Assembly (NCBI GenBank): GCA_002255585.1
Contig: NCBJ01000005.1
Span: 1,066 to 65,065 of the forward strand
DNA from: Parcubacteria group bacterium 21-54-25
GTDB taxonomy: Bacteria > Patescibacteriota > Minisyncoccia > Phycocordibacterales > Phycocordibacteraceae
Length of the DNA: 64,000 nucleotides
Direction: 5' to 3'
In this document: positions 1 to 64,000 of the stretch, one piece after another
Numbering within the stretch: the first letter of the stretch is position 1
How the letters are laid out: each line of letters begins with the position of its first letter
The notes under the pieces: generated by a model
Told to the model about the DNA's origin: nothing
What the model saw: only the letters and a program-made list of their open reading frames with translations
Database searches by the model: none
Program-made: the position numbers and the translations under genes

Positions 1-7
1 GATTGTC

Positions 8-904
8 ATGCGTTTATTGCGAGAAGGTGGAGGAGGGTTTTCTCTCGAGACACTCGGGTTTCATGGAGAGACGATGGAGCGCGTGCATCAAGCGACACGC
101 GAAACAACGGGCATCATTTTGATTTCTGGGCCGACCGGATCTGGTAAAACAACAACACTCTATACTGTGCTCGATATAGTCAACACACCGGATGTTAACA
201 TCTCGACAATTGAAGACCCTATCGAGTATCAGATGAAGCGCGTCAATCAGACCCAGGTAAATCCGGCTATTGGGTTCACGTTTGCCACGGGCCTACGCTC
301 GCTCATGCGCCAGGACCCAAACATCATCATGGTGGGTGAAATCCGCGATGGCGAGACTGCCTCGCTTGCCATCAATGCGGCCTTAACCGGCCATCTCGTA
401 CTCTCGACTATCCACACCAACAGCGCTGCTGGCGCAATTCCGCGGTTGGTAGACATGGGCGTAGAGCCATTTCTGTTGGTCTCGACACTGCGCGTTATCG
501 TCGGGCAGCGTCTCGTGCGCAAACTTTGCGAGGAGAAGGAGACGTACGCACTGTCAAAAACCGATCGTGGAAAAATTGCATCAGAGGAACATTTTGAGGC
601 CGCTTTCAATTCGCTCGCGGAAGAAAAGCTGGTTAAATCGGGCACGACGCTCGATGACGTGCCGTTTTACCATCCTAAGCCCTCTGTCGAGTGCGAAGAT
701 GGGTACCGTGGGCGTATCGGTGTGCATGAGATCCTCTCCGTCTCTTCGGCTGTGCGCGATATTATTTTGCATGAGGGCACGACTGACGCAATTGAGGCGC
801 AGGCACGCAAAGAGGGCATGCTCACGATGCTCGAAGACGGTCTTTATAAAGCGGCGCGCGGCACCACTTCGGTTGAAGAAGTGTTGCGCGCGGTATCCGA
901 GTAA
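8..904 (+). CDS. pilB: Type IV pilus assembly / T2SS ATPase, PilB/GspE family, C-terminal part (5' end cut by window edge)
   Basis: ORF runs to window start; Walker A GPTGSGKTTT, Asp box IMVGEIRD, His box LSTIHTNSA; immediately followed by pilC. Confidence 0.85.
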   Translation: MRLLREGGGGFSLETLGFHGETMERVHQATRETTGIILISGPTGSGKTTTLYTVLDIVNTPDVNISTIEDPIEYQMKRVNQTQVNPAIGFTFATGLRSLMRQDPNIIMVGEIRDGETASLAINAALTGHLVLSTIHTNSAAGAIPRLVDMGVEPFLLVSTLRVIVGQRLVRKLCEEKETYALSKTDRGKIASEEHFEAAFNSLAEEKLVKSGTTLDDVPFYHPKPSVECEDGYRGRIGVHEILSVSSAVRDIILHEGTTDAIEAQARKEGMLTMLEDGLYKAARGTTSVEEVLRAVSE

Positions 905-913
905 CTTACCACT

Positions 914-2128
914 ATGAAATTTCGCGTTGTGATACGAAAAGCAGACGGAGAAAAAGATCAGCGTGTCATCGATGCGCCTTCGCATTTTGCAATATATGAG
1001 CAGATTGAAAAAGAGGGCGCATCGGTTATTTCCATCACCGAAGGAGCAGGGTTCACCATGCCAGCGTGGCTCAACATGTCCTTTGGTCGCATTGTTTCCC
1101 CAGACGCTCTCGTCGTCATGACCAAAAATCTAAGCGCAATGCTCCACGCAGGGCTCACGCTCTCTCGCGCGCTTGGGATCCTTGAGCGGCAAGCACGCAG
1201 CAAACGTTTTGCGCAGATCATTTCCGCCGTTGGCACGGAAGTCAAAAAAGGATCGGCGTTTCACACTGCGCTCGAGGCCTATCCAAAGGTTTTCTCGAAG
1301 CTGTTTATTTCTATGACGCACGCTGGGGAAGAGAGTGGCACGCTTGCCGAGTCGCTCACTATCGTCGGTACCCAGATGGAACGGAGCAGAAATCTCACGA
1401 AAAAAGTACGGGGCGCGATGATTTACCCGGCCATCATCATCATTGCCATGGTCGGCATCTCCATTCTCATGCTGGTCTTTGTGGTGCCGGTGTTGGCAAG
1501 TACGTTCTCGCAGCTCGGCGTTGCGTTGCCGCTTCCCACTCGCATCATTCTTGGCGCGTCGCATTTCCTACTCACCAACACGCTTATGGTGGTACTCATC
1601 GCCGCAATGGTTATCGCTGCGGCGGTAGTGTTTGTGCGTTCACGTGTCGGCGCCCGACTGCTCTTTGTGGGCATTCTCCATGTTCCGGTTATCGGAGAAC
1701 TGGTGCAAGAAACCTATGCTGCACGCGCCGCACGAACCCTCTCCTCACTCCTTTCTTCCGGTGTCGACATGTTGGGCGCGCTTGCTATTACCCGTGAAGT
1801 GGTCGGCGTTGAAACGTTTGCGTCGATTCTGAAAGAGGCGGAAGATCGTGTCCGCAAGGGCGAACAGCTTTCTGCGGCGTTTTTGGATCACGTCGATCGA
1901 TACCCCGTCATGTTTTCCGACATGATCGCTGTGGGTGAGGAAACAGGCAAAGTTGACGACATGTTGGAACAGGTCGCGGAGTTTTATGAAAATGATGTCG
2001 AGCAGCGCACTAAAGATCTCTCGACCATCGTCGAACCAATTCTGATGCTCCTCATCGGCACGGGCGTCGGCGTTTTCGCCATTGCCATCATCGCGCCGAT
2101 TTATTCGCTCTCCTCAGCAATTCATTAA
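914..2128 (+). CDS. pilC: Type IV pilus inner-membrane platform protein PilC/GspF family
   Basis: 404 aa, two GspF-type repeats, three TM segments, 10-bp gap after pilB. Confidence 0.85.
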   Translation: MKFRVVIRKADGEKDQRVIDAPSHFAIYEQIEKEGASVISITEGAGFTMPAWLNMSFGRIVSPDALVVMTKNLSAMLHAGLTLSRALGILERQARSKRFAQIISAVGTEVKKGSAFHTALEAYPKVFSKLFISMTHAGEESGTLAESLTIVGTQMERSRNLTKKVRGAMIYPAIIIIAMVGISILMLVFVVPVLASTFSQLGVALPLPTRIILGASHFLLTNTLMVVLIAAMVIAAAVVFVRSRVGARLLFVGILHVPVIGELVQETYAARAARTLSSLLSSGVDMLGALAITREVVGVETFASILKEAEDRVRKGEQLSAAFLDHVDRYPVMFSDMIAVGEETGKVDDMLEQVAEFYENDVEQRTKDLSTIVEPILMLLIGTGVGVFAIAIIAPIYSLSSAIH

Positions 2129-2501
2129 GTAAATGCTGCCGCTACGTGTGTGTAATGTAGCGACAGCACGGGGGATTATTTCAGTATCTTGCTATACGGC
2201 CGCAACAACCACAGCGAAACAATCACCCATATGACTATGCTGGTGTAGTACACTGCGCAAGACCATATATTCCACACCCAAAGATGCTCAGTTGTGAGCT
2301 TAAGATTGAGCACGAATCCAAAAGCGGCCATCATTTCCACGAAGCCAGTCTCGAACGACTGAAGGGCGGCTCGTTTTCGCTGCGTATGCATCGCAACTCC
2401 TCCGGAGGGTGAGTGACACGAGGAGACCTCGATATGAAACTTCTCACCAATCTATACCGCAACACACAATTCAGCGCAATAGAGTGCGCTATCATAGTGA
2501 C

Positions 2502-4208
2502 ATGCAGCACCAATATCGCGGTATGGGTCTTATTGACGTCATCGTCGGCTCGGCCCTCGTGCTCATAGTTTTCCTCGCACTCATGGGTGTATTGCGCGCC
2601 TCAATCCTCCTCTCAGCGCTCGCCAAAGCAAACGCCGGCGCCACGTCGCTCGCCGATAGTCAGATGGAATATCTGCGCGGCCTCACCTACGACAACCTCG
2701 GTACCGTGGGCGGCATTCCTGCCGGTCCCGTGCCGCAGGCTACGACCACCGTCATGGATAGTACGGCCTATACGATACAGACTTATATTCAATACATAGA
2801 TGACCCGGCCGACGGGCTGGGCGTAAATGACACAAACGGTATCACTACCGACTACAAAGTTGCGAAGGTCACGGTATCCTATTTCGCTGCCGGTCAGCCG
2901 CGATCAGCTGTTCTTGTCTCAAACTTCGCACCACCCGGTATTGAAACGACCGGCGGTGGCGGCACGCTGCAAATAAACGTCGTGAACGCAAATGGTGCAG
3001 CCGTGCCGGGCGCCACGGTGCACATCGTAAACACCAGCACAGCACCCACGGTCGACCTCTCTACTTTTTCAAATGCCGCTGGCACGGTGTACCTGCCAGG
3101 CGCAGCAACGTCGACGAACTATCAGGTAGCCGTGACCAAGGCCGGGTATTCGAATGCGCAAACGTACACGCGTACCACAACCAATCAAAACCCCTCGCCG
3201 GGCTATCTCACAGTGGTAAAAGACCAAACGACCACCGGTACGTTTGCCATAGACTATCTCGCCTCGCTCACTATGCGCACCTACTCACCGCCTACTCCCG
3301 GTACATTTTTGGACACCTTTAACGACGAGTCACTTCTTGCGGCAACCACGAGTATCGATGCGGTCGGCGGCGCGCTACAACTGTCTGGGAGCGCGCTTTC
3401 CGGCACCGCCCGCTCAGTTGCCGTCTCACCAAGCAACCTCGACACCTGGGGGAATCTTTCAGCAGGCCTGTCGGTACCGTCTGGCGCTAGTGTGCTGCTC
3501 CATATCTATGACGGCTCCGGAGTGCTTCTTCCGGATAGCGTACTTTCTGGGAACGCTACCGGCTTCTCCTCGTTTCCAGTGGATCTTTCTGGTATTTCTA
3601 CAAGCACGTACCCGACGCTGGCTATCGGCGCTGACATGACAACGCCAAACACGACCACCGTCCCACAAATTCTTGAGTGGTCACTGGGCTACACGACTGG
3701 TCCCACGCCACTTCCCAACGTTCCTTTTACGCTGACGGGCACGAAGACCATCGGATCAACGGGGTCTGGCGTGCCCATTTATAAAACCATTGTTGCAACG
3801 ACGACCAATGCGATGGGCGCGCGTACGCTTTCGCTCGAGTGGGACGCCTACGGCCTCTCGAATGTTACGGGGTACGACATCGAAGACGCCTGTCCGGCGC
3901 CGCCCTATTCACTTGCGCCCGGTTCGACCAACGCGGCAACGCTCACGCTCGTGCCCGGTACTGCCAACCGCCTCTACGTGCTCGTGCAGGATGCAAACGG
4001 CAATTCAGTTTCCGGCGCGACGGTCTCGCTTTCGCGCACCGGCTACACGAGCACCCACACAACTTCTGCATGCGCCGGTGCGTATTTCGGCAACCTTTCG
4101 GCCGCGAGTGACTACGAAATCGACATCAGTAAAAGTGGCTACACAAACGCCACGTTCACCGGTGTTTCTGTTTCCGGTCAGACGTTCTACACCGCCACGT
4201 TCCCATGA
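2502..4208 (+). CDS. Large pilin-like protein: class III (prepilin) signal MQHQYRG|MGLIDVIVGSALV then ~500-aa Thr/Ser-rich beta domains (carboxypeptidase-regulatory/Cna-B-like)
   Basis: Prepilin-type leader ending in G followed by hydrophobic helix with acidic residue (D) at +5; ORF track starts at 2409 but ATG 2502 gives a 7-aa leader; in pilus locus. Confidence 0.6.
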   Translation: MQHQYRGMGLIDVIVGSALVLIVFLALMGVLRASILLSALAKANAGATSLADSQMEYLRGLTYDNLGTVGGIPAGPVPQATTTVMDSTAYTIQTYIQYIDDPADGLGVNDTNGITTDYKVAKVTVSYFAAGQPRSAVLVSNFAPPGIETTGGGGTLQINVVNANGAAVPGATVHIVNTSTAPTVDLSTFSNAAGTVYLPGAATSTNYQVAVTKAGYSNAQTYTRTTTNQNPSPGYLTVVKDQTTTGTFAIDYLASLTMRTYSPPTPGTFLDTFNDESLLAATTSIDAVGGALQLSGSALSGTARSVAVSPSNLDTWGNLSAGLSVPSGASVLLHIYDGSGVLLPDSVLSGNATGFSSFPVDLSGISTSTYPTLAIGADMTTPNTTTVPQILEWSLGYTTGPTPLPNVPFTLTGTKTIGSTGSGVPIYKTIVATTTNAMGARTLSLEWDAYGLSNVTGYDIEDACPAPPYSLAPGSTNAATLTLVPGTANRLYVLVQDANGNSVSGATVSLSRTGYTSTHTTSACAGAYFGNLSAASDYEIDISKSGYTNATFTGVSVSGQTFYTATFP

Positions 4209-4819
4209 AAAACAATACGCACTACATGCACGCGCCGCGCGGCTTTACGTTAATTGAAATGTTGGTCACCATCGCTATAACGGCAGTGGTCATGACTGCG
4301 CTCACATTCCTCATTCAGTATTTCTATCGTACGAACACGTACGTTTTTGAGCAGACGGCCGCGGTTGAAAATGCGCGTAATGGAGTGCTGACGGCGATGC
4401 GCTATTTGCGCGAGGCCTCCTATGGTGCGGACGGTTCGTATCCTATTACGAGTGTCGCAACTTCGAGTGTCGAATTTTATGTTGATATCCAGGGGAATGG
4501 CATCGTTGACCGCGTGCACCTGTACCGCTTAGGCACCACGTTATATCAAGGGGTCACGGTGCCGGTGGGTAACCCGCTCTCGTATGTGGGTCAACCAGAA
4601 GCCACAACCACGCTTGCCACCTACGTGCGCAACAGTACCTCGACGCCGATTTTTCGCTATTACGATGCGAAAGGGAACGAACTCACGCCACCAATTACTG
4701 TTGCAAATATCGCATCGGTCAACACTACCGTTACCGTAAACCTAAACCCCGCGCGCGCACCGGAAGATTTCACTCTCTCAGTAGGCGCAACGCTGCGTAA
4801 CTTGCGTGCTGCGCCCTAG
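4205..4819 (+). CDS. Type IV pilin / pseudopilin (prepilin N-terminal methylation motif)
   Basis: HAPRG|FTLIEMLVTIAITAVV canonical GFTLIE motif; ATGA overlap with upstream stop; alternative start ATG 4226 gives 6-aa leader. Confidence 0.75.
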   Translation: MKNNTHYMHAPRGFTLIEMLVTIAITAVVMTALTFLIQYFYRTNTYVFEQTAAVENARNGVLTAMRYLREASYGADGSYPITSVATSSVEFYVDIQGNGIVDRVHLYRLGTTLYQGVTVPVGNPLSYVGQPEATTTLATYVRNSTSTPIFRYYDAKGNELTPPITVANIASVNTTVTVNLNPARAPEDFTLSVGATLRNLRAAP

Positions 4820-6308
4820 AGGCATTCCTTACATCATGCCGCCTACCCTGCACAAACGACGCGCTATCATACACGGTATGGGTACCACACCTCAGCGCGG
4901 CTCTATCATGCTTCTCGCGCTCGTGTTTGGCGCGATATTCCTCATGGTATTTTCCGGTTTATCCGGGTACGTGCTGGTCGAAAATAATTTTGAAATGTTT
5001 ACTCGAGCGCAAAGCGAGGCGGTCGCCATCGCGGAAGCGGGCCTTGAATATTACCGCTGGCACCTCGCACACTTTCCAACCGATTTGCAAAACGGTACCG
5101 GGCAGCCGGGGCCCTACACCATCACCTACTCTGACCCGCAGAGCGGTGCTACCGTGGGTACCTATACGCTCAATATCACCGGCAACCAGTCCTGCGGCCA
5201 AACGACGTCAATTGACATTACATCAACCGGTAGGCCAGCAGACAACCCCACGGTCTCGCAAACACTCATTGCGCGCTATGCACAACCAACCGTTGCAAAA
5301 TATGATTTCATTTCAAACGCAGGGGTGTGGATAGGTACTGGTGACGCGGTGCACGGTCCCTACCATTCAAATAGCGGCGTGCGTATGGATGGCACGAGCA
5401 ATGCGCCCATTACCAGTTCGCTCGCGTCGTGGACGTGCACCTCCTCATTTGGCTGTTCGCCAAGCCAGACGGAGCCGGGAGTATTCGGAAGCGGCTCCAA
5501 CCAAACCCTTTGGCAGTATCCGACATCGCAAGTTGATTTTGGCGCCATCGCCGCAAACTTTCCATCACTGAAGTCTATCGCGCAATCTAGTGGCATCTAC
5601 CTGCCGCGCTACAGCACGGGTAACAGCAACTCAAGCGCCTACCACAAGGGCTACCACCTCATTTTTAATGCAGACGGTACGGTTACTATAGACCGTGTTA
5701 CCGCACAGAAGACCTCAAACGTGGGCCTTCTTGATAGCGGTACTCTCGGAAATGACTACGCGCTGATTAATAATGAGACGGCATACGAGACGCTCAAAAT
5801 TCCCTCTGCGTGTGGGCTCATCTTTGTGGAAGACAACACGTGGGTGAGCGGCGTTATTCCCGCACAGGTTACCCTTGTCGTCGCAAATGTTTCGAACACG
5901 GGCGTTACCCCTGACGCATTTTTGCCAGGGAACATAACCTATGCCTCGGGGAATGGCTCGGATGGCTTCACACTCATCGCGCAGCACGATATTTTAATTA
6001 CACCCGATTCTCCACAGAACATGACCCTCGATGGGGTGTACGTAGCGCAGAGCGGCGCGTTTGGCAGGAATTATTACGGCAGTACATCCAATAGTTCGCA
6101 ATATGAGCCACGCGGCACGTTAACGACGGTCGGGACTATTGTCTCGGCGCTGCAGTCTGCGACAACCTGGGTAAATAATAGTGGACAACCGATAGGCGGA
6201 TACGCGAGCACTATAGACTACCCCGATCAACAGTTAGCCCAAAATCCACCGCCGTTTACTCCGGTGCTCTCGTCCGACTACCAGTTCGTTAACTGGCGAC
6301 AACAGTAG
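4806..6308 (+). CDS. PilX-like minor pilin / pilus-associated protein (N-terminal QRGS + hydrophobic segment)
   Basis: TTPQRGSIMLLALVFGAIFLMVF resembles PilX_N; GTG at 4806 overlaps previous gene, ATG 4836 or 4878 more likely starts; large Gly/Thr-rich extracellular part. Confidence 0.5.
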   Translation: MLRPRGIPYIMPPTLHKRRAIIHGMGTTPQRGSIMLLALVFGAIFLMVFSGLSGYVLVENNFEMFTRAQSEAVAIAEAGLEYYRWHLAHFPTDLQNGTGQPGPYTITYSDPQSGATVGTYTLNITGNQSCGQTTSIDITSTGRPADNPTVSQTLIARYAQPTVAKYDFISNAGVWIGTGDAVHGPYHSNSGVRMDGTSNAPITSSLASWTCTSSFGCSPSQTEPGVFGSGSNQTLWQYPTSQVDFGAIAANFPSLKSIAQSSGIYLPRYSTGNSNSSAYHKGYHLIFNADGTVTIDRVTAQKTSNVGLLDSGTLGNDYALINNETAYETLKIPSACGLIFVEDNTWVSGVIPAQVTLVVANVSNTGVTPDAFLPGNITYASGNGSDGFTLIAQHDILITPDSPQNMTLDGVYVAQSGAFGRNYYGSTSNSSQYEPRGTLTTVGTIVSALQSATTWVNNSGQPIGGYASTIDYPDQQLAQNPPPFTPVLSSDYQFVNWRQQ

Positions 6309-6330
6309 CGCGTTTCGTAATAATGGTAAG

Positions 6331-7089
6331 ATGAAAGGCATGATTATTGCTGCCAACTGGAAAACCTATGTAGAATCGACTGCGCGGGCCAAGAAACTTC
6401 TGGCGAGCGCGAAACGTCTCGCCGTGCACGCGAAGCAAGATGTGGTGCTTGCGCCACCCGCACCCTTTCTTGGAATGCTTGCCGCAGGGAATCGTTCCAA
6501 GGTTGCTTTTGCGGTGCAGGATGTGTCGACGGAAACCGGCGGCGCGCATACGGGCGCGGTTACCGCTGCCGCAGCGCGCGAAGCAGGCGCAACGCACGCC
6601 ATCGTCGGTCATTCAGAACGGCGCGCCGCTGGCGACGACAACGCCACGGTCGCGCTGAAATTACAACATATACTCGCGCAAGGCATGGTTCCGATTTTGT
6701 GTATCGGTGAACATACGCGCGATGATCAGGCGCGCTACCTCACCTTTTTACGTGAAGAAATTGCATCCGCATTTGGACCACTTTCACAGAAAGAGCGCGC
6801 AACAATTATTATTGCGTATGAGCCCATTTGGGCCATCGGTAAAACTGCGGCTGACTCTATTAGCCCAAATGATCTTACGGAAATGATCCTCTACATCCGC
6901 AAGGCACTCGCAGAGTTTCTCCTTGGGGAAAATGTCGCCACCGCGCGCGTTCTCTATGGTGGTTCGGTTGAGCCTGGCAACGCGCGCGAACTTGCCGAGG
7001 GGAGCGGCATCGATGGGTTTTTGGTGGGGCATGCAGCGACGGATGTTGCTTCCTTTACCGCGCTCGTGAAAGCCGTTTCAACTCGTTAG
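6331..7089 (+). CDS. tpiA: Triosephosphate isomerase
   Basis: AANWK, HSERR, AYEPIWAIGKT active-site signatures. Confidence 0.9.
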   Translation: MKGMIIAANWKTYVESTARAKKLLASAKRLAVHAKQDVVLAPPAPFLGMLAAGNRSKVAFAVQDVSTETGGAHTGAVTAAAAREAGATHAIVGHSERRAAGDDNATVALKLQHILAQGMVPILCIGEHTRDDQARYLTFLREEIASAFGPLSQKERATIIIAYEPIWAIGKTAADSISPNDLTEMILYIRKALAEFLLGENVATARVLYGGSVEPGNARELAEGSGIDGFLVGHAATDVASFTALVKAVSTR

Positions 7090-7093
7090 ACGC

Positions 7094-8236
7094 ATGAAGA
7101 CACTGCGTGATATCTCGCTTCTTCACAATGTGCCGGTGTTGGTGCGCGCGCCGCTCAATGAGCCGATCGAAAACGGCGAAATAGCAAGTGATTTTCGCCT
7201 GCGACGCACCTTGCCGACGATTGCCTTCCTTGCCAATGCGGGCGCCCGCGTCATTGTGTGCGGGCACATCGGGCGCGATCCAGGCGAGACGCTCGCCCCT
7301 GTCTATCGCGCGCTTGCGCAACGCCTTTCACACGTCTCGTTCTCGCCAGAGTCGGTTGGGCCCGCCGTGCGCGAGAAAGTACGCGCGCTCCATCCGGGCG
7401 ACGTGCTCGTGCTTGAGAACCTGCGGCGCCACAAAGGCGAAGCTATGAACGATCCAGACTTCGCGCATGAACTTGCACAAAATGCGGATGTGTTCGTGCA
7501 AGACGCATTTGATACCTGTCACCGAAAACACGCATCCATCGTCGGCGTGCCAGCACTGCTGCCGTCGTACGCGGGACTCCTCCTCGAAGAGGAAGTGCGT
7601 GAACTTTCCACCGCGCGTACTCCGCAGCACCCTGCGCTGGCTGTCATCGGTGGCGCAAAATTTGCAACGAAAGAACCAGTACTTACACAATTGCTCACGT
7701 GCTATGACCACGTTATGGTTGGCGGTGCGCTTGCAAATGATTTTCTTGTTGCCAAAGGCTACGCGCTCGGTGCATCGCTTCTCTCTGGAGCGGACGCAAC
7801 GCCCATCAAGATGCTTCTTGCAAATGAACGGCTGGTGTTGCCGCAAGACGTGATAATCGCTGCACCAGATGCGAATGTTTCGAGTGCACAGTCGGCCGCA
7901 CTCGACGCCATACCAGAAAAAGAGGCGGTACTTGATGCGGGTCCTAAGACGCAGGCCGCGCTCAGCACTCTCGCACACACCGCACAAACCATTCTTTGGA
8001 ACGGTCCGCTTGGCCATTATGAAAACGGTTTCACCGCGGGCACCAAGGCGCTTGCCGAAGCAATTGCCGCGAGCTCTGCGCGTTCAATCGTTGGCGGGGG
8101 CGACACAATTACCGCTATCGAAGAACTTGGCATCGGCGAGCACTTCTCTTTCATCTCGACGGGTGGCGGCGCGATGCTCGATTTCCTTACACACGGTACG
8201 CTTCCTGGCATCGAAGCACTCGCCGCCGACCAGTAA
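7094..8236 (+). CDS. pgk: Phosphoglycerate kinase
   Basis: 380 aa; LENLRRHKGE, GGGDT and GGGAMLDF motifs; 4-bp gap after tpiA. Confidence 0.9.
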   Translation: MKTLRDISLLHNVPVLVRAPLNEPIENGEIASDFRLRRTLPTIAFLANAGARVIVCGHIGRDPGETLAPVYRALAQRLSHVSFSPESVGPAVREKVRALHPGDVLVLENLRRHKGEAMNDPDFAHELAQNADVFVQDAFDTCHRKHASIVGVPALLPSYAGLLLEEEVRELSTARTPQHPALAVIGGAKFATKEPVLTQLLTCYDHVMVGGALANDFLVAKGYALGASLLSGADATPIKMLLANERLVLPQDVIIAAPDANVSSAQSAALDAIPEKEAVLDAGPKTQAALSTLAHTAQTILWNGPLGHYENGFTAGTKALAEAIAASSARSIVGGGDTITAIEELGIGEHFSFISTGGGAMLDFLTHGTLPGIEALAADQ

Positions 8237-8321
8237 TTGACAGGTAACTATTTTGTAGTAAAGTCAGCGACAGAATTCAACTCAACATATTGTTGCGTTG
8301 ATATATTGGGAGGGAATGGCC

Positions 8322-8957
8322 ATGCTCGCACCCGTCATCGAACTGCGGCCCCGCAAGGCGCTGCCGGAGAAAATCATGAATGTCGAAAGTGTGTGCGCGT
8401 TTGTGTCTCGGCATGTGTTTGATCGAGCAGTGTATGCCGCTACAGCGGTGCTCGCCATAGAGCTCCTGGTCGTCGTGCTGGTGGTGCACCAAGCTGCCGT
8501 CTGGCCTGCATGGGCGCCCTCTGCCTGGCTGCGGGCGGATCCGCACCGCTGTCTGTTCGTGGCCGCTTCGGTGGCGACACTCGTGAGCGTGTCGTTCGCT
8601 CTCATACTCTCGCCTCTTGCGCGGTCTAAGAACCGCTCCATGGCAGAAGTGGCGGAACCGCTTACCGCTATTGAGGTGTTTGCGGCAACGTACACCGCAA
8701 TCGCATGCACCACCGTGGGGATGTTAACTGTGGTAAACACCATCATCGCGCCGATATCGTACCGCTACCGGCTTGTGATGTTTGCCGTAACGAGTATGCT
8801 GATCGTTCCGCTTGCGGTGCTGACTGTTAAAACTGCACAGATGCGAACAGGGCAGCGGTTGCGGCAGCCACAGCCATGGCCGCATAAGACACTGCTTTAT
8901 GTCATTATTATGGCCCCGGCCACACTCATAACCCTCATCATATTCGCTGTCTCGTGA
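8322..8957 (+). CDS. Hypothetical polytopic membrane protein
   Basis: ORF 8298-8957; ATG 8322 sits 7 nt after GGGAGGG; 5-6 hydrophobic helices; TTGACA-17-TAAAGT promoter-like at 8236-8264. Confidence 0.5.
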   Translation: MLAPVIELRPRKALPEKIMNVESVCAFVSRHVFDRAVYAATAVLAIELLVVVLVVHQAAVWPAWAPSAWLRADPHRCLFVAASVATLVSVSFALILSPLARSKNRSMAEVAEPLTAIEVFAATYTAIACTTVGMLTVVNTIIAPISYRYRLVMFAVTSMLIVPLAVLTVKTAQMRTGQRLRQPQPWPHKTLLYVIIMAPATLITLIIFAVS

Positions 8958-8971
8958 GCAAAGGGACAGCA

Positions 8972-9004
8972 CAAAACGGCGCCGCAAGGTGCCGTTCTTT
9001 TTTA
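8972..9004. terminator. Bidirectional intrinsic terminator between convergent genes
   Basis: A-tract, stem AACGGCGCC/GGTGCCGTT, T-tract TCTTTTTT. Confidence 0.6.
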
Positions 9005-9409
9005 TTGTGCTGCGCGAATTTTCTCTGCAACAGCGCCCGCCTCGCCAGGCGCATACTCTTTCCTAGGCCAGGAGCGAAGACCGTCATCAGCAAAGCGGGG
9101 GATGAGGTGCAGGTGTGCATGAAAGACGAGCTGCCCGGCCGCCTTCTTATTATTCATGACGAGGTTCATGCCGTCTGCGTCAACCGCCCGCATAATTGCG
9201 GGGGCAATCTTTCGTGCGGTACGTGTCATTGCTGAAAGTGCCTCGTCAGAAATATCAAAAATGTTTTGCGCGGGCTCTTTTGGTATCACGAGTGTGTGGC
9301 CTGGATTGTTCGGATGAATGTCGAGAAACGCGAGGGTCTCGTCGTCTTCATATACGACATCAGCCGGAATTTCTCGGCGAATAATTTTTGCGAAAAGAGT
9401 ATCTTCCAT
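9002..9409 (-). CDS. HIT-family (histidine triad) nucleotide hydrolase
   Basis: IPKEP...HAHLHLIP histidine triad; start moved to ATG 9409 (MEDTLFAKIIRREIPA matches HIT N-termini); ORF track extends to 9514. Confidence 0.8.
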   Translation of the reverse strand: MEDTLFAKIIRREIPADVVYEDDETLAFLDIHPNNPGHTLVIPKEPAQNIFDISDEALSAMTRTARKIAPAIMRAVDADGMNLVMNNKKAAGQLVFHAHLHLIPRFADDGLRSWPRKEYAPGEAGAVAEKIRAAQ

Positions 9410-9526
9410 GGGTCTTATAGTACCGCACGCTCCGGTACCCACCCACTCTTTACAAACACGCACGCTCGTGTTATGAAATACACAGAAAGAACGCACGCAT
9501 TTCGCTTGCGGCACGGGAGAAATAAC

Positions 9527-10246
9527 ATGAAGAAAATACTGATTGTGCTCGTGGTGATTGTCGCGCTGCTGCTATCAGTCGCCGCTTCGGCGGCAACCGT
9601 CGAAGTGCTGCAAAACGGCTCCGTGCGTCTCGCGCAGAGGAGCGAGGTCGTCCGCCGCATCGATGTGCACTTTGACAAGGACGTCTTCACGTACGGAGAC
9701 GCGTGGAAGAAGGCGTGGGCTCACCCAGGCGTGCCGGTGCCTGTTGCGTCACACGTGACGCAACAGCGCGACGGTCTGTTCCATACGACAGAACAAACCG
9801 TTGTGGATACGGGCATTATGCGCAACGCAACCGGCGTACATCTGGTGCATGGCGTGAAAGAGGACACACGCCGAATTTTCAACCCGCTTCTTATCTTTTG
9901 GGCGGCATCCGGCGTGATGATGTGGATATTTGTGTGGGAGGTGAATAATGAAAAAGGATACAGTGAGAAGGGTTCGATCCTCATTTCGGGCGCCGGCGTC
10001 ATCACCCTTTTCATCACCGGCGCCGCCGTAGCCATCGCCTTTGTCTCCACCACTGGCACTACTGTCGTCATCGCTAGTTCGATCGCCGTTGCCGCCACCC
10101 TTGTCGCTCTTATCGCTTCAGCCGTCGCCACCCGCGCCACCGGCGACATCGTCGCAAAAAGGAGGCTCAACCTTTTGTTTCGAGTTGCGATATACGTATA
10201 TGCGGCTGCCATGGGGGCCGGTATCGGGTCCTTCCTGTCGAGTTAA
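9527..10246 (+). CDS. Hypothetical secreted/membrane protein (signal peptide, C-terminal hydrophobic Ala/Val-rich anchor)
   Basis: GGGAGA SD 6 nt before ATG 9527; MKKILIVLVVIVALLLSVAASAA signal; ORF-track 5' extension (9266) overlaps HIT gene and is rejected. Confidence 0.55.
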   Translation: MKKILIVLVVIVALLLSVAASAATVEVLQNGSVRLAQRSEVVRRIDVHFDKDVFTYGDAWKKAWAHPGVPVPVASHVTQQRDGLFHTTEQTVVDTGIMRNATGVHLVHGVKEDTRRIFNPLLIFWAASGVMMWIFVWEVNNEKGYSEKGSILISGAGVITLFITGAAVAIAFVSTTGTTVVIASSIAVAATLVALIASAVATRATGDIVAKRRLNLLFRVAIYVYAAAMGAGIGSFLSS

Positions 10247-10260
10247 GTTTTTCGGTCTTT

Positions 10261-10298
10261 GCGCCCCTTCGCTTCGCGTTGGGGCGCTCTTTGTTTCC
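10261..10298 (+). terminator. Intrinsic terminator
   Basis: GCGCCCC-loop-GGGGCGC then TCTTTGTTTCC. Confidence 0.55.
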
Positions 10299-10322
10299 TA
10301 TATTTGATACAATCACTCCCAC

Positions 10323-12047
10323 ATGACTCCATTCCACGCACCGATTGACGACTCTTTGAGAGACGAGCTTTCTGCGTACGACGATCTGACTGCCGCGCTT
10401 TTGGCGCGCCGCGGTGTGAGAACTGCAAAAGAGGCGGAGCAGTTTCTGAATCCTTCGTATGAACGCCACCTGCACGACCCGTTGCAGATGAAAAACATGC
10501 CGGTGGCGGCAGCGCGCCTGGCGCGTGCGATTAGCGATGGCGAGTACATTGCGGTATGGAGCGACTACGACGCCGACGGCATCCCGGGCGGCGTCGTGCT
10601 ACACGATTTCTTGAAAAAGGTCGGCGCACATTTTACAAACTACATTCCGCACCGGCACCTCGAAGGGTACGGCGTCAACGTGATGGGTATCGAGAAACTT
10701 GCAAAGGAAGGCGTTGCGCTCGTCATCACCGTGGACTCAGGCATTACCGACACTGAGCCTGTTGCGCGCGCCAAAGAACTTGGTGTGGACGTCATCGTTA
10801 CCGATCATCACCAGCCCGGCGAGATACTTCCTGACGCCTATGCGGTCGTCGATCCGAAACAGGATGGCGAGACGTACCCATTTCGTGAATTGTGCGGCGC
10901 GGCGCTCGCGTGGAAGCTCGTCGTCGCGACGCTCGCGCACGGCTTTACCGGCCGCGAGCACATCCCCGAAGGATGGGAGAAGTGGCTACTCGATATGGCG
11001 GGGCTCGCGACAATTGCGGACATGGTGCCGCTCGTCGATGAGAACCGCGTACTCGCGCACTATGGCTTGCTCGTGCTGCGCAAGTCGCCACGCGCAGGGC
11101 TTGTGGCGCTCTGTCGCACGATGCGTGTGAACCAGCGTGCGCTTAGTGAAGACGACGTGAGTTTTATGATTGCGCCACGCGTGAATGCTGCGTCACGCAT
11201 GGGCGATCCTATTGATGCGTTCCGACTGTTTGCTACCGACGACATCGTCGAAGCAAATGAACTGGCAAAAAAACTTGAAGCGGCGAATCGTCGTCGTCGC
11301 AGCGCATCGGCTGCGATCACGCGCCATGTGCACGCGCGTCTTGCCGAGCAGGGCGCGCGTGCAGACCTGCCGCCGGTACTTGCGCTTGGTGACCCCGAGT
11401 GGAGTCCTGCGCTCTTGGGGCTAGTCGCGGGCACTATCGCCGAAGAGTATGGTCGCTCCGTATTTCTTTGGGGGCGCGAAGTGAACCAAACAATCAAAGG
11501 GTCATGTCGCAGTAATGGCACTACTGATGTTTTCTCGCTCATGAACGCAGCACCCGACACGTTTGTACAATCAGGCGGGCATGCGCTGGCGGGCGGATTT
11601 AGCGTTCGCGCGGACGCGGTCTTCGATTTCGCGACGCGTTTGAACGAGGCGCACGCGCGCCTTCTTCTTGAACACGGTGCTGCCGAGGAAGCACTGCCGC
11701 TTCGCGCCGACGCCGAGCTTGCGCTTGCTGACGCAACACACGGTCTGCTTGTTCGGCTCGAACAGCTCGCGCCGTTTGGAGAAGGGAACAGGAAACCAGC
11801 GTGGCTTCTGCGCGAAATTGAGGTCGGAAAAGTTTCATGGTTTGGTAAAAACGAAGAACATTTGAAAATATCGCTGCCGCAGGCACGTTCCACGCTCGAA
11901 GCGGTCGCGTTTTTTGCTAAGCATGATTTGCGTGAGCGCGCACGACAACTCCAACCGGGTACGCGCGTGACACTCCTTGCGCACGTCGAGCGGGATACAT
12001 TTTTGCGTCGGAATGCGCTCCGTCTACGGGTTCTGTCGCTTACATAG
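10323..12047 (+). CDS. recJ: Single-stranded-DNA-specific exonuclease RecJ (DHH/DHHA1)
   Basis: DHH motifs SDYDADG, VITVDSG, TDHH, GGH...GG in C-terminal domain; 574 aa. Confidence 0.85.
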   Translation: MTPFHAPIDDSLRDELSAYDDLTAALLARRGVRTAKEAEQFLNPSYERHLHDPLQMKNMPVAAARLARAISDGEYIAVWSDYDADGIPGGVVLHDFLKKVGAHFTNYIPHRHLEGYGVNVMGIEKLAKEGVALVITVDSGITDTEPVARAKELGVDVIVTDHHQPGEILPDAYAVVDPKQDGETYPFRELCGAALAWKLVVATLAHGFTGREHIPEGWEKWLLDMAGLATIADMVPLVDENRVLAHYGLLVLRKSPRAGLVALCRTMRVNQRALSEDDVSFMIAPRVNAASRMGDPIDAFRLFATDDIVEANELAKKLEAANRRRRSASAAITRHVHARLAEQGARADLPPVLALGDPEWSPALLGLVAGTIAEEYGRSVFLWGREVNQTIKGSCRSNGTTDVFSLMNAAPDTFVQSGGHALAGGFSVRADAVFDFATRLNEAHARLLLEHGAAEEALPLRADAELALADATHGLLVRLEQLAPFGEGNRKPAWLLREIEVGKVSWFGKNEEHLKISLPQARSTLEAVAFFAKHDLRERARQLQPGTRVTLLAHVERDTFLRRNALRLRVLSLT

Positions 12048-12064
12048 TACCGCGCACGAATCCG

Positions 12065-12128
12065 CACAGCAGAAAAAGTGACCACTCCGGGGCGTTTGCC
12101 CAAGTCTTAGTCACTTTTTCTGCTGTGC
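12065..12128. repeat. Perfect 18-bp inverted repeat (stem) with 28-nt loop between recJ and rnhA
   Basis: GCACAGCAGAAAAAGTGA ... TCACTTTTTCTGCTGTGC. Confidence 0.7.
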
Positions 12129-12171
12129 AGGGTTTGCGAAACGCCCGTCATCGCACTGGTATACTGCACGC

Positions 12172-12591
12172 ATGCAATTCACGATTCATGCTGACGGCGG
12201 CGCGCGGGGGAACCCAGGCCCCGCCGGCGCCGGCGCGGTCATCCGTGACGCGGGCGGCAGCATCGTCGCTTCAGTCTCTAAATTTCTTGGACACCGCACC
12301 AACAACTTTGCTGAATACGAAGCAATCATACTTGCCTTTGAGCAACTTGCGAACCTCGTGCCGGAAAAGAAGCGCGTACAGGTACAGGCGATCGTAAAAA
12401 TGGACAGCGAACTCGTCGTCAAGCAAATGCGTGGCGAGTACAAAGTAAAGCACCCCGTTTTGAAACAGCAGCAGGCGAAACTCAAGGAACGTATCGCAAC
12501 GTTTGGAGAAGTGGCGTTCATGCACGTGCCACGCGCGCAAAACAAAGACGCTGACTTCCTCGCAAACGAAGCGATGGACGCTGCCGAGTAA
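12172..12591 (+). CDS. rnhA: Ribonuclease HI family protein
   Basis: DGGARGNPGPAGAGAV, NNFAEYEA, D...QNKDAD catalytic pattern of type 1 RNase H; TATACT 6 nt before ATG. Confidence 0.75.
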   Translation: MQFTIHADGGARGNPGPAGAGAVIRDAGGSIVASVSKFLGHRTNNFAEYEAIILAFEQLANLVPEKKRVQVQAIVKMDSELVVKQMRGEYKVKHPVLKQQQAKLKERIATFGEVAFMHVPRAQNKDADFLANEAMDAAE

Positions 12592-12600
12592 CTACGTTCC

Positions 12601-14112
12601 ATGCCGCTCTCCACAACCGGACGCGTGTTTTTTCTCGCGGCCGCTACTTTTGCGCTTGGCATTTTCATACGATCGCTCTACGTGCTTCCGATTTCGTTTG
12701 TCGCCATTGCCGCTCTTGCTGCAGTCGCGGCACTTGCGACATGGGTTGTTGCGCGGCAGCCAGTGTATATATTTTTTGGTGTGGCACTCGCCGCCCTTAC
12801 ATTTGGTGTGGTGCGCGTTTCAGTTACTCCACAAGAGCTGCCAAGCGCATTTGCAGACGAACTTGATACGGATGTGTCGCTCACTGGTACGGTTTCGGCG
12901 GCGCCGGACATTCGCGAAAGCAGTCAGCGCATCACCATTACGGTCTCAAAAGACAACGCGACGACGCGCGTGCTCGCCGTCGTCTCGCTCGGCACACCCG
13001 TGTCCTATGGTGAGCGCGTTACTGTGCGCGGGAAACTAACATCGCCACAATCGTTTGCCACCGACTATGGTCGCACTTTTCGTTACGATCGCTATCTTGC
13101 CGCCACTGGTGTCTTTGCCATCATGCCGCACGCGCTACTCACTGAAGTTGCACCGCCTTATGGTGTGTGGGCGCACGTGTATGGTGCGCTCATTGGAGTG
13201 AAGCGGTCATTTCTGCATGCGCTTGGGCTGGCGCTCCCGGAGCCGGCAGCTTCGCTTGCCGGCGGGCTTGTTGCGGGAGGCACCGAGGGACTTGGCGCGT
13301 CGCTCACGAGTGACTTCGTGCGTTCAGGCCTCATCCACATCGTCGTCCTTTCCGGCTACAACGTCATGATCGTTGCTGAGGCTGTGCTGTTCGCTCTTTC
13401 GTTTCTTGCGCGGCGCGCAGCTGCGGGCATCGCCGCGCTGGTCATCGGCGCGTTTGTGCTTGCCGCTGGTGCTGGCGCAGCAAGTATTCGCGCCGGGCTC
13501 ATGGCAGGCTTTGCGCTTTTGGCACGCGCAACCGGCCGTACGTACGACGTAACGCGCGCGCTCGTTGTAGCCGCGCTCCTGATGCTTCTTTGGAATCCAC
13601 TTCTTCTTGCATTTAGTCTCGGTTTCGATTTATCAATCATTGCGACACTCGGTCTCATCCTTGGCGTGCCGCTCATCGAACCGCACCTCGCTTTCATTAA
13701 AAATTTATTTCTGCGCGAAACCGCGGCCGCGACTATCACTGCACAAATTGCGGTGTTGCCGCTTCTGCTTTACGCCAACGGCCTCTTTTCGATTGTTGCG
13801 CTTCCTGCAAACCTGCTCGTGTTACCGCTCGTGCCGCTTGCAATGGCGACTTCAGCATTTGCCGGCCTTGTGGGTGTTGTGCTGCCGGCGCTTGCGCCTG
13901 CGTCAGCGCTTCCGGCATACGCGCTTTTAAGCTACATCGCGTGGGTAGTGCACGCCGCCGCCACCTTGCCGCTTGCGACGGTTGCAGTGCCGAGTTTCTC
14001 GTTTGTGTTTGTCATTCTTGCCTACGCGTTCCTCGCGCTCCCCGTGTACCGCCTCGCAAAAAATAAAAAACCGGCGCTCGCGAACACGAGCGCCAGCCAA
14101 CTCCTCCAGTAA
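12601..14112 (+). CDS. comEC: ComEC/Rec2 DNA-uptake channel: OB-fold (DUF4131) + competence membrane domain, no MBL domain
   Basis: N-terminal TM pair, then the OB-fold segment (starts VSLTGTVSAAPDIRESSQRITITVS, ends GRTFRYDRYLAATGVFA) and the competence-domain signature GLVAGGTEGLGASLTSDFVRSGLIHIVVLSGYNV; ends after last TM helix. Confidence 0.7.
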   Translation: MPLSTTGRVFFLAAATFALGIFIRSLYVLPISFVAIAALAAVAALATWVVARQPVYIFFGVALAALTFGVVRVSVTPQELPSAFADELDTDVSLTGTVSAAPDIRESSQRITITVSKDNATTRVLAVVSLGTPVSYGERVTVRGKLTSPQSFATDYGRTFRYDRYLAATGVFAIMPHALLTEVAPPYGVWAHVYGALIGVKRSFLHALGLALPEPAASLAGGLVAGGTEGLGASLTSDFVRSGLIHIVVLSGYNVMIVAEAVLFALSFLARRAAAGIAALVIGAFVLAAGAGAASIRAGLMAGFALLARATGRTYDVTRALVVAALLMLLWNPLLLAFSLGFDLSIIATLGLILGVPLIEPHLAFIKNLFLRETAAATITAQIAVLPLLLYANGLFSIVALPANLLVLPLVPLAMATSAFAGLVGVVLPALAPASALPAYALLSYIAWVVHAAATLPLATVAVPSFSFVFVILAYAFLALPVYRLAKNKKPALANTSASQLLQ

Positions 14113-14440
14113 CTGCGACTATTTCTTTTTTGTTCGTGCGAGATCCCGCCTTGCTTTTTGTACCACCTTGTTTCGTGCGAGTTTCCCGCGCCCCTGCAAA
14201 TTCCATCGCCGCACCGCCGCCTTCTTGTATGAGAATAGTAAATCGGAAGGAGAAGGTGTGGCGGTCTTCCTCCATGCGTCGCGCAAACCGAAAAGGAACG
14301 CGCCACACAAAAACTTCTTTCCCCTGCCAGATAACTCTCGTTGCCGCCTCCTCTTCTGTAATGCCCGCTCGCGTGAGTTCCCGCGCGAGCGACTCGTTTG
14401 TGAAAGCGTCTGTGAGAAGATACCACGCCGAGTCACTCAT
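14012..14440 (-). CDS. Hypothetical protein (first ~75 aa protein-like, remainder low complexity; may be shorter or decayed)
   Basis: GAGAGGAAA SD-like before ATG 14440; 3' 100 nt overlap comEC; a minus-strand terminator lies inside its 3' part. Confidence 0.25.
   Translation of the reverse strand: MSDSAWYLLTDAFTNESLARELTRAGITEEEAATRVIWQGKEVFVWRVPFRFARRMEEDRHTFSFRFTILIQEGGGAAMEFAGARETRTKQGGTKSKAGSRTNKKEIVAVTGGVGWRSCSRAPVFYFLRGGTRGARGTRRQE
14058..14094 (-). terminator. Intrinsic terminator in minus orientation, embedded in comEC 3' coding end
   Basis: GGCGCTCG-CGAACA-CGAGCGCC with A-tract on + strand (T-tract on - strand). Confidence 0.45.
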
Positions 14441-14558
14441 TGATTTTTCCTCTCAAACACAATGGTTCTTTAATCCGCCCCTACTTTGGCATGAGGAGGT
14501 CAGAGGGTCAACAAAAAGGAAATCCCGTGCAGCGTCAACTTTTTACTGCCTTTGGCAA

Positions 14559-17500
14559 TTACGCGCGCCTCTGTTTGCGCAGCTGGGCGCGATAAAACAA
14601 TACCGGCACCAAGACGAGCGTGAGCACGATGGCGAACGCGAGTCCAAACATAATACTGAAGGCGAGTGGCCCCCACGTGGCGTTGGTGAGCGAAAGAGGA
14701 ATCATGCCGATGACCGTGGTAATCGTTGTCAGAACGATGGGGCGCAAGCGTGTTGCTGCCGAGTCCACGACGACATCAATCGGCGCGGCCTCCGGGGTCG
14801 CGCGCAGATGACGAATCATTGAATCCATCAAAATGATTGCATGGTTGATGATGACGCCACCAAGCGCGATAACGCCCAGGAGTGACGAAAAAGAGATGGG
14901 CTGACCGGTGAGCGCCAAGCCATCAAGCACGCCAATAAGTGAGAGCGGCACGATGCTAATAAGGTAAAAAGTGTAGCGAAAGGAGTTGAACGCAACGATG
15001 AGAATCATAAACATAAGAACCAGCCCGGCGATAAGCGCGACAAACATTTGTGAGAAGGATTGGTTTATGCTCTTGGTGTCGCCGCCATAAGACACTGAGA
15101 CGCCGGGTGGCAGAGAGAGGGAGCTGATTTTTTTCTGAAACGCGCTCACAATAGCAGAGGCAGTTGTGTTTGAGCTTGGATACGCCGACACCGTTTCCAT
15201 ACGCACCTTGTCCTTGTGCACGATGCTTGCATTGTTTTGTGCGAGCGTGGCTGAAAGAATAGAACCAAGCAAGACCGGCCCCTGAGTTCCGTAGACGGTG
15301 AGGTTTTTAAGAGTGCCCAGCGTGGTGCTTGCGGTGTGTGATGGATTGGTACCCCCTGCGTTCAAGTTCATTTTTACCACGACATCCATGGTTTGATTCG
15401 GTTGGGTAATGCTAATTGCCTTGGTGCCGTTTATCGCACTGCGCAGGGTCTGGGCGACCGCAAGCGTGCTCACGCCACGCGCGGCGGCTTTCGCTCGGTC
15501 AATGGTGAAATCAAATTCCGTACCGTTATCTTGGGTACTGCTTGTCAGGTTGGTAACTCCGGGAATGGTTGCAAGCAGGTGTTTTGCGTTGTCGGCCGCA
15601 GTGATGATGTCGTTAAGGTTGTTTCCAAGAAATTCTATCTGCACGGGTGCGCCGCCGGGTGGCCCGCCCGTCACCTGCAGAACCTGCACTGTTGCATCGG
15701 TAATTGAAGCAAGTCTCTTTTGCAGGTCGTTTACCACGTACGTACTGGTGTACGGGTGTCCGGGCGGTAGGTTGACGGTAATGTTTGCGATGTTTGCCCC
15801 GCTTGCTGCATTTGCGAGCGCGCCGCCAGCCAGCGCGGACCCCTGTCCTACCGTTGTTTGAAAAGAATATACCTCGGGGTCTTTATACAGCACCGCCTCT
15901 ACCTGCTCCACTGCGCGGTTGGTGACCGCAAGCGTGGTGCCATAGGGTTTCGTGATACTGATAAAGACAAAATCTTGGTTATTTTGCGGAAGAAACACTG
16001 TCTGTACTACACCGAGAAGAGGGAGAGAGATTGAGACGGCAAAAAGGCCGGCGAGCAGCAGCAAGAATATTTTTTGCGTGTGCCGATGCGTTAGTATGCG
16101 TCGCAACATATTTTTGTACCACGCGGTAATGCGCGCCGTATAGTATTCCTGCTTCTCTTCAAAGGCGTTTGTATGTTTTTTACTCAAGACAATAGCCAGG
16201 AGCGGCACGAGGCCGAGCGATACAAAAATAGACGCAGTGAGAACGAAGATGAGCGTGTAGGGAATGCCAGCAATAAACTTTCCTACAATGCCAGAGATGA
16301 AAAAGAGCGGAACAAAAACAGCAACCGTTGCCATAGTGCCCGCGATAAGCGGCCACGCGTAGTCCGCGAGTGCTTGGCGCGCCGCAGCAAGCGCACCTCC
16401 ATTCCCTCGCATACGCGCGTGAATTGCCTCAGTAACGACAATACCGGAGTCCACCAAAATGCCGACTGCCAAAATAAGTGCAAACAAACTAATGAAATTG
16501 AGCGAGTTACCGGTCATGTACAGACCGATAAACGCGATAAGGAAGGAAAGGGGAATAGAAATCGCAGCAACAACTGCTTCGCGCCAACCAATGGTGATGA
16601 GCAGTACAAGCAACACCAACGCAACCGTTTCCACTCCAGTTTTCGCAAGATCACCGAGCTGTTTTCCAACCTGCACGCTCATATCGGTTGCGGGAGATAC
16701 GTAGACAGTAAAACCAGCAAGCGTTGTCTTTTGCAGAGACTGTAGCGCGTCCTTTACGGCGCTCGCTACGCCCTGCGTGGAGGCGCTGGACTGTTTGTAC
16801 ACCGAGAAGGTAATGGCATTTTGTGCGGGCTTTCCGCCCAGAGAAAGTCGCGAGTAGGTGGTCGCTGGCGCAAGACCATTAATCACCTGTGCTACATCGC
16901 GCACATACACCGCCGCGCCGTTTTTACTCGCCACGACGACGTTGTTGATAGTGGCGGGGTCTGTGATGCCGCCCTTGAAATTCACCGTATACGAAACACC
17001 GTTTGTTGAAATAGCGCCAACAGGTATAGGCGCATTTGCTGTTTGGATAGCGCCTATGACATCAGCGAGCGTAAGTCCGTATGCCGCAAGATTATTTTTA
17101 TTGACGATGACGTCGACCTGGCGATCCGGTACGCCCGCGACATTGACATCGGAAACACCGGACACGCGTTTCAGTGCGTCTGATACTGTTTGTCCCGTCT
17201 CCGACAAAAGAAGCGGGGGCACCGGCGCCGCGACTGACGCGATAAGAACCGGCGTATTGGAGAAGCTTACTTTTGTTACAGCGGGAGTGGACGCATCGGC
17301 AGGGAGGTTGGGAACGGCTTTTGACACTGCGTCGCGCAAATTTTGTATAGACTGATCAATGTTCGCATTCGCGTCAAACTGCACCGTGATAGTAGACACG
17401 CTGTCGCGCGAGGTAGACGTCATCGTATCAATATTGCTAATGCCCGATATCTGATCTTCAAGCTTGTTCGTGACAAGCGTCTCCATGTCGGTCGCAGACG

Positions 17501-17663
17501 CTCCGGTGAGCGTCGTGACGACGATGCCTTCCGCGATATTTACAGGCGGCTGTACTTCTTTGGGGATTTGGAGTAAAGAAAAAGAGCCAGCGATGATAAG
17601 CGTGGCGACAAGCACATAGCTAAACTGTCGCCGATCAAGAAAAAAATGCCACAGCCACAACAT
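14559..17663 (-). CDS. RND-family efflux transporter (AcrB/HAE1-like, 12 TM, two large periplasmic loops)
   Basis: 1034 aa, AcrB-type N-terminus MLWLWHFFLDRRQFSYVLVATLIIAG, duplicated TM bundles. Confidence 0.85.
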   Translation of the reverse strand: MLWLWHFFLDRRQFSYVLVATLIIAGSFSLLQIPKEVQPPVNIAEGIVVTTLTGASATDMETLVTNKLEDQISGISNIDTMTSTSRDSVSTITVQFDANANIDQSIQNLRDAVSKAVPNLPADASTPAVTKVSFSNTPVLIASVAAPVPPLLLSETGQTVSDALKRVSGVSDVNVAGVPDRQVDVIVNKNNLAAYGLTLADVIGAIQTANAPIPVGAISTNGVSYTVNFKGGITDPATINNVVVASKNGAAVYVRDVAQVINGLAPATTYSRLSLGGKPAQNAITFSVYKQSSASTQGVASAVKDALQSLQKTTLAGFTVYVSPATDMSVQVGKQLGDLAKTGVETVALVLLVLLITIGWREAVVAAISIPLSFLIAFIGLYMTGNSLNFISLFALILAVGILVDSGIVVTEAIHARMRGNGGALAAARQALADYAWPLIAGTMATVAVFVPLFFISGIVGKFIAGIPYTLIFVLTASIFVSLGLVPLLAIVLSKKHTNAFEEKQEYYTARITAWYKNMLRRILTHRHTQKIFLLLLAGLFAVSISLPLLGVVQTVFLPQNNQDFVFISITKPYGTTLAVTNRAVEQVEAVLYKDPEVYSFQTTVGQGSALAGGALANAASGANIANITVNLPPGHPYTSTYVVNDLQKRLASITDATVQVLQVTGGPPGGAPVQIEFLGNNLNDIITAADNAKHLLATIPGVTNLTSSTQDNGTEFDFTIDRAKAAARGVSTLAVAQTLRSAINGTKAISITQPNQTMDVVVKMNLNAGGTNPSHTASTTLGTLKNLTVYGTQGPVLLGSILSATLAQNNASIVHKDKVRMETVSAYPSSNTTASAIVSAFQKKISSLSLPPGVSVSYGGDTKSINQSFSQMFVALIAGLVLMFMILIVAFNSFRYTFYLISIVPLSLIGVLDGLALTGQPISFSSLLGVIALGGVIINHAIILMDSMIRHLRATPEAAPIDVVVDSAATRLRPIVLTTITTVIGMIPLSLTNATWGPLAFSIMFGLAFAIVLTLVLVPVLFYRAQLRKQRRA

Positions 17664-17666
17664 AGT

Positions 17667-19274
17667 TTAGGGGGTGCCAACAATGACCGACTGGCCGCTT
17701 GAAAGCCCGCGCGCGTCAATCACAATACGCAAAGAAGCGCTCACGTCTGGCTGAAGAGCCGCCATCCCATCGGCAATGTCTTGAATCGTAACCGGATGCG
17801 CGACGAGCGCGCTCGAACTGCTCACCGTAAAGATTTCCGCTCCCGCCGGTGTTATTTTTATCGCGGTGAGAGGAACAAAAAGAAGCGGGCCGCTGTATGT
17901 TGAAGTAACTCGATAAGAAAGTACAACGGGTACGGTTTCTCCATCGGTAAGCGTTTGTGGGGAACCAATGAGACCTACCCTGACTTCAATTTTGTTTGTC
18001 AGGGGGTCGCGCGCTGGCGCGATAAAGGTTATGACACCTGGGAAAGAGTCATTTATGATAGCCCTATCGCCCACGGCCAGTTTCGCGGCGTCGGTGGCGG
18101 AAACGGCCGTTTTGATATACAGAGCATGCGGATTTGAAATAACCGCAACAGGGGAAAACGTTGGTACGTAGTCACCAAGCGTGATGGGTAAACTGACGAT
18201 TGTTCCGCTAACAGGGCTTCGAACAATCGTTTTTTCAAGTGCTGCACGTGCGGCGTCATAGCCGCCCTGCGCTTGCTTTACTTGCGCCTTTGCAAGAGCG
18301 ATGGCACCGGCCGTGCCGCCTGTCGCTACGTTTTGTGCCGCTTGTGTTCCTGAAATAGCGTTGTCATACGCACTCTTTGCCGCAATAAGACCGGAAAGGG
18401 CGGCGTTCACTTCACTACGGCCTGCAGAAACAGATGCAGCGTAGCCCGCAAGGGTACTGGCAGACACGCTTGCGCTCGGCTGGGTTTCATTGATAGCAGC
18501 GGTAAGGTTTCCAAGAAATTGTGTAGCAAAATTCGCTGCAGTGATCACGTCCGTGCCGTGCGCGTCGAGTGTTGAGCTTGCGGTATCTTGCACCTCGGGA
18601 CGAATCGTCGCAAATATCGTTTGAAGCTGCCTTCGCTCTTCTTGCAACAGATTTATAAGTTTATTATCGGGTACGATAAGCGTTAGTTGTGCGGAAATTG
18701 TGCGAGGATTGGAGAAGAGCACGTCTGCTTTCGTGTGTATCGCGTCGTCAAGCGCGGCATAGGTACTCTGGAGCGCATTTGCAAAGGCGTTTTGTGCGTT
18801 ATTCTGCACACTCGTGCTTTGCACAACGGAAATATGGGACCCCGTTGCTGATGTGCCTTCAGCATTTGCAACGCCAACCTGCGCTGCTTCGTACGCGCCC
18901 TGCGCCTGCAAGACGACCGCCTGTTGGGAGCTATTTTCAAAGGAGGCAATGATTTCACCTGCGGAAACATGGTCACCAAGGGCGTGTGGAAGAGAAACAA
19001 TCTCGCCTGCCGTTTGCGAGAGCACGGTTGCCTGATTGAGTGACGTTACCGTGCCGATGACCGGAAGCGAACTTGTCGCAGATGAAAAACTCGCAATAGG
19101 AGCAACGGTTACCTGCACGGCGTTAGAAAGAGACGTATCGCCTGCTGCTGGTGTCGTGCGTGCGGTGTACGCGTGTATCCCCCCGCCAAGTGCGACAAGA
19201 AGAACAAGACCTCCAAAAAACGACCACAGCGGCGCGCGTGCGATAACGTTACGAAACGGTGTCAGTAGAGACAT
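17667..19274 (-). CDS. Efflux periplasmic adaptor (membrane fusion protein, HlyD/AcrA family)
   Basis: N-terminal TM anchor, long Ala/Gln-rich coiled-coil hairpin, biotinyl-lipoyl and beta-barrel segments; 3-bp gap to RND gene. Confidence 0.7.
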   Translation of the reverse strand: MSLLTPFRNVIARAPLWSFFGGLVLLVALGGGIHAYTARTTPAAGDTSLSNAVQVTVAPIASFSSATSSLPVIGTVTSLNQATVLSQTAGEIVSLPHALGDHVSAGEIIASFENSSQQAVVLQAQGAYEAAQVGVANAEGTSATGSHISVVQSTSVQNNAQNAFANALQSTYAALDDAIHTKADVLFSNPRTISAQLTLIVPDNKLINLLQEERRQLQTIFATIRPEVQDTASSTLDAHGTDVITAANFATQFLGNLTAAINETQPSASVSASTLAGYAASVSAGRSEVNAALSGLIAAKSAYDNAISGTQAAQNVATGGTAGAIALAKAQVKQAQGGYDAARAALEKTIVRSPVSGTIVSLPITLGDYVPTFSPVAVISNPHALYIKTAVSATDAAKLAVGDRAIINDSFPGVITFIAPARDPLTNKIEVRVGLIGSPQTLTDGETVPVVLSYRVTSTYSGPLLFVPLTAIKITPAGAEIFTVSSSSALVAHPVTIQDIADGMAALQPDVSASLRIVIDARGLSSGQSVIVGTP

Positions 19275-19283
19275 ATAAAAAGA

Positions 19284-19715
19284 TTAGGCAAGTGCGCCAT
19301 TTATTTTTTTAGTAAGGCGTACATACTGAGTAAATTCTTGGTCTGTGAGCGTTGAAAACAATCGCTTGAGATGGATGAGGATGGCATGCTGTACGCGCGC
19401 CATGCCGCGTCGCGCTGTGGGAGAGAGCGTCAACACACTTTCTCTACGATCAACAGTGCTCGATTTTTTTATGACGTACTGTTTCTTGACGAGCTCGTTG
19501 ACGAGCTGCGTCGCGGCGCTGCTGGTGATGCCAAACGTGCGCCGAATATCTTTTATAGAGGTACTCCTCTCTTTATAAATAAAGTGGAGCACCATCCACT
19601 GCGTGTGAGTCACCGAAAGGCCGTGCGTACGACACAGGTCTTTTAAGTTGGTGTGCTGACGCATTTTATGGAACCCCGCAAGCATGTTTTGCAGCTCTGC
19701 TGTTCGGGTATCCAT
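19284..19715 (-). CDS. MarR-family transcriptional regulator
   Basis: 143 aa; winged-HTH LSVTHTQWMVLHFIY...IKDIRRTFGITSSAATQLVNELVKKQYVIKKSSTVDRRESVLTLS; heads the MFP-RND operon. Confidence 0.8.
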   Translation of the reverse strand: MDTRTAELQNMLAGFHKMRQHTNLKDLCRTHGLSVTHTQWMVLHFIYKERSTSIKDIRRTFGITSSAATQLVNELVKKQYVIKKSSTVDRRESVLTLSPTARRGMARVQHAILIHLKRLFSTLTDQEFTQYVRLTKKINGALA

Positions 19716-19787
19716 AATAGATAAGATACTTACCTATTTGCCTTTTGTTGTCAAGTCGCTCGGTTGTGGGGCGGGCGTCCGCTCTTT

Positions 19788-19804
19788 GACCAACTAGGTC
19801 AAGA
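19788..19804. promoter_or_regulatory. Perfect palindrome TTGACC-aacta-GGTCAA upstream of marR (candidate operator)
   Basis: 6-bp arms, 5-bp spacer, 73 bp upstream of marR ATG. Confidence 0.35.
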
Positions 19805-20013
19805 GATCGTGGTTAGAGGAGAGAGTTTTTTGTTTTCATACGACAATGTATCGTACCCAAACAGATCTCACACGATCCCTTGACCCGACTGACCAATTCG
19901 ACCCACCGCACAACAGGGCTTCGCCACCACACCCCTCTTTCCTGTTTCGCTCTTTTGAGCTCATCAGCGCGAGCACACACTCGCGGACAGAGGGGAGCAG
20001 CGCTCCCCCGTAT

Positions 20014-20214
20014 TTAGTGCCGTCGTCGGTTTCCGCCTCGGATCGCATTTCCGAGGGTCACGAGTGCTCCGCCGACCGCATGGCGCACGAAACGCAAGGT
20101 CGCGCGCAGCGGCCAGAGCGCAACCGCGCCGGCACCTCGGTGCCCGCGAAACACAAACGCCAGTCCCGCTACCAGAATCCAAATTGCAAGCACGAGGACA
20201 ACGTTGTTGTGCAT
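20014..20214 (-). CDS. Small single-TM protein (66 aa)
   Basis: AAAGGAGA SD 5 nt before ATG 20214; MHNNVVLVLAIWILVAGLAFVF; lies directly downstream of 45-bp repeat copy 1. Confidence 0.4.
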   Translation of the reverse strand: MHNNVVLVLAIWILVAGLAFVFRGHRGAGAVALWPLRATLRFVRHAVGGALVTLGNAIRGGNRRRH

Positions 20215-20281
20215 CGTATTCTCCTTTTCACACACAATGCCCGGCGTGTGGATAATGTCCATAGGGCGCGGGTACGCCGCC

Positions 20282-20326
20282 ATCTCTTTGGAAACTCGAA
20301 CGCGTGCTCAAGTTCCCAAAAGATAG
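20282..20326. repeat. 45-bp perfect direct repeat, copy 1 (internal dyad around ACGCGT)
   Basis: ATCTCTTTGGAAACTCGAACGCGTGCTCAAGTTCCCAAAAGATAG identical to 20957-21001. Confidence 0.9.
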
Positions 20327-20397
20327 GACGAGCAACAGATTCCTCTGAAGCTCGCCCAATAAACCAGTGGAGATATCGCATCTCCACATCGAAAGAA

Positions 20398-20931
20398 CTA
20401 TACTAGTTTCGCCGTCGAGAGGCCCATACCGAGGGCCTCCTCGACAGTAATTTTTTTTCCATGCAGTCCGGGCGTTGCCTGGACGCTGCTCGGGCGGACC
20501 GGCTCGCCCGGGTGCACGGTGAAGACGATCTCGCGACCGTCTTCCTCCCCGACGATGAGGACAAGGAAGTCAACATCGTCACCCCGGACGCCCTCTACAA
20601 CCGCCGACACCCGGCCGGTGCCCTTACGGTCGTCGAGGGTGACGGTGGTTCCGGCGGGTAACTCCGCCAGAGGCTTGACCCCGAGGAGCCCGCGAAGGCT
20701 CCGCGTCCGAAAGGCCGTGCAGCCCTCCGAAATAGCCGGATGGGAGTACGCCTCCCACTCCGCCTCAAGGAGCGCTTGCTCCAACTCCTCAGGGGTGCTC
20801 ACACCTAAAATCACCGACCCGACCCCGCCGCCAGGAAGACGCTGCTCGAGCGTCTTCCGCCAATATTGTGCGTCTACCACCTTGGTAAACGCAATTGCGG
20901 TTACTACTACCTTCTTTCCTTTCATGTTCAT
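20398..20931 (-). CDS. Hypothetical protein (177 aa, acidic)
   Basis: GAGAGGTG SD 4 nt before ATG 20931; flanked by the two 45-bp repeat copies. Confidence 0.5.
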   Translation of the reverse strand: MNMKGKKVVVTAIAFTKVVDAQYWRKTLEQRLPGGGVGSVILGVSTPEELEQALLEAEWEAYSHPAISEGCTAFRTRSLRGLLGVKPLAELPAGTTVTLDDRKGTGRVSAVVEGVRGDDVDFLVLIVGEEDGREIVFTVHPGEPVRPSSVQATPGLHGKKITVEEALGMGLSTAKLV

Positions 20932-20956
20932 GTTGCACCTCTCTTTTTGAAGAATT

Positions 20957-21001
20957 ATCTCTTTGGAAACTCGAACGCGTGCTCAAGTTCCCAAAAGATA
21001 G
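20957..21001. repeat. 45-bp perfect direct repeat, copy 2
   Basis: Identical to 20282-20326; 25 bp upstream of the 20931 start. Confidence 0.9.
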
Positions 21002-21034
21002 CCTGACTCGATACAAACAAAGCACCGAGTCAGG
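21002..21034 (-). terminator. Hairpin CCTGACTCG-15nt-CGAGTCAGG downstream of minus gene 21050-21499
   Basis: 9-bp perfect stem immediately after stop codon. Confidence 0.4.
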
Positions 21035-21049
21035 CAAGAACAACATGAG

Positions 21050-21499
21050 TCAGTCGTCGTAGGCTCCGCTGAGCTCTACGAAGCCCTCCTCAACCGGAAA
21101 CTCAGACATGTGATCATCGGCAGTGGTGTCCCACCGCCAGTCTTTCGAGGACTCCACCATCAGGAGTCCTCGCTGCTCCGCTTCGCGGAACAGCGCCCTA
21201 AAGGACTCCGATAAGGTACCGTGGAAGTTCAGGGCGTGCCGCCTGCCGTCAAACTCCACGGTCACACTCACGAGCCCTTCTTGCCCCGGCCCCTCCAAGA
21301 GCGTATGGAGAACCAGTCTCCATACATTTGGCGGCTCATGCCGCCCCATTTTCAATACGATCTGCCCCGGGGAGCAGATCAGCTCTTCTCCCTCGTTGCT
21401 TCTCAGGTCGGCCGCGAGGCCGGCCCCGATACCCACCAGGAGCTCTACGAGCTCCTGGTACTGCCGCCTCGTGGCGGCCACGGTCGTGTGAACTTTCAT
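21050..21499 (-). CDS. Hypothetical protein (149 aa, acidic C-terminus)
   Basis: GGAGGA SD 3 nt before ATG 21499; GC-rich codon usage. Confidence 0.5.
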   Translation of the reverse strand: MKVHTTVAATRRQYQELVELLVGIGAGLAADLRSNEGEELICSPGQIVLKMGRHEPPNVWRLVLHTLLEGPGQEGLVSVTVEFDGRRHALNFHGTLSESFRALFREAEQRGLLMVESSKDWRWDTTADDHMSEFPVEEGFVELSGAYDD

Positions 21500-21829
21500 A
21501 ATTCCTCCTCGCCCGTTTCTGGGCTTAAGAATTTTTCCGAGAAACCGCTCGGGGCGGATGGCGGCGACGTACCACCTTAATCCCCTTATAAATGGGGAGT
21601 ATTTATTTAGGAATTGCTTTGCAATCCCTCATACCGCACCCAGCGCACGGATTGCGCGATGAGTCCGGCAGCGAGGAATAACAACGCGGTTGTTACACAC
21701 GCGAACAATTGTTCCGCGTTATTCCCAAACTACCTATTCAATTTTCAAGCAACATCCTGCCTCTTTAAATCGCAGGGAGAAGTCGGTGGCGACGCAATAA
21801 AATAACTGCCCTCGCCGACCGGCTTCTTC

Positions 21830-22000
21830 CAACGAAAAATGACTGGCTCTAGTAGGAGAGCCAGTCATTTTTCAGTCTGGAAACTTCGGGGACGCCGCAT
21901 ATCGTATGCTTTGATCGCGTTCTCCCTAAGACTCTCTTCTCTAAGAAATCATCTTTTATGTTGATTTGTAAGGTTCTTTCGTGCCCGCGCTCTTTCTTTG
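21830..22000 (-). ncRNA. Candidate ~170-nt small RNA (promoter-to-terminator unit with no ORF longer than 11 codons)
   Basis: Minus-strand TTGACA(22036-22031)-17 nt-TGcTAATAT(22013-22008) extended -10 promoter; intrinsic terminator 21836-21872; AT-rich 670-bp noncoding gap. Confidence 0.35.
21836..21872. terminator. Bidirectional intrinsic terminator
   Basis: AAAAATGACTGGCTCT-agtagg-AGAGCCAGTCATTTTT, 15-bp perfect stem flanked by A/T tracts. Confidence 0.7.
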
Positions 22001-22007
22001 TGTCTGT

Positions 22008-22036
22008 ATATTAGCATGGACAGTATATTTTGTCAA
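22008..22036 (-). promoter_or_regulatory. Near-consensus sigma70-type promoter (minus strand)
   Basis: TTGACA / 17-nt spacer / TG-n-TAATAT. Confidence 0.5.
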
Positions 22037-22172
22037 GTGCTTTTCCTCGGTATTCCTGCGGGCTTGTAACCTCATTACCTGCCACAATATTAGCACGAGT
22101 ATTAATATATGTCAAGCCCTCGACCGGTGCCGTAAGGCATCATCGATCAGGGGCTTGTTTTTAGCTTTTTAT

Positions 22173-22772
22173 TTATCTGCCACGCTCCGTCGCGTCGAAG
22201 CGGGCTTCGACGGCGGACCAGTTGAGGTTTTTAAAGAAGGCGTCCACGTAGCTCGACTTCTCAGCCGGGACGTAGTCCACCATGAAGGCGTGCTCCCAGA
22301 GGTCGAGCGCAAGCAGGACCGGAAGCCCCGCGAGCTGACCAATTTCGTGGTCGTTTACGAAGACGGTGTGGAGTGTTTTGCCTGCCGGATCGAAATACAC
22401 GACGACCCAGCCGATGCCGCGGCTGCCGGCGACCTCACGCACGTGGGCAATGAGATTTTCGTAGCTGCCGTATTTTTCCTCGGCCGCCTTTGCAAGTGCG
22501 CTGGCGGTATTTTGTTCCTTTGCGCCACCTTCAAACTGCTCGAAATAATGCTCATGCATGCGCATACCGTTGAACTCAAACGCAAACCGGCGGCGCAGCT
22601 CGGCGATGAGGTACGCATTCGCTTCTTTCTCTTCCGCTAGCTCGGCTATTTTCTGCCGGATGAGGTTAGTGTGTTTTACATACCCAGCGTAAAGCCCGAG
22701 GTGCACCTCTATTTGTGTAGCGGACAATCCAGAAAGTTCGGGGATGTTGAATGTGCGTGTTTTGTATTCCAT
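22173..22772 (-). CDS. sodA: Fe/Mn superoxide dismutase
   Basis: FNIPELSGL N-terminus, DLWEHAFMVDY metal-ligand signature; start set to ATG 22772 (ORF track extends to 22934). Confidence 0.85.
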   Translation of the reverse strand: MEYKTRTFNIPELSGLSATQIEVHLGLYAGYVKHTNLIRQKIAELAEEKEANAYLIAELRRRFAFEFNGMRMHEHYFEQFEGGAKEQNTASALAKAAEEKYGSYENLIAHVREVAGSRGIGWVVVYFDPAGKTLHTVFVNDHEIGQLAGLPVLLALDLWEHAFMVDYVPAEKSSYVDAFFKNLNWSAVEARFDATERGR

Positions 22773-22825
22773 ATATACATAGTATACACGAACGCGCGCC
22801 TTGTTTCGCGTGGTACCATTTTCGT

Positions 22826-23167
22826 ATGCCCTTTGAACACCCCGGCATGCCAGAAAGACACGCGGCCGCAATGGACGCGAGGATGGAGCGCCTTGCGCTT
22901 TCGGATTTGAAGCTACAGCCATACTTGATGGCACGACTCTTTGCGCTCTCTCATCCCGATGTGCGTTTGGACGATCCCGACGCGCGCACGCTTGCTGCGC
23001 GGGAGTGGGTTGCTGACGCTTCCGACCCGCAAACGCCTGCGGCGCGTTTCAGGCGCTATGTGGAAAAGAAGGCACAGGACGGAACACCACACGAAGTGGC
23101 GCTCACTGACGCAGCGTTCGATGAAATTCTTCGTGCCATCGGTGTGCTGCCCGAGACGGTGCACTGA
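22826..23167 (+). CDS. Hypothetical protein (113 aa)
   Basis: Divergent from sodA; ATG 22826 chosen over upstream TTG/ATG extension. Confidence 0.4.
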   Translation: MPFEHPGMPERHAAAMDARMERLALSDLKLQPYLMARLFALSHPDVRLDDPDARTLAAREWVADASDPQTPAARFRRYVEKKAQDGTPHEVALTDAAFDEILRAIGVLPETVH

Positions 23168-23240
23168 CCGACGAAAACGCTAAATTGTTATTCATCCAAG
23201 GTACTTGCAGTTGCCGCAAGTCCGTATACACTAAAGCTAT

Positions 23241-23621
23241 ATGCCTGAAAAATTTCCAACAAACAAACCAGCATCAACAGCAGCAAGCGGTACTCATAAC
23301 GAAGGTTCTGACGAAGACATCATGGTACAGAAAGTACACGACGCGCTGCGCCCCGAAAACGAGCGCAGAGGGAATCCGCTTACCGGCGAAGAACTTCTTT
23401 TTGTGGCAAGAGTATATGCGGAGAATGCAAGGAAACGCGGACAGAATGTGGACCCAGAGAACATTCCCATGGACGAACTGTTTGCCGCTCGGGAAGAGAT
23501 TAAAAAAGTCGGTATACCGATTGTCGATCCAGGGACGGGAGATGTTCTTCACGCTAAGGATGAGGAGAGTGTGCGCAGGACGATAGAACAACACTCTAAA
23601 GACATCCGTGAAGGGAACTAA
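23241..23621 (+). CDS. Hypothetical protein (126 aa, charged)
   Basis: Clean ORF followed by bidirectional terminator; TATACA 10 nt upstream of ATG. Confidence 0.45.
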   Translation: MPEKFPTNKPASTAASGTHNEGSDEDIMVQKVHDALRPENERRGNPLTGEELLFVARVYAENARKRGQNVDPENIPMDELFAAREEIKKVGIPIVDPGTGDVLHAKDEESVRRTIEQHSKDIREGN

Positions 23622-23655
23622 CAACGCATAACCACAATCTCGCGCGTAAACGTAA

Positions 23656-23712
23656 AAAAGAAGGGCCGCCGCGATCTTCGGACCGCGACGGCCTTGGTGG
23701 TTTTTGGTTTTA
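23656..23712. terminator. Bidirectional intrinsic terminator between convergent genes
   Basis: AAAAAAG-AAGGGCCGCCGCG-loop-CCGCGACGGCCTT-GGTGGTTTTTGGTTTT. Confidence 0.65.
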
Positions 23713-23904
23713 ATGGATCCTCTCGTTTTTGCGCGCCTGATCTCTGGATGCCAGGACGCGCATCATCCGCAACGCCTGGAGCATTTTCCAGGGCGGCCAG
23801 TTCCTGCCGCGCAGTTTCCGGACGGTCTCCTCGCCCGGGTCGTACTCCAGGCGTAGCGAGGCGATTTGCCGCTCCGCCTCTGCATCATCTGGCATCTCTC
23901 GCAT
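23710..23904 (-). CDS. Small hypothetical protein (64 aa, Arg-rich)
   Basis: GAGGAGA SD 6 nt before ATG 23904. Confidence 0.4.
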   Translation of the reverse strand: MREMPDDAEAERQIASLRLEYDPGEETVRKLRGRNWPPWKMLQALRMMRVLASRDQARKNERIH

Positions 23905-23963
23905 ATCGGCTCTCCTCGTCAAGGAACTTTACTTAAACAAAGTGTACAATACATTTTAAGACT

Positions 23964-24824
23964 ATGCAAACTGTCAGCCGCTCGCATACCGCCCTGTATC
24001 TTGGAATTATCGCGCTCTTGGTTGTCAATGCGTTCATCTGGTTAGCAGTATTTTCTGCTGGAGACGGCATGCTGCACATATCGTTTCTCGCTGTGGGCGA
24101 GGGCAGAGCGGTGCTCGTGCAAAGCCCGACCGGTGCAACCGTGCTCATAGACGGCGGCCCAGACCACGCAGTGCTGCGCGCGCTGCCCGCGGTGCTTGGG
24201 CCGCTCAACCGATCGCTCAATCTTGTCATTCTCACCAACCCGACCACCGCAAATGCTGGCGGGGTACCCGGCATCTTTGATCGCTACGACGTGCACGCAT
24301 TTATGGCTCCGGCCGTGCCAAACAGCAGCGTCGCCGCGCGCATGGCGGCCGCGGCCGCCGGAAACGAGCCGCAACTCGCCTATATTTCTGCAACGCGCGG
24401 CGCGCGCGTGGTTCTCGGCGCCGGCGCGTTCATCGACGTGCTTGCGCCAGATCGCGACGTGTCGGGCGTACGCGCCGAAACGGGTTCAACCGTGCTGCGT
24501 ATTGTGTATGGCGACACCGCCTTTCTGCTGCCAAGCGATGCGCCCGTTGGCGTTGAGCGTTGGCTGGCGCAGCTCGACGCTACGAGCACGCTTTCAAGCA
24601 CCGTGCTTGCCGTGGGGCACTTTGGCGCAAAAGACACGGTCGCTGGCGACTGGCTTTCGAAGGTGCGTCCGACGTACGCAGTCCTGTCCGTTGGACACAA
24701 TCCGTACGGCTACCCCGCCACCACGACACTCGCCACACTTGTGCGTGCCGGTGCGCGCGTGCTCACGACCGCGAGTGGCACCGTGGCGTTTGTGAGTGAT
24801 GGACAAGCGGTGTGGCGAAAATAA
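23964..24824 (+). CDS. ComEC/Rec2-type metallo-beta-lactamase domain protein with N-terminal TM anchor
   Basis: ISFLAVGEGRAVLVQSPTGATVLIDGG and VGHNPYGYP match ComEC C-terminal MBL domain; single TM helix at N-terminus. Confidence 0.65.
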   Translation: MQTVSRSHTALYLGIIALLVVNAFIWLAVFSAGDGMLHISFLAVGEGRAVLVQSPTGATVLIDGGPDHAVLRALPAVLGPLNRSLNLVILTNPTTANAGGVPGIFDRYDVHAFMAPAVPNSSVAARMAAAAAGNEPQLAYISATRGARVVLGAGAFIDVLAPDRDVSGVRAETGSTVLRIVYGDTAFLLPSDAPVGVERWLAQLDATSTLSSTVLAVGHFGAKDTVAGDWLSKVRPTYAVLSVGHNPYGYPATTTLATLVRAGARVLTTASGTVAFVSDGQAVWRK

Positions 24825-24854
24825 AAAAAGGTGCTGGCCGTCACGCCAGCACCG

Positions 24855-25523
24855 TCAATGTATCGTGGCTATTTGTTTTTCAAGCCACGCAATAACTTTT
24901 TTGTAGTCTGAAACAAGGATCTGGTGCCGGAGCACGAAGGGTAGGTAGTACTCTCGTGTCTCCGTTACCTTCATCACTACTTTCTTGCGCGGTATGATGT
25001 CGCACGAAAGACTCATGAGGTTGTCGAGACGGTCGGGAAGCTTCGTTTCAAACAACACCCGTTGGCGCGCAAGATCACGGAAGCGCTGGTGGTAGATGCG
25101 GTGCGCCTCATCACTTGAACGCCCTTCCTTGGTGCGTGGCGCGGACACCGCCGATACAATTGCCTCTACACCGTAGTTGAACTCGCGCTCCACAAACTCG
25201 CTCGTCCATATACCAAGCTCTTGTTCTTCATCAAACTCTCGGTTGTCGTGCAACAGACACGCAGTCAGCGTGTGCGCATCGCGCACCCCGACACGTTCAA
25301 GCGCAATAAGCGCGACGCGGCGCGGGTGTTCGATATACGGTTCTCCACGCAGTCGGCGCACGTCTGCAAACAGTTCCTCAGTCAAATCATGCGCTTTCAC
25401 GATCATTGCGTATTCAGCACTTTTCTTTAGAAAGTGCCGCCGCACGTGCTTCAGAAACGCTTCTCGACTTTCGGCGTTCTCGAGGAACGCCATTCGGTGC
25501 GGGTAAAACCCGTATGCGACCAT
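24855..25523 (-). CDS. HD-domain protein with RelA/SpoT-type (p)ppGpp hydrolase fold
   Basis: YIEHPRRVALIALERVGVRDAHTLTACLLHD resembles SpoT HD motif; AAGGAGG SD 6 nt before ATG 25523. Confidence 0.6.
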   Translation of the reverse strand: MVAYGFYPHRMAFLENAESREAFLKHVRRHFLKKSAEYAMIVKAHDLTEELFADVRRLRGEPYIEHPRRVALIALERVGVRDAHTLTACLLHDNREFDEEQELGIWTSEFVEREFNYGVEAIVSAVSAPRTKEGRSSDEAHRIYHQRFRDLARQRVLFETKLPDRLDNLMSLSCDIIPRKKVVMKVTETREYYLPFVLRHQILVSDYKKVIAWLEKQIATIH

Positions 25524-25595
25524 GGCAGCCTCCTTGGTTTGTCTATCTGTAAATGTGCAACTGGCCTCTCTATAGCACGGGCCGTGGGTATACAC

Positions 25596-25630
25596 AAACC
25601 CCGAGCCGGGCCTCGCCCGGCTCGGGGTTT
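25596..25630. terminator. Intrinsic terminator downstream of rpmB
   Basis: AAACCCCGAGCCGGG-cctcg-CCCGGCTCGGGGTTT perfect 15-bp stem. Confidence 0.65.
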
Positions 25631-25641
25631 GTGCGCCAAAC

Positions 25642-25884
25642 CTAAATCAGCCCGGCCTTTTTTAGTGTTGCGTACGCGCCGTTTTTCTTGATGTGGCGCA
25701 TGCCTTTCACGGAAACAGATGCCGTTATGGTCTTGCCAAGCTCCGCTACGAAAATGCGGCGCCTTTGCAAATTCGGCTGGCGCCGCGTCTTGCCCGTCGG
25801 GTTAAATTGCGTCGCACGCGTGCGGTTTGAGTACCGCCCACCGACTTGGGAGGTCTTGCCTGTAATGTCGCAAATGCGTGCCAT
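25642..25884 (-). CDS. rpmB: 50S ribosomal protein L28
   Basis: MARICDITGKTSQVGGRYSNRTRATQFNPTGKTRRQPNLQRRRIF L28 signature, 80 aa. Confidence 0.8.
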   Translation of the reverse strand: MARICDITGKTSQVGGRYSNRTRATQFNPTGKTRRQPNLQRRRIFVAELGKTITASVSVKGMRHIKKNGAYATLKKAGLI

Positions 25885-25918
25885 AGTGCTGCGCATGGTA
25901 CCATGCAAAGATAGCGAT

Positions 25919-26560
25919 ATGCAACTCGTCGACAGCAACACACTTTTCTTTATACTCATCCTCATATTTTCGGTTATCGTGCACGAGGTGGCGCACGGGT
26001 ATGCGGCGCATTCGCTCGGTGACCCGACCGCACGACTTGCAGGTCGTCTCACCCTAAACCCCATACCCCACATAGACCTTTTCGGGTCGATACTCATCCC
26101 TGCATTTCTTGTGCTCACCAACGCAGGAATTCTTTTTGGGTGGGCGAAGCCGGTACCGTACAATCCATACAATCTAAAAAATCAGCGATGGGGCGAAGCA
26201 CTCGTCGCGTTTGCTGGGCCGGGTACCAATCTGCTCATTGCGGTCATTTTCGCATTCATCGTCCGATTTTTCGGCACACTGCTTTCGCCGCAGGCACTGT
26301 CTCTTGCCGGGGCTATCATCCTCATAAACTTATTCCTCGGTCTCTTCAACCTCATTCCTATTCCGCCCTTTGACGGCTACACCGTGCTCTCTCGCGCCTT
26401 GTCGTATCGCCACGCGTTTGCTTTGCGCGCGTTCGAGCAACGCGTCCGTTCTTGGGGGCCGGTTGGACTTCTTGTTGTGCTATTCCTATTTATCACACTC
26501 CTTTCCGGCCCGTTTGCAAACCTTGTCTTCTTGCTTTTCCACCTGCTCGTGGGAGGATAA
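25919..26560 (+). CDS. Site-2 protease family (M50) membrane metallopeptidase
   Basis: HEVAHG zinc motif, NLIPIPPFDGY second motif, 5-6 TM; start ATG 25919 (ORF-track extension overlaps rpmB). Confidence 0.75.
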   Translation: MQLVDSNTLFFILILIFSVIVHEVAHGYAAHSLGDPTARLAGRLTLNPIPHIDLFGSILIPAFLVLTNAGILFGWAKPVPYNPYNLKNQRWGEALVAFAGPGTNLLIAVIFAFIVRFFGTLLSPQALSLAGAIILINLFLGLFNLIPIPPFDGYTVLSRALSYRHAFALRAFEQRVRSWGPVGLLVVLFLFITLLSGPFANLVFLLFHLLVGG

Positions 26561-26620
26561 GCGCACGTCTCGCGCCGCGAAAATCCAATACGCGCTTATT
26601 TATCAGTCTAAAATAACACT

Positions 26621-27103
26621 ATGGCAACCGAAAAAGCACCACAATCAACACTTAAAAACCTCTGGACTATCGCGACCATATCTTCGGCCATCGACAAGGA
26701 CAACAACACCCTTTCTCTCTTTGATATTCTCGAGGAGCTGACGCTCCAGGTGAGCGGGAGCATGCCCGAGCGCACGGTTATTCCCGTTAACCACCACCTT
26801 CTGAGCCTTTGGGAGCGCGAGGAGACCGGCACCCCGCTCACGCTCAAGTTTAAGGTGGTGCTGCGCGATCCGATAGGGAATATTCTGCACGAAAACCAGG
26901 CGGAAGTGGTCATGCAGGCGCCACACAAGCGCGCGCGTTTCCGCGCACAATTCAACGGCTTCCCAGTGAGTGTCCCTGGCATTTACCGCTACGAAATAGT
27001 GAGTCTTGAGCCGGAAAAAACGGGCGCGGAAATCCTCGGCGGGGTTGCCATAGAGGTCAAAGTGGCTCGTCAACCAATCAAAAGTCCGTACAGCCCGAGC
27101 TAA
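26621..27103 (+). CDS. Hypothetical protein (160 aa)
   Basis: Clean ORF, no recognisable motif. Confidence 0.45.
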   Translation: MATEKAPQSTLKNLWTIATISSAIDKDNNTLSLFDILEELTLQVSGSMPERTVIPVNHHLLSLWEREETGTPLTLKFKVVLRDPIGNILHENQAEVVMQAPHKRARFRAQFNGFPVSVPGIYRYEIVSLEPEKTGAEILGGVAIEVKVARQPIKSPYSPS

Positions 27104-27270
27104 GAGCCCAAAAGCAGTGTTTTAGGCATGTTTTGCCAGCGCAGGAGCTCTTTAGAATACATTTTTGAAAAATTGCCATATTGACAGCGATTGTGAGGGG
27201 TAGAGAATGAATGCACCACAACGCTTGGGGCGCTGGTTGGTTACTCTCTTATAATAAATAGTAAAAACCT

Positions 27271-30200
27271 ATGAAGAAAAGCTCGCTTCTACTTCTATCT
27301 GTTCTCACTACGCGCACGGCTCGCATCGTCGCGCTATCCCTTTCTGTCTCCGCCATCGCCATGGGCGGATTTTTTATTAGCCAGGCGTATGCATCATCAA
27401 CAGTGAACGTTATAACGTTCGATAAACCCATTAGCGGAAGCTATGTGCGCGGTACAACTGCACTTGCTTGGCAGTTCACCCAGACGGTATTTTCCAGTAC
27501 GGCTAATCTGACATACTCAAGCAACTTCTCGTCTTGGCAGAATAATGTCATTGGATCATCGATCGCGACGACAACACTTAATTATGATTGGCCGACAGTA
27601 GACATTCCAAATGGCACATACGAAGTTCGTTTAGAGGATAGTCTAAATAATAGCGGTACTTCTGCAACGTTTAATATAGACAACACGCCCCCCACAACAA
27701 CGCTCGCGACAACGACGTCCCCAGACCCGACAACGGGTTGGTACAACAACACAAGCGGATACACGCCGCCCCAAATCACACTCACCTGCACCGACAACTT
27801 GAGCGGCTGCTTAGAAATTGTGCAGAATTGGTACAACGCGACCTCAAGTGCGCTTGTCGCGTCCGCGACAACAACTGGTGCGACTGCAACGATAGACCCG
27901 AGTTCCATCCCGCAAGGCGACAACATTCTGGTCTACTACTCAGAGGACAACGCGGTTGATAAACATGGTGTGCACAACGTCGAGAAAGCGCATCAGGCAG
28001 AGTTCAAAGTAGACACCCAAGCCCCAAGCATCTCTTCCTACACACTCAACGGCAAGGCCGCTGACGCCTATCTCAATCCGAATCTCCCCAACGCCTCAAC
28101 GACGATCACCCTTACCGCAAACGAGCCGGTTGATTGGTCTTCTATACAAATGGTCAACGCTAGTGGAAGCTCGGTAAAAACGTTTACCGTCAGCTCAACT
28201 TATGACGGGACGAATTCCGCAACGGTAACTTGGGATGGTAAGACTGCCACCAGCACTGCTTCTGAAGGTATATACACCATCAAGGCGCATATTATCGATC
28301 TACATGGGAATGATGTTAAAAATATTTCTCTCACACTGTACACCATTACGATTGACACAACGCCGCCAACCCTCACCCTTTCTTCTCCCGTGGCGAATAC
28401 CGTGTACGAGAGCAAAACGGCCAACGGTAACACAACAGCAAGCACGACCGCTCTTGATTTCACCGCCTCTGACGCCAACCCGCTCACGTACACTTATTCT
28501 ATTGACGGCCACGCGACCACGAGTCCAGCGACGGCTCAAAATGGCGTGCCTACGACCGCCGCTCTTTCCGGTTCCGGCCTCACCGACGGGCAGCACACAC
28601 TCGTCGTGACGGTGACCGATGGCGCGGGTAATAGCGTCTCCTCGGCGCCTGTCTCGTTTGTTTTTGACAACAACAAAACGCTCACCGTGAGCAATCAAGC
28701 AAGCGACAACGCCGACTTCAGCTCTATCGGCGCTGCGGTCGCGGCTTCTGACGCGGCAGGGCTCTCGGGCGAGGCAATCAGTGTCTATAAAGGCACTGGT
28801 TCGTACGCCGAAAACGTCACGCTTGATAACCCATTCACGCTTGAAAGTCAGAGCTCTTCTAACGAAGCAGTAATTAAGGGCACGGTAACGATTCCTTCCA
28901 CGGGAAGCGGTACCACCGTGCAGAACCTCTCATTTACGAACCCAGGTGCGAGCACGGCACTCGTTATTAGCGGCGCAAGTAATGTAAGGGTCGCTAGCAG
29001 TACGTTTAACGGTATCGGTACTGGTACTGCAACGGGGAACATTCAAGCAATAGACGTAAATAGTAGCGGAGGTACTTCAATGTCGGATATCACCATCTCT
29101 GGTAACACAATTACAAATGTTGGGAATAACAGCAACGGTAGTTCAAAAGGCATCTACATTGGCGACTCGACCGGCTCAAACACGATCTCGAACGTGACAA
29201 TTGATGGGAATCAAATCTCAAGCATAACTGCCGATAATTCGAACAAAGGCGCCTATGGTGTTCTGGTGAATCATGCAACTTCGGTCACGGGCGCAACAAC
29301 CGGACTACTCATTCAAGACAACACCATCTCGGGACTCAATGGCCTGTGGGCACACGCAATTGGTCTTGAAGGCAACACGCCGAGCGCAGTCGTGACAGGG
29401 AACATCATCAGTGGTCTCACTGATAACAAAGATGGTACCGACGACGTGGGTGTTATGTTGCAAGACGATGGTGGCGTGTCGACGGTCACTATATCTAAAA
29501 ACCAATTCGCGTCTGACATCATCGGCGTAGGAAACGCGACGACCACTTTGACCGCGACCACAACCGCTACGGGTAACTGGTGGGGGAGTATCCAAGGTCC
29601 GAAAACTTCTGCATACGCCACGATTAGTAATCCTTATGGAGATGGTGCTTCTGTGTACGGTCCGGTCTCTTATACACCGTGGTGCACCGACTCGTCATGT
29701 TCGTCGACTGGTAGCGCGCCAACGGCAGTTGTAACTAATCCTCCCCATAATCCAACAAATGTTACAAGTCCTCGTTTTACCGTTGGCTCCGCCACTTCTT
29801 CAGCCAGTACGGTTGTGTATTACAAATATCAGCTTGACGGGTATCCGTGGAGTGCAGCGACCTCAACGAGCGTTGCCATCGCAACATCAAGTCTTGCCGA
29901 CGGCTCACACACACTGAACGTCCTTGGCCGCGACCAGGCAGGCAACTGGCAAACGACGCCGACCACGTACACGTGGACGATTAATACGACAGCACCAGTC
30001 CTCAAGGAAGTCACACCAATTACGACACCGACCGCAAGCACGACGGTGTCGTACGTGTTCAACACAACCAAGCCAGGCAGCCTTGCTTACGCAGGCAGCT
30101 GCAACAACGGCTCGCTCAGAAGTGTGAGCGCCGAAGGTAACGCAACGACGACCTTTAGTTCGCTTTCTGATGGTCTGTACAACTCGTGCACCATTACCGA

Positions 30201-32265
30201 GACGGATAACGCAGGGAACACGAGTAACGTGCTTACTATCGCGCCCTTTATCATTGACACGACACCGCCTGTTATTAACGTGGGGCCGGCTATCATCGCG
30301 AGCACTACCGTAACCGAAAACGCAACCGCCACAGACGCGCTCTCGGGTGTCGCCTCCACCACATGGACGCAAGTAGCTGGCCCGGGCACGGTTACCTTCG
30401 GCTCGCTGCATGCGACAAGCACAACGCTTACGGCAAGCATCGACGGTCTCTACACGCTCCAACTTGCCGCAACCGACAAGGCGGGCAATACGAGCACGGC
30501 AACGCTGAGCTTCACCTGGGATACCGTACCCCCCACAATTACCGCTCCGGCAAACATCACGAAAGAGGCAACGGGATCTTTGACGCCGGTTACTCTTGGC
30601 ACGCCCACGGTCTCTGACAACCTATCTACCACAACCGGTTCAATAAAGGTTACGAATGACACGCCGTCTGCATTTCCGGTTGGTACCACGACGGTCACCT
30701 GGACGGCAACGGACGCGGCAGGCAACAGTGCGAGCACGACGCAGGAAGTGGGTATCATAGACACAATACCGCCAACTATCTCCGGCACACCTGCAAATAT
30801 TACTGCCGAGGCAACGTCATCTCTCGGTGCGTACGTGAGCTGGACGAGCCCGACCGCGACCGACGTCGTTGATGGAACCGATACGGTAAGCTGTCTTCCA
30901 GCATCTGGCTCGCAGTTCAATCTCGGCACGACGACCGTTTCTTGTAGCGCGACCGACCACGCGGGCAACACAGCGTCAACAACCTTTAAGGTGGCGGTGC
31001 GCGACACGACACCGCCCATCATCGCGTCGCACGCTGACATTACCGTCACGGCCGATCAGCTCGGCGGCAGTAAAGTGACGTACACCGCGCCTAACTCGAC
31101 CGACGCAGTTGATGGCACGGTGGCGGCAACGTGTGCACCGGCTTCCGGCACGCTCTTTCCGGTAAACGCGACCACGACCGTGACCTGCACCAAGACTGAC
31201 GCACACGGCAATGTCGCAACACCGACCACCTTCACGGTGACGGTCAATCCAGGTCCGCTCGTGCAGCTCGGTATTACCGCTGCGCCAACAAACCCCACCA
31301 CTGCAAATGCAAGCACCATTACCGTTAGCGGCCAAGACCAGTACGGCAACACGGTGCCGAGCGACAACTCAACAATCGCCGTTCTTTCCACCGATGGTGG
31401 CGGGACATTGGGCACGACGCTCTTGACGCTCGTGAACGGTGCGTCAACAACCGAGCTCACGAGCACACAGCCGGGCACCGTGCACGTGAACGCCGCAAGT
31501 AGCCCACTCACACCAGCACAAACGACCGTGACATTCACGGGCGCGACGGTGCCGGACACCACGCCGCCAATTATCTCAAGCATACAGTCAACAAACATTG
31601 GCACGAGCACAGTGACGATAACGTGGCTCACAAACGAGAACGCGACGTCCCAGGTGGAGTACGGTACGACGTCAGGCTACGGTACTTCAACTGCCGTCGA
31701 CTCGACACTCACCTCTTCCCACAGCGTGACGCTCACCGGCCTCACACCAAACACGACGTATCACTTCCGCGTTAAATCAGCCGACGCATCGAACAATCTC
31801 GCAACCTCGGTCGACAACACGTTCACGACGGCAGTCGACAACAATACTGCGGTACTCGCCGTAAACGGTATCGACGCGACAAAGACCTACGCCATCGCCG
31901 ACGACACCTTTGGCAATGGCTGGGCGTGGACCTTCCACGTGACCGTTCCGACGACTGAACAGTATCTCTCGATGAAGTTCAACGATTTCCTCGGTGCGCC
32001 AAGCGGCACTATTCCGGTCGCGGGTAACGTGCGTTTCTACTCACTGCAATCATCTGACGCAAACGCGACGACGAGCGCAATTACGATTGCCGGCCCCGGT
32101 GCCTACAGCGCGCCAATGCACCTCACGGGCGACCTGGCACCAGGCACGGCTGGACGACAGGTAGATATTGTGGTAGAAATGCGTGTGCCGACCGGCACTA
32201 CAGGGGGCTCCTACTCGACCAGCTATGGCATCCAATCGACCAGCACGCCGCCGGTAATTCCTTAA
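27271..32265 (+). CDS. Giant secreted surface protein (1664 aa): signal peptide, right-handed beta-helix repeats, three HYR domains, Big_2-like and Fn3 domains
   Basis: MKKSSLLLLSVL...AYASS signal; NVTIDGNQISSITADNSN beta-helix repeats; three ~80-aa D-x-T-PP-I / DxVDG / C-PASGSxF / TTTVTCTxTD HYR units (30531-31260); VEYGTTSGYG...TTYHFRV Fn3. Confidence 0.8.
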   Translation: MKKSSLLLLSVLTTRTARIVALSLSVSAIAMGGFFISQAYASSTVNVITFDKPISGSYVRGTTALAWQFTQTVFSSTANLTYSSNFSSWQNNVIGSSIATTTLNYDWPTVDIPNGTYEVRLEDSLNNSGTSATFNIDNTPPTTTLATTTSPDPTTGWYNNTSGYTPPQITLTCTDNLSGCLEIVQNWYNATSSALVASATTTGATATIDPSSIPQGDNILVYYSEDNAVDKHGVHNVEKAHQAEFKVDTQAPSISSYTLNGKAADAYLNPNLPNASTTITLTANEPVDWSSIQMVNASGSSVKTFTVSSTYDGTNSATVTWDGKTATSTASEGIYTIKAHIIDLHGNDVKNISLTLYTITIDTTPPTLTLSSPVANTVYESKTANGNTTASTTALDFTASDANPLTYTYSIDGHATTSPATAQNGVPTTAALSGSGLTDGQHTLVVTVTDGAGNSVSSAPVSFVFDNNKTLTVSNQASDNADFSSIGAAVAASDAAGLSGEAISVYKGTGSYAENVTLDNPFTLESQSSSNEAVIKGTVTIPSTGSGTTVQNLSFTNPGASTALVISGASNVRVASSTFNGIGTGTATGNIQAIDVNSSGGTSMSDITISGNTITNVGNNSNGSSKGIYIGDSTGSNTISNVTIDGNQISSITADNSNKGAYGVLVNHATSVTGATTGLLIQDNTISGLNGLWAHAIGLEGNTPSAVVTGNIISGLTDNKDGTDDVGVMLQDDGGVSTVTISKNQFASDIIGVGNATTTLTATTTATGNWWGSIQGPKTSAYATISNPYGDGASVYGPVSYTPWCTDSSCSSTGSAPTAVVTNPPHNPTNVTSPRFTVGSATSSASTVVYYKYQLDGYPWSAATSTSVAIATSSLADGSHTLNVLGRDQAGNWQTTPTTYTWTINTTAPVLKEVTPITTPTASTTVSYVFNTTKPGSLAYAGSCNNGSLRSVSAEGNATTTFSSLSDGLYNSCTITETDNAGNTSNVLTIAPFIIDTTPPVINVGPAIIASTTVTENATATDALSGVASTTWTQVAGPGTVTFGSLHATSTTLTASIDGLYTLQLAATDKAGNTSTATLSFTWDTVPPTITAPANITKEATGSLTPVTLGTPTVSDNLSTTTGSIKVTNDTPSAFPVGTTTVTWTATDAAGNSASTTQEVGIIDTIPPTISGTPANITAEATSSLGAYVSWTSPTATDVVDGTDTVSCLPASGSQFNLGTTTVSCSATDHAGNTASTTFKVAVRDTTPPIIASHADITVTADQLGGSKVTYTAPNSTDAVDGTVAATCAPASGTLFPVNATTTVTCTKTDAHGNVATPTTFTVTVNPGPLVQLGITAAPTNPTTANASTITVSGQDQYGNTVPSDNSTIAVLSTDGGGTLGTTLLTLVNGASTTELTSTQPGTVHVNAASSPLTPAQTTVTFTGATVPDTTPPIISSIQSTNIGTSTVTITWLTNENATSQVEYGTTSGYGTSTAVDSTLTSSHSVTLTGLTPNTTYHFRVKSADASNNLATSVDNTFTTAVDNNTAVLAVNGIDATKTYAIADDTFGNGWAWTFHVTVPTTEQYLSMKFNDFLGAPSGTIPVAGNVRFYSLQSSDANATTSAITIAGPGAYSAPMHLTGDLAPGTAGRQVDIVVEMRVPTGTTGGSYSTSYGIQSTSTPPVIP

Positions 32266-32272
32266 TAGATAT

Positions 32273-32914
32273 ATGAAAACACTCACTACACTCATCACGA
32301 GCGTTGCGTTTCTGGCGCTGGCAGCTCCGGCAATGGCGTCTACGGTGAGTGGAACGCTATCGACGGGTGTCTCGACGGGTATTTCAGGTATCGTGGACGC
32401 GGGTGTCTCTGCAAGCGTTCCGCCTGGAACGTATGCAAGTACGCAGAGCGTCGCGCTCTCGGCGAGCGGTTCTGACAACATCTACTACACGGTGGATGGT
32501 TCGTCACCAGCATGTGCTCCCACGACGGGAACGCTGTACGCTGGAGCGATTACCGTTTCTAGCTCAGAAACCATTCGCGCGGCTGCGTGTTTCGGCACCG
32601 TCGCGTCGCCAGTAGGCGTCTTCGCGTACGGCATTAATATTCCGACGCCCTCTTCTTCTGGGGGTGGAAGTAGCGGTGGCGGAGGAGGCGGTGGTGGGAG
32701 CAGTGGCGGCGGAAGCGTCATTACAACGCCGACAACTGCTACCACAACGCTTGTAGGCGACATTAATGGCGACGGGCAGGTGAACGTGCTGGACTTTAAC
32801 ACGCTCTTGGTGCAGTGGGGAGAGACAGGCAGCAACCTTTCTGCCGATCTCAACCACGATGGCGTTGTTGACGTGCTCGATTTCAATTTACTCATGGCTC
32901 ACTGGACAGCTTAA
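32273..32914 (+). CDS. Secreted protein with Fn3-like CHB_HEX_C-type domain, Gly/Ser linker and C-terminal dockerin module
   Basis: Signal MKTLTTLITSVAFLALAAPAMAS; NIYYTVDGSSPA; GGGSSGGGGGGGGSSGGGS; dockerin repeats DINGDGQVNVLDFNTLL and DLNHDGVVDVLDFNLLM. Confidence 0.7.
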   Translation: MKTLTTLITSVAFLALAAPAMASTVSGTLSTGVSTGISGIVDAGVSASVPPGTYASTQSVALSASGSDNIYYTVDGSSPACAPTTGTLYAGAITVSSSETIRAAACFGTVASPVGVFAYGINIPTPSSSGGGSSGGGGGGGGSSGGGSVITTPTTATTTLVGDINGDGQVNVLDFNTLLVQWGETGSNLSADLNHDGVVDVLDFNLLMAHWTA

Positions 32915-32920
32915 TTACTC

Positions 32921-33709
32921 ATGACTCGTATGAACCGAATATTCTCAGTAGGGGCGCTCGTGCTTTCCTTTGTATTACCAGCCGCCGCGTTTGCGGCGTC
33001 AGTCGGGCTTTCTCCGGCATCGGTTTCAGTGAAGCCGGGCGAGGTATTCACCGTAACAGTGCTTGCAAACCCTGCGGGTGCGCATGTGTACACGGTGCGC
33101 GCAAATATTTCTTTTAACCCGTCACTAGTGTCGGTAACCAACTTTGCGTTCGCACCGAAATGGATCCAGCTTACGCAACCTGGCTATGACGCGATCGACA
33201 ATACCAATGGTTCGCTCATAAAAACTGCCGGTTACCCAGGCGGAATCACGAACCCAACGGTGCTTGGCACTGCGACTTTCACCGCGAAGAAAGCGGGTAC
33301 GGCGGCTATTACGGCAACCAACCAGTCGCTCTTGCTTGATGCAAACGGTAAAAACGCGCTCTCTGGCACACAGGGTCTGGTGAGTGTGGTAGTAACTGTA
33401 CCGCCCACCCCCACACCAGCTCCGAAGCCAAAACAAACTGCCGCAACGACCCAGACGGCCTCGGTTGTGCGTGCTGTCGCGTTTGGTGCGACCGCAACGG
33501 CATCGGCGTCTGCCAGCACCACTGCAGCTTCCACTAGTGTGGCAACTGCCCCCGCCGCGACATCTGCGCCCGCCACAGCCGCGACCAGCAGCAGCACCTC
33601 CGGCGGAAGCTCGTCGCTACCTATTGTGATAGTCGTTATTGTTATTGCACTTCTCCTTGCTCTCTGGTGGATGAATAGCAAGCGCACTCCCAAAACCCCG
33701 TCCGCGTAA
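32921..33709 (+). CDS. Cell-surface anchored protein with N-terminal cohesin-like beta-sandwich domain, Thr/Ala-rich stalk and C-terminal TM anchor
   Basis: Signal peptide; GEVFTVTVLANPAGAHVYTVRANISFNPSLVSV...TATFTAKKAGTAAITA cohesin-like pattern; C-terminal LPIVIVVIVIALLLALWWMNSKR. Confidence 0.6.
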   Translation: MTRMNRIFSVGALVLSFVLPAAAFAASVGLSPASVSVKPGEVFTVTVLANPAGAHVYTVRANISFNPSLVSVTNFAFAPKWIQLTQPGYDAIDNTNGSLIKTAGYPGGITNPTVLGTATFTAKKAGTAAITATNQSLLLDANGKNALSGTQGLVSVVVTVPPTPTPAPKPKQTAATTQTASVVRAVAFGATATASASASTTAASTSVATAPAATSAPATAATSSSTSGGSSSLPIVIVVIVIALLLALWWMNSKRTPKTPSA

Positions 33710-33726
33710 GAAAACGGGTATGGAGT

Positions 33727-33760
33727 GAAAACCCCGCGCGCCCCTGGCGCGCGGGGTTTT
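33727..33760 (+). terminator. Intrinsic terminator before rpsL
   Basis: AAAACCCCGCGCGCC-cctg-GCGCGCGGGGTTTT. Confidence 0.65.
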
Positions 33761-33831
33761 CACGTGGTTGCGTTTCCGCGTCCATTCCTATATAGTGCTC
33801 CCAACCCCCGCGTGGGGATTTTACGTTCGAT

Positions 33832-34242
33832 ATGTCTACCATCAACCAACTTTCAAAGAAACATCGACAGAGTAAAACAAGGAAGAGCAAGGTCCCCGCG
33901 CTTTCGCGTGGCTTTAATGCGCTCAAGAACCGCCCAGCGTACTATGCGTCGCCCTTTAAGCGCGGTGTGTGCACTAAAGTCACCACGAAAACTCCTCGCA
34001 AACCAAACTCTGCTATTCGTAAAATCGCTCGCGTGCGTCTTACCAACGGCATGGAAGTAACGGCGTACATTCCGGGCGAGACACACAACCTGCAAGAGCA
34101 CTCGGTCGTACTTTTGCGCGGCGGTCGTGTGAAGGACATCGGCGTGCAGTACACAGTCGTGCGCGGGAAACTCGACGCTGCCGGTGTCGACAAGCGCCGC
34201 CGCGGGCGCTCGCGCTATGGTGCAAAGAAGCCACGCGAATAA
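33832..34242 (+). CDS. rpsL: 30S ribosomal protein S12
   Basis: [42 protein letters not shown]. Confidence 0.9.
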
Positions 34243-34247
34243 TTTTT

Positions 34248-34712
34248 ATGCGACACCCAATTAAGAAACCGCGCACCTGGAAGCCAGACCTTACGTATGG
34301 GTCGGAGACACTGACGCGCTTCATAAACGCGGTCATGTTCGACGGTAAGAAAGACACTGCGCGCACCGTGGTCTATGCTGCGCTCGCACGCATAAAAAAA
34401 GATGAACTCGATCCACTTGAGACTTTTGAAACCGCAATTCGCAACATTTCGCCGTTGATGGAGGTGCGCTCGCGCCGTGTCGGTGGCGCAAACTACCAGG
34501 TGCCGCGCGAGGTACCCCAGCAGCGCCGTCTCGCGCTTGCGTTTCGTTGGCTCATCAATGCCGCGCGCTCGAAAAAAGGAAAGCCAATGGCAGAGAAACT
34601 CGCCGAGGAGATCATGCTTGCCGCCAAGAACGAGGGTGAAGCCGTGAAAAAGAAAGACGACATGCACCGCATGGCCGAAAGCAACAAAGCATTCGCCCAC
34701 TTTGCGTGGTAG
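34248..34712 (+). CDS. rpsG: 30S ribosomal protein S7
   Basis: FINAVMFDGKKDTARTVVY, VRSRRVGGANYQVP. Confidence 0.9.
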   Translation: MRHPIKKPRTWKPDLTYGSETLTRFINAVMFDGKKDTARTVVYAALARIKKDELDPLETFETAIRNISPLMEVRSRRVGGANYQVPREVPQQRRLALAFRWLINAARSKKGKPMAEKLAEEIMLAAKNEGEAVKKKDDMHRMAESNKAFAHFAW

Positions 34713-34729
34713 AACATCTGTAGGAAGAT

Positions 34730-34768
34730 GCAAACCACCCGCGCGCCACAGGCGCGCGGGTGGTTTGC
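34730..34768. repeat. Perfect 18-bp-stem hairpin between rpsG and PEBP gene
   Basis: GCAAACCACCCGCGCGCC-aca-GGCGCGCGGGTGGTTTGC, abuts TATACT 6 nt before ATG 34781. Confidence 0.7.
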
Positions 34769-34780
34769 TATACTGCGCCT

Positions 34781-35263
34781 ATGACACTCACCCTCGCCAG
34801 CACTGCGTTTGCTCACGCGGGACGTATTCCAAAGAAATATACGTGCGATGGCGAAAACGTGTCTCCACCGCTCACCATTTCGGGGGTGCCAAAGGGCACC
34901 GTGTCACTTGCGCTCACCATGGAGGATCCCGACATCCCACAGTTTGCAAAGGAGAAATTTGGCATTGATGTTTTTGACCACTGGACGCTCTTTACTATTC
35001 CGCCGAGCACAACTGAGATAGCTGAAGACGCTTCCTCGGTGGGGAAGGAGGGCGTCACTACGAGCGGGAAGACCGGCTACACCGGCCCGTGTCCGCCGCC
35101 CGATCACGAACCCAAAGAGCACCGCTACTTTTTCCGTCTCTATGCGCTTGATGCCGAGCTCTCGCTTGTCGATGGCGTGACCAAGGACCGCGTGCTTGCC
35201 GCTATAAAAGGGCACGTCCTTGCCACCACAGAGCTCATGGGTACCTACACCCGCGCAGTGTGA
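34781..35263 (+). CDS. YbhB/YbcL (PEBP/Raf-kinase-inhibitor-like) family protein
   Basis: KYTCDGENVSPPL...DPDIP...GYTGPCPP...HRYFFRLYALD PEBP signatures; GTG 34760 alternative start. Confidence 0.75.
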   Translation: MTLTLASTAFAHAGRIPKKYTCDGENVSPPLTISGVPKGTVSLALTMEDPDIPQFAKEKFGIDVFDHWTLFTIPPSTTEIAEDASSVGKEGVTTSGKTGYTGPCPPPDHEPKEHRYFFRLYALDAELSLVDGVTKDRVLAAIKGHVLATTELMGTYTRAV

Positions 35264-35422
35264 GGGACGTCAGACGTTCCTCCCTCATTTGCCTGTCCAC
35301 GTGTTTGTGCTGTGTACGAGAAACTGCGTACGTTTTATCCACACGACAGCGCCCCGGCGCGCCATTTGTGTGCTTTACTAAACTAAACATGTCTCCTTTA
35401 CACATGCGCTACTCATCGCAAC

Positions 35423-37168
35423 ATGTACTCGCAACAACTGCTTGATTACATTAGTGCACAACGAAAAGCGGGTGCCGAGCGCGGCGTTATAGTCGAGACA
35501 CTGCGTACTGCTGGGTGGAGTGAAAACGATATCAACGCCGCTCTCGTTGCAGAGGGGGTGCCAGCACCACCCGCACCGGTGCCAACGCTACCGCCCGAAC
35601 AAGCGCCAGCAGCAACCGCCGTGGGAGCGGGCTCTCCGACACCAGAGGCAAACACACATCGTTCGTGGGCGCGTCTACTTACCATAGGGGTTTCGGTGCT
35701 TGTTCTTGTTGTGCTGGTTGCAGGCGTTGCCTATGCTTATGTAGAGAAGATAGGACCGTTCTCAAGCCCTCCGTACACTGAAAACAATCTGTTCTCTGGA
35801 CTACTCACCAAGGCGGCACTCATACGCACATCCACGTATGAAGCATCCTCAACGCTTATCATGGAGCCGAGAGAGGCAGACGCGAAGCCGTTCACCTATC
35901 AGCCACCAAGCAAACAACTCATTGCAGAGTACACAAACGATGCGCAGCGCGCACAATCTGTGTCAAATATCCTTATGCAGCTTCAGTATGCAACACGCTA
36001 CCCAGCATCGTTACTACAGCTACAGAGACAGAACAACTCGCACCTCTACAATCCTGTATTTTCGATATCGATAAATGATCCCGTAACAAACAAACCCTAC
36101 GACTACACGCTTACTAACGGCGGTAAGAATTTTGCCCTGAGCGTTACGTTTCAAACGAGTGATGCGATACAGGCCATTCAGAGAGAATATGGATATTCAG
36201 CCACCAACACGCCCATTACGGGACAAACGGTCACGTTTACCAAAAATAGCCCCACATACTACTACCTCTCATCGACCCCTCCCAAACCGTTTTTTGTACA
36301 GATGCAAGATATGGCGAGCTACTTTCCTCCGCAATTAGCTGTCGCGTTTTCTTTAGGTGCCACAGTGGATTGGGCACACAGCGCAGACTGGAAATTCAAT
36401 CTTTCCGCATCGGGAGACTTTGGTGATCTCACGTATAAAGTTGGTGGAGATGCCCTAAAGAAAGATGGCGTGTACTACCTGCGCATCAACGACATTCCTG
36501 GCATAGTCGGCATGCTCGCCGACTACAAAGGAAAGTGGATTAAGTACGATCCAGCAACGGCGACGACAACAGCTACCGCATACCCCATTTCAGAATTGTC
36601 GAGCATTACATCCCAGCTCCCACAGGCGGAGAAAGACTACAAGAAGCAGCGGGCTGCCTATACCAAACTGCTGCTCATGGCGGCAAACATAGCTGACAGC
36701 GTGCACCTTATGCATTTCAAAACACCGCCTGTGGTCGACCACGTCAACGGCCGCACGCTCTATCGGTACGAGTTAGTACTCAATAAGGATGCGATAGTAC
36801 CGTTTTATACAAAACTGCTTGCCGCGGCAAAGCAAGACCCTGATCTTGCCAACGCGCCGTTCGTTACCGACACGGGCCTCATTAATTACCTGAAGAGTCC
36901 TGAGTTTGACAGCGTTTTTGCGTACTATAACGAGAATACCGCACTTACGTTGTGGGTTGACCCGCAAGGATTCCCCGCGCAGCTTAGTTACAGTATTCGC
37001 TTTGTACCGCCAGACACCGCCACCGCGCTGAAAGATAAACAAGCACGTCTCACGTTTACGTTGAACATGTCGCGCATTAATCAGCCAGTAACCATTCAGG
37101 CCCCGTCCGGAGCCAAGACCGTCGAGCAGCTTGTCGGGACAAGCACGCCTGGCGGCATAGGTCTATAG
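35423..37168 (+). CDS. Membrane protein: ~45-aa N-terminal LRTAGW module, Pro/Ala linker, one TM, ~480-aa extracytoplasmic domain
   Basis: MYSQQLLDYISAQRKAGAERGVIVETLRTAGWSENDINAALVAEGVPAPP paralogous to N-terminus of 51090 gene. Confidence 0.55.
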   Translation: MYSQQLLDYISAQRKAGAERGVIVETLRTAGWSENDINAALVAEGVPAPPAPVPTLPPEQAPAATAVGAGSPTPEANTHRSWARLLTIGVSVLVLVVLVAGVAYAYVEKIGPFSSPPYTENNLFSGLLTKAALIRTSTYEASSTLIMEPREADAKPFTYQPPSKQLIAEYTNDAQRAQSVSNILMQLQYATRYPASLLQLQRQNNSHLYNPVFSISINDPVTNKPYDYTLTNGGKNFALSVTFQTSDAIQAIQREYGYSATNTPITGQTVTFTKNSPTYYYLSSTPPKPFFVQMQDMASYFPPQLAVAFSLGATVDWAHSADWKFNLSASGDFGDLTYKVGGDALKKDGVYYLRINDIPGIVGMLADYKGKWIKYDPATATTTATAYPISELSSITSQLPQAEKDYKKQRAAYTKLLLMAANIADSVHLMHFKTPPVVDHVNGRTLYRYELVLNKDAIVPFYTKLLAAAKQDPDLANAPFVTDTGLINYLKSPEFDSVFAYYNENTALTLWVDPQGFPAQLSYSIRFVPPDTATALKDKQARLTFTLNMSRINQPVTIQAPSGAKTVEQLVGTSTPGGIGL

Positions 37169-37196
37169 AGAACGCGCGGTCCGTACGGACCGCGCG

Positions 37197-37466
37197 TCAA
37201 TGTATTGTTGGACTGTCCGATTGAAAATCGGGCTCTTCAAACCCAAGCGCTCGGAGCGAATCAGCGAGTATGTATTCGGTTTTTGATGCCCAAATGCTTC
37301 CATCGTCAAACATAATGAAATTCCAAGCGCACCCATCATCCTCGTCCAAAAAACAAACAAAGAAATAGCCACTCTCTTCGGGGAAGAGGTGACGAAACGC
37401 TTCGAACGCCCGCTCCTTCAACTGTGTGAAAGAGTAGATTTCGAGTACGAGTTTCTCCTCACTCAT
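37197..37466 (-). CDS. Small hypothetical protein (89 aa)
   Basis: GGGGGAG SD 6 nt before ATG 37466; ORF track starts at TTG 37472. Confidence 0.4.
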
Positions 37467-37674
37467 GGGCAACTCCCCCAGTTCCTACTGTCTCACTGCA
37501 TATTACGTGCGTATTACCAATACCGCAAACGCACGATCCGCGGCACCGACGCATGAGAGAAATAAGATTGCCACGCAATCGAGCGGATTACGGCACAAAG
37601 ATTGCATTTTGCTGGATTTGAGCTATTCTACAAGCAACGCTTTCGGCGGGTTTTTATTTTTATTATCACGCTCT

Positions 37675-39822
37675 ATGAATCGAGACTATCCACTGGAGAA
37701 AGTACGCAACTTCGGCATTATTGCCCACATCGACGCTGGTAAAACCACCACCAGTGAACGCGTGCTTTTCTACACGGGCTCTCAGCACAAAATCGGCGAG
37801 GTGCATGAAGGCGAAACCACAACAGACTGGATGGAGCAGGAGCGCGAGCGCGGCATCACTATCACCGCCGCTGCTATCACTTGTTTCTGGAGCAAGACCG
37901 AGCAGAAAGACAAAAAGGACCTCTCGAAAAAATTTCGCTTCAATATCATCGATACGCCAGGGCACATTGACTTCACCGCCGAGGTGCAGCGCTCCATGCG
38001 CGTTTTGGACGGTGCAATCGTCGTATTTGACGGTGTCGCCGGTGTTGAGCCGCAGTCAGAAACAAACTGGCGCTACGCGGATGACGCAAACGTGCCGCGC
38101 CTGTGCCTCATAAACAAGCTCGATCGCACCGGTGCTTCGTTTGAACGCTCGTACCAGAGCATTCTCGACCGTCTCTCAAAAAAGGCCGTGCGTATGCAAA
38201 TTCCTATGGGCGAGGAAGGGGCGCACGAAGGGGTCGTGGATCTCCTCACAATGCAAGCGTACACGTTTACCGGAAACATGGGCGAAGACGTGGTGCCTGT
38301 TCCAGTCCCGGAACAGTTAAAAACTGACGCCGAGAAATATCGCGCCGAGCTCGTTGAGCGCATCGTCGAACAAGATGAAAACCTCATGAGCGCGTACCTC
38401 GAAGGCAACGAGCCGCCGCTCGCAGACCTTAAGAAGGCGCTGCGTAACGCAGTCATTGCAAACGAAGTATTTCCTGTATTCGCTGGCTCGGCGCTCAAAA
38501 ACAAGGGCGTGCAGCTTGTGCTTGACGCTGTTGTTGACTATCTCCCCTCACCGCTTGATCTGCCGCCCGTGAAAGGCATTGACCCAAAAACAAGCGGAGA
38601 AATTGAGCGCAAGCCCTCTGACGACGAGCCGTTCACCGCGCTCGCGTTTAAACTCCAGACGGATCCATTCGTCGGCGCACTTACGTTCTTCCGGGTATAC
38701 GCGGGCACACTCGAAGCCGGCTCGTATATATACAACGCCAACACGGGCACGAAAGAGCGCGTTGGTCGCATTGTGCGGCTCCAGGCTGACAAACGCGAAG
38801 AGGTGAAGAAAGTCTTCACGGGTGAAATAGCCGCTGCCGTAGGACTGAAAGACACGAAGACCTCGCACACGCTTTGTGACGAAGCACACCCTATTGTGCT
38901 TGAGGAGATTCACTTTCCGGAACCGGTCGTTTCGCTTCGCATTGAGCCGAAAACCAAAGCCGACCAAGAGAAGCTCGGTATTGCGCTCAGGAAGCTCGCC
39001 GACGAAGACCCCACGTTCCGTGTCTCTACCGATGATGAGACCATGGAGACGATCATCGCTGGCATGGGTGAGCTGCACCTGGACATTCTCGTTGATCGCA
39101 TGAAGCGCGAGTTCAACGTCGAAGCAAACGTTGGTAAACCGCAGGTAGCGTACCGCGAAACGATTAAAAGTACTGCCGAAGTGGAGAACAAGTACATCAA
39201 ACAGACCGGTGGTCGTGGACAGTACGGCCATGTGAAAATCCGCATCAAGCCGCTTGAAGAATTGCCTGAAGGTGCAAAGATTCCAAATAACACGAAGCGC
39301 GAAGACCACTTTGAGTTCATCAACAGCATTAAAGGAGGCGTGATCCCACAGGAATACATTCCGGCAGTGGAAAAAGGCATTCGCGAGGCGTTGGACCGCG
39401 GCATCTTGGCTGGCTACCCCATGGTAGACGTCTCTGTCGACCTTTTTGACGGTTCGTATCACGACGTCGACTCATCCGAAATCGCATTCAAAATTGCCGC
39501 CTCACAAGCTTTTCAGGAAGCGGCGAAGCAAGCGAAACCAGTTTTACTCGAACCGATTATGCGCGTCGAGGTGGTGGTGCCCGAGGAATTTATGGGCGAC
39601 GTTACCGGTAACCTCTCGGGCAAGCGCGGTGCCATTGAAGGTATGGAAGACCGCGGTATGAGCAAGGCCATCCACGCGAAGGTGCCGCTTGCAGAGATGT
39701 TTGGCTACACCACAACACTGCGTTCCATGACCGAGGGTCGCGGTTCCATGACCATGGAGTTCGACCACTATGAGACCGTGCCGACCAACGTTGCGCAAGA
39801 TATCATCGCGAGCCGTAAGTAA
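37675..39822 (+). CDS. fusA: Elongation factor G
   Basis: [25 protein letters not shown]1 motif, [13 protein letters not shown]; start ATG 37675 (track 5' extension overlaps minus gene); TATTAT 8 nt upstream. Confidence 0.9.
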
Positions 39823-39883
39823 AACTCAGTAAAAGCATAAAGAATGCTTCACTCTCTGTCTCGGTAGGGCATCTCTTATTTAT

Positions 39884-40792
39884 TTATGACGCAATACGCA
39901 CGCGCTCAAGCTCGGGGAGCAGTTTCTCATAAAGCCGCTCAATCAGCTGCAGAAGGACAAGCACCTCGTCGCGATTTTGTTTGAGTACCCCAAGCTTAAA
40001 TACATACGTTTTCACGCCGTAGCACTCGAAGCCAAATTCTTTGTATCCTTCCATAAGCATTGCCATAGCATCGGGTTGCAGTATTTCAAGTGCCTCTATC
40101 TCCTCGCCTTGCGGCACATACACGGAAAATTCTTTATTGAAATCACCCTCCACGGTGAGCGGCTTCGTATCTGACGGTTTCCAAACAAGCGCTGGGTCGA
40201 TCGTCATAAGGGACGTATGCGGTCGGATGAGAAGATGAGGCAGTTGATGCTGTACCTCAATCTCACCGACAATGTATTGTATTTGTTCTTGATACCTGCC
40301 CAAGCCAACGATGAACGAGTAGTTATACAGCCGTAACGCAGCATCTTTGTATGTTCCAGAAAGCACATGCGAAAGTGCTCTGTCATGTCCGCGCTCAAAA
40401 AAGCTGCCTGATACTGTTCCGGTAGATGCAGAGGGCGCATACGTAAACCCAAGCGAGTCAGCTAATTCGGTGAAAAACAATTTCTGCATTCTGAAATACA
40501 CACGCAAATATAAGACGATGGGAATGAGTAGCGGAAGAAGAAAGAGCAGTAACAGAATAACTGTCTCGGTGTTCGTATCTGCTATGGCGGCTAGATCATT
40601 TGCCGAAGCTACCCACCAAGCCGCGCTTTCAAGCAGAAGCATAGCTGCTACAGCCATGAATGTGTGCATGGGGCGCCGCTGCAACAAATAGCGCCAAGTG
40701 CTGCGCTGTACGCTAAGCACGGGCTCGTCCTGTTTGCGGGCGCCTGTATTTTTTGGTGGCGACGCGGACGGGACGCGAGACGACATATCCAT
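39884..40792 (-). CDS. Hypothetical membrane protein (302 aa, two TM near N-terminus)
   Basis: AAAGGA 3 nt before ATG 40792; inserted between fusA and tuf. Confidence 0.5.
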   Translation of the reverse strand: MDMSSRVPSASPPKNTGARKQDEPVLSVQRSTWRYLLQRRPMHTFMAVAAMLLLESAAWWVASANDLAAIADTNTETVILLLLFLLPLLIPIVLYLRVYFRMQKLFFTELADSLGFTYAPSASTGTVSGSFFERGHDRALSHVLSGTYKDAALRLYNYSFIVGLGRYQEQIQYIVGEIEVQHQLPHLLIRPHTSLMTIDPALVWKPSDTKPLTVEGDFNKEFSVYVPQGEEIEALEILQPDAMAMLMEGYKEFGFECYGVKTYVFKLGVLKQNRDEVLVLLQLIERLYEKLLPELERVRIAS

Positions 40793-40917
40793 ATATCCTT
40801 TATAGTAGCAGGTAGCAGCAGAATGCTCCGAGGTGTCGAACCGTGTTGTCCACAGCGACTTCTTGACAAGTACTTGAGCTACGGTGTGGTCACGTTATAC
40901 AAAATAACTCTCTATTC

Positions 40918-43900
40918 ATGAAACAAATTTCTCGCGCGCTCGTGCTCCCTGTGTTGTTCCTTGCTTTTGCCACCCCCGCCTTTGCGGCGACCAACACCCC
41001 GACCGATTACGACATCATGAGTGCCTGTTTTGGCCAAACGCCCACAGCCGGTAGTGTTTGTGCCAAGGCAGATTTCGATGGCGATGGCATCGTTAATATC
41101 GCTGACCTAGCAGCATTCAAGAGTGCCATAAAATACGATATCAATGGTGACGGGGCCGTAGATCTGTCCCCCAACGGCGCGGACGCCGCTGCGCTACAGG
41201 CCTGTTTTGGCCAAACGCCCACGGCCGGTAGTCCGTGTGCTAAAGCCGATCTAAACGGTGACGGGATGGTGAATTTTGCTGACCTAAGCGCGTTTAAGGC
41301 CGCAAGCAAATACGACTTAAACGGCGACGGGGAAATAACGTTCAATAACACGAGCGCGCCGGTCATCACCAATATTGTTAACGACGCAACGCCGAACGTG
41401 AACGTGACGATTTCTGGCACGAACTTCGATCCGGCCTCGAACACCGTTACTATTGGTGGAACAAGTAGGAACTTGCCATCTTTCAACGGGACGAATATCA
41501 ACTTCCAGATGACGGACTTCGGTCTTAGTGCTGGCAGTTATTCAGTACAGGTCACCACTTCAGCTGGTGCAAGTAATGTATATCAGGCGACCATCACGAA
41601 TTCCCCGGCGAGCACGGGTCTCAAAATAGCGCTTTTGCCGACGTCGCCGAACGGCACCACCCTCTTTCAGGGTCAGAGTGGCGCTGATCTCGCGGACTTC
41701 GTGTTCTCGAATCCAAGCTCAGTTCCGATTACTGTGACCAGTCTTGCTTTCAACCGTATCGGCGCTTCGAGCGACTCGGCGATGACAAACGTGTACCTCT
41801 CGCACAGCGGTACGCGCGTGACGGGGTCTAGTGGAGTTTATAATTCCCAATTTTCGTTCACAGATGGGGCGGGCCTCTTCACGGTCCCGGCGGGGGGTAC
41901 GTATTCGGTTTCGGTTCTTTCCGACATCGCGAACAGCGCCTCATCTGGTCAGCAGATCGGCGTGGCACTCGCTTCCGTTGGTTCTTTTGGCGCTATTGAT
42001 CCCTCGGTCAACTTCCCAATTAATGCCGGTTATCAAACAATTTCAACCCAAACACCTGCCCCCGCCATCACCTCCGTCTCGCCTACGAGTGGTTCTACAA
42101 ACACAGCCGTCACTCTCTATGGCACGAACCTTCAAGGGGCCACACAGGTACGGTTCTACAACACAAGCGGACAATTTGTCGCAAGCCAGAACGTTACGTC
42201 CGTTTCCTCTGACGGCACACACGTAACGTTCATTATCTCAGGTGTCTTCATGGGTATGGAGGGCGCAGGTTCATATCAAATAAATGTGCAATCGCCGAAT
42301 GGAACAACCAACAGTGAACCGTTTACCGTGACGTCGGAATCTATCCCCACCATCACCTCCACCAGCGCCAAGGCCGCAGGCACGTTCCAGGCGGATGCTG
42401 GCGGCGGTTTGCAGGTTTTCGGCACTGGTTTTTCCTCCGGTGCAACGGCGTATATCAACGGGGCACCGGTGACGACCACCTATGTCTCAAGTACTGAACT
42501 GGGGGTCAACGTTCCAACCAGCCTCTCTGCTGGCGCGAGCTATCCGATGTATGTTACTGGCGGAGGCGGCACGAGCAACACGGTGCAAATACAAATCTTG
42601 AGCAATCTTGCCAATTACCCGCACATCACCTCCACCAGCGCCAAGGCCGCAGGCACGTTCCAGGCGGATGCTGGTGGTGTCCTACAAATTTCTGGCACGA
42701 ACTTTTCCGGCGCAACAGCGGTATACATTGGCGGAGAACAGGCCACGATTACGAGTAACACCGGGACCTCGATCTTGATCGACGTCCCGAGCAACCTTTC
42801 CGCTGGCGTGAGCTACCCGCTCTTCGTTACCGGTCCTACCACCGGTGTGAGCAACACGGTGCAAATACAGATTTTGAGCGTCTTAAACTCGACCCCCACC
42901 ATCACCTTTGCGCAAGTGCCCGCCGAGAACAACAACGTGCTCCATCCAGGCGAACCAGCACGAGTATTCGGTGCGAACCTTGACCAAGCGGGGTCCATTC
43001 CAGTTGAAGTACGATTTATCGCTGCGGGCGCGACAGTCTACTCCGCTGATGTGCCAGGCACCGTGAACGCCGATGGTACGCAAGTGTCCTTTACGGTTCC
43101 ATCCTTATCGAACGGGACCTACTCACTCCTCGTCTATGCCAGAACATCGTTCGGCACGAATCAGATTTCGGTATCTGTCACAAGTCCGGCTACAGGAAGG
43201 ATCATCCCGTCAACCACGTTTATGAATTTTCACGTCGTACAAGGCCAGAGCAATCCACCGCCGGTCCCTATGACGCTTACGAACGCAGGTTCGGTACCGG
43301 TGGACTACACGCTCAACGTACCTAACCAACCAGCGTGGTTGAACACGAGCTATAGCACCAACACCCTGACGCTTGCCGCGGGCGGTGTCGTGGAGCTTGA
43401 GGCGTCAGTGGACGCCACGCAAGTAAATGCGCCGGGCACATACACGGCAACCCTGGTTGTGTCGGGCAATTTTTCAGGCTCACCGCTCAGCATTCCAGTT
43501 ACCCTAACGATTGATGCGGCACAAAACAGCAGTACGCCAACACCTTCAACTAACGAAAATACCCCACCGACCTCAAATACAAATACGCCAGCTGGCCCGT
43601 TCACCCAAAACCTCTGGCGCGGGCAGCATGGGGAAGAAGTGGTACAGCTGCAACAGCTCCTTAATCGCGACCCGAATACGCAAATTGCGGATTCAGGTCC
43701 CGGCTCGCCAGGTGAAGAAAATGGCTACTATGGCTACCTGACGCAGTCCGCAGTGCAAAATTTCCAGTGCAAGTACAACATCGTTTGTTCTGGCTCGCCT
43801 GACGCCACCGGCTATGGCGTGGTGGGGCCGCAGACGCGCGACGAACTGAACATGCTCTATGACCAGCAGGGCAGTAGCGCAGCAGCGGGTGCGCAGGCGA

Positions 43901-44073
43901 CGAACAATGTTGGCAATTCTAGCGGAACGAACGGTGCGCAAACAAACAACACCACAAGCGCATCCTCGCCCGCACCAACCGCCGCCCAGCTACAGACTCA
44001 ACTCCAGCAACTTTTACAACTTGTGCTCCAGCTCCAACAACAGCTTGCGCGGCAGCAGGCCTCCCCTAACTAA
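40918..44073 (+). CDS. Large secreted protein: signal peptide, two tandem dockerin modules, multiple IPT/TIG-like Ig domains, peptidoglycan-binding (PG_binding_1-like) domain, C-terminal Gln/Leu coiled-coil
   Basis: KADFDGDGIVNIADLAAF...DINGDGAVDL and KADLNGDGMVNFADLSAF...DLNGDGEITF; tandem 91-aa ITSTSAKAAGTFQADAGG repeats; NLWRGQHGEEVVQLQQLLNRD...GYYGYLTQSAVQNFQ. Confidence 0.75.
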   Translation: MKQISRALVLPVLFLAFATPAFAATNTPTDYDIMSACFGQTPTAGSVCAKADFDGDGIVNIADLAAFKSAIKYDINGDGAVDLSPNGADAAALQACFGQTPTAGSPCAKADLNGDGMVNFADLSAFKAASKYDLNGDGEITFNNTSAPVITNIVNDATPNVNVTISGTNFDPASNTVTIGGTSRNLPSFNGTNINFQMTDFGLSAGSYSVQVTTSAGASNVYQATITNSPASTGLKIALLPTSPNGTTLFQGQSGADLADFVFSNPSSVPITVTSLAFNRIGASSDSAMTNVYLSHSGTRVTGSSGVYNSQFSFTDGAGLFTVPAGGTYSVSVLSDIANSASSGQQIGVALASVGSFGAIDPSVNFPINAGYQTISTQTPAPAITSVSPTSGSTNTAVTLYGTNLQGATQVRFYNTSGQFVASQNVTSVSSDGTHVTFIISGVFMGMEGAGSYQINVQSPNGTTNSEPFTVTSESIPTITSTSAKAAGTFQADAGGGLQVFGTGFSSGATAYINGAPVTTTYVSSTELGVNVPTSLSAGASYPMYVTGGGGTSNTVQIQILSNLANYPHITSTSAKAAGTFQADAGGVLQISGTNFSGATAVYIGGEQATITSNTGTSILIDVPSNLSAGVSYPLFVTGPTTGVSNTVQIQILSVLNSTPTITFAQVPAENNNVLHPGEPARVFGANLDQAGSIPVEVRFIAAGATVYSADVPGTVNADGTQVSFTVPSLSNGTYSLLVYARTSFGTNQISVSVTSPATGRIIPSTTFMNFHVVQGQSNPPPVPMTLTNAGSVPVDYTLNVPNQPAWLNTSYSTNTLTLAAGGVVELEASVDATQVNAPGTYTATLVVSGNFSGSPLSIPVTLTIDAAQNSSTPTPSTNENTPPTSNTNTPAGPFTQNLWRGQHGEEVVQLQQLLNRDPNTQIADSGPGSPGEENGYYGYLTQSAVQNFQCKYNIVCSGSPDATGYGVVGPQTRDELNMLYDQQGSSAAAGAQATNNVGNSSGTNGAQTNNTTSASSPAPTAAQLQTQLQQLLQLVLQLQQQLARQQASPN

Positions 44074-44206
44074 GCGTAGACGTTGCGTGGGAGAACTGCC
44101 GCGGCGGTTTTGTTGACAGGACGTGTGTCTTGTTTATACACTCAGCGATAGCAGCTCATCGATGGGCTGTGATACAGGATTAGATCTTTTTTGAGGAGAC
44201 CGTCTG

Positions 44207-44512
44207 ATGGAAACGCAAGAAAAAGAACGGCTTACTTTCTGTCGCAGCAACCTTGCAATTCGTGACGATAAGGTTGTTGCCACGACCAATGGATTCTCCA
44301 CCGCATACGAGTTTGATAGCGCGTTCGTTCAGGGGCGTATGGTGCCGTCGACCGTAGACGGCGTGAAAATCGGCAGATTTGGGTCGGACGTTCTAATACA
44401 GCACAATGGAGAGTCCTTCATCACGGACTGGCGTGTGCTTCGGGACGTCGTCATCCTCACCTTAAAAAAAGAGGGATGGAAGTTCATTGACGAGAAGGGA
44501 GATTGGGTCTGA
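44207..44512 (+). CDS. Hypothetical protein (101 aa)
   Basis: GAGGAGA SD 7 nt before ATG; followed by terminator. Confidence 0.5.
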   Translation: METQEKERLTFCRSNLAIRDDKVVATTNGFSTAYEFDSAFVQGRMVPSTVDGVKIGRFGSDVLIQHNGESFITDWRVLRDVVILTLKKEGWKFIDEKGDWV

Positions 44513-44527
44513 CGATATCGGATCACG

Positions 44528-44570
44528 TCCCGCCAAATGGATGCGCGTATGCATTTGGCGGGATTTTTGT
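44528..44570 (+). terminator. Intrinsic terminator
   Basis: TCCCGCCAAATG-loop-CATTTGGCGGGA then TTTTTGTTT. Confidence 0.65.
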
Positions 44571-44737
44571 TTCATTTGCTTGACCTTTTTGTAGTGGTCG
44601 GGTAGTCTTTTTAGTAACGCAATCGTTTACGTGCGGTACATTTTGTATCACACGTAAACGCGGCGGCATTTCCGTCGGCGCACCGCGCGGCGCGTTGGTC
44701 ATTTATTCGGTCTTTATCATTAATTTTTACAAGACAT

Positions 44738-45940
44738 ATGGCAGCAGAATTTGATCGCAGCAAACCGCACATGAACGTGGGTACCATCGGTCACGTTGAT
44801 CATGGCAAAACCACACTCACGGCAGCTATTTTGAACGTTCTTCTTCTCAACAAGGACAGCGGTTACGGTGCCCGTGCTGAGAAAATTGAGAACATCGACA
44901 ACGCGCCGGAAGAAAAGGCGCGTGGCATCACCATCGCACTTCACCACTCGGAGTACGAGACGCCGAAACGTCACTACGCACACGTTGACGCTCCGGGCCA
45001 TGCTGACTACATCAAAAACATGATCACCGGCGCCGCGCAGATGGATGGTGCGGTGCTTGTAGTCGCCGCGACCGACGGCGTGATGCCGCAAACGCGCGAG
45101 CACATCCTTCTTGCGAAGCAAGTAGGCGTGCCGCAACTCATTGTTTTTCTCAACAAGGTAGACATGGTGCAAGAGGCCGATCTCATCGACCTCGTAGAAG
45201 AAGAAGTGCGCGAACTCCTCACCAAACAGGGTTTTGATGGTGCTAATACGCCGATTGTTCGCGGTTCAGGTCTGAAAGCGCTCGAGGCAACCAAGGCCGA
45301 TGACGAATGGGCGCTCAAGGTAAAGGAGCTCGTCGACACGATGGATGAGTACTTCCCACAGCCGAAGCGCGATCTCGACAAACCGTTTCTCATGCCGATC
45401 GAAGACATCTTCTCGATTGAAGGACGCGGTACGGTGGTCACCGGGCGCATCGAGCGAGGTAAGGTGAGCGTTGGCGAGGAAGTCGAGATCGTGGGTATTA
45501 AAGACACGGCAAAAACAACCGTTACGGGCATTGAAATGTTTAACAAACACCTTCAGGAGGGCCAGGCCGGCGACAACGCGGGTGTTCTCTTGCGCGGCAC
45601 TAAGAAAGAGGACGTGCACCGTGGCCAAGTGCTTGCCAAGCCGGGCACCGTGACGCCACACACCGAGTTTGACGCAGAGGTATACATTCTTGGCAAAGAC
45701 GAAGGTGGTCGCCACACGCCGTTTTTCACCGGGTATAAGCCGCAGTTCTACATCCGCACGACGGATGTCACTGGCGAAGTGACGCTTCCCGAAGGAAAAG
45801 AAATGGTCATGCCGGGCGATACCGTCACGTTCAAAGTAAAGCTCGTCGCACCGGTCGCGCTCGAGGAACAGCAACGCTTTGCTATCCGCGAGGGTGGCAA
45901 GACGGTAGGCGCAGGTGTTGTCACAAAGATTAACGCGTAA
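44738..45940 (+). CDS. tuf: Elongation factor Tu
   Basis: [26 protein letters not shown]; 400 aa. Confidence 0.95.
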
Positions 45941-45980
45941 CGCGACGCTTCGAAACAACACACAGACCTTTCCCATCAGC

Positions 45981-46367
45981 ATGGCAACCGCAACGACCAA
46001 GAAAACGACAACGCGCAAGACGGCAAAAACAGCCAAGACTGTCGAAGTGCCGGTCGTACCCGAGCACAAGCTGCGCATCCGTGTGCGTGCATACGAGCAC
46101 AAGGTGCTCGATCTCTCGGTCAAGCAAATCATGGACACCGCTGAGCGCCTCGACGCGCAGGTCGTTGGTCCCGTGCCGCTTCCAACGGAAGTGAAGCGCT
46201 GGACGGTGAACCGTTCGACATTCGTGCACAAAAATGCGCGCGAACAGTTCGAAATGCGTATCCACAAACGTCTCATCGACATCATGAACCCTTCGCAAAA
46301 GGTTGTGGAGGCACTCACGAACCTCTCACTTCCTTCTGGAGTAACGATTGACGTGAAAATGGTCTGA
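45981..46367 (+). CDS. rpsJ: 30S ribosomal protein S10 with Lys/Thr-rich N-terminal extension
   Basis: KLRIRVRAYEHKVLD...PVPLPTEVKRWTVNRSTFVHKNAREQFEMRIHKRLIDI; start ATG 45981. Confidence 0.85.
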   Translation: MATATTKKTTTRKTAKTAKTVEVPVVPEHKLRIRVRAYEHKVLDLSVKQIMDTAERLDAQVVGPVPLPTEVKRWTVNRSTFVHKNAREQFEMRIHKRLIDIMNPSQKVVEALTNLSLPSGVTIDVKMV

Positions 46368-46383
46368 TTTCAGTCTCGAAGAG

Positions 46384-46420
46384 AAAAAGCAGGCGGCCCG
46401 GAAGGGCCGCCTGCTTTTTT
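46384..46420 (+). terminator. Intrinsic terminator immediately after rpsJ
   Basis: AAAAAGCAGGCGGCCC-ggaa-GGGCCGCCTGCTTTTTT. Confidence 0.75.
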
Positions 46421-46481
46421 CGGAAGAGAAGTCGGCGAGTTAACCAGAGCGTACACAAGACACTGAGCCGTAACCGAAAAA

Positions 46482-46509
46482 TTGACAAAATATATTTTCC
46501 GTGTACTAT
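46482..46509 (+). promoter_or_regulatory. Sigma70-type promoter for inserted lipoprotein gene
   Basis: TTGACA-16 nt-TACTAT. Confidence 0.5.
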
Positions 46510-46580
46510 CTGCACCAGACGTTTTTTGTTATCACAATACAGATCTCAGTATCCAAACGAGTACAACGAGGAGGTGCACC

Positions 46581-47891
46581 GTGAAAGCGACACGAAAGAC
46601 AGTAGTTGCAGTACTTATGGTGGTCTCGGCCCTGTCTCTTGCGGCCTGCAAGAGCAGCGGGAACTCGGTGGCGTCAGCGAGTAGTGGCGGGACCCAAACG
46701 CCCACCACTTCGCCATCGCCATCGCCAACTCCGACCCCGTCTCCAGCGGCAACGTATATTTCTGGTTACATCGTCGGAGGCGCACAGACGGGAGTGACGG
46801 TTACCGCCAGTCCCGGGGGTACCGCTGCAACAACCGGCGCAAGCGGGGCTTACACCCTGTCAAACTTGCCGGACGGCACCTACACAATCACTCCATCTGA
46901 CGGGTCGGGAACCGTGTTCTCGCCGGCCAGCAAGACCGTGACGGTGAATGGTGCCGGTGTGGCGGGTGTAAACTTCACCGCACCAACCCCGCCTCTTACC
47001 ACGGGGGACATTCTTTTCCCGTGCCTCTACGCGGTGTGCGTAGAAAACTTGGCGACGGGGACATCGAATGTGCTGCTGCAGAACCCCAGTGTAACGGCGT
47101 GGCAGCCGCTCACGATTGTTCCCATGCGCGTGGGGATTTCGATTGCCTACGATGGGTCAAATCTCGCTGGCCCTTCCTGGGTGTCGTTTCTTCCGGGCAT
47201 GCCGTCGCCGCCGCGGGTGTTCATGAACGGAGGGAACATGACGCCCAATTGCTCCGCCATCACTGACGGCCGAAGCTTCGACACCGCAAGTGTCTCGGGT
47301 GTTGGCGACATAGCGGTCGTAACAGCCCCCTGCTCGGTCCCAGGAGTAGGGAATAAAACGGACATCTTCATCGTTCAGATGGATGGTTCGGGACACTACG
47401 TTCGTGTCACGTCCGATATGGACATCGAGCGATCGCCTGTTTTTGCCGGTATCAACTTGGCAAAGAGTCAGGTGACAGTGCTCTTTGTGGACACCACCAC
47501 GGGCAACATCATGAAGCAAGTGGTGGACGTCTCTTCAACGAGCACCACGACGCTCGTCGGCGCGCCGACCGTCTTTGCGAAGGACGCAGCTGATGACGAT
47601 CGGGCATTATCGGTGAACCTAGACTACACCAAGGTCGCCTTCGTGCAGAAGGTGAACGGATTGAATCACCTCATGGTAGAGGCGACCGCGGGGGGTCCGG
47701 TGACAGATCTCGGCTTGGGAGACAATCCGTACTGGGATCTCGGGGGAAGCAACCTGATTGAGTACTCGTACAACGGCAAACTGTATGCGGTCAAGCCGGA
47801 CGGTACGGGGCGGGTTGCGATACCTGTTCCTGGCAACTTGTCGGTGGCGTCGGGCCCCGCTTGGGTGGTGTTCGCCCCTCCGGGAGGCTAA
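46581..47891 (+). CDS. Lipoprotein with carboxypeptidase-regulatory-like domain and beta-propeller-like C-terminal region
   Basis: GAGGAGGTG SD then GTG 46581; lipobox LSLAAC; YISGYIVGG...GAYTLSNLPDGTYTITPS; track start 46482 rejected. Confidence 0.6.
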   Translation: MKATRKTVVAVLMVVSALSLAACKSSGNSVASASSGGTQTPTTSPSPSPTPTPSPAATYISGYIVGGAQTGVTVTASPGGTAATTGASGAYTLSNLPDGTYTITPSDGSGTVFSPASKTVTVNGAGVAGVNFTAPTPPLTTGDILFPCLYAVCVENLATGTSNVLLQNPSVTAWQPLTIVPMRVGISIAYDGSNLAGPSWVSFLPGMPSPPRVFMNGGNMTPNCSAITDGRSFDTASVSGVGDIAVVTAPCSVPGVGNKTDIFIVQMDGSGHYVRVTSDMDIERSPVFAGINLAKSQVTVLFVDTTTGNIMKQVVDVSSTSTTTLVGAPTVFAKDAADDDRALSVNLDYTKVAFVQKVNGLNHLMVEATAGGPVTDLGLGDNPYWDLGGSNLIEYSYNGKLYAVKPDGTGRVAIPVPGNLSVASGPAWVVFAPPGG

Positions 47892-47915
47892 TCCAGGAGG
47901 CTAACCCAACCCACC

Positions 47916-47953
47916 AAAGAGCCATAACGCACAGTGCGTTATGGCTCTTTTTT
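47916..47953 (+). terminator. Intrinsic terminator after lipoprotein gene
   Basis: AAAGAGCCATAACGCAC-GTGCGTTATGGCTCTTTTTT. Confidence 0.7.
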
Positions 47954-48143
47954 ATATCGTGCGCGCCGCCCCACTACATAACTAGCGGCCTGTTTTCTTG
48001 CGTATCTGCTCGCCTTCGTGTAGAGTGCTTCCCATAACGCTACGTACTTATCGGGTCGCTCATGCAACTCAGATAAAGACCAATGGCCATTCGCGCAGCG
48101 CGATATGCCACTGCGCGTTTTACTTTCACTATAAACCTAAAGC

Positions 48144-48818
48144 ATGGCACACGCCGCGACTGATACCCATACAGATGCCGCAGCCGTTTCCGACGGGGCG
48201 AAGAAGTTTATCCTTGCGCGCAAGGAGCGCATGACGCAAATATTCACTGAGGAAGGGCGTGCGTTTGCCGGCACCATACTGAAGGCCGGTCCGGTGACCG
48301 TGACGCAAGTGAAGTCCCCCGAAACCGATGGGTACGCTTCAGTACAGGTCGGGTTTGATGCACAGAAGCCAGAGCGGCTCTCCAAGGCGGTACGTGGCCA
48401 TCTCAAAGACAAGGCGTTTAAAGTGCTGAAAGAGTTTCGTGTGGAGAATCCGACAAACTATACCGTCGGTATGGAAATCTCAGTTGATTCATTTGCTGAA
48501 GGCGACAAAGTGCAGATAGCGGGCACCATGAAGGGCCGCGGGTTTGCTGGTGTGGTGAAGCGCCATGGGTTTCATGGCGGACCGCGCACACACGGTCAGA
48601 AGCACTCAGAGCGCGAACCAGGTTCTATTGGTGGCTCCGGCGGCCGCGCAGGTGGCCGTGTGGCAAAAGGGCTTCGTATGGCTGGCCGTATGGGCAATAC
48701 GCGCGTAACCGTTAAAGGACTCAAAGTGCTCGCGGTCGACTCGAAAGCAGGAGAAATCATTATTTCCGGCGCAGTGCCAGGCGCGCGCGGTTCGTTGGTC
48801 GAGATTGTGAGCATGTAA
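48144..48818 (+). CDS. rplC: 50S ribosomal protein L3
   Basis: KKFILARKERMTQIFTEEGRAFAGTILKAGPVTVTQVK, GFAGVVKRHGF; N-terminal residues uncertain. Confidence 0.85.
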   Translation: MAHAATDTHTDAAAVSDGAKKFILARKERMTQIFTEEGRAFAGTILKAGPVTVTQVKSPETDGYASVQVGFDAQKPERLSKAVRGHLKDKAFKVLKEFRVENPTNYTVGMEISVDSFAEGDKVQIAGTMKGRGFAGVVKRHGFHGGPRTHGQKHSEREPGSIGGSGGRAGGRVAKGLRMAGRMGNTRVTVKGLKVLAVDSKAGEIIISGAVPGARGSLVEIVSM

Positions 48819-49612
48819 TGAATTCACGTATGACTACTACAGCAAAAACGACCACGAAGAAAACAGCTACGCCGCGCAGCGTGACTGCCGTGAACGTGAA
48901 TGAGTCTGCTACAAAAAAACCTGCCGCCCCGCTTTCTGCGCCGGTGTACACGATGGCGGGAAAGCAGGCGGGCACCGTCTCGCTCCCGGAGACCGTATTT
49001 GGCGTGCCATGGAAAGCAGACCTTGTGCACCAGGTGGTAACGGCGATGCAAGCAAACGCACGACCGACCGTCGCGCACACCAAAACGCGTGGCGAGGTAC
49101 GCGGCGGCGGCAAAAAGCCATGGAAACAGAAGGGTACTGGGCGCGCGCGCCACGGATCATCGCGTTCGCCGATTTGGCGCGGCGGTGGCACCACGCACGG
49201 CCCACGCGCGGAGCGTTCTTACACACAAAAGATAAACCGTAAAATGCGTGCGGGTGCACTTGCATCCGTGCTCTCCCGAAAGTTCAAGGACGGCAAGGTG
49301 CTCTTCGTGGATACGCTTTCTTTCGACGCACCTAAGACGAAAGACGCAAAGGTGGCGCTGGTAGCGATAGCGAAAGCTGCCGGCACGCCGACGCTTGCCA
49401 CGCGTCGCGCACACGCTGCTCTCATTGCATTTTCTAGCAATGACCTCGCTGCCAAGAAGAGTTTTACTAATTTTGGTAATCTGCTTACGGAGGACGTGCG
49501 CAACATAAACCCAGTCGAGGTGTTGCGGTACCAGTATCTGCTTATCGAGAAACCGGCTGAGGCACTCGAGGCGCTTAGTGCGCGCCTGTCGTCCGCAAAG
49601 CGTGTTTCATAA
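48818..49612 (+). CDS. rplD: 50S ribosomal protein L4 (N-terminal extension)
   Basis: TKTRGEVRGGGKKPWKQKGTGRARHGS L4 signature; TAATG overlap with rplC. Confidence 0.85.
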   Translation: MNSRMTTTAKTTTKKTATPRSVTAVNVNESATKKPAAPLSAPVYTMAGKQAGTVSLPETVFGVPWKADLVHQVVTAMQANARPTVAHTKTRGEVRGGGKKPWKQKGTGRARHGSSRSPIWRGGGTTHGPRAERSYTQKINRKMRAGALASVLSRKFKDGKVLFVDTLSFDAPKTKDAKVALVAIAKAAGTPTLATRRAHAALIAFSSNDLAAKKSFTNFGNLLTEDVRNINPVEVLRYQYLLIEKPAEALEALSARLSSAKRVS

Positions 49613-49622
49613 TTATTATCGT

Positions 49623-50009
49623 ATGGCACTTTTCTCCCGCAATCCCAAGAAAGAAACCAAGGCGAAAAAATCGTCTGCAGCAGCTACCCCGCGTACCAAA
49701 ACGCGCGAGGCAACCACGGCGATACGCGCGCGCGCTGCAGTGGCACTCACTGCACCGTGGATTTCTGAAAAAGCACTCATCGGCACCGAGAAGGGTGTGT
49801 ATGTATTTGCCGTTTCGCACGTCGCTACGAAAGGCGACATCGCGCGCGCCATTGAGACCGTGTACAAAGTTGTGCCGCGTTCCGTGCGCATAGTCAATTT
49901 GCCGGGTAAGCGCGTCTCGCGTCGTACGACAAGCGGGGTCGCCCTTCGCCCGCGCCGACGCAAGGCGTACGTGTACCTCAAGAAAGGTGACACGATCCAA
50001 TTTGCCTAA
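49623..50009 (+). CDS. rplW: 50S ribosomal protein L23
   Basis: ISEKALIGTEKGVYVFAVSHVATKGDIARAIETVYKV...YVYLKKG; start ATG 49623. Confidence 0.85.
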   Translation: MALFSRNPKKETKAKKSSAAATPRTKTREATTAIRARAAVALTAPWISEKALIGTEKGVYVFAVSHVATKGDIARAIETVYKVVPRSVRIVNLPGKRVSRRTTSGVALRPRRRKAYVYLKKGDTIQFA

Positions 50010-50027
50010 TCTTACTCTGTACTCTGT

Positions 50028-50870
50028 ATGAAAACGTATCGACCAACCACCAAAAGCCGCCGACACATGTCGACCCTGCCTTTCCGCAAGACGCTCTCGG
50101 GCGATAAGCCCACCAAGCAGCTGCTCGCAAGCAAAAAACGCCAGGCGGGGCGGAACGCGTTTGGACGCATTACCACCCGGCACCAGGGAGGCGGGCATAA
50201 GCGCCGCCTACGCGACATTGACTTCACGTACAACAAATTTGACATCCTCGCAACACTCGAGACCATCGAGTATGACCCGTATCGCTCAGCGAACATCGCG
50301 CGCGTGCTCTACGCAGACGGCGAGCGACGTTATGTGCTTGCGCCAAAAGACCTGGGGGTCGGCGATACGTTTACCGTTTCTCGTACCGCACCGGTAAAGG
50401 TGGGAAACCGCTTGCCGCTCGGGAAAATTCCAGTCGGTACGTTTGTGTACAACATCGAGCTTTCGCCAGCTGCCGGCGCACGACTCGCACGCTCAGCAGG
50501 AAACTATGCGCAAGTCGTTGCCCATGACGCAGGGTATGCGCAGGTGAAGCTGCCTTCGACAGAAATACGCAAGATTTCTGATCAGTGTTTCGCGTCTATC
50601 GGTTCAGTGGGTAACGAAGAGCACAGTCTGGTGAATATAGGCAAAGCCGGTCGCGCGCGCTGGATGGGCAAGCGGCCAACTGTTCGCGGATCTGCCATGA
50701 ACCCTGTCGACCACCCGCACGGCGGCGGTGAGGGCAAGCAAGGGCGCGGTCTGCGGCGCGCAAAGACAATGTGGGGTAAGCCCTCTGGCAAGGGCCAGAA
50801 GACACGCCGTCCAAAGAAATTCTCGAACACGTTCATCGTGTCTCGCCGCAAGGTCGGTAAGCGCCGCTAA
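50028..50870 (+). CDS. rplB: 50S ribosomal protein L2
   Basis: [47 protein letters not shown]. Confidence 0.9.
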
Positions 50871-50957
50871 TTTTCAAAATCATTCAGCTCACACACAACC
50901 CGCCAACACACTGGCAGCGTGTATACATGCTGAATGAAGGAAGTCTAACTCCCTTCA

Positions 50958-51014
50958 TTTTATTGATCCCCTGCTTCGTTTCCTGCCGTGAGTAAGGTTA
51001 AACCTTACTCACGG
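50958..51014. repeat. 57-bp repeat element copy 1, contains perfect 14-bp palindrome CCGTGAGTAAGGTT/AACCTTACTCACGG
   Basis: 55/57 identical to 52976-53032. Confidence 0.85.
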
Positions 51015-51089
51015 ATACTACGTATGGATATTCACAAAAACAACCACTGCCACCATTTTCTTTTGTTTGCTCTTGTATACTAACAAGCA

Positions 51090-52352
51090 ATGATTGATCA
51101 ACAGGTGGTTACCTATGTGCGCCAACAGTTTGCAGGTGGAGCTACCACTGATGCAATACAACAAGCTCTTCGCACTGCTGGTTGGAATGATGAATCCATC
51201 CGCGCAGCGCTTGCTGCCGCGCAGGGAGTGCCCGCCGCTCCTATTGCTACAGCCCCTGCACCCACCCCGCAGGCGAGCCACGCGTCGGGTGCGTTCGCGA
51301 AGGCGGGCACCAGCGCGTTCCAAGCACAATATCCGCTTAGCGTGCGCAGGAAGTTCTGGAAGAAACTTTTATCCCAAACTATTGGGTGGGGTATTACCGT
51401 TTTCTTGCCAACCCTCGTTTTGTTCATTGGCGGCCTGATATACAACTTACCAGCGCTCACCTTTACAGGGCTGGTGCTTTTTGTCCCATATTTTGTAGCT
51501 CTCGCTCTTTACGCATGGTATGTGAAGGCGTATATCCGTTTGTATTACTACAACGACAACGAGTCGTTTATTACTATTCGCAAAGGGGTTTTCACTCCGC
51601 AGGAGATCCACGTCCAGTACCCAAAAGTCCAAGATGTATATGTTGATCAGGATTTGATCGATCGCCTGCTTGGCCTCTATGATGTGCACCTCGCGAGCGC
51701 TACCGTAACCTCTGGTATGGAGGCGCATATTGATGGGGTAAACGCCGACATTGCGGGCAGACTCAAGGACGTCCTGCTCTCTCGAGTGCAGGGAAACGCG
51801 CGCTCGTTCCCCGAATCTCCTCAAGCAGGGCCGCAAACTCATCCTACCGAGTCTGCGCAGCCGCGGCCGGGGTTCCATGGGAATATCTCAAACAGCGAAT
51901 ACCCCATTCAAGGAACGTGGCTCACTGGGCGAATCATATCCGCGGTACTTCACGGCATGGTGTGGGGCGTCATCGTTGGTGTTTGGGCTAACTACAACAT
52001 CTCTCTCGGGGTTCTCGTATTTCTGGTCGTGTCGGTGTTTCAGGCAGGGTATGTTCTCATTTGGAAAAAGAATTACCGTTTTCAATTTTTACCAGAATAT
52101 ATTTTGGTACACACGGGCGTCATTAGCTGGTCAGATCGACACATTCCCTACAACACAATCCAAGACGTAAATCTCTCGCAGCCCATTTGGGGTAGAATGT
52201 TTGGTTTTGCGAACGTACGGATCGAGAACGCGACCCAGGGTGGGGTGGGCAGTATTAATATTCCCGGCCAGACGCTTGTCAACGCGGGTGCTATTACCGA
52301 TGCGCTCAAATCTATCATTCTGACCAAAGATTCGTCGCGAACCGGGCTATAA
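51090..52352 (+). CDS. Membrane protein: N-terminal LRTAGW module + TM segments + two bacterial PH (bPH_2/YdbT-like) domains
   Basis: ALRTAGWNDESIRAALAAAQGVPAAP; FLPEYILVHTGVISWSDRHIPYNTIQDVNLSQPIWGRMFGFANVRIE; TATACT 8 nt before ATG. Confidence 0.6.
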   Translation: MIDQQVVTYVRQQFAGGATTDAIQQALRTAGWNDESIRAALAAAQGVPAAPIATAPAPTPQASHASGAFAKAGTSAFQAQYPLSVRRKFWKKLLSQTIGWGITVFLPTLVLFIGGLIYNLPALTFTGLVLFVPYFVALALYAWYVKAYIRLYYYNDNESFITIRKGVFTPQEIHVQYPKVQDVYVDQDLIDRLLGLYDVHLASATVTSGMEAHIDGVNADIAGRLKDVLLSRVQGNARSFPESPQAGPQTHPTESAQPRPGFHGNISNSEYPIQGTWLTGRIISAVLHGMVWGVIVGVWANYNISLGVLVFLVVSVFQAGYVLIWKKNYRFQFLPEYILVHTGVISWSDRHIPYNTIQDVNLSQPIWGRMFGFANVRIENATQGGVGSINIPGQTLVNAGAITDALKSIILTKDSSRTGL

Positions 52353-52361
52353 CCCAACTCA

Positions 52362-52934
52362 TTGCGCATGCCTCAAGGGTTAGTATCAAACGATATCCGA
52401 CAGTACACTAACGGCAGTGTTTCGAGCGAAAATTACCCGATACAGCGCCACCGCCTGCTCGTCGCGTATAGCGGCATCATCCTTCTGTTTGGCACAAGCT
52501 GGGCTTTTCTCGCTTCCATCGCATGGGCTTTCCTGCAGATTATGTTGTCCGCCGCGTTCGGCCTGCATTTTTCGACCAGCATCAACCTGTTTGTCCTCGT
52601 TTTACTTCTTCCGACCAGTATTATTGCCGAGGCCGTATACATTGCCATTGCGATTAAAAACATTCAATTTAAATTTCTCCCAGAGTACCTTGAATTGCGG
52701 GGTGAGGTCATCGGAACGGAAGAAAAGCACATCTTCTACCGGACCATTCAAAACATTGAAGTTTCTCAGGGTATGTTCGAACGCATGCTCGGTATTGCGT
52801 CAGTTGGTATCGAGAACGCGGCACACGGGGTCGGGCCGGAAACGGTTGGACAGGCATATATTCCAGCACAGACCCTCGAAAATGCTCGATCACTTGCCGC
52901 CATGCTCGAAACCCTACGGGTTACGACAATGTAA
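52362..52934 (+). CDS. Membrane protein with single bPH_2 (YdbS-like) domain, paralog of C-terminus of upstream gene
   Basis: FLPEYLELRGEVIGTEEKHIFYRTIQNIEVSQGMFERMLGIASVGIE. Confidence 0.55.
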   Translation: MRMPQGLVSNDIRQYTNGSVSSENYPIQRHRLLVAYSGIILLFGTSWAFLASIAWAFLQIMLSAAFGLHFSTSINLFVLVLLLPTSIIAEAVYIAIAIKNIQFKFLPEYLELRGEVIGTEEKHIFYRTIQNIEVSQGMFERMLGIASVGIENAAHGVGPETVGQAYIPAQTLENARSLAAMLETLRVTTM

Positions 52935-52975
52935 GACTTTGAAGCAAAGCCGCAGTGAGACCGTTCCAGCCGGTA

Positions 52976-53032
52976 TTTTATTGATCCCATGCTTCGTTTC
53001 CTGCCGTGAGTAAGGTTTAACCTTACTCACGG
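52976..53032. repeat. 57-bp repeat element copy 2 (12-bp palindrome)
   Basis: Differs from copy 1 at 2 positions. Confidence 0.85.
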
Positions 53033-53146
53033 TAACCTAGACCTTCCTCACGAGCGTCCCAACGTAATCACCCCGTGCGCTTCCGAGACCACGTACGCAC
53101 AAGTGGCCGTTGACACAATGCCGCTGACACATTACTTTTACAGGCA

Positions 53147-54445
53147 ATGAGGAAATATGTGCTCGTGCTCGCAGTTTTTATATTTTTTGGATATCCTGCA
53201 CTCACACGAGCAGATTCTACGGCTTATTCGCCGCAATGCTATAACCAGAAAATAACGCCAGCACAGGAACAGAGTATTATCAACGGCACAGCCGATACGT
53301 CCACTTCAACCGCAGTACAAGGCGCGCTAGATTCGACGTCATACTCTAATTTCAGCACGACATCTGTTGATGGTTTTGTTCAGCAGAATAACGCGGTGGC
53401 CGGGACGTGTCGTCTTATAAAAAGCATATATAATACTATTTCTATCGATCCCGCACTTCAGGATAGTTATTGGCTTGCTACGCATTTCGGTATTGGTGTC
53501 ACTGTACAATCAGCAACCAAAGACGTGTGCGCACAGTACACCTGTACTGGTATAGAATCTAGCGGCGCCATTGGTCCGCCGGTGGTATACACAAAACATT
53601 CTGAATACATCACAAACATCAGTACCAGTACGACCGTTACCGTTGCCGATTCGCCTGACGACGTCAGCGCACCTCTTACGAGATACGTAGTGCTGGATAA
53701 GGCACATTTTCTTCCGTTGCTGCAAAGCGCTTTTCAAAAAGCGGGCGTCGTTTTCTCGACAACGCAAATACCGTCTCTAACCCTTCACATCTATGATAAA
53801 AATGAAATCGCCGATATTATTCACAATATCGCAACCAAAAATTGGTACGTGGACGTTGGCGGAGACGGTCCCGGCAGACAATTTAGCACCAGCACAGTGA
53901 TGGATACGCTGTATGTGTCACCGTCACGTGGGGACCCTTCTTTTTATGACGTGTACACCGAGAACCTCACCTACGGTAATTATATCTATGGCCCCAAGGG
54001 CGATATCGTTGAAACTCAGTATGCGCCTGTGGATTATGGGAATGACGCGATTCTTACCAGTAAAGACCTGCAGATAAGTTGGGCGCCGTGGGGTCACTGG
54101 TATCTTGATACTATCCCTGTCGTCCCAATCACCAGCCCGCTCGTGTCAGTCCACAACTACTGGATGTTTACCAAGGTGCACGGCCAAATCGTCCTGGCAT
54201 GGGAAAAGAGCGTGTACGGACTCGATGATGGAACAACACGGACAGTCACAAGAAACTCTGCGAATGTGAATATGGCGATGCTGTTTGGCAGTGCGCCGCA
54301 CACTACAACTTCATCCACGAAGGCAAAGCAGAACCCTGTCCACGCGCAAACAGCCACATCATCTGCTACTACGAGCACCACTGCGGCACCTGCACCGCAA
54401 GGATTCTTTGCGCGCATCTGGAGTTGGCTCACGTCGTGGCTCTAG
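53147..54445 (+). CDS. Hypothetical secreted protein (432 aa)
   Basis: Signal MRKYVLVLAVFIFFGYPALTRADS; Thr/Ser-rich. Confidence 0.5.
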   Translation: MRKYVLVLAVFIFFGYPALTRADSTAYSPQCYNQKITPAQEQSIINGTADTSTSTAVQGALDSTSYSNFSTTSVDGFVQQNNAVAGTCRLIKSIYNTISIDPALQDSYWLATHFGIGVTVQSATKDVCAQYTCTGIESSGAIGPPVVYTKHSEYITNISTSTTVTVADSPDDVSAPLTRYVVLDKAHFLPLLQSAFQKAGVVFSTTQIPSLTLHIYDKNEIADIIHNIATKNWYVDVGGDGPGRQFSTSTVMDTLYVSPSRGDPSFYDVYTENLTYGNYIYGPKGDIVETQYAPVDYGNDAILTSKDLQISWAPWGHWYLDTIPVVPITSPLVSVHNYWMFTKVHGQIVLAWEKSVYGLDDGTTRTVTRNSANVNMAMLFGSAPHTTTSSTKAKQNPVHAQTATSSATTSTTAAPAPQGFFARIWSWLTSWL

Positions 54446-54446
54446 C

Positions 54447-54800
54447 ATGCTTATCTACGTCCACCAGTTTCTCAACGCGCTTGTGTTTTCAGCTCTTGTT
54501 GAAGGTGCTGTTGTACTACTATTGTGCCTACTCTTAAGGAAAGGTAGACAAACGATACTTGCGACCATCTCGGTTGCGGTATTTGGGACAATGGGCACTA
54601 TTCCCTATGTATGGTTCGTTTTCCCTACAATTTTCTGGTACTCTGCAAATACCGCACTCTATACTGCCGAAGGCTTCGCGTTTGTTGCTGAGGCACTGCT
54701 CTATAGGTTCGTTGGGAAACTCTCCATGCGCCAAGCCTTTCTTTTCTCACTTCTAGCAAACGCCGCTTCGTATTTTCTCGGGCGTGTATTGTTTGGATAA
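54447..54800 (+). CDS. Small membrane protein (117 aa, 3-4 TM)
   Basis: ATG 54447 one nt after upstream stop; ORF-track 5' part overlaps previous gene. Confidence 0.4.
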   Translation: MLIYVHQFLNALVFSALVEGAVVLLLCLLLRKGRQTILATISVAVFGTMGTIPYVWFVFPTIFWYSANTALYTAEGFAFVAEALLYRFVGKLSMRQAFLFSLLANAASYFLGRVLFG

Positions 54801-54898
54801 TACCGTTGTGTTTTTCGGCTTGAGCTAGGAGGATTGTTGACTCCTTGGTCTGTTTCCTGTACCTTTCTTATATCCCGCCCCGCGGGTTTTAATTTCAT

Positions 54899-55249
54899 AT
54901 GTCCAGATCAATCAAGAAAGGTCCCTACGTAGACCTGAAGCTCATGAGCAAAATCCGCGGCAAGAAGCCGTCGGAGTCTTCGGTTGTAAAAACATGGGCG
55001 CGCGGAAGCCAAATCGCGCCGGAGATGGTCGGATTTACCTTCGGGGTGCACAATGGCAAGCAGCATGTGGAGGTCCTCGTTACCGAGGACATGGTCGGCC
55101 ACCGGCTTGGTGAATTTTCGCCGACCAAGAAATTTGTACGCCATGGTGGCAAGATGCAGAAAGAACTCGAACAGAAGCGTCAGCAAACGGAAATTGCAGC
55201 GGCGAAAGCGGCCAAAGAGCCAGCGGCGACGAAAGTCGCCGGAAAATAG
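54899..55249 (+). CDS. rpsS: 30S ribosomal protein S19 (C-terminal extension)
   Basis: [27 protein letters not shown]. Confidence 0.9.
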
Positions 55250-55251
55250 AT

Positions 55252-55584
55252 ATGAAAGCGGAGCTCACTGGCTATGGACAATCGCCGCGCAAGGTGCGTC
55301 TGGTAACCGATTTGGTGAAAGGTAAGCGCGTTTCTGACGCCCTTACAGCGCTCGCGTTTTTGCCAAAGCGTGCCGCAGAGCCGATTGCAAAGCTTATTCG
55401 CTCAGCAGCGGCAAATGCCGCGCAGGGGGGCGACCACGTGGAGAATCTGCGTATCGAGAACATCACGGTCGATAGTTCTGGCATGCTGCGTCGCTACCGC
55501 GCGCGCGCGTTTGGCCGCGGTGCAACGATTCGCCATCGCCGTAGTCGCATCGCGATAACGCTCTCAGAAGACCAGGGCGCATAA
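55252..55584 (+). CDS. rplV: 50S ribosomal protein L22
   Basis: SPRKVRLVTDLVKGKRVSDALTALAFLPKRAAEPI. Confidence 0.9.
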   Translation: MKAELTGYGQSPRKVRLVTDLVKGKRVSDALTALAFLPKRAAEPIAKLIRSAAANAAQGGDHVENLRIENITVDSSGMLRRYRARAFGRGATIRHRRSRIAITLSEDQGA

Positions 55585-55595
55585 TTTCTTTTTCC

Positions 55596-56297
55596 ATGAC
55601 ACACATTGTCCATCCCTACGCACATCGACTCGGTATCATTCGCGACTGGCGAAGTCGTTGGTTCGCTGCTGACAAAAAGCAGTATCGAGAAAACCTCAAT
55701 GTCGACAATGTCATTCGTAATTTTCTTACGAAGCGCCTGCGAGGTATGCATGTCAGCCACGTCGAAATTGAGCGCAACGCCACCGAATTGCGTATTCTCA
55801 TACACACCGCGCGTCCAGGGCTGGTTATTGGTCGATCTGGAGAACACGCGACGAAACTACGCGCAGAAATAATTCGCATCACACGCGCCACCGCCCCCGC
55901 GCATAATCGCATCATAAAAATTGATGTTGCGGAGATTCGCCAGCCAGAGACGAGCGCGGCTGTTGTTGCATACATGGTTGCCGAAGGACTTGAGAAACGC
56001 ATGCCGTTTCGTCGCATCCTGAAACAGACGGCCGAGAAAGTGATGGCCGTGCGCGACGTCATCGGGGTGCGTGTTACGGTGTCCGGCCGCTTGGGGGGCG
56101 CGGATATGTCACGCAAAGAAGAGATTAAAAAAGGCCGCATCCCGCTCCAGACATTTCGCGCCAATATCGATTTTGCACACGAGAAAGCATATCTGCCATA
56201 CGGTGTGATTGGGATTAAGGTGTGGATTTATATGGGCGATCAACACGCGGACGATGAGCGAGTGAGCACGCCACGCTTCCCCGGCCACGCTGCGTAA
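55596..56297 (+). CDS. rpsC: 30S ribosomal protein S3
   Basis: HIVHPYAHRLGIIRDWRSRWFA, KH domain, GRSGEHATK. Confidence 0.9.
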   Translation: MTHIVHPYAHRLGIIRDWRSRWFAADKKQYRENLNVDNVIRNFLTKRLRGMHVSHVEIERNATELRILIHTARPGLVIGRSGEHATKLRAEIIRITRATAPAHNRIIKIDVAEIRQPETSAAVVAYMVAEGLEKRMPFRRILKQTAEKVMAVRDVIGVRVTVSGRLGGADMSRKEEIKKGRIPLQTFRANIDFAHEKAYLPYGVIGIKVWIYMGDQHADDERVSTPRFPGHAA

Positions 56298-56309
56298 CCA
56301 CCATCTACT

Positions 56310-56729
56310 ATGTTGTTTCCCAAGAAAGTAAAGCATCGCAAATGGCAAACTGGCCGCAAGAGTGAAGCGCGTCGCTCACGTCCCGATACGCGCGGCATCA
56401 CCCTTTCGTTTGGTAGCTATGGCCTCAAGGCCACGACGCCCGCCCGTCTCACGAGCAACCAGATTGAGGCAGCGCGCAAGATCCTCTCGCGCGCAACCGG
56501 AAAAGGTGGTAAGGTCTGGATTCGTGTCTTCCCCGACCGACCGATTACGCAGAAGCCGGCGGAGGTGGGCATGGGTCACGGTAAGGGCGATCCCAAGTAT
56601 TTCGTGTTTGAGGTACGCCCGGGCCGCATTTTGTTTGAAATTGATGGCGTGGCAGACACCCCTGCTCGTGATGCGTTGCGCCGTGCGGGCACAAAACTCC
56701 CGATGAAGACAACGGTCGTCATACGGTAA
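56310..56729 (+). CDS. rplP: 50S ribosomal protein L16
   Basis: KHRKWQTGR, RLTSNQIEAARKIL. Confidence 0.9.
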   Translation: MLFPKKVKHRKWQTGRKSEARRSRPDTRGITLSFGSYGLKATTPARLTSNQIEAARKILSRATGKGGKVWIRVFPDRPITQKPAEVGMGHGKGDPKYFVFEVRPGRILFEIDGVADTPARDALRRAGTKLPMKTTVVIR

Positions 56730-56738
56730 TAAATTATT

Positions 56739-57002
56739 ATGGAAACGAAAAACGCGTATCAAAAAATTTCGAACGGCGAACTCGCGAAGCTTCTTGCCGA
56801 CAAGCGCGAGGCGTTGCGCGCACTGCGTTTTTCCGCAGCGGGTTCACGCCCAAAGGACTCAAGCGAGCCTGCTAAACTGCGTAAAGAAATTGCACGCATC
56901 ATGACCGAATTCTCTGCACGTGCTATTACCGACAAGCAGCATCGAGTATCGGAGACCATACTCGATGCTGCTGACGAGGCACACATACACACCACCACAT
57001 AA
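56739..57002 (+). CDS. rpmC: 50S ribosomal protein L29 (C-terminal extension)
   Basis: ELAKLLADKREALRALRFSAAGSRPKDSSEPAKLRKEIARI. Confidence 0.8.
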   Translation: METKNAYQKISNGELAKLLADKREALRALRFSAAGSRPKDSSEPAKLRKEIARIMTEFSARAITDKQHRVSETILDAADEAHIHTTT

Positions 57003-57007
57003 CCACC

Positions 57008-57253
57008 ATGACCACTTCCATAACCACACCGCAGACATTTCACGGCGTCGTCGTAAAGACGGCAGCAAAAGACACGGCTGTCGTGGCAGTGTCACGGTAT
57101 GTAAAGCACCCGAAGTACAAAAAATATCAAGTGCGGACGAAGAAGTATCTTGTGCACGATCCGGGGAATACGGCGCAGGTGGGTGACACGGTCACCATCA
57201 TCGCGTGCCGTCCCGTGTCGAAACTGAAACGCTTCGCGCTTGCAACATCATGA
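57008..57253 (+). CDS. rpsQ: 30S ribosomal protein S17
   Basis: FHGVVVKTAAKDTAVVAVSRYVKHPKYKKY. Confidence 0.85.
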   Translation: MTTSITTPQTFHGVVVKTAAKDTAVVAVSRYVKHPKYKKYQVRTKKYLVHDPGNTAQVGDTVTIIACRPVSKLKRFALATS

Positions 57254-57627
57254 TACAACCACAAACCATCGTAACTATTGCGGACAATTCAGGCGGTAAG
57301 ATTGCGCGCGTGTTCAAGGTGCTTGGCGGCCACAAGCGTCGCTACGCGCACATCGGTGACACGGTGGTTGTCTCGGTGCAGGTAGCAGAGCCGCGCAAGG
57401 TCGTCAAGAAAAAGGACGTAGCGCGCGCTGTTATCGTGCGGCAACGGCAGCCCATGCGCCGCAAGGACGGGTCGTACATAGCTTTTGATGACAATGCAGT
57501 AGTCTTGATTGAAAAGCGTGGTAAGGAAATGGCGCCGCGTGGCAACCGCGTGTTTGGTCCAGTGCCGCGCGAACTTGCTGAGCGCGGCTGGCAGTCGATT
57601 ATCTCGGCCGCACCAGAAGTGGTGTAA
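57250..57627 (+). CDS. rplN: 50S ribosomal protein L14
   Basis: MIQPQTIVTIADNSGGKIARVFKVLGG; ATGA overlap with rpsQ. Confidence 0.9.
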   Translation: MIQPQTIVTIADNSGGKIARVFKVLGGHKRRYAHIGDTVVVSVQVAEPRKVVKKKDVARAVIVRQRQPMRRKDGSYIAFDDNAVVLIEKRGKEMAPRGNRVFGPVPRELAERGWQSIISAAPEVV

Positions 57628-57643
57628 TCATTTGTCTATACGT

Positions 57644-57949
57644 ATGAAACTCAAAAAAGGTGATATGGTAAAAGTCATAACAGGTAAGGATAAAGGGAAG
57701 ACCGGCGCAGTGCTTCGTGTTTTGCCGCACGAAAATCGTGTGGTGGTTGAAGGTGTCGCCATGGCAAAGCGCCACCGGCGCGGTGCGCCTGGTCAGACTG
57801 GGCGCATCGTCGAGCACCCTCTGTCAATTAACGCGTCAAACGTGATGGCTATAGACCCGGAGACAAAAAAGCCAACACGTTTGCGCATCGTACGTACGGA
57901 TGGCGTTCGTACGCGTGTCGCCGTTAAAAGCGGTAAAGCACTTGCCTAA
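57644..57949 (+). CDS. rplX: 50S ribosomal protein L24
   Basis: MKLKKGDMVKVITGKDKGKTGAVLRVLP KOW motif. Confidence 0.85.
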   Translation: MKLKKGDMVKVITGKDKGKTGAVLRVLPHENRVVVEGVAMAKRHRRGAPGQTGRIVEHPLSINASNVMAIDPETKKPTRLRIVRTDGVRTRVAVKSGKALA

Positions 57950-57955
57950 TAAGTT

Positions 57956-58507
57956 ATGATGCTTTCAAAAGAACGACAACAGACAGCTTTCGACGTACTC
58001 TCAGGCACGTTTGGCTACACCAGTCGTATGGCCGCGCCGCGTGTAGTCAAAGTAGTGGTCTCTTCCGGCACCGGCAAGAAACGTGATGCCAAACAACTCG
58101 AGCTTATTGCCGATCGGCTCGCACATATTACCGGGCAAAAACCTTCCTCACGATCCGCAAAGCAATCTATCGCCTCGTTTAAAGTACGCGAAGGAGATCC
58201 GGTCGGTTTTTCGATAACGCTACGTGGCGCACGTATGTTCGATTTTCTCGACAAACTCATCCATGTCGCGTTGCCGCGTACGCGCGATTTCCGTGGCATT
58301 CCCAGAACAGCAATTGATGCTATGGGTAACATTACTATCGGTATTCGTGAGCACACCATTTTTCCTGAGACGGCCGATGAAGACCTTAAGGATGTCTTTG
58401 GGCTTGCAGTGACGGTCGTTACGACGGCGCGCACACGCGAAGAAGCAGAGGCATTCTTTCGTCACTTGGGGTTTCCCCTGCGCGTTGACGGGGACGCAAA
58501 ACGTTGA
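57956..58507 (+). CDS. rplE: 50S ribosomal protein L5
   Basis: PRVVKVVVSSGTGKKRDAKQLE...RDFRGIP...GNITIGIREHTIFPE. Confidence 0.9.
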   Translation: MMLSKERQQTAFDVLSGTFGYTSRMAAPRVVKVVVSSGTGKKRDAKQLELIADRLAHITGQKPSSRSAKQSIASFKVREGDPVGFSITLRGARMFDFLDKLIHVALPRTRDFRGIPRTAIDAMGNITIGIREHTIFPETADEDLKDVFGLAVTVVTTARTREEAEAFFRHLGFPLRVDGDAKR

Positions 58508-58551
58508 TAGGATGAGCTTGTGACGCTCTCCGCGTCTTTTTTCTTATTTTT

Positions 58552-58821
58552 ATGGCAAAAACTTCTCAACTCGCACGAAACGCAAAGCGCGTGAAGCTCG
58601 CGGCGAAGTACGCACAGAAGCGTACGGCGCTTAAAGCTGCTGGTGATTGGGAAGGACTACAGAAACTTCCTCGCAATTCTTCACCCGTACGGATAAAAAA
58701 TCGTTGCGCCGTCTCCGGCCGTAGTCGGGGTTATCTGCGACCGTTTGGACTCTCGCGCATCACGTTCCGCGAGCTTGCCCGTGAGGGCAAGATTCCGGGC
58801 GTTAAAAAAGCATCATGGTAA
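58552..58821 (+). CDS. rpsN: 30S ribosomal protein S14 (89 aa, non-zinc form)
   Basis: [41 protein letters not shown]. Confidence 0.8.
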
Positions 58822-59201
58822 GTGACCGCGTCGGAGACTTCATCATTCGGTTGAAAAACGCGAGTGCCGTAAAGCGTACTGAGGTCGCTGTACCGTACTC
58901 CAAACAACTTGAAGCGATTGCGAAGAAACTACGCGAACTTGGTTTTGTCGGTATGGTCGAGAAAATGGATGAACGAACACTTCGTGTCACACTCGCGTAT
59001 GATACGCGGGGGGTAAGCCGTATCCGTAATGTTCGTCGCCTCTCTAAACCCGGCCGGCGGCTTTATGTGTCGCATCGCGGTGTTCATACAGTCGCGGGCG
59101 GCACGGGTGCGCGCATTCTCTCCACGCCTCAAGGGGTCCTCTCGGACGCCGAGGCACGTCGTGCGCGTGTTGGAGGAGAATCACTTTTCGAAATCTGGTA
59201 A
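58815..59201 (+). CDS. rpsH: 30S ribosomal protein S8
   Basis: [29 protein letters not shown]...GGEVLCYVW-like tail ESLFEIW. Confidence 0.9.
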
Positions 59202-59213
59202 CCTATCTATTCT

Positions 59214-59747
59214 ATGTCACGCTTTGTAAAAAAACCTATTGGTGTACCACCACGAGTTGAGGTGGCGGCTGACGTTAGCACCCTGTCGGTCAAGGGCCCG
59301 CTTGGTACACTTTCACGCACCGTGCACCCCACCATCGCTATAACTGTCGCTTCTGAGGGTGTGTCTATAGCGGCGCGGAATAACAGTAAACTTGCGAAAG
59401 CACTCTCCGGCACGTTCGCCGCACATCTCAAAAACATGATGGCCGGGGTCTCTGCGCCGTTTAAGAAAACGCTTATACTGGAGGGCGTTGGGTATCGGGT
59501 CGAGCAGAAAGGGAAGGAATTGGTATTTACAGTCGGGTTCTCACATCCCGTTGCACTTCCTATTCCAGAAGGCATTACCGCCGCAGTCGAAAAAAACATC
59601 GTTCGGCTTGAGGGTATTGATAAGGAGCTCGTCGGGCAGTTTGCCGCCGTCGTGCGTGCCGTAAAGCCACCGGAACCATATCTTGGGAAAGGTATTCGCT
59701 ATGAAGGCGAAGTGATCCGTCGCAAACAGGGCAAGAAATCTGTATAA
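59214..59747 (+). CDS. rplF: 50S ribosomal protein L6
   Basis: [17 protein letters not shown]...[12 protein letters not shown]; two L6 repeats. Confidence 0.9.
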
Positions 59748-59755
59748 ACAACAGT

Positions 59756-60103
59756 ATGGCTACTTCCACAACCAAACACTCTTTGAGAATACGCCGGCAC
59801 GCCCGCGTGCGTGCGCGGGTGACTGGCACGAAAGAACGCCCACGCCTTGCGGTATTTAAGTCGAACCGGTTTATTTCGGCACAGCTTATCGATGATGTGG
59901 CTTCCAAAACACTCGCCAGCGCACACGGTCGCGAGTTTGGCGGCGCCAAACTCGCACAGGCGGAAGCGGTTGGCAAATCTCTCGCCGCGCGTGCAAAGAA
60001 AACAGGCATCACTACAGTTGTCTTTGACCGTGGTGGCTATGCTTACGCGGCGCGTGTGAAAGCACTTGCCGATGCCGCGCGCGCTGGAGGACTCGCTTTT
60101 TAA
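59756..60103 (+). CDS. rplR: 50S ribosomal protein L18
   Basis: [20 protein letters not shown]...[30 protein letters not shown]. Confidence 0.85.
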
Positions 60104-60107
60104 TGAT

Positions 60108-60755
60108 ATGAAAACGATAACACCCGATATAATTACCGAGAAAGAAACACCGCGCGTCGAGGCTCCGGTGGAACGTCTTCCCGTCGAAACGCCCGCTGCC
60201 CAGCCGAAAGTCGAGCAAAAAGATAATCGTGCTACGGCGCCCGCGATTCGCGCACCGCGCGGTCGAGGCGCGCGCCGTGGCCGCGGCGAGCGCCCCCGTT
60301 CTGAATTTGATCAAGCGACGATTGATGTGCGTCGTGTAGCGCGTGTGATGGCAGGTGGGCGACGCTTCAGTTTCAGTGTAACCGTGGTCATTGGTGATCG
60401 TAAGGGTCGAGTAGGCGTTGGACTCGGCAAGGGGGCCGATACGGCACTCGCAATCGAGAAGGCGACGCGTGACGCTCGTCGCCGTCTCATCACTGTGTCA
60501 CGGACGAACTCAGGTTCAATCCCGCATGCCGTCTCGGAGAAGTATGCTTCGTCTGTGGTCACCGTGATTCCGTCGCCCGGACGCGGCGTGGTCGCCGGGA
60601 GTGCCATGCGTACGGTATTGGAGCTTGCAGGCGTAAGCGACGTTGTGGGGAAAATTCTCTCACGTTCAAAAAATAAACTTACGATTGCCCGTGCGACTGT
60701 CATCGCGCTCGGCATGCTCACGCCGTCGCCTTCGCTGCCGAAATCACAGGTATAA
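60108..60755 (+). CDS. rpsE: 30S ribosomal protein S5 (long N-terminal extension)
   Basis: IDVRRVARVMAGGRRFSFSVTVVIGDRKGRVGVGLGKGADTALAIEKA; start ATG 60108 after rplR stop. Confidence 0.85.
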   Translation: MKTITPDIITEKETPRVEAPVERLPVETPAAQPKVEQKDNRATAPAIRAPRGRGARRGRGERPRSEFDQATIDVRRVARVMAGGRRFSFSVTVVIGDRKGRVGVGLGKGADTALAIEKATRDARRRLITVSRTNSGSIPHAVSEKYASSVVTVIPSPGRGVVAGSAMRTVLELAGVSDVVGKILSRSKNKLTIARATVIALGMLTPSPSLPKSQV

Positions 60756-60763
60756 TTATCGTT

Positions 60764-61216
60764 ATGCAACTGCACACACTCAAACCGTCCCATGCAAAAA
60801 CGACTGCCCGTCGGGTTGGTCGTGGGGGCAAGCGTGGCAAGACAAGCGGTCGCGGCACCAAAGGCCAGAAGTCGCGTGCCGGCCACAAAATACGGCCAGA
60901 GATGCGCGATCTGATTAAGAAACTTCCGAAGCGTCGCGGCTACGGCAAAAACCGTAGCCGGACCGTACGCAGTAATCGAAAATCATTTGCAACGGTGAAC
61001 CTTTCGGCACTCGAAGCGCACTTTACTGCAGGCGAGACGGTGACTCCAACCGCACTTGTGCGTAGCGGCCTCGTGCGAACCCTGCGTGGCGCCGCCGGTG
61101 TGAAAATTCTTGGTACCGGAGCGCTTACCAAAGCACTCACTGTTTCTAAATGTCTCGTTTCGGCTGCCGCTGTTCACGCTATAGAGACGGCAGGCGGCAC
61201 CGTTACTCATGATTGA
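60764..61216 (+). CDS. rplO: 50S ribosomal protein L15 (follows rpsE directly; no L30 gene)
   Basis: MQLHTLKPSHAKTTARRVGRGGKRGKTSGRGTKGQKSRAG. Confidence 0.85.
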   Translation: MQLHTLKPSHAKTTARRVGRGGKRGKTSGRGTKGQKSRAGHKIRPEMRDLIKKLPKRRGYGKNRSRTVRSNRKSFATVNLSALEAHFTAGETVTPTALVRSGLVRTLRGAAGVKILGTGALTKALTVSKCLVSAAAVHAIETAGGTVTHD

Positions 61217-62483
61217 GGCATTCTTCAAGAAACTTAAGCTCACCTTCACGGATCGAGAAATCCGAAACCGTGTTCTCGTCGTCATTGGCGCACTCGTACT
61301 CTTTCGTTTCCTCGCGGCAATTCCCATTCCGGGCGTGAACCACGTGCGCTTGCAGGAATTTTTTGCAAGCAATCAATTTCTCGGCCTTCTCAATATTTTT
61401 TCCGGCGGGGGCCTCGCACAGCTTTCCATCGTCATGCTCGGCGTGGCGCCATACATCAACGCGTCCATCATTATGCAGGTCGCAACAATAATTTTCCCTC
61501 AGGTTAAAGAAGCATATTTTGAAGAAGGCGAAGCCGGGCGCGCAAAATTTATTCAGTGGAGCCGTGTCTTGACGGTGCCACTCGCGTTTCTTCAAGGCAT
61601 CGGCTTCCTTATACTACTTCAAAACCAAGGCATCATACCGCACCTCTCGCTATTGGCGTTTTCAGCGAATGTGGCGCTCGTGGCGGGCGGGTCTATGCTC
61701 CTCACCTGGATCGGTGAGCTCGTTACGGAGTTCGGTATTGGTAACGGAGTCTCGCTCATCATATTCGCAGGTATCATTTCCGGTGTTCCGGCAGCGGTCT
61801 CACAAGCACTCTTCACTGCCACGGCCCAAAGCATACCGTCGTATCTTGGTTTTGCGGCTATTGCGCTTGGTATCACCTATGCTGTGGTAGTCGTTTCAGA
61901 CGCAGAGCGCTCAATTCCCATCGCCTATGCTCGCGCAGTGCGGGGGGCAGCTTTTTCACAAGGTGCGGCTACCTATTTACCGATTCGCATCTTGCAGGCC
62001 GGTGTTATTCCAATCATTTTTGCGCTGTCGCTTCTGCTTCTTCCACAGATGGCGCTCTCCATGCTTGCGGCAGCAGGAATATCCGGCGTGCAGGGAGCAT
62101 CGCTCTGGTACGCTTCATTCGTCGCCAATCCGTGGGAATATGGATCAATCTATTTCCTACTTGTCATTCTCTTTACCTATTTTTATACCGCTATTACATT
62201 CGACCCACACCGTATCTCCGACGATCTCCAAAAGAGCGGTGCTTTTGTGCCTGGTGTGCGCCCCGGTCGTGAGACCGAAAAGTATGTTGGCGCAGTCGTA
62301 AATCGTGTCACGCTCCCGGGCGCAGTCTTCCTTGGCCTGCTCGCCGTTGCGCCATTTATCATTCAAGGAGTGACGGGCATTACCACCTTCTTGGTTGGGG
62401 GTACCGCACTCCTGATCGTTGTACAAGTGCTGCTTGACCTCGCGCTCAAAATCGACGCACAGGTCTCATTGCGGGAGTATTAA
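61209..62483 (+). CDS. secY: Preprotein translocase subunit SecY
   Basis: 424 aa, 10 TM, FLAAIPIPGV, GVAPYINASIIMQ. Confidence 0.9.
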   Translation: MIEAFFKKLKLTFTDREIRNRVLVVIGALVLFRFLAAIPIPGVNHVRLQEFFASNQFLGLLNIFSGGGLAQLSIVMLGVAPYINASIIMQVATIIFPQVKEAYFEEGEAGRAKFIQWSRVLTVPLAFLQGIGFLILLQNQGIIPHLSLLAFSANVALVAGGSMLLTWIGELVTEFGIGNGVSLIIFAGIISGVPAAVSQALFTATAQSIPSYLGFAAIALGITYAVVVVSDAERSIPIAYARAVRGAAFSQGAATYLPIRILQAGVIPIIFALSLLLLPQMALSMLAAAGISGVQGASLWYASFVANPWEYGSIYFLLVILFTYFYTAITFDPHRISDDLQKSGAFVPGVRPGRETEKYVGAVVNRVTLPGAVFLGLLAVAPFIIQGVTGITTFLVGGTALLIVVQVLLDLALKIDAQVSLREY

Positions 62484-62547
62484 CGCTCGTGTTTTTGGGC
62501 ACGGTCGTTGCAGTCTTGCTATTTTTCACCTACACTTTCATCTACCC

Positions 62548-63120
62548 ATGGCGGATACCCACACTATTTTTTTTCTTGGCAAGCCTGGCTGTGGAAAAGG
62601 TACACAAGCAAGGCATCTTTCAAGACGCACCGAGTGGCCGATTATTTCTGCTGGCGCTCAATTTAGAGAGATTGCGACTGAAAATTCACCGGTCGGACGT
62701 AAAATAAAAAATGAAATTGATTCAGGTGCTCTTGCGCCACACTGGTTTGCTATGTATCTCTACCAAAAATCGTTGTTCTCCGTGCCAGAAAACCAGAGTG
62801 TTATTTTTGACGGTTTCAACAGAAAGCTTGAGGAGGCACGGTTAGTGGTCGATTCTCTCACATGGCTCAATCGACCTTTTGTTGTTATTAACCTTGTTAT
62901 TTCTGATGAATTAGTACGTACTCGTATCGAGACGCGAAGCCGTAGTGAAAAGCGCGGAGACGATCAGAGCGTAGAAACACGCCTTGAGGAATACTACACA
63001 TACACGCAGCAAGCGATTGAATTGTTTCGCGCAGAACACATGTTGGTCGATATCGATGGCGCGCAGGATGAAGACACGATCGCTGCCGACATCTGCACAG
63101 CGCTTGCGCTTTCTGCATGA
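62548..63120 (+). CDS. adk: Adenylate kinase
   Basis: FLGKPGCGKGTQA P-loop; start ATG 62548. Confidence 0.8.
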   Translation: MADTHTIFFLGKPGCGKGTQARHLSRRTEWPIISAGAQFREIATENSPVGRKIKNEIDSGALAPHWFAMYLYQKSLFSVPENQSVIFDGFNRKLEEARLVVDSLTWLNRPFVVINLVISDELVRTRIETRSRSEKRGDDQSVETRLEEYYTYTQQAIELFRAEHMLVDIDGAQDEDTIAADICTALALSA

Positions 63121-63896
63121 TAGTCCGTACGCCAAAACAGCGCGATACCCTCATCGAGGCAGGCCGTCGTCTCGGCGTGGTACTGGACGAGCTTGCAAGA
63201 GCCGCGGTACCCGGCTGCTCGACGGAGGCGCTTGACGACCTTGCCGAGCAACTCATCCGTGCGGAAGGTGACGAGCCGTCCTTCCTCGGCTACACCCCTG
63301 AAGGATCTGCGCGCCCGTACCCAGCGACGGTATGCGTATCGATAAACGATGCAGTAGTTCACGGTATTCCGAATGAATCACCGCGCTTGCTTACAGAAGG
63401 TGATCTGGTAAGTCTCGATCTCGGGCTTACACACGACGGCATCATCGTCGACTCGGCCATTACGGTTCCGGTTGGAAAAACTGATAAGACTGGCTACGCG
63501 CTCATGAGCGCCACCGCAGCCGCACTTGAAGCAGCAATGGCAGTCGCGCAACCCGGCGCTCGCGTGGGGGACATTTCGTACGCAACGGAGAAGGCATTTG
63601 AAAGAACAGGATTTTCTGTAGTGAAAATGCTTGGGGGGCACGGCGTGGGTGCACACGTGCACGAAGAGCCGTTCATTGCTAACGCAGGGAAGCCAGGAAC
63701 GGGCGAGATACTTGTGCCAGGCATGGTGCTTGCGCTTGAGCCCATTGCCAACGAAGGTAAGGCAACAGTAGTCATTGCTAACGACGGGTACACGTTTCGT
63801 ACGAAAGATGGCAAGCGGTCAGCACATTTTGAGCACACGATTCTGGTAGAGACAGGCGGTCCACTCGTCGTAACGCGTCGCCCGAGTGAGAAGTGA
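63117..63896 (+). CDS. map: Methionine aminopeptidase type I
   Basis: Metal ligands in ...VHGIP...DLVSLDLG...HGVG...H..E...E...; ATGA overlap with adk. Confidence 0.9.
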   Translation: MIVRTPKQRDTLIEAGRRLGVVLDELARAAVPGCSTEALDDLAEQLIRAEGDEPSFLGYTPEGSARPYPATVCVSINDAVVHGIPNESPRLLTEGDLVSLDLGLTHDGIIVDSAITVPVGKTDKTGYALMSATAAALEAAMAVAQPGARVGDISYATEKAFERTGFSVVKMLGGHGVGAHVHEEPFIANAGKPGTGEILVPGMVLALEPIANEGKATVVIANDGYTFRTKDGKRSAHFEHTILVETGGPLVVTRRPSEK

Positions 63897-64000
63897 TTCG
63901 GTCACCCGGGCCTGTCAGTCTGTTTGAAAAAATGCACGCCCCGGGCCGCTTGGCCACGTCTTACGCATTTTCCACAAACCGGCTGACAGGCCAGTTTGTG

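Follow-up and report, generated by a model that had tools for sequence, protein, structure and literature searches.

The window analysed here, the whole 64-kb stretch of DNA, comes from a small Parcubacteria genome. It contains a single open reading frame (ORF) that encodes a cohesin and two that encode dockerin-bearing proteins, and no tRNA or Rfam features were found within it. The two adjoining ORFs singled out in an earlier note on this DNA, which encode a 213-residue dockerin-bearing protein and the cohesin protein, are both present (Table 1); the spacer between them, which the note had put at 7 bp, measures 6 nt (ttactc after the TAA), and widens to 15 nt if translation of the cohesin gene begins at the second ATG (MNRIF..., nt 32930), the start used by homologues and by one NCBI record. 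Together with the gene for a 1664-residue protein these ORFs make up a three-gene unit. The hairpin downstream of the cohesin gene likely closes this unit as an intrinsic terminator. Sigma-70-like sites such as the candidate promoter upstream of the unit are not more frequent in the region than in shuffled sequences.

Table 1. Features of the three-gene unit and its flanks, with nucleotide positions in the window.
Feature	Position	Strand	Evidence
Sigma-70-like promoter candidate (TTGACA-16-GAGAAT), 5' of the three-gene unit	27181..27208	+	Consensus match only
Secreted large surface protein, 1664 aa, no C-terminal anchor	27271..32265	+	ORF, Pfam, hydropathy
'Type-A' C-terminal domain of the large protein, ~140 aa (aa 1525-1664), proposed adaptor docking site	31843..32262	+	Co-occurrence
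Dockerin-bearing small protein, 213 aa, proposed adaptor	32273..32914	+	ORF, Pfam
Small-protein signal peptide	32273..32338	+	Hydropathy, family alignment of N-termini
Conserved mature N-terminal motif STVSGTLSTGV	32339..32371	+	Family consensus SEVTGTLSTG
CHB_HEX_C_1 / Fn3_assoc beta-sandwich domain, aa 50-105	32420..32587	+	Pfam, 44.4 bits (cutoff 22)
Gly/Ser-rich flexible linker, aa 127-148	32651..32716	+	Sequence
Dockerin module, two Ca-loop + helix segments	32756..32911	+	Pfam, model, loop residues
Cohesin anchor protein, 262 aa (259 aa with start 32930)	32921..33709	+	ORF, Pfam, homologues
Cohesin-protein signal peptide	32921..32995	+	N-terminal hydrophobic segment, homologues
Cohesin beta-sandwich domain, aa 26-160	32996..33400	+	Pfam, model, homologue family
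Low-complexity Ala/Thr/Ser/Pro-rich stalk, 68 aa (A21 T16 S11 P8)	33401..33604	+	Composition
C-terminal transmembrane helix LPIVIVVIVIALLLALWWM, aa 233-251	33617..33673	+	Hydropathy (KD 2.94), conserved in homologues
Short basic cytoplasmic tail NSKRTPKTPSA	33674..33706	+	Sequence, homologues
GC-rich hairpin followed by UUUUC, likely intrinsic terminator	33725..33763	+	dG -44.2 kcal/mol, z -6.4

The Cohesin match, hydropathy and composition of the cohesin protein agree with the order of parts first read from the DNA, namely a signal peptide (probably cleaved after AFA), a cohesin, a Thr/Ala-rich stalk and a C-terminal transmembrane segment. The Cohesin profile (PF00963) scores 33.5 bits against a gathering cutoff of 24.1 over residues 30-152, and the match spans positions 3-135 of the 139 in the profile. 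The earlier note had allowed that the domain might fold as a generic Ig or Cna-B domain. The AF2 model, however, is all-beta with a pLDDT of 97.5, and in a Foldseek comparison with the PDB the 43 top-ranking structures all belong to cohesins, with types I, II and III represented (lowest E 3.9e-10; TM as high as 0.76) and with the non-cellulosomal cohesins of A. fulgidus and C. perfringens among them. The family to which the protein belongs is both large and uniform; its 633 clusters (E<=1e-10) consist almost entirely of single-domain proteins of 220-270 residues. Pfam detected no SLH repeats in the anchor protein, and no LPXTG precedes its C-terminal hydrophobic segment (...GGSSSLPIVIVV...); the anchor is a plain transmembrane helix with a basic tail, an arrangement kept in homologues. 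Of the 'anchored scaffold' that had been envisaged, the membrane-anchored cohesin stands, but 'scaffold' is too strong a word for a protein that offers a single cohesin per anchor.

The signal peptide of the 213-residue protein is predicted to be cleaved after AMA, which would give a mature form of residues 23-213 with the N-terminal peptide STVSGTLSTGVSTG. The two-segment dockerin with which the protein had been said to end is recognized by Dockerin_1 (PF00404; 31.1 bits against a gathering cutoff of 22.9, residues 162-208), while the score of the NCBIfam model dockerin_GC on the same product, 27.7, falls slightly below the cutoff of 29. The module consists of two near-identical tandem segments of 22 residues, each an EF-hand-like calcium loop (DINGDGQVNVLD, nt 32759-32794, and DLNHDGVVDVLD, nt 32846-32881) followed by a predicted helix, and it lacks an X-module. 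Canonical calcium-loop residues are present in both segments, which answers the concern that the dockerin might lack calcium-binding geometry; in the 49 and 55 family loops compared, ligand positions 1, 3, 5, 9 and 12 follow the conserved pattern D1, N/D3, D/N5, D/N9, D12. The AlphaFold model (pLDDT 90.8) has dockerins alone as its 24 best PDB matches, the best of which is 2y3n_B (TM 0.75/0.81, with an rmsd of 1.0 A across 53 columns). The same two calcium-loop and helix segments make up the internally two-fold symmetric type I dockerins, such as those of C. thermocellum (1ohz/2ccl) and C. cellulolyticum (2vn5/2vn6, with a dual binding mode); the inter-segment linker is shorter in the family described here, and positions 10/11 are hydrophobic whereas those of the C. 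thermocellum dockerin are Ser-Thr. Judging from its internal symmetry, the modelled dockerin may likewise have a dual binding mode. The family carries the signature (V/I)(L/F)DFNxLxxxWG, and 49 of 56 related genome loci have a Gly/Ser run ahead of the dockerin.

The second dockerin-bearing ORF of the window, at 40918, had been assigned to the same system. Its product contains three Dockerin_1 stretches by Pfam (45.4 bits, the best at residues 73-127), but its two dockerin-like modules, at residues 45-145, lack the LDFNxLxxxWG part of the signature and obtain only weak scores with the family profile. The gene, moreover, lies 7 kb away, beyond rpsL-rpsG-fusA. Membership of the 40918 protein in the system is thus not supported.

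Related loci were collected from species-representative genomes and from metagenomes, nearly all of them Patescibacteria, and the locus scan used a 23-sequence alignment. In 118 of 129 evaluable loci, which were found via the cohesin and are phylogenetically non-independent, the cohesin gene is directly preceded by an ORF with a C-terminal family dockerin (56 of 63 evaluable loci in genomes and 62 of 66 in metagenomes), an adjacency that is far beyond chance. These comparisons strongly support the proposal in the earlier note that the neighbouring modules form a cognate pair. At paired loci the signal peptide of the cohesin is all that lies between the dockerin and the cohesin domain, and in 872 kb of flanking DNA dockerins of the family type occur almost solely in the slot upstream of the cohesin gene. 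What the dockerin is attached to, by contrast, varies freely. The cargo ranges from 115 to 1946 residues, is unrelated from locus to locus and includes Ig-like adhesin repeats, HYR, LTD, beta-helix, Peptidase_S8 (subtilases), Polysacc_deac_1 and SpaA_2 domains; Ig-like repeat, beta-helix and subtilase proteins account for most of the cargo proteins checked, and Polysacc_deac_1 occurs in one. The constancy of the adjacency, set against such variable cargo, would be difficult to account for unless the two constant modules were directly linked in function. The two modules also occur fused in nature, in a single ORF at a Brennerbacteria locus (L069) that encodes cargo, a degenerate dockerin, a cohesin and a transmembrane anchor. 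This is the sole fusion left, as a second candidate (L030) proved to be an artefact of a masked N-run. In an analysis of 112 dockerin-cohesin pairs by mutual information (MI-APC), helix position 14 of each dockerin segment, which corresponds to N176 and N205 of the 213-residue protein, covaries with strand 3 of the cohesin and with its residues 114-120. The top pairs reach a z of 6.5; because all of the changes map to a single clade (one Fitch change), and hence represent one evolutionary event, this covariation weighs little as evidence.

It might be argued that the two products are envelope proteins that are co-expressed without interacting. The dockerin-like EF-hand would then stabilize its own protein or bind a glycan, a wall polymer or the host surface, and the cohesin-like domain would have another ligand. 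Many non-cellulosomal dockerin-like modules indeed have no known partner, and three cohesin loci (L015, L045 and L059) have no dockerin gene nearby. In a cultivated Saccharibacterium, moreover, the Southlakia dockerin protein SEML1_0315 is essential and its gene does not adjoin a cohesin gene; for that same reason the essentiality result is not transferable to the cohesin-dockerin cassette. The absence of mutual binding is, however, difficult to reconcile with an adjacency that persists while the cargo changes, with the near absence of the family-type dockerin elsewhere in the flanking DNA and with the existence of a natural fusion, and it is further weakened by the replacement of the dockerin by a wall-binding domain precisely where the cohesin gene is missing, as described below. 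We thus regard this explanation as unlikely.

The replacement concerns the adaptor step that would link the pair to the large protein. The 1664-residue protein has an N-terminal signal-like segment and, by Pfam, three HYR, four Big_13, a PKD-like and a fn3/Pur_ac_phosph_N domain. Its type-A C-terminal domain matches nothing in Pfam, NCBIfam or the PDB sequences, and a word-index search with it returned only four proteins. The presence of the N-terminal motif (ASEVTGTLSTG type) on the dockerin protein nevertheless follows that of a type-A domain upstream, with both at 23 loci, neither at 56, type-A without the motif at 4 and the motif without type-A at none, and from this co-occurrence it appears that the adaptor may contact the giant protein. 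Giants that bear a dockerin of their own lack both type-A and CHB_HEX_C domains. At sister loci (L154 and L156/P0119) the same pair of type-A domain and motif is retained but PG_binding_1 takes the place of the dockerin, and the downstream cohesin gene is absent. These adaptors consist of a signal peptide, the SEVTGTLSTG motif, a CHB_HEX_C domain or none, a poly-Gly tract and PG_binding_1, which suggests that the two adaptor types do the same job, that of attaching to the envelope the large protein encoded upstream; the PG_binding_1 version would bind the wall directly, with no second protein, whereas the dockerin version requires the additional gene for a cohesin on a transmembrane anchor. 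The motif and type-A co-occurrence and the PG_binding_1 swap support the link to the 1664-residue adhesin that had been drawn earlier, by way of the 213-residue protein, which looks like an adaptor between the large protein and the anchor.

Taken together, the data make it likely that the locus is a cohesin-dockerin cassette that Patescibacteria use for surface display rather than in a cellulosome, with a proposed adaptor chain to the 1664-residue protein. In the mechanism we propose, the cohesin protein would be exported and, after cleavage of its signal peptide, retained in the cytoplasmic membrane by its C-terminal helix, with the basic tail inside. The ~68-residue Ala/Thr/Ser/Pro stalk would hold the single cohesin domain off the membrane and probably spans the wall. 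The gene directly upstream would supply a secreted protein, the last ~52 residues of which form the two-segment calcium-binding dockerin behind its Gly/Ser linker, and this dockerin would plug non-covalently into the cohesin and so keep the preceding cargo on the cell; we infer that the two modules bind physically and that binding depends on calcium. At the locus described here the mature STVSGTLSTG peptide, possibly together with the CHB_HEX_C domain, would bind the type-A domain of the anchorless Ig/HYR-repeat protein, to give a chain of large protein, adaptor and membrane anchor. A role in host attachment is plausible, given the domains found in the cargo.

Since Patescibacteria are often episymbionts according to the literature, docking could instead take place between cells, either because the anchored cohesin captures dockerin proteins made by host or neighbouring cells or because the secreted protein docks onto host cohesins. 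At about 91% of loci, however, the partner comes from the same operon as the cohesin, and both modules share one clade-specific set of changes. Docking between cells is accordingly very improbable, and self-assembly of the operon-encoded pair is the simpler reading.

[quoted passage not shown] The Polysacc_deac_1 domain on one cargo and the CHB_HEX_C domain on the adaptor could be cited in its favour. It should be emphasized, however, that each anchor has one cohesin, that there is no CBM and no multi-cohesin scaffoldin, and that no glycoside hydrolase was found in the dockerin proteins of the window, which were scanned with Pfam, or in 23 related cargo proteins (20 assessed by Pfam scan, and L006, L007 and L008 by precomputed Pfam families in two cases and by sequence reading in one). 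A cellulosome was rejected on these grounds and is hardly credible here.

Closer parallels to the proposed display cassette are the single-cohesin surface anchors of cellulolytic Firmicutes, C. thermocellum OlpA/OlpC (3ul4, 4dh2) and R. flavefaciens ScaE (2zf9), in which one cohesin on an envelope-anchored protein likewise holds a dockerin protein directly, and the cohesins of which rank 26, 27 and 36 among the PDB matches of the cohesin model. OlpA/OlpC are anchored via SLH and ScaE via a sortase signal. The cassette differs in its anchor, a C-terminal transmembrane helix joined to the cohesin by an Ala/Thr/Ser/Pro stalk, and in the 1:1 pairing of the cohesin gene with an adjoining gene for the partner. 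Its cargo is adhesin-like or proteolytic rather than cellulolytic, and its lineage is Patescibacteria. Non-cellulosomal cohesin-dockerin pairs were surveyed by Peer et al. 2009, as cited in PMC10066038. Examples of extracellular assembly outside cellulose degradation are the A. fulgidus cohesin (2xdh) and the C. perfringens NagH/NagJ toxin complex (2ozn, 2vo8, 2jh2), structures of both of which are among the fold matches; these are soluble enzyme-enzyme assemblies or isolated modules, unlike the membrane-anchored cassette. The literature searched yielded no conserved operon that combines cargo-dockerin and a membrane-anchored cohesin and has an adaptor layer.

A more tentative extension is that Paceibacteria-type Patescibacteria use an undescribed three-layer plug-in architecture, comprising anchorless giants, an adaptor, and fixation by dockerin and cohesin or by peptidoglycan binding, as the main mount for their host-contact proteins. 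The ~140-residue end domain of the giant would capture the adaptor peptide SEVTGTLSTG, for example by beta-strand complementation, and the C-terminal module of the adaptor would fix the assembly, either via a dockerin inserted into the membrane-anchored cohesin or via a peptidoglycan-binding domain.

This study corrects a recurring habit of annotation, in which cohesin and dockerin matches in CPR genomes are read as cellulosomes (PMC9123182). The cohesin-dockerin set that it describes is natural, compact and 1:1 and has a simple transmembrane anchor; the orthologues of this set, in at least 600 clusters, could serve as orthogonal surface-display parts, and its modules are small and soluble and thus suited to expression and to Ca2+/EDTA tests. 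Patescibacteria account for much of bacterial diversity and apparently live attached to other cells. To the question of how they mount their large surface proteins the cassette, which is most likely a general means of holding such proteins on the cell, provides a concrete and testable answer for one big group.

In the window, three genes run in one direction and nearly end to end, encoding a large protein of 1664 aa, a small dockerin protein of 213 aa and a 262-aa cohesin protein (see table). Because this near-contiguous arrangement is accompanied by a promoter-like site, recognized by consensus match only, and, just 3' of the 262-aa gene, by a strong GC hairpin that leads into UUUUC (dG -44.2 kcal/mol, z -6.4), the sequence suggests that the three genes form one transcription unit. 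The interval between the second and third genes, put at 7 bp in the earlier note, is TAA plus 6 nt. Within 32273-33709 the dockerin and cohesin genes share a reading frame, with TAA and two codons between them; read-through would yield a fusion like that at L069, a related Brennerbacteria locus described below, and there is no sign of such read-through. An alternative start of the 262-aa protein at the second ATG (MNRIF..., nt 32930) is used by homologues and by one NCBI record. Identical proteins in GenBank (B7X04_02265 and B7X04_02270, Parcubacteria group bacterium 21-54-25) are both entered as 'hypothetical protein', and in a later Candidatus Paceibacterota MAG the 262-aa protein is named 'cohesin domain-containing protein'. 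The downstream neighbours of the unit, here and at a homologous locus, are rpsL, rpsG and fusA.

Positions of the features discussed, in window coordinates except for the last entry
Feature	Position	Strand	Remark
AcrB-type RND transporter	14562-17663	-	600 bits
HlyD-like membrane-fusion protein	17670-19274	-	adjoins RND transporter
Promoter-like site	27181-27208	+	consensus match
1664-aa protein gene	27271-32265	+	ORF
213-aa protein gene	32273-32914	+	ORF
262-aa protein gene	32921-33709	+	ORF
581-aa ORF	35423-37168	+	flanks fusA
EF-G, longest ORF	37465-39822	+	785 aa
302-aa ORF	39884-40792	-	flanks fusA
1051-aa secreted protein (40918 protein)	40918-44073	+	ORF
L069 fusion ORF	6558-8540		Candidatus Brennerbacteria MAG JACPEK010000003.1

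The surrounding DNA holds several further features. Neither ORF flanking fusA has a Pfam match at E<=1e-5; the 581-aa ORF, judged by eye from its translation, may have a single hydrophobic segment in its interior, preceded by a stretch rich in Pro and Ala. The EF-G ORF is ~70 aa longer than the gene called in the relative L001 (715 aa), so translation probably starts at a codon within it. In the window the AcrB-type RND transporter adjoins the HlyD-like membrane-fusion protein, and L001 carries a similar set of MarR, membrane-fusion (BSH_RND, weak match) and ACR_tran genes near its cassette; such tripartite-type efflux parts are unexpected in a Parcubacteria genome if only one membrane surrounds the cell. 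Genes for RecJ (DHH/DHHA1/RecJ_OB) and for a ComEC-type competence channel are near neighbours (10323-12044 and 12601-14109, +), as would suit DNA uptake by a cell with a reduced genome.

The earlier note had read the second and third genes as a candidate cohesin-dockerin surface-display pair, a proposal that would fall if the anchor protein had no Cohesin HMM or structural match or if the dockerin lacked calcium-binding geometry. Pfam scores, predicted folds and canonical loop ligands indicate that neither is the case. In the Pfam searches named there, the 213-aa protein matched Dockerin_1 (aa 162-208, 31.1 bits against a cutoff of 22.9), as well as CHB_HEX_C_1 (aa 50-105, 44.4 bits), and the 262-aa protein matched Cohesin (aa 30-152, 33.5 bits against 24.1). 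The AlphaFold2 model of the cohesin domain, built with 74 homologues, is all-beta (pLDDT 97.5), and a Foldseek search of the PDB placed cohesins in all of the first 43 ranks, headed by 6kgf_C (E 3.9e-10, TM 0.73); among the matches are the single-cohesin anchors OlpA/OlpC as well as the non-cellulosomal 2xdh and 2vo8/2jh2. In the dockerin model (pLDDT 90.8) each loop is followed by a helix, and the best 24 PDB matches are all dockerins, with 2y3n_B at the top (TM 0.75/0.81, rmsd 1.0 A, 38% identity). The ligand residues of both 12-residue loops are canonical, and nearly all family members have D at position 1, N/D at 3, D/N at 5, D/N at 9 and D at 12. The 262-aa protein consists of a signal-like segment ending AFA|AS, the cohesin domain, a stalk of 68 residues (A21 T16 S11 P8), and a 19-residue hydrophobic helix with a basic tail, a four-part layout kept in 22 aligned homologues. 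The sequence has no LPXTG and no SLH match. The protein appears to be a type I membrane protein displaying its cohesin outside the cell. Together, Pfam scores, predicted folds and topology features bear out the observation of adjacent dockerin-bearing and membrane-anchored cohesin genes.

The adjacency is widely conserved. Profiles built from the family's dockerin and cohesin modules were run on loci fetched by cohesin similarity, comprising 65 from genomes of species representatives, nearly all of them Patescibacteria (Wolfe-, Jorgensen-, Nealson-, Lipton-, Vogel-, Azam-, Nomura-, Brenner-, Magasanik-, Berkel- and Kazan-bacteria among others), and 80 metagenome contigs. An ORF ending in a dockerin module lies directly upstream of the cohesin gene in 56 of 63 evaluable genome-set loci, and the pair is present in 62/66 evaluable metagenome loci. 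In the genome-set pairs the dockerin sits 0-6 residues from the ORF C-terminus (55/56; 18 residues in L007), and nothing more than the cohesin's signal peptide separates it from the cohesin domain. Family-type dockerins are almost absent elsewhere in the 872 kb surrounding these cohesin genes. Among the seven exceptions, L030 is split by a masked N-run, L044 has an N-run upstream, L035 retains a frameshifted dockerin remnant, and three (L015, L045 and L059) are truly without a dockerin. The remaining one, L069, is a single ORF that runs from a signal/TM segment through two fn3-like domains, a poly-Gly tract, a degenerate dockerin in which the first helix motif alone is intact, and a cohesin to a TM anchor at the C-terminus. 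This ORF may be a natural cargo-anchor fusion with a decaying dockerin, though it may also be an assembly error. In a Nealsonbacteria MAG (L052) two consecutive dockerin-ending genes (5137-5850, 238 aa; 5858-7876, 673 aa) precede one cohesin gene (7887-8618), an arrangement suggesting that two or more cargoes can share a single type of anchor. At 50% identity the cohesin family comprises 927 clusters at E<=1e-3 and 633 at E<=1e-10; nearly all members are 220-270 aa long, and their domain spans residues ~25-155.

What precedes the dockerin is highly variable, spanning 115 to 1946 aa and ending in a Gly/Ser run in 49/56 genome-set loci. Cargo domains include Big_2/3/4/5/12/13, HYR, surface Ig-like, lamin-tail, beta-helix/NosD, SpaA-like and DUF5018, and enzymes are represented by two subtilases and a polysaccharide deacetylase; the cargo domains identified include neither a glycoside hydrolase nor a CBM. 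A constant plug and a constant socket with interchangeable cargo are characteristic of an anchoring system.

Covariation offers a view of the putative interface. Across 112 non-identical natural pairs (Neff 83), the top MI-APC signal fell on the same helix position, 14 (the N of DFN), in both dockerin segments; on the cohesin side, the covarying residues were 33/34 of strand 3 and 114/115/120 (z 5-6.5). Position 14 presumably shares a helical face with the classical recognition positions 10/11 and 17/18, and we take strand 3 to be part of the classical 8-3-6-5 binding sheet of type I complexes (strand order from the model). It should be emphasized, however, that all the covarying changes come from one clade (one Fitch change; L037, L051, L053, L054, L058, L061, L063, L068, L128 and L141), so that the signal agrees with a cohesin-dockerin model but is weak evidence. 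Dockerins of this clade have DFV for DFN in both helices, and their cohesins have YAEK for YTVK in strand 3 and F(E/Q)...(S/T) for LD...N around residues 114-120; these changes may represent a specificity switch, but they amount to one evolutionary event.

The 1664-aa protein has a signal-like N-terminus, a C-terminus without an anchor and, as its last ~140 residues, a conserved domain (type-A) with no match in Pfam, NCBIfam or PDB. Small dockerin proteins downstream of type-A domains have a common mature N-terminus of the form A|SEVTGTLSTG (A|STVSGTLSTG in the 213-aa protein), kept whether a CHB_HEX_C domain, an fn3-like domain or nothing lies between motif and linker. Among scorable, phylogenetically non-independent pairs, 23 had both motif and upstream type-A, 56 neither, 4 type-A only and 0 the motif only. 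The pairing recurs, with another kind of anchor, at two loci found independently of cohesin. L156 encodes a 1379-aa Ig-repeat protein ending in type-A and, downstream, P0119 (signal peptide, SEISGTLSTG, CHB_HEX_C, poly-Gly, PG_binding_1), with no cohesin gene after it; in L154 the free-standing type-A protein P0271 precedes a protein with SEVTGTLNSG and two PG_binding_1 domains. Giants with their own dockerin (L014, L006) pass directly from the last fn3-like domain through poly-Gly to the dockerin, and have neither type-A nor CHB_HEX_C. The simplest reading of this co-occurrence and domain swapping is that the 213-aa protein is probably an adaptor, whose N-terminal end would hold the large protein and whose C-terminal end would hold the envelope, via dockerin/cohesin or peptidoglycan binding. 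An unrelated second pairing follows the same pattern: an unannotated large-protein C-terminal domain (type-B; GWNLIGY...GEGYWIF motifs) occurs with a ~350-aa dockerin protein (8 co-occurrences), and cross-pairing with type-A was never seen. The type-B three-gene units (L019, L021, L034, L040, L041, L065, L026 and L018) have a dockerin protein of a different family.

The earlier note had placed the 40918 protein in the same system, a link that found no support. Its signal-like N-terminus is followed by two Cys-containing dockerin-like repeats with two Ca loops each (ACFGQTPTAGSxCAKAD(F/L)xGDGxVNxADLxAFK...YDxNGDG), then by TIG and CoaZ repeats and a PG_binding_1 domain, and the C-terminal tail is rich in Gln. 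Across three stretches (best aa 73-127), the Dockerin_1 match amounts to 45.4 bits. The protein lacks the family signature LDFNxLxxxWG, its best stretch scores only 21.7 bits against the family dockerin profile, and its gene adjoins no cohesin gene, with no partner evident. Nothing links it to the 32921 cohesin, and its predicted dockerin subtype is distinct from the cohesin-adjacent family.

The system lacks the defining features of a cellulosome: the proteins analysed include neither a scaffoldin with several cohesins nor a CBM, and none of the glycoside hydrolase type carries a dockerin. In the literature searched, which was covered in part, CPR cohesin and dockerin domains receive passing mention only and no paper on the cassette or its adaptor layer was found. 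The cohesin and dockerin domains of a Shapirobacterales MAG have been presented under a cellulosome reading (PMC9123182), and in Southlakia epibionticum a dockerin-domain protein, which has no cohesin neighbour, is reported to be essential (PMC10633639). The cassette would resemble in its working both other non-cellulosomal cohesin-dockerin pairs and the anchoring proteins with one cohesin known from cellulolytic clostridia; its anchor differs from that of OlpA/OlpC/ScaE. The sequence data, the predicted structures and comparative genomics support a cohesin-dockerin surface-display pair with putative, possibly Ca-dependent binding and a possible role in host attachment, and the pair belongs to a widespread Patescibacteria cassette with a probable adaptor layer.

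Follow-up and report, generated by a model that had tools for sequence, protein, structure and literature searches.

A 58-nt direct repeat ending in a perfect palindrome at a ribosomal-protein operon boundary of an uncultured Parcubacteria bacterium

Among the described systems closest to the repeat reported here, the REP/BIME elements (including REPIN) of Proteobacteria stabilise upstream mRNA, attenuate read-through, bind gyrase and IHF, and mediate duplications. Other resemblances are to sequences that delimit gene modules: the attC sites of integrons and CALIN arrays, i.e., palindromic direct repeats of ~57-60 nt that part gene modules in an array beside a promoter; the attL/attR direct repeats (45-60 nt) that, in islands at tRNA genes or other conserved targets, flank an inserted module and copy part of a functional target (here, a promoter), the copy beside the target gene remaining functional; and IS200/IS605-type elements with passenger genes (PATE), with same-orientation hairpins at both ends, to which two hairpins 2 kb apart are a compatible but not a specific likeness. 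Intrinsic terminators share with our repeat a stable stem-loop a short distance past a stop codon. Here we describe two copies of a 58-nt repeat from an uncultured Parcubacteria bacterium, located between two operons of ribosomal-protein genes (Table 1), in a 64-kb stretch of DNA analysed as a whole (the window), and assess which of these systems it most resembles.

Table 1. Coordinates of the repeat copies, genes and regulatory features between and around rplB and rpsS (positions in the window).
Feature	Position	Strand	Details and basis
rplB (ribosomal protein L2)	50028-50870	+	Pfam Ribosomal_L2_N/C; closes the unit rplC-rplD-rplW-rplB
Terminator-like hairpin a'	50933-50959	+	AATGAAGGAAG-TCTAA-CTCCCTTCATT, then TTATT; hairpin scan, RNA fold
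58-mer copy 1 (R1)	50957-51014	+	50957-50985, T-rich start and truncated rpsS-type promoter; 50986-51014, palindrome, centre A
Extended -10-like motif TG+TATACT	51074-51081	+	9 nt upstream of the ATG of the 420-aa bPH gene; sequence
YdbT-like membrane protein, 420 aa	51090-52352	+	two bPH_2 domains; Pfam PF03703, 6e-24
YdbS-like membrane protein, 188 aa	52368-52934	+	one bPH_2 domain; Pfam; BLASTP; gene call in L001
58-mer copy 2 (R2)	52975-53032	+	52975-53003, truncated promoter half; 53004-53032, palindrome, centre T
Right arm of the palindrome, present a third time as a diverged direct copy	53040-53052	+	GACCTTCCTCACG vs. AACCTTACTCACG
Putative sigma-70-like promoter of the 432-aa/117-aa pair	53110-53138	+	TTGACA-17-TACTTT; inferred
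Secreted-type protein, 432 aa	53147-54445	+	N-terminal signal-like helix
Membrane protein, 117 aa	54447-54800	+	translationally coupled to the 432-aa gene
rpsS promoter (R3)	54837-54865	+	TTGACT-17-TACCTT; conserved in all relatives examined; PWM 27.6 bits
Leader hairpin of rpsS	54874-54886	+	CCCGC-NNN-GCGGG, then TTTTAATTTC; directly 5' of the rpsS ATG; conserved in relatives
rpsS (ribosomal protein S19)	54899-55249	+	Pfam; opens the downstream unit

The two copies are identical at 56/58 positions, start 2018 nt apart, and begin 86 nt past the rplB stop codon and 40 nt past that of the second bPH gene, respectively. The original prediction had thus been right to place two near-identical, palindrome-bearing elements after gene ends (rplB and the gene at 52362-52934), while their extent, given as 57 nt (55/57 identical), had to be revised to 58 nt. 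Neither half of the 58-mer recurs elsewhere in the window at up to three mismatches (0 matches expected by chance, based on shuffles) or in 9 kb more of this contig (73 kb of genome in all). The repeat is real and non-random. That it could be an assembly artefact or a chance repeat comes to mind only in that the source is a metagenome-assembled genome, and this is extremely improbable given that two NCBI assemblies carry identical sequence (21.3 kb and 13.7 kb compared, 0 mismatches), that shuffles yield no such match, and that the genes on either side are intact.

Each copy terminates in a perfect 14+1+14 palindrome (29 bp; CCGTGAGTAAGGTT-N-AACCTTACTCACGG) with a 45% GC stem, which as single-stranded DNA folds into 13-14-bp stems at -14.3 kcal/mol (z = -8 to -9). 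Because the centre base is A in copy 1 and T in copy 2, the two palindromes are exact reverse complements of each other, a point that the original prediction had not raised. The palindromes are flanked by CCTG on the left and by ATAC (copy 1) or TAAC (copy 2) on the right, with no flanking duplication, and neither of the longer 3' flanks (ATACTACG and TAACCTAG) holds a T tract; the block of identity between the 58-mers ends abruptly at the hairpin feet. The exact palindrome had no match in 185,579 species genomes, the JGI metagenomes or IMG/VR, and since no self-match was recovered, the source organism is evidently absent from the genome collection. A search of the window against Rfam 15 gave no match at gathering thresholds, only generic hairpin matches far below them.

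The left 29 nt of the 58-mer copy the rpsS promoter over its -35/spacer half, TTGATC-N10-GTTTCCTG, that is, a -35 element and a 17-nt spacer with GTTTCCTG at its end, but no -10; the -10 position reads CCGTGA, so that no sigma-70 -35/-10 pair at 16-18 bp is formed. In the rpsS promoter, the upstream half (TTGACT-N10-TTTCCTG) has the parent-like sequence for this left half. The string TTGAYY-N10-TTTCCTG occurs three times in the window (~0.26 expected), in the two 58-mers and the rpsS promoter, always on the + strand and inside the rplB-rpsS gap. A position weight matrix (PWM) trained solely on the rpsS promoters of relatives and run over the window ranked the genome's own rpsS promoter first, followed by the 58-mers (20.0 and 18.5 bits) and a next site at 14.0 bits, against a background of -25 +/- 8. 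The rpsS promoter copy is identical to either 58-mer at 19/27 positions. Both inserted gene pairs also have a promoter-like site of their own downstream of their 58-mer; the TG+TATACT motif may serve as promoter for the bPH pair, whose mRNA would then be near-leaderless, and its TG.TAnnnT format recurs at tuf, rplC, a 436-aa gene, the 432-aa gene and rpsS. In addition, a -10-like TAACCT directly follows the palindrome of copy 2, and the 3' foot of hairpin a' forms the start of copy 1. This hairpin bears a weak likeness to the palindrome arm of a related genome (GAATGAGG in L013, see below; covariance model, weak match, E=0.09).

The gene content that had been proposed for the interval was confirmed, i.e., two paralogous bPH-domain membrane proteins, a secreted protein and a small membrane protein. 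The idea of a 4-kb insertion bracketed by the repeat did not hold, as the copies flank only the bPH pair (the first 2 kb), with copy 2 mid-way in the 4-kb interval, where it separates the bPH pair from the secreted/membrane pair. Homologues of the 420-aa protein are widespread in Patescibacteria, all at <=47% identity; with bPH genes this distant from anything else, there is no sign of recent transfer. The YdbS-like protein (190 aa if counted from the TTG at 52362) is paralogous to the 420-aa protein over the latter's C-terminal half (35% identity, BLASTP), a divergence far older than the 97%-identical repeat, which argues against duplication of the repeat together with a gene. The 432-aa protein is an ORFan, with a single weak homologue among 5.8 billion proteins and no match in Pfam, NCBIfam or PADLOC, and the 117-aa protein likewise matched no family. 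A Pfam scan of the window proteins found no integrase, Y1 transposase or any other recombinase, and no phage or plasmid similarity was found; the sole nearby transposase gene, of the rve DDE type, lies ~2 kb before the window begins.

The comparison of rplB-rpsS spacing with that of related genomes, which the original prediction had proposed, revealed a highly variable gap. In about 12 related Paceibacteria loci, rplB is followed by a canonical terminator, and rpsS is preceded by a promoter and a leader that are both conserved. Gap lengths are 247, 299, 354, 370, 727, 732, 888, 1179, ~1500, ~4080 and 4028 nt, and the gene content of the gaps is unrelated. The same insertion is therefore not shared by relatives, whose gaps range from 247 nt to ~4 kb with different genes, and the combination of an rplB terminator, a separate rpsS promoter and a variable gap identifies the junction as an operon boundary and a hot spot of gene turnover. 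In one relative (L026), a bPH gene also directly adjoins rplB, and hence the bPH pair may be an older resident rather than an insert. Given this, and with just one half of the interval enclosed by the repeat, either module may have been the last to arrive. A footprint of insertion, as had been suggested for the repeat, is consequently plausible but unproven: the variable gap and the abrupt end of identity speak for it, the half-flanked interval and the L026 gene against it.

The palindrome, as opposed to the whole 58-mer, has homologues. One related genome, L013, carries four homologous palindromes with a shared GGTTWAACC centre within 10 kb, in both its rpsJ-rplC and rplB-rpsS gaps (i.e., two boundaries of the S10 cluster), including inverted doublets; none is joined to an rpsS-type promoter half, and an L013 repeat of ~165 nt also stops exactly at the 3' foot of a hairpin. 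Across the six copies from the two genomes, 94% of stem cells are paired and 5/14 pairs are changed on both sides. Among 500 shuffles, none reached the observed percentage paired, number of both-side-changed cells or covariation score, although 75 reached the observed count of pairs with two-sided change. Hence, the view of the repeat as a small palindromic element gains from four L013 homologues with compensatory changes and loses from the lack of dispersed copies in 73 kb, and it is only the exact sequence of the repeat that occurs nowhere else. With two copies in 73 kb and no database match, a "dispersed repeat family" draws on a single related genome. The palindrome is lacking at the rplB-rpsS junction of most of the closest relatives (L004, L007, L008, L011, L015 and L029). 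In L004, an unrelated family of palindromes occupies similar positions, with a promoter after each copy, and the promoter of its inserted gene is that genome's second-best match to the rpsS-promoter PWM. Finally, the window itself holds a second hairpin repeat pair (R45; 20.3-21.0 kb, 100% identical) around a single ORFan gene; the repeat folds much better on the sense strand (-9.3 vs. -5.1 kcal/mol).

We tentatively favor, at slightly less than even odds (roughly 0.45), the hypothesis that the 58-mers are a boundary repeat of REP/BIME-like kind, confined to a lineage and copied through local recombination during the gain or reshuffling of a gene module. The 58-mer starts at the 3' foot, rich in T, of the hairpin before it, continues with a "decapitated" rpsS promoter whose -10 is missing, and ends exactly at the 3' foot of the 29-bp palindrome. 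The latter belongs to a small, lineage-restricted intergenic family, REP/BIME-like in behaviour, whose members are found, in one or more related Paceibacteria genomes, where transcription units of the ribosomal-protein supercluster meet. The rplB-rpsS junction is an operon boundary already present in the clade, where different lineages carry different genes. In this genome, the boundary sequence would have been duplicated with breakpoints at the hairpin feet; a template switch and a single crossover of the Campbell type are candidate mechanisms. Three successive units, namely the bPH pair, the 432/117-aa pair and rpsS, would thereby each have come to stand behind a copy of the promoter half, of which only that of rpsS is probably still a complete promoter. 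What the sequences show is the repeat with its composite structure, the operon boundary, the variable gap and the homologous palindromes, from which we infer the recombination mechanism and a role in RNA. The palindromes are most likely passive; in RNA, they might form very stable stem-loops that mark or protect transcript ends and damp read-through between units, and in DNA the 58-bp direct repeats could permit RecA-type loss or gain of the 2,018-bp bPH module.

Alternatively, the palindromes might be RNA elements selected in themselves that keep the rplB, bPH and 432-aa transcripts apart, be it as U-tract-independent terminators or insulators, as sites of RNase III-type processing, or as stem-loops that protect transcript ends; the copies would be alike because one working element was copied. 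Both copies do have a gene end on one side and the next promoter-like site on the other, compensatory changes keep the stem between this genome and L013, the reverse complementarity of the copies would allow long-range pairing around the bPH mRNA as a perfect 29-bp duplex, and R45 folds much better on its sense strand. Nonetheless, we consider this unlikely, since the palindrome lacks a U tract, the genome's other terminators are canonical and a terminator-like hairpin (a') already follows rplB, perfect palindromes carry no strand signal, Rfam gave no match, and the co-duplication of a 29-nt truncated promoter would be left unexplained. The narrower suggestion of terminators copied with a duplicated gene is not supported either: there is no U tract, canonical terminators are found elsewhere, and copy 1 follows rplB rather than a bPH gene. 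Very unlikely in our view is a split or switchable promoter, in which the -35 and spacer are parted from a -10 by the 29-bp AT-centred palindrome and which would be off in B-form DNA and active upon cruciform extrusion under supercoiling or deletion of the palindrome, or in which the palindrome would be an operator. Minus the 29 nt, copy 2 would read TTGATC-17-TG.TAACCT and copy 1 TTGATC-16-GATACT, which fit the genome's promoter format TTGnnn-16/17-TG.TAnnnT, and the PWM scores the left half as an rpsS-type promoter half. However, these -10 matches, including the TAACCT after copy 2, are weak (with a chance of ~1/64 in copy 2 and ~0.2 in copy 1), a better promoter-like site lies farther downstream for each unit, the L013 homologues lack promoter halves, no regulator gene is adjacent, and cruciform extrusion of 14-bp arms is generally inefficient in vivo.

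It is also conceivable, but quite improbable, that the repeats are boundaries of mobile gene cassettes, i.e., that "hairpin + genes" modules enter the rpsS promoter at ...GTTTCCTG|TA... by site-specific or hairpin-directed recombination, with the promoter half carried by each module restoring rpsS expression. The array would then read R1-bPH module-R2-432/117 module-R3, comparable to an integron/CALIN array or to islands placed in tandem at a tRNA gene. Exactly two modules are indeed marked off by the promoter half, which is present in three direct copies, identity ends sharply at the hairpin foot, gap contents vary among relatives, R45 surrounds one ORFan gene, and the unit with the 432-aa ORFan has lower GC3. 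In contrast, the window encodes no recombinase of any kind, the palindrome lacks attC hallmarks, each module contains a pair of genes and has a promoter-like site of its own, R3 matches R1 and R2 at just 19/27 positions, the bPH genes are of a kind ordinary in Patescibacteria, and phage or plasmid similarity is absent. Its strict form, a cassette platform at which hairpin-tagged modules integrate precisely at the spacer/-10 junction of the rpsS promoter, appears very improbable; if true, it would represent integron-like gene capture in CPR bacteria anchored to a ribosomal-protein promoter, with R45 as a second example.

Returning to the known systems, an attC site, defined by R''/R' core sites at the stem base together with L''/L' boxes and extrahelical bases, does not fit: there are no R''/R' boxes (RYYYAAC/GTTRRRY) at the stem base, which here reads CCGTGAG...CTCACGG, the sole GTTRRRY-like string being at the loop centre, and the stem is perfect, without bulges or extrahelical bases. 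Further, the hairpin precedes its module whereas attC follows its single promoterless ORF, and, unlike in integrons, the modules comprise two genes with promoter-like sites and the window has no intI or tyrosine recombinase. A canonical intrinsic terminator is ruled out by the missing T tract, the palindrome not being listed by the terminator scan either; the genome's own terminators are A-tract/GC-stem/T-tract hairpins, in contrast to the 45% GC stem here. Compared with attL/attR, there is no integrase, the modules are only ~2 kb and the third copy is diverged (19/27), while for a PATE the window lacks tnpA/tnpB and other copies 3' of a fixed tetra- or pentanucleotide. A MITE was rejected for want of a target-site duplication and because the palindrome measures 29 bp vs. 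100-600 bp for the element. A REP/RAYT element proper likewise does not fit on defining features: the palindrome is perfect where REP is imperfect, and its 5' flank is CCTG and not GTAG. Pfam found no RAYT (Y1 HUH transposase) among the window proteins, and the copies number two in 73 kb here and four in 10 kb in L013. Also unlike REP/BIME are the fusion to a truncated promoter and the host, a member of the Patescibacteria (CPR). The likeness to REP/BIME lies instead in short, lineage- or species-specific intergenic palindromes at transcription-unit ends, in composite units with flanking motifs, and in the REPIN-style inverted doublets of L013, and, as small intergenic palindromic repeats duplicated locally, the 58-mers look fairly ordinary.

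The original prediction had described a 4-kb insertion between rplB and rpsS bracketed by a near-identical 57-bp hairpin repeat. The observation itself holds, but the way it was framed has to be corrected. The direct repeat is 58 nt long, its two copies are identical at 56 of 58 positions, and each copy is closed by a perfect 14+1+14 palindrome (DNA fold, -14.3 kcal/mol; z of about -8 to -9). The four genes of the interval are also as claimed, i.e., two bPH proteins, a secreted-type protein and a membrane protein. The repeat does not, however, bracket the insertion: copy 2 sits in the middle of the interval, and only the bPH pair (the genes for the 420-aa and 188-aa proteins) is flanked, with 2,018 nt from start to start. 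Nor do the repeats appear to be terminators copied along with a duplicated gene, as had been proposed, since the bPH paralogues are just 35% identical. The two palindromes differ at the centre base only (A in copy 1 vs. T in copy 2), so that the palindrome of copy 2 is the exact reverse complement of that of copy 1. Copy 1 begins exactly at the 3' foot of the terminator-like hairpin that follows rplB. With up to 3 mismatches allowed, neither half of the 58-mer had another match in the window (0 expected), and neither was present in 9 kb of the contig preceding the window.

Features of the rplB-rpsS gap, of related loci and of the wider contig (gap, rplB-rpsS gap unless stated; L-numbers denote separate loci, mostly from relatives)
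Feature	Locus	Position	Remarks
58-mer copy 1	window	50957-51014	
58-mer copy 2	window	52975-53032	
Terminator-like hairpin after rplB	window	50933-50959	TTATT tail
Third copy of palindrome right arm	window	53040-53052	direct, diverged; 8 nt past copy 2
Promoter-like site downstream of copy 1	window	51074-51081	TG.TATACT
Promoter-like site downstream of copy 2	window	53110-53138	TTGACA-17-TACTTT
rpsS promoter and leader	window	54837-54898	
Gap gene 1	window		420 aa; two bPH_2 domains
Gap gene 2	window		188 aa; one bPH_2 domain; similar to C-terminal half of the 420-aa protein
Gap gene 3	window		432 aa; signal-like N-terminus; homologues essentially absent
Gap gene 4	window		117 aa; membrane protein
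R45 copies	window	20282-20326; 20957-21001	
Gene between R45 copies	window	20398-20931 (minus)	
~165-nt repeat	L013	3780-3976; 6940-7142 (minus)	minus strand is gene orientation
Genome-specific palindromes	L004	14-133; 6788-6960; 7654-7800	
177-aa bPH gene	L026	10942-11475	directly after rplB
bPH gene in rpsJ-rplC gap	L020	7001-8107	Paceibacteria genome
bPH gene in rpsJ-rplC gap	L021	7001-8101	Paceibacteria genome
Gap	L008		247 nt; no gene
Gap	L014		299 nt
Gap	L015		354 nt
Gap	L011		370 nt
Gap	L007		727 nt; 152-aa gene
Gap	L013		732 nt; no gene, many palindromes
Gap	L012		888 nt
Gap	L004		1,179 nt; 203-aa gene
Gap	L028, L020		~1.5 kb each; DUF3298/HIT genes, opposite strand
Gap	L026		~4.08 kb; six genes
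Gap	window		4,028 nt; four genes
str-S10 interruption, rpsG/fusA	window	34760-37168	PEBP protein and 581-aa protein
str-S10 interruption, fusA/tuf	window	39884-44073	302-aa protein and 1051-aa dockerin-type protein
str-S10 interruption, rpsJ/rplC	window	46482-47891	436-469-aa CarboxypepD_reg protein
Repeats in 1051-aa protein gene	window	41023-42879	tandem-like; 125-133 nt; 74-75% identity
Type IV pilus/competence neighbourhood	window	1-14112	T2SSE ATPase, T2SSF, N_methyl-motif pilin, RecJ, ComEC
rve-domain (DDE) transposase gene	L030	7237-8115	~2 kb upstream of window position 1

The left 29 nt of the 58-mer hold TTGATC-N10-(G)TTTCCTG, and the pattern TTGAYY-N10-TTTCCTG occurs at three sites in the window (about 0.26 expected), namely both 58-mers and the rpsS promoter, all on the plus strand and all within the gap. 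To guard against a post-hoc motif, a PWM was trained solely on the upstream halves of the relatives' rpsS promoters; over 128,000 window positions, the rpsS promoter ranked at the top (27.6 bits), followed by the two 58-mers (20.0 and 18.5 bits), the next-best site scoring 14.0 bits and the background -25 +/- 8. The same PWM gave one strong match per locus in the relatives except for L004, where the promoter of the inserted 203-aa gene gives the second match. Where a -10 hexamer would be expected, the 58-mer has CCGTGA, the first bases of the palindrome; the left half is thus a promoter copy without its -10. The promoter format of this genome, TTGnnn-16/17-TG.TAnnnT, was seen at tuf, rplC, the 436-aa gene, the 432-aa gene and rpsS. 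An ECF-sigma promoter on the reverse strand (GGAAAC) was dropped, there being neither a matching -10 nor a gene to drive.

Homologues of the palindrome were found in L013, a hydrothermal-vent metagenome contig (L2 81% and L3 88% identical). Its rplB-rpsS and rpsJ-rplC gaps each contain two of them, making four palindromes that share the GGTTWAACC centre with the window and have the arms GAGTGAGG/GAATGAGG. Across the six copies of window and L013, 94% of stem cells pair and both-sided changes occur in 5 of 14 pairs; the observed percentage paired, number of both-sided-change cells and covariation score were reached by 0 of 500 shuffles, and the observed count of pairs with a both-sided change by 75 of 500. 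The L013 palindromes form the 3' part of a ~165-nt repeat that combines a conserved 80-nt block with a palindrome doublet and, being present in both the rpsJ-rplC and the rplB-rpsS gap, flanks the rplC-rplB operon. Identity between its two copies stops exactly at the hairpin 3' foot, as it does in the 58-mer. Each doublet consists of one A-centred and one T-centred palindrome. The 80-nt block carries a promoter-like TTAATA-17-TG.TATACA, from which the doublet might be expressed as a small RNA; further long palindromes lie in the same L013 gap. Extra arms (AACCTTCACTCAC) comparable to the diverged third arm of the window stand behind each palindrome of the rplB-rpsS doublet. L004 harbors an unrelated, genome-specific palindrome family of GACTTCGTAAGTC units, direct and inverted, with a TTGACY-17-TAnnnT promoter behind each copy, upstream of tuf, the inserted 203-aa gene and rpsS.

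A covariance model of the hairpin, run over the window and ~30 loci (~370 kb), matched the six training copies and no further members, and an exact-stem scan of genome_contigs, metagenome_contigs and viral_contigs gave 0 matches; the source organism is evidently absent from genome_contigs because its self-match was not recovered. Rfam returned nothing meaningful at gathering or permissive thresholds. A CRISPR-like mini-array in L013 was ruled out (spacers too short, 19-21 nt) and a DNA-uptake sequence was dropped (half-site not over-represented outside the hairpins).

The rplB-rpsS regions of relatives were fetched via L2 homologues, and metagenomes were also scanned for the conserved rpsS leader; the closest L2 relatives are Paceibacteria/Kaiserbacteria-type Patescibacteria, at an identity of at most 85%. 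The gap is demonstrably an operon boundary and a hot spot of gene turnover. A canonical A-tract/GC-stem/T-tract terminator follows rplB in nearly all relatives' loci. A conserved promoter, TTGTTGACTC-N9-TTTCMTG-TAYNNT, precedes rpsS, followed by a leader hairpin, CCCGC-NNN-GCGGG+TTTTAATTTC. Both elements are strongly conserved in the window and in L004, L007, L008, L011-L016, L020 and L026: the promoter as TTGACT-17-TAYNNT with an invariant TTTCMTG ahead of the -10, and the hairpin, then UUUUAAUUUC, directly before the rpsS start codon. The region has no match in Rfam, and the leader hairpin could serve in attenuation, in autoregulation or in stabilising the 5' end. The bPH gene of L026 shares 49% identity with the C-terminal half of the window's 420-aa protein, the best two full-length homologues of which (47%) lie between rpsJ and rplC; other homologues were found at other places. 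This recurrence of bPH (YdbS/YdbT-like) genes in S10-cluster gaps hints at a long-standing tie to ribosomal operon boundaries. Near-identical terminators around the L020 bPH gene were dropped as a parallel duplicative insertion: L020 and the unrelated L028 each have three copies of this AAAACCGCCC-GAAA-GGGCGGTTTT terminator, which is, therefore, simply the common terminator type.

We favor, at a probability of roughly 45%, the hypothesis that the 58-mer is a composite boundary repeat, duplicated by local recombination. It would join the T-rich end of the hairpin upstream to an rpsS-type promoter that has lost its -10 and to a palindrome of REP/BIME-like character, and the duplication, with breakpoints at hairpin feet, may have taken place as a gene module was gained or reshuffled at the operon boundary. 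Three units are now each preceded by a direct copy of the promoter half, which is complete only at rpsS. Copies 1 and 2 are 97% identical vs. 19/27 with copy 3, the one at the rpsS promoter itself, and this points to two duplications, one older than the other. Either module may be the later arrival: the bPH pair combines a GC3 close to that of the genome (0.56) with a counterpart in L026, and the 432/117-aa pair is ORFan with a lower GC3 (0.46-0.50). In RNA, the palindromes would probably act passively, as stable stem-loops marking or shielding the ends of transcripts and reducing read-through; in DNA, RecA-type excision of 2,018 bp could follow.

Alternatively, the palindromes might be a selected RNA terminator or processing element, which we consider unlikely. 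A canonical terminator is ruled out, given that the 58-mer is without a T tract and the genome's real terminators are canonical, and the terminator-like hairpin already in place after rplB also argues against it. It is decidedly doubtful that the repeats are boundaries of mobile cassettes, arranged as an integron-like array with the rpsS promoter as its anchor: no recombinase genes were found in the window, and the 4-kb interval shows no similarity to phage and plasmid sequences. PADLOC and NCBIfam returned nothing for the inserted proteins beyond a weak transmembrane-composition match. Judged by defining features, the 58-mer does not fit an attC site, a MITE, a complete promoter or, as far as the window shows, a REP/RAYT element, and literature searches on integrons or attC in Patescibacteria yielded nothing relevant. 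Reading the gap as a cassette platform has little positive support and is very improbable; if the palindromes were active recombination sites, they would represent a new gene-capture mechanism in tiny-genome organisms, which is unlikely on present evidence. Split or switchable promoters are likewise a long shot; with the palindrome deleted, copy 2 regains TTGATC-17-TG.TAACCT and copy 1 TTGATC-16-GATACT. Finally, the chance that the repeat is an artefact is close to negligible; the window shows 0 differences from the MAG contig DAICZD010000002.1 (GCA_027311325.1) and from GCA_035427565.1 (21 kb and 14 kb compared).

The window also contains R45, a 45-nt hairpin-containing direct repeat with 100% identical copies that flank a lone 177-aa ORFan gene. 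Each copy lies behind a terminator-like hairpin and ahead of a gene, has a far more stable fold on the sense strand (-9.3 vs. -5.1 kcal/mol) and carries TTGAGC-N10-GTTTCC, recalling the left half of the 58-mer.

The gene order of the window runs tuf, rpsJ, [436-aa secreted protein], rplC, rplD, rplW, rplB, [four genes], rpsS, rplV, rpsC, and onward, with further interruptions of the str-S10 supercluster (table), and the rpsJ-rplC insertion is common to L004 and L008. The gene of the 1051-aa dockerin/TIG-type surface protein contains internal repeats. The pilus/competence neighbourhood is consistent with a CPR lifestyle of DNA uptake and frequent gene gain via recombination. A second assembly of the source organism breaks at the rve transposase gene, consistent with a repeated IS element. 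In this Paceibacteria clade the "universal" S10 cluster is divided into separate transcription units, and the rpsJ-rplC and rplB-rpsS junctions are tolerated landing pads where lineage-specific membrane or secreted genes are gained and lost, which matters for CPR binning and phylogeny based on ribosomal-protein synteny. Literature searches on interruptions of ribosomal operons in CPR gave no relevant result.

The 58-mer provides a clean case of a boundary sequence (promoter stub plus palindrome) copied during gap remodelling. With respect to known systems, the palindromes of the L013 rpsJ-rplC doublet are mutually inverted copies, asymmetric mismatch included, an arrangement like that of a REPIN, and the 58-mer is a small new representative of a known class, the palindromic intergenic repeats, its unusual feature being the fusion with a shortened copy of the neighbouring ribosomal promoter.
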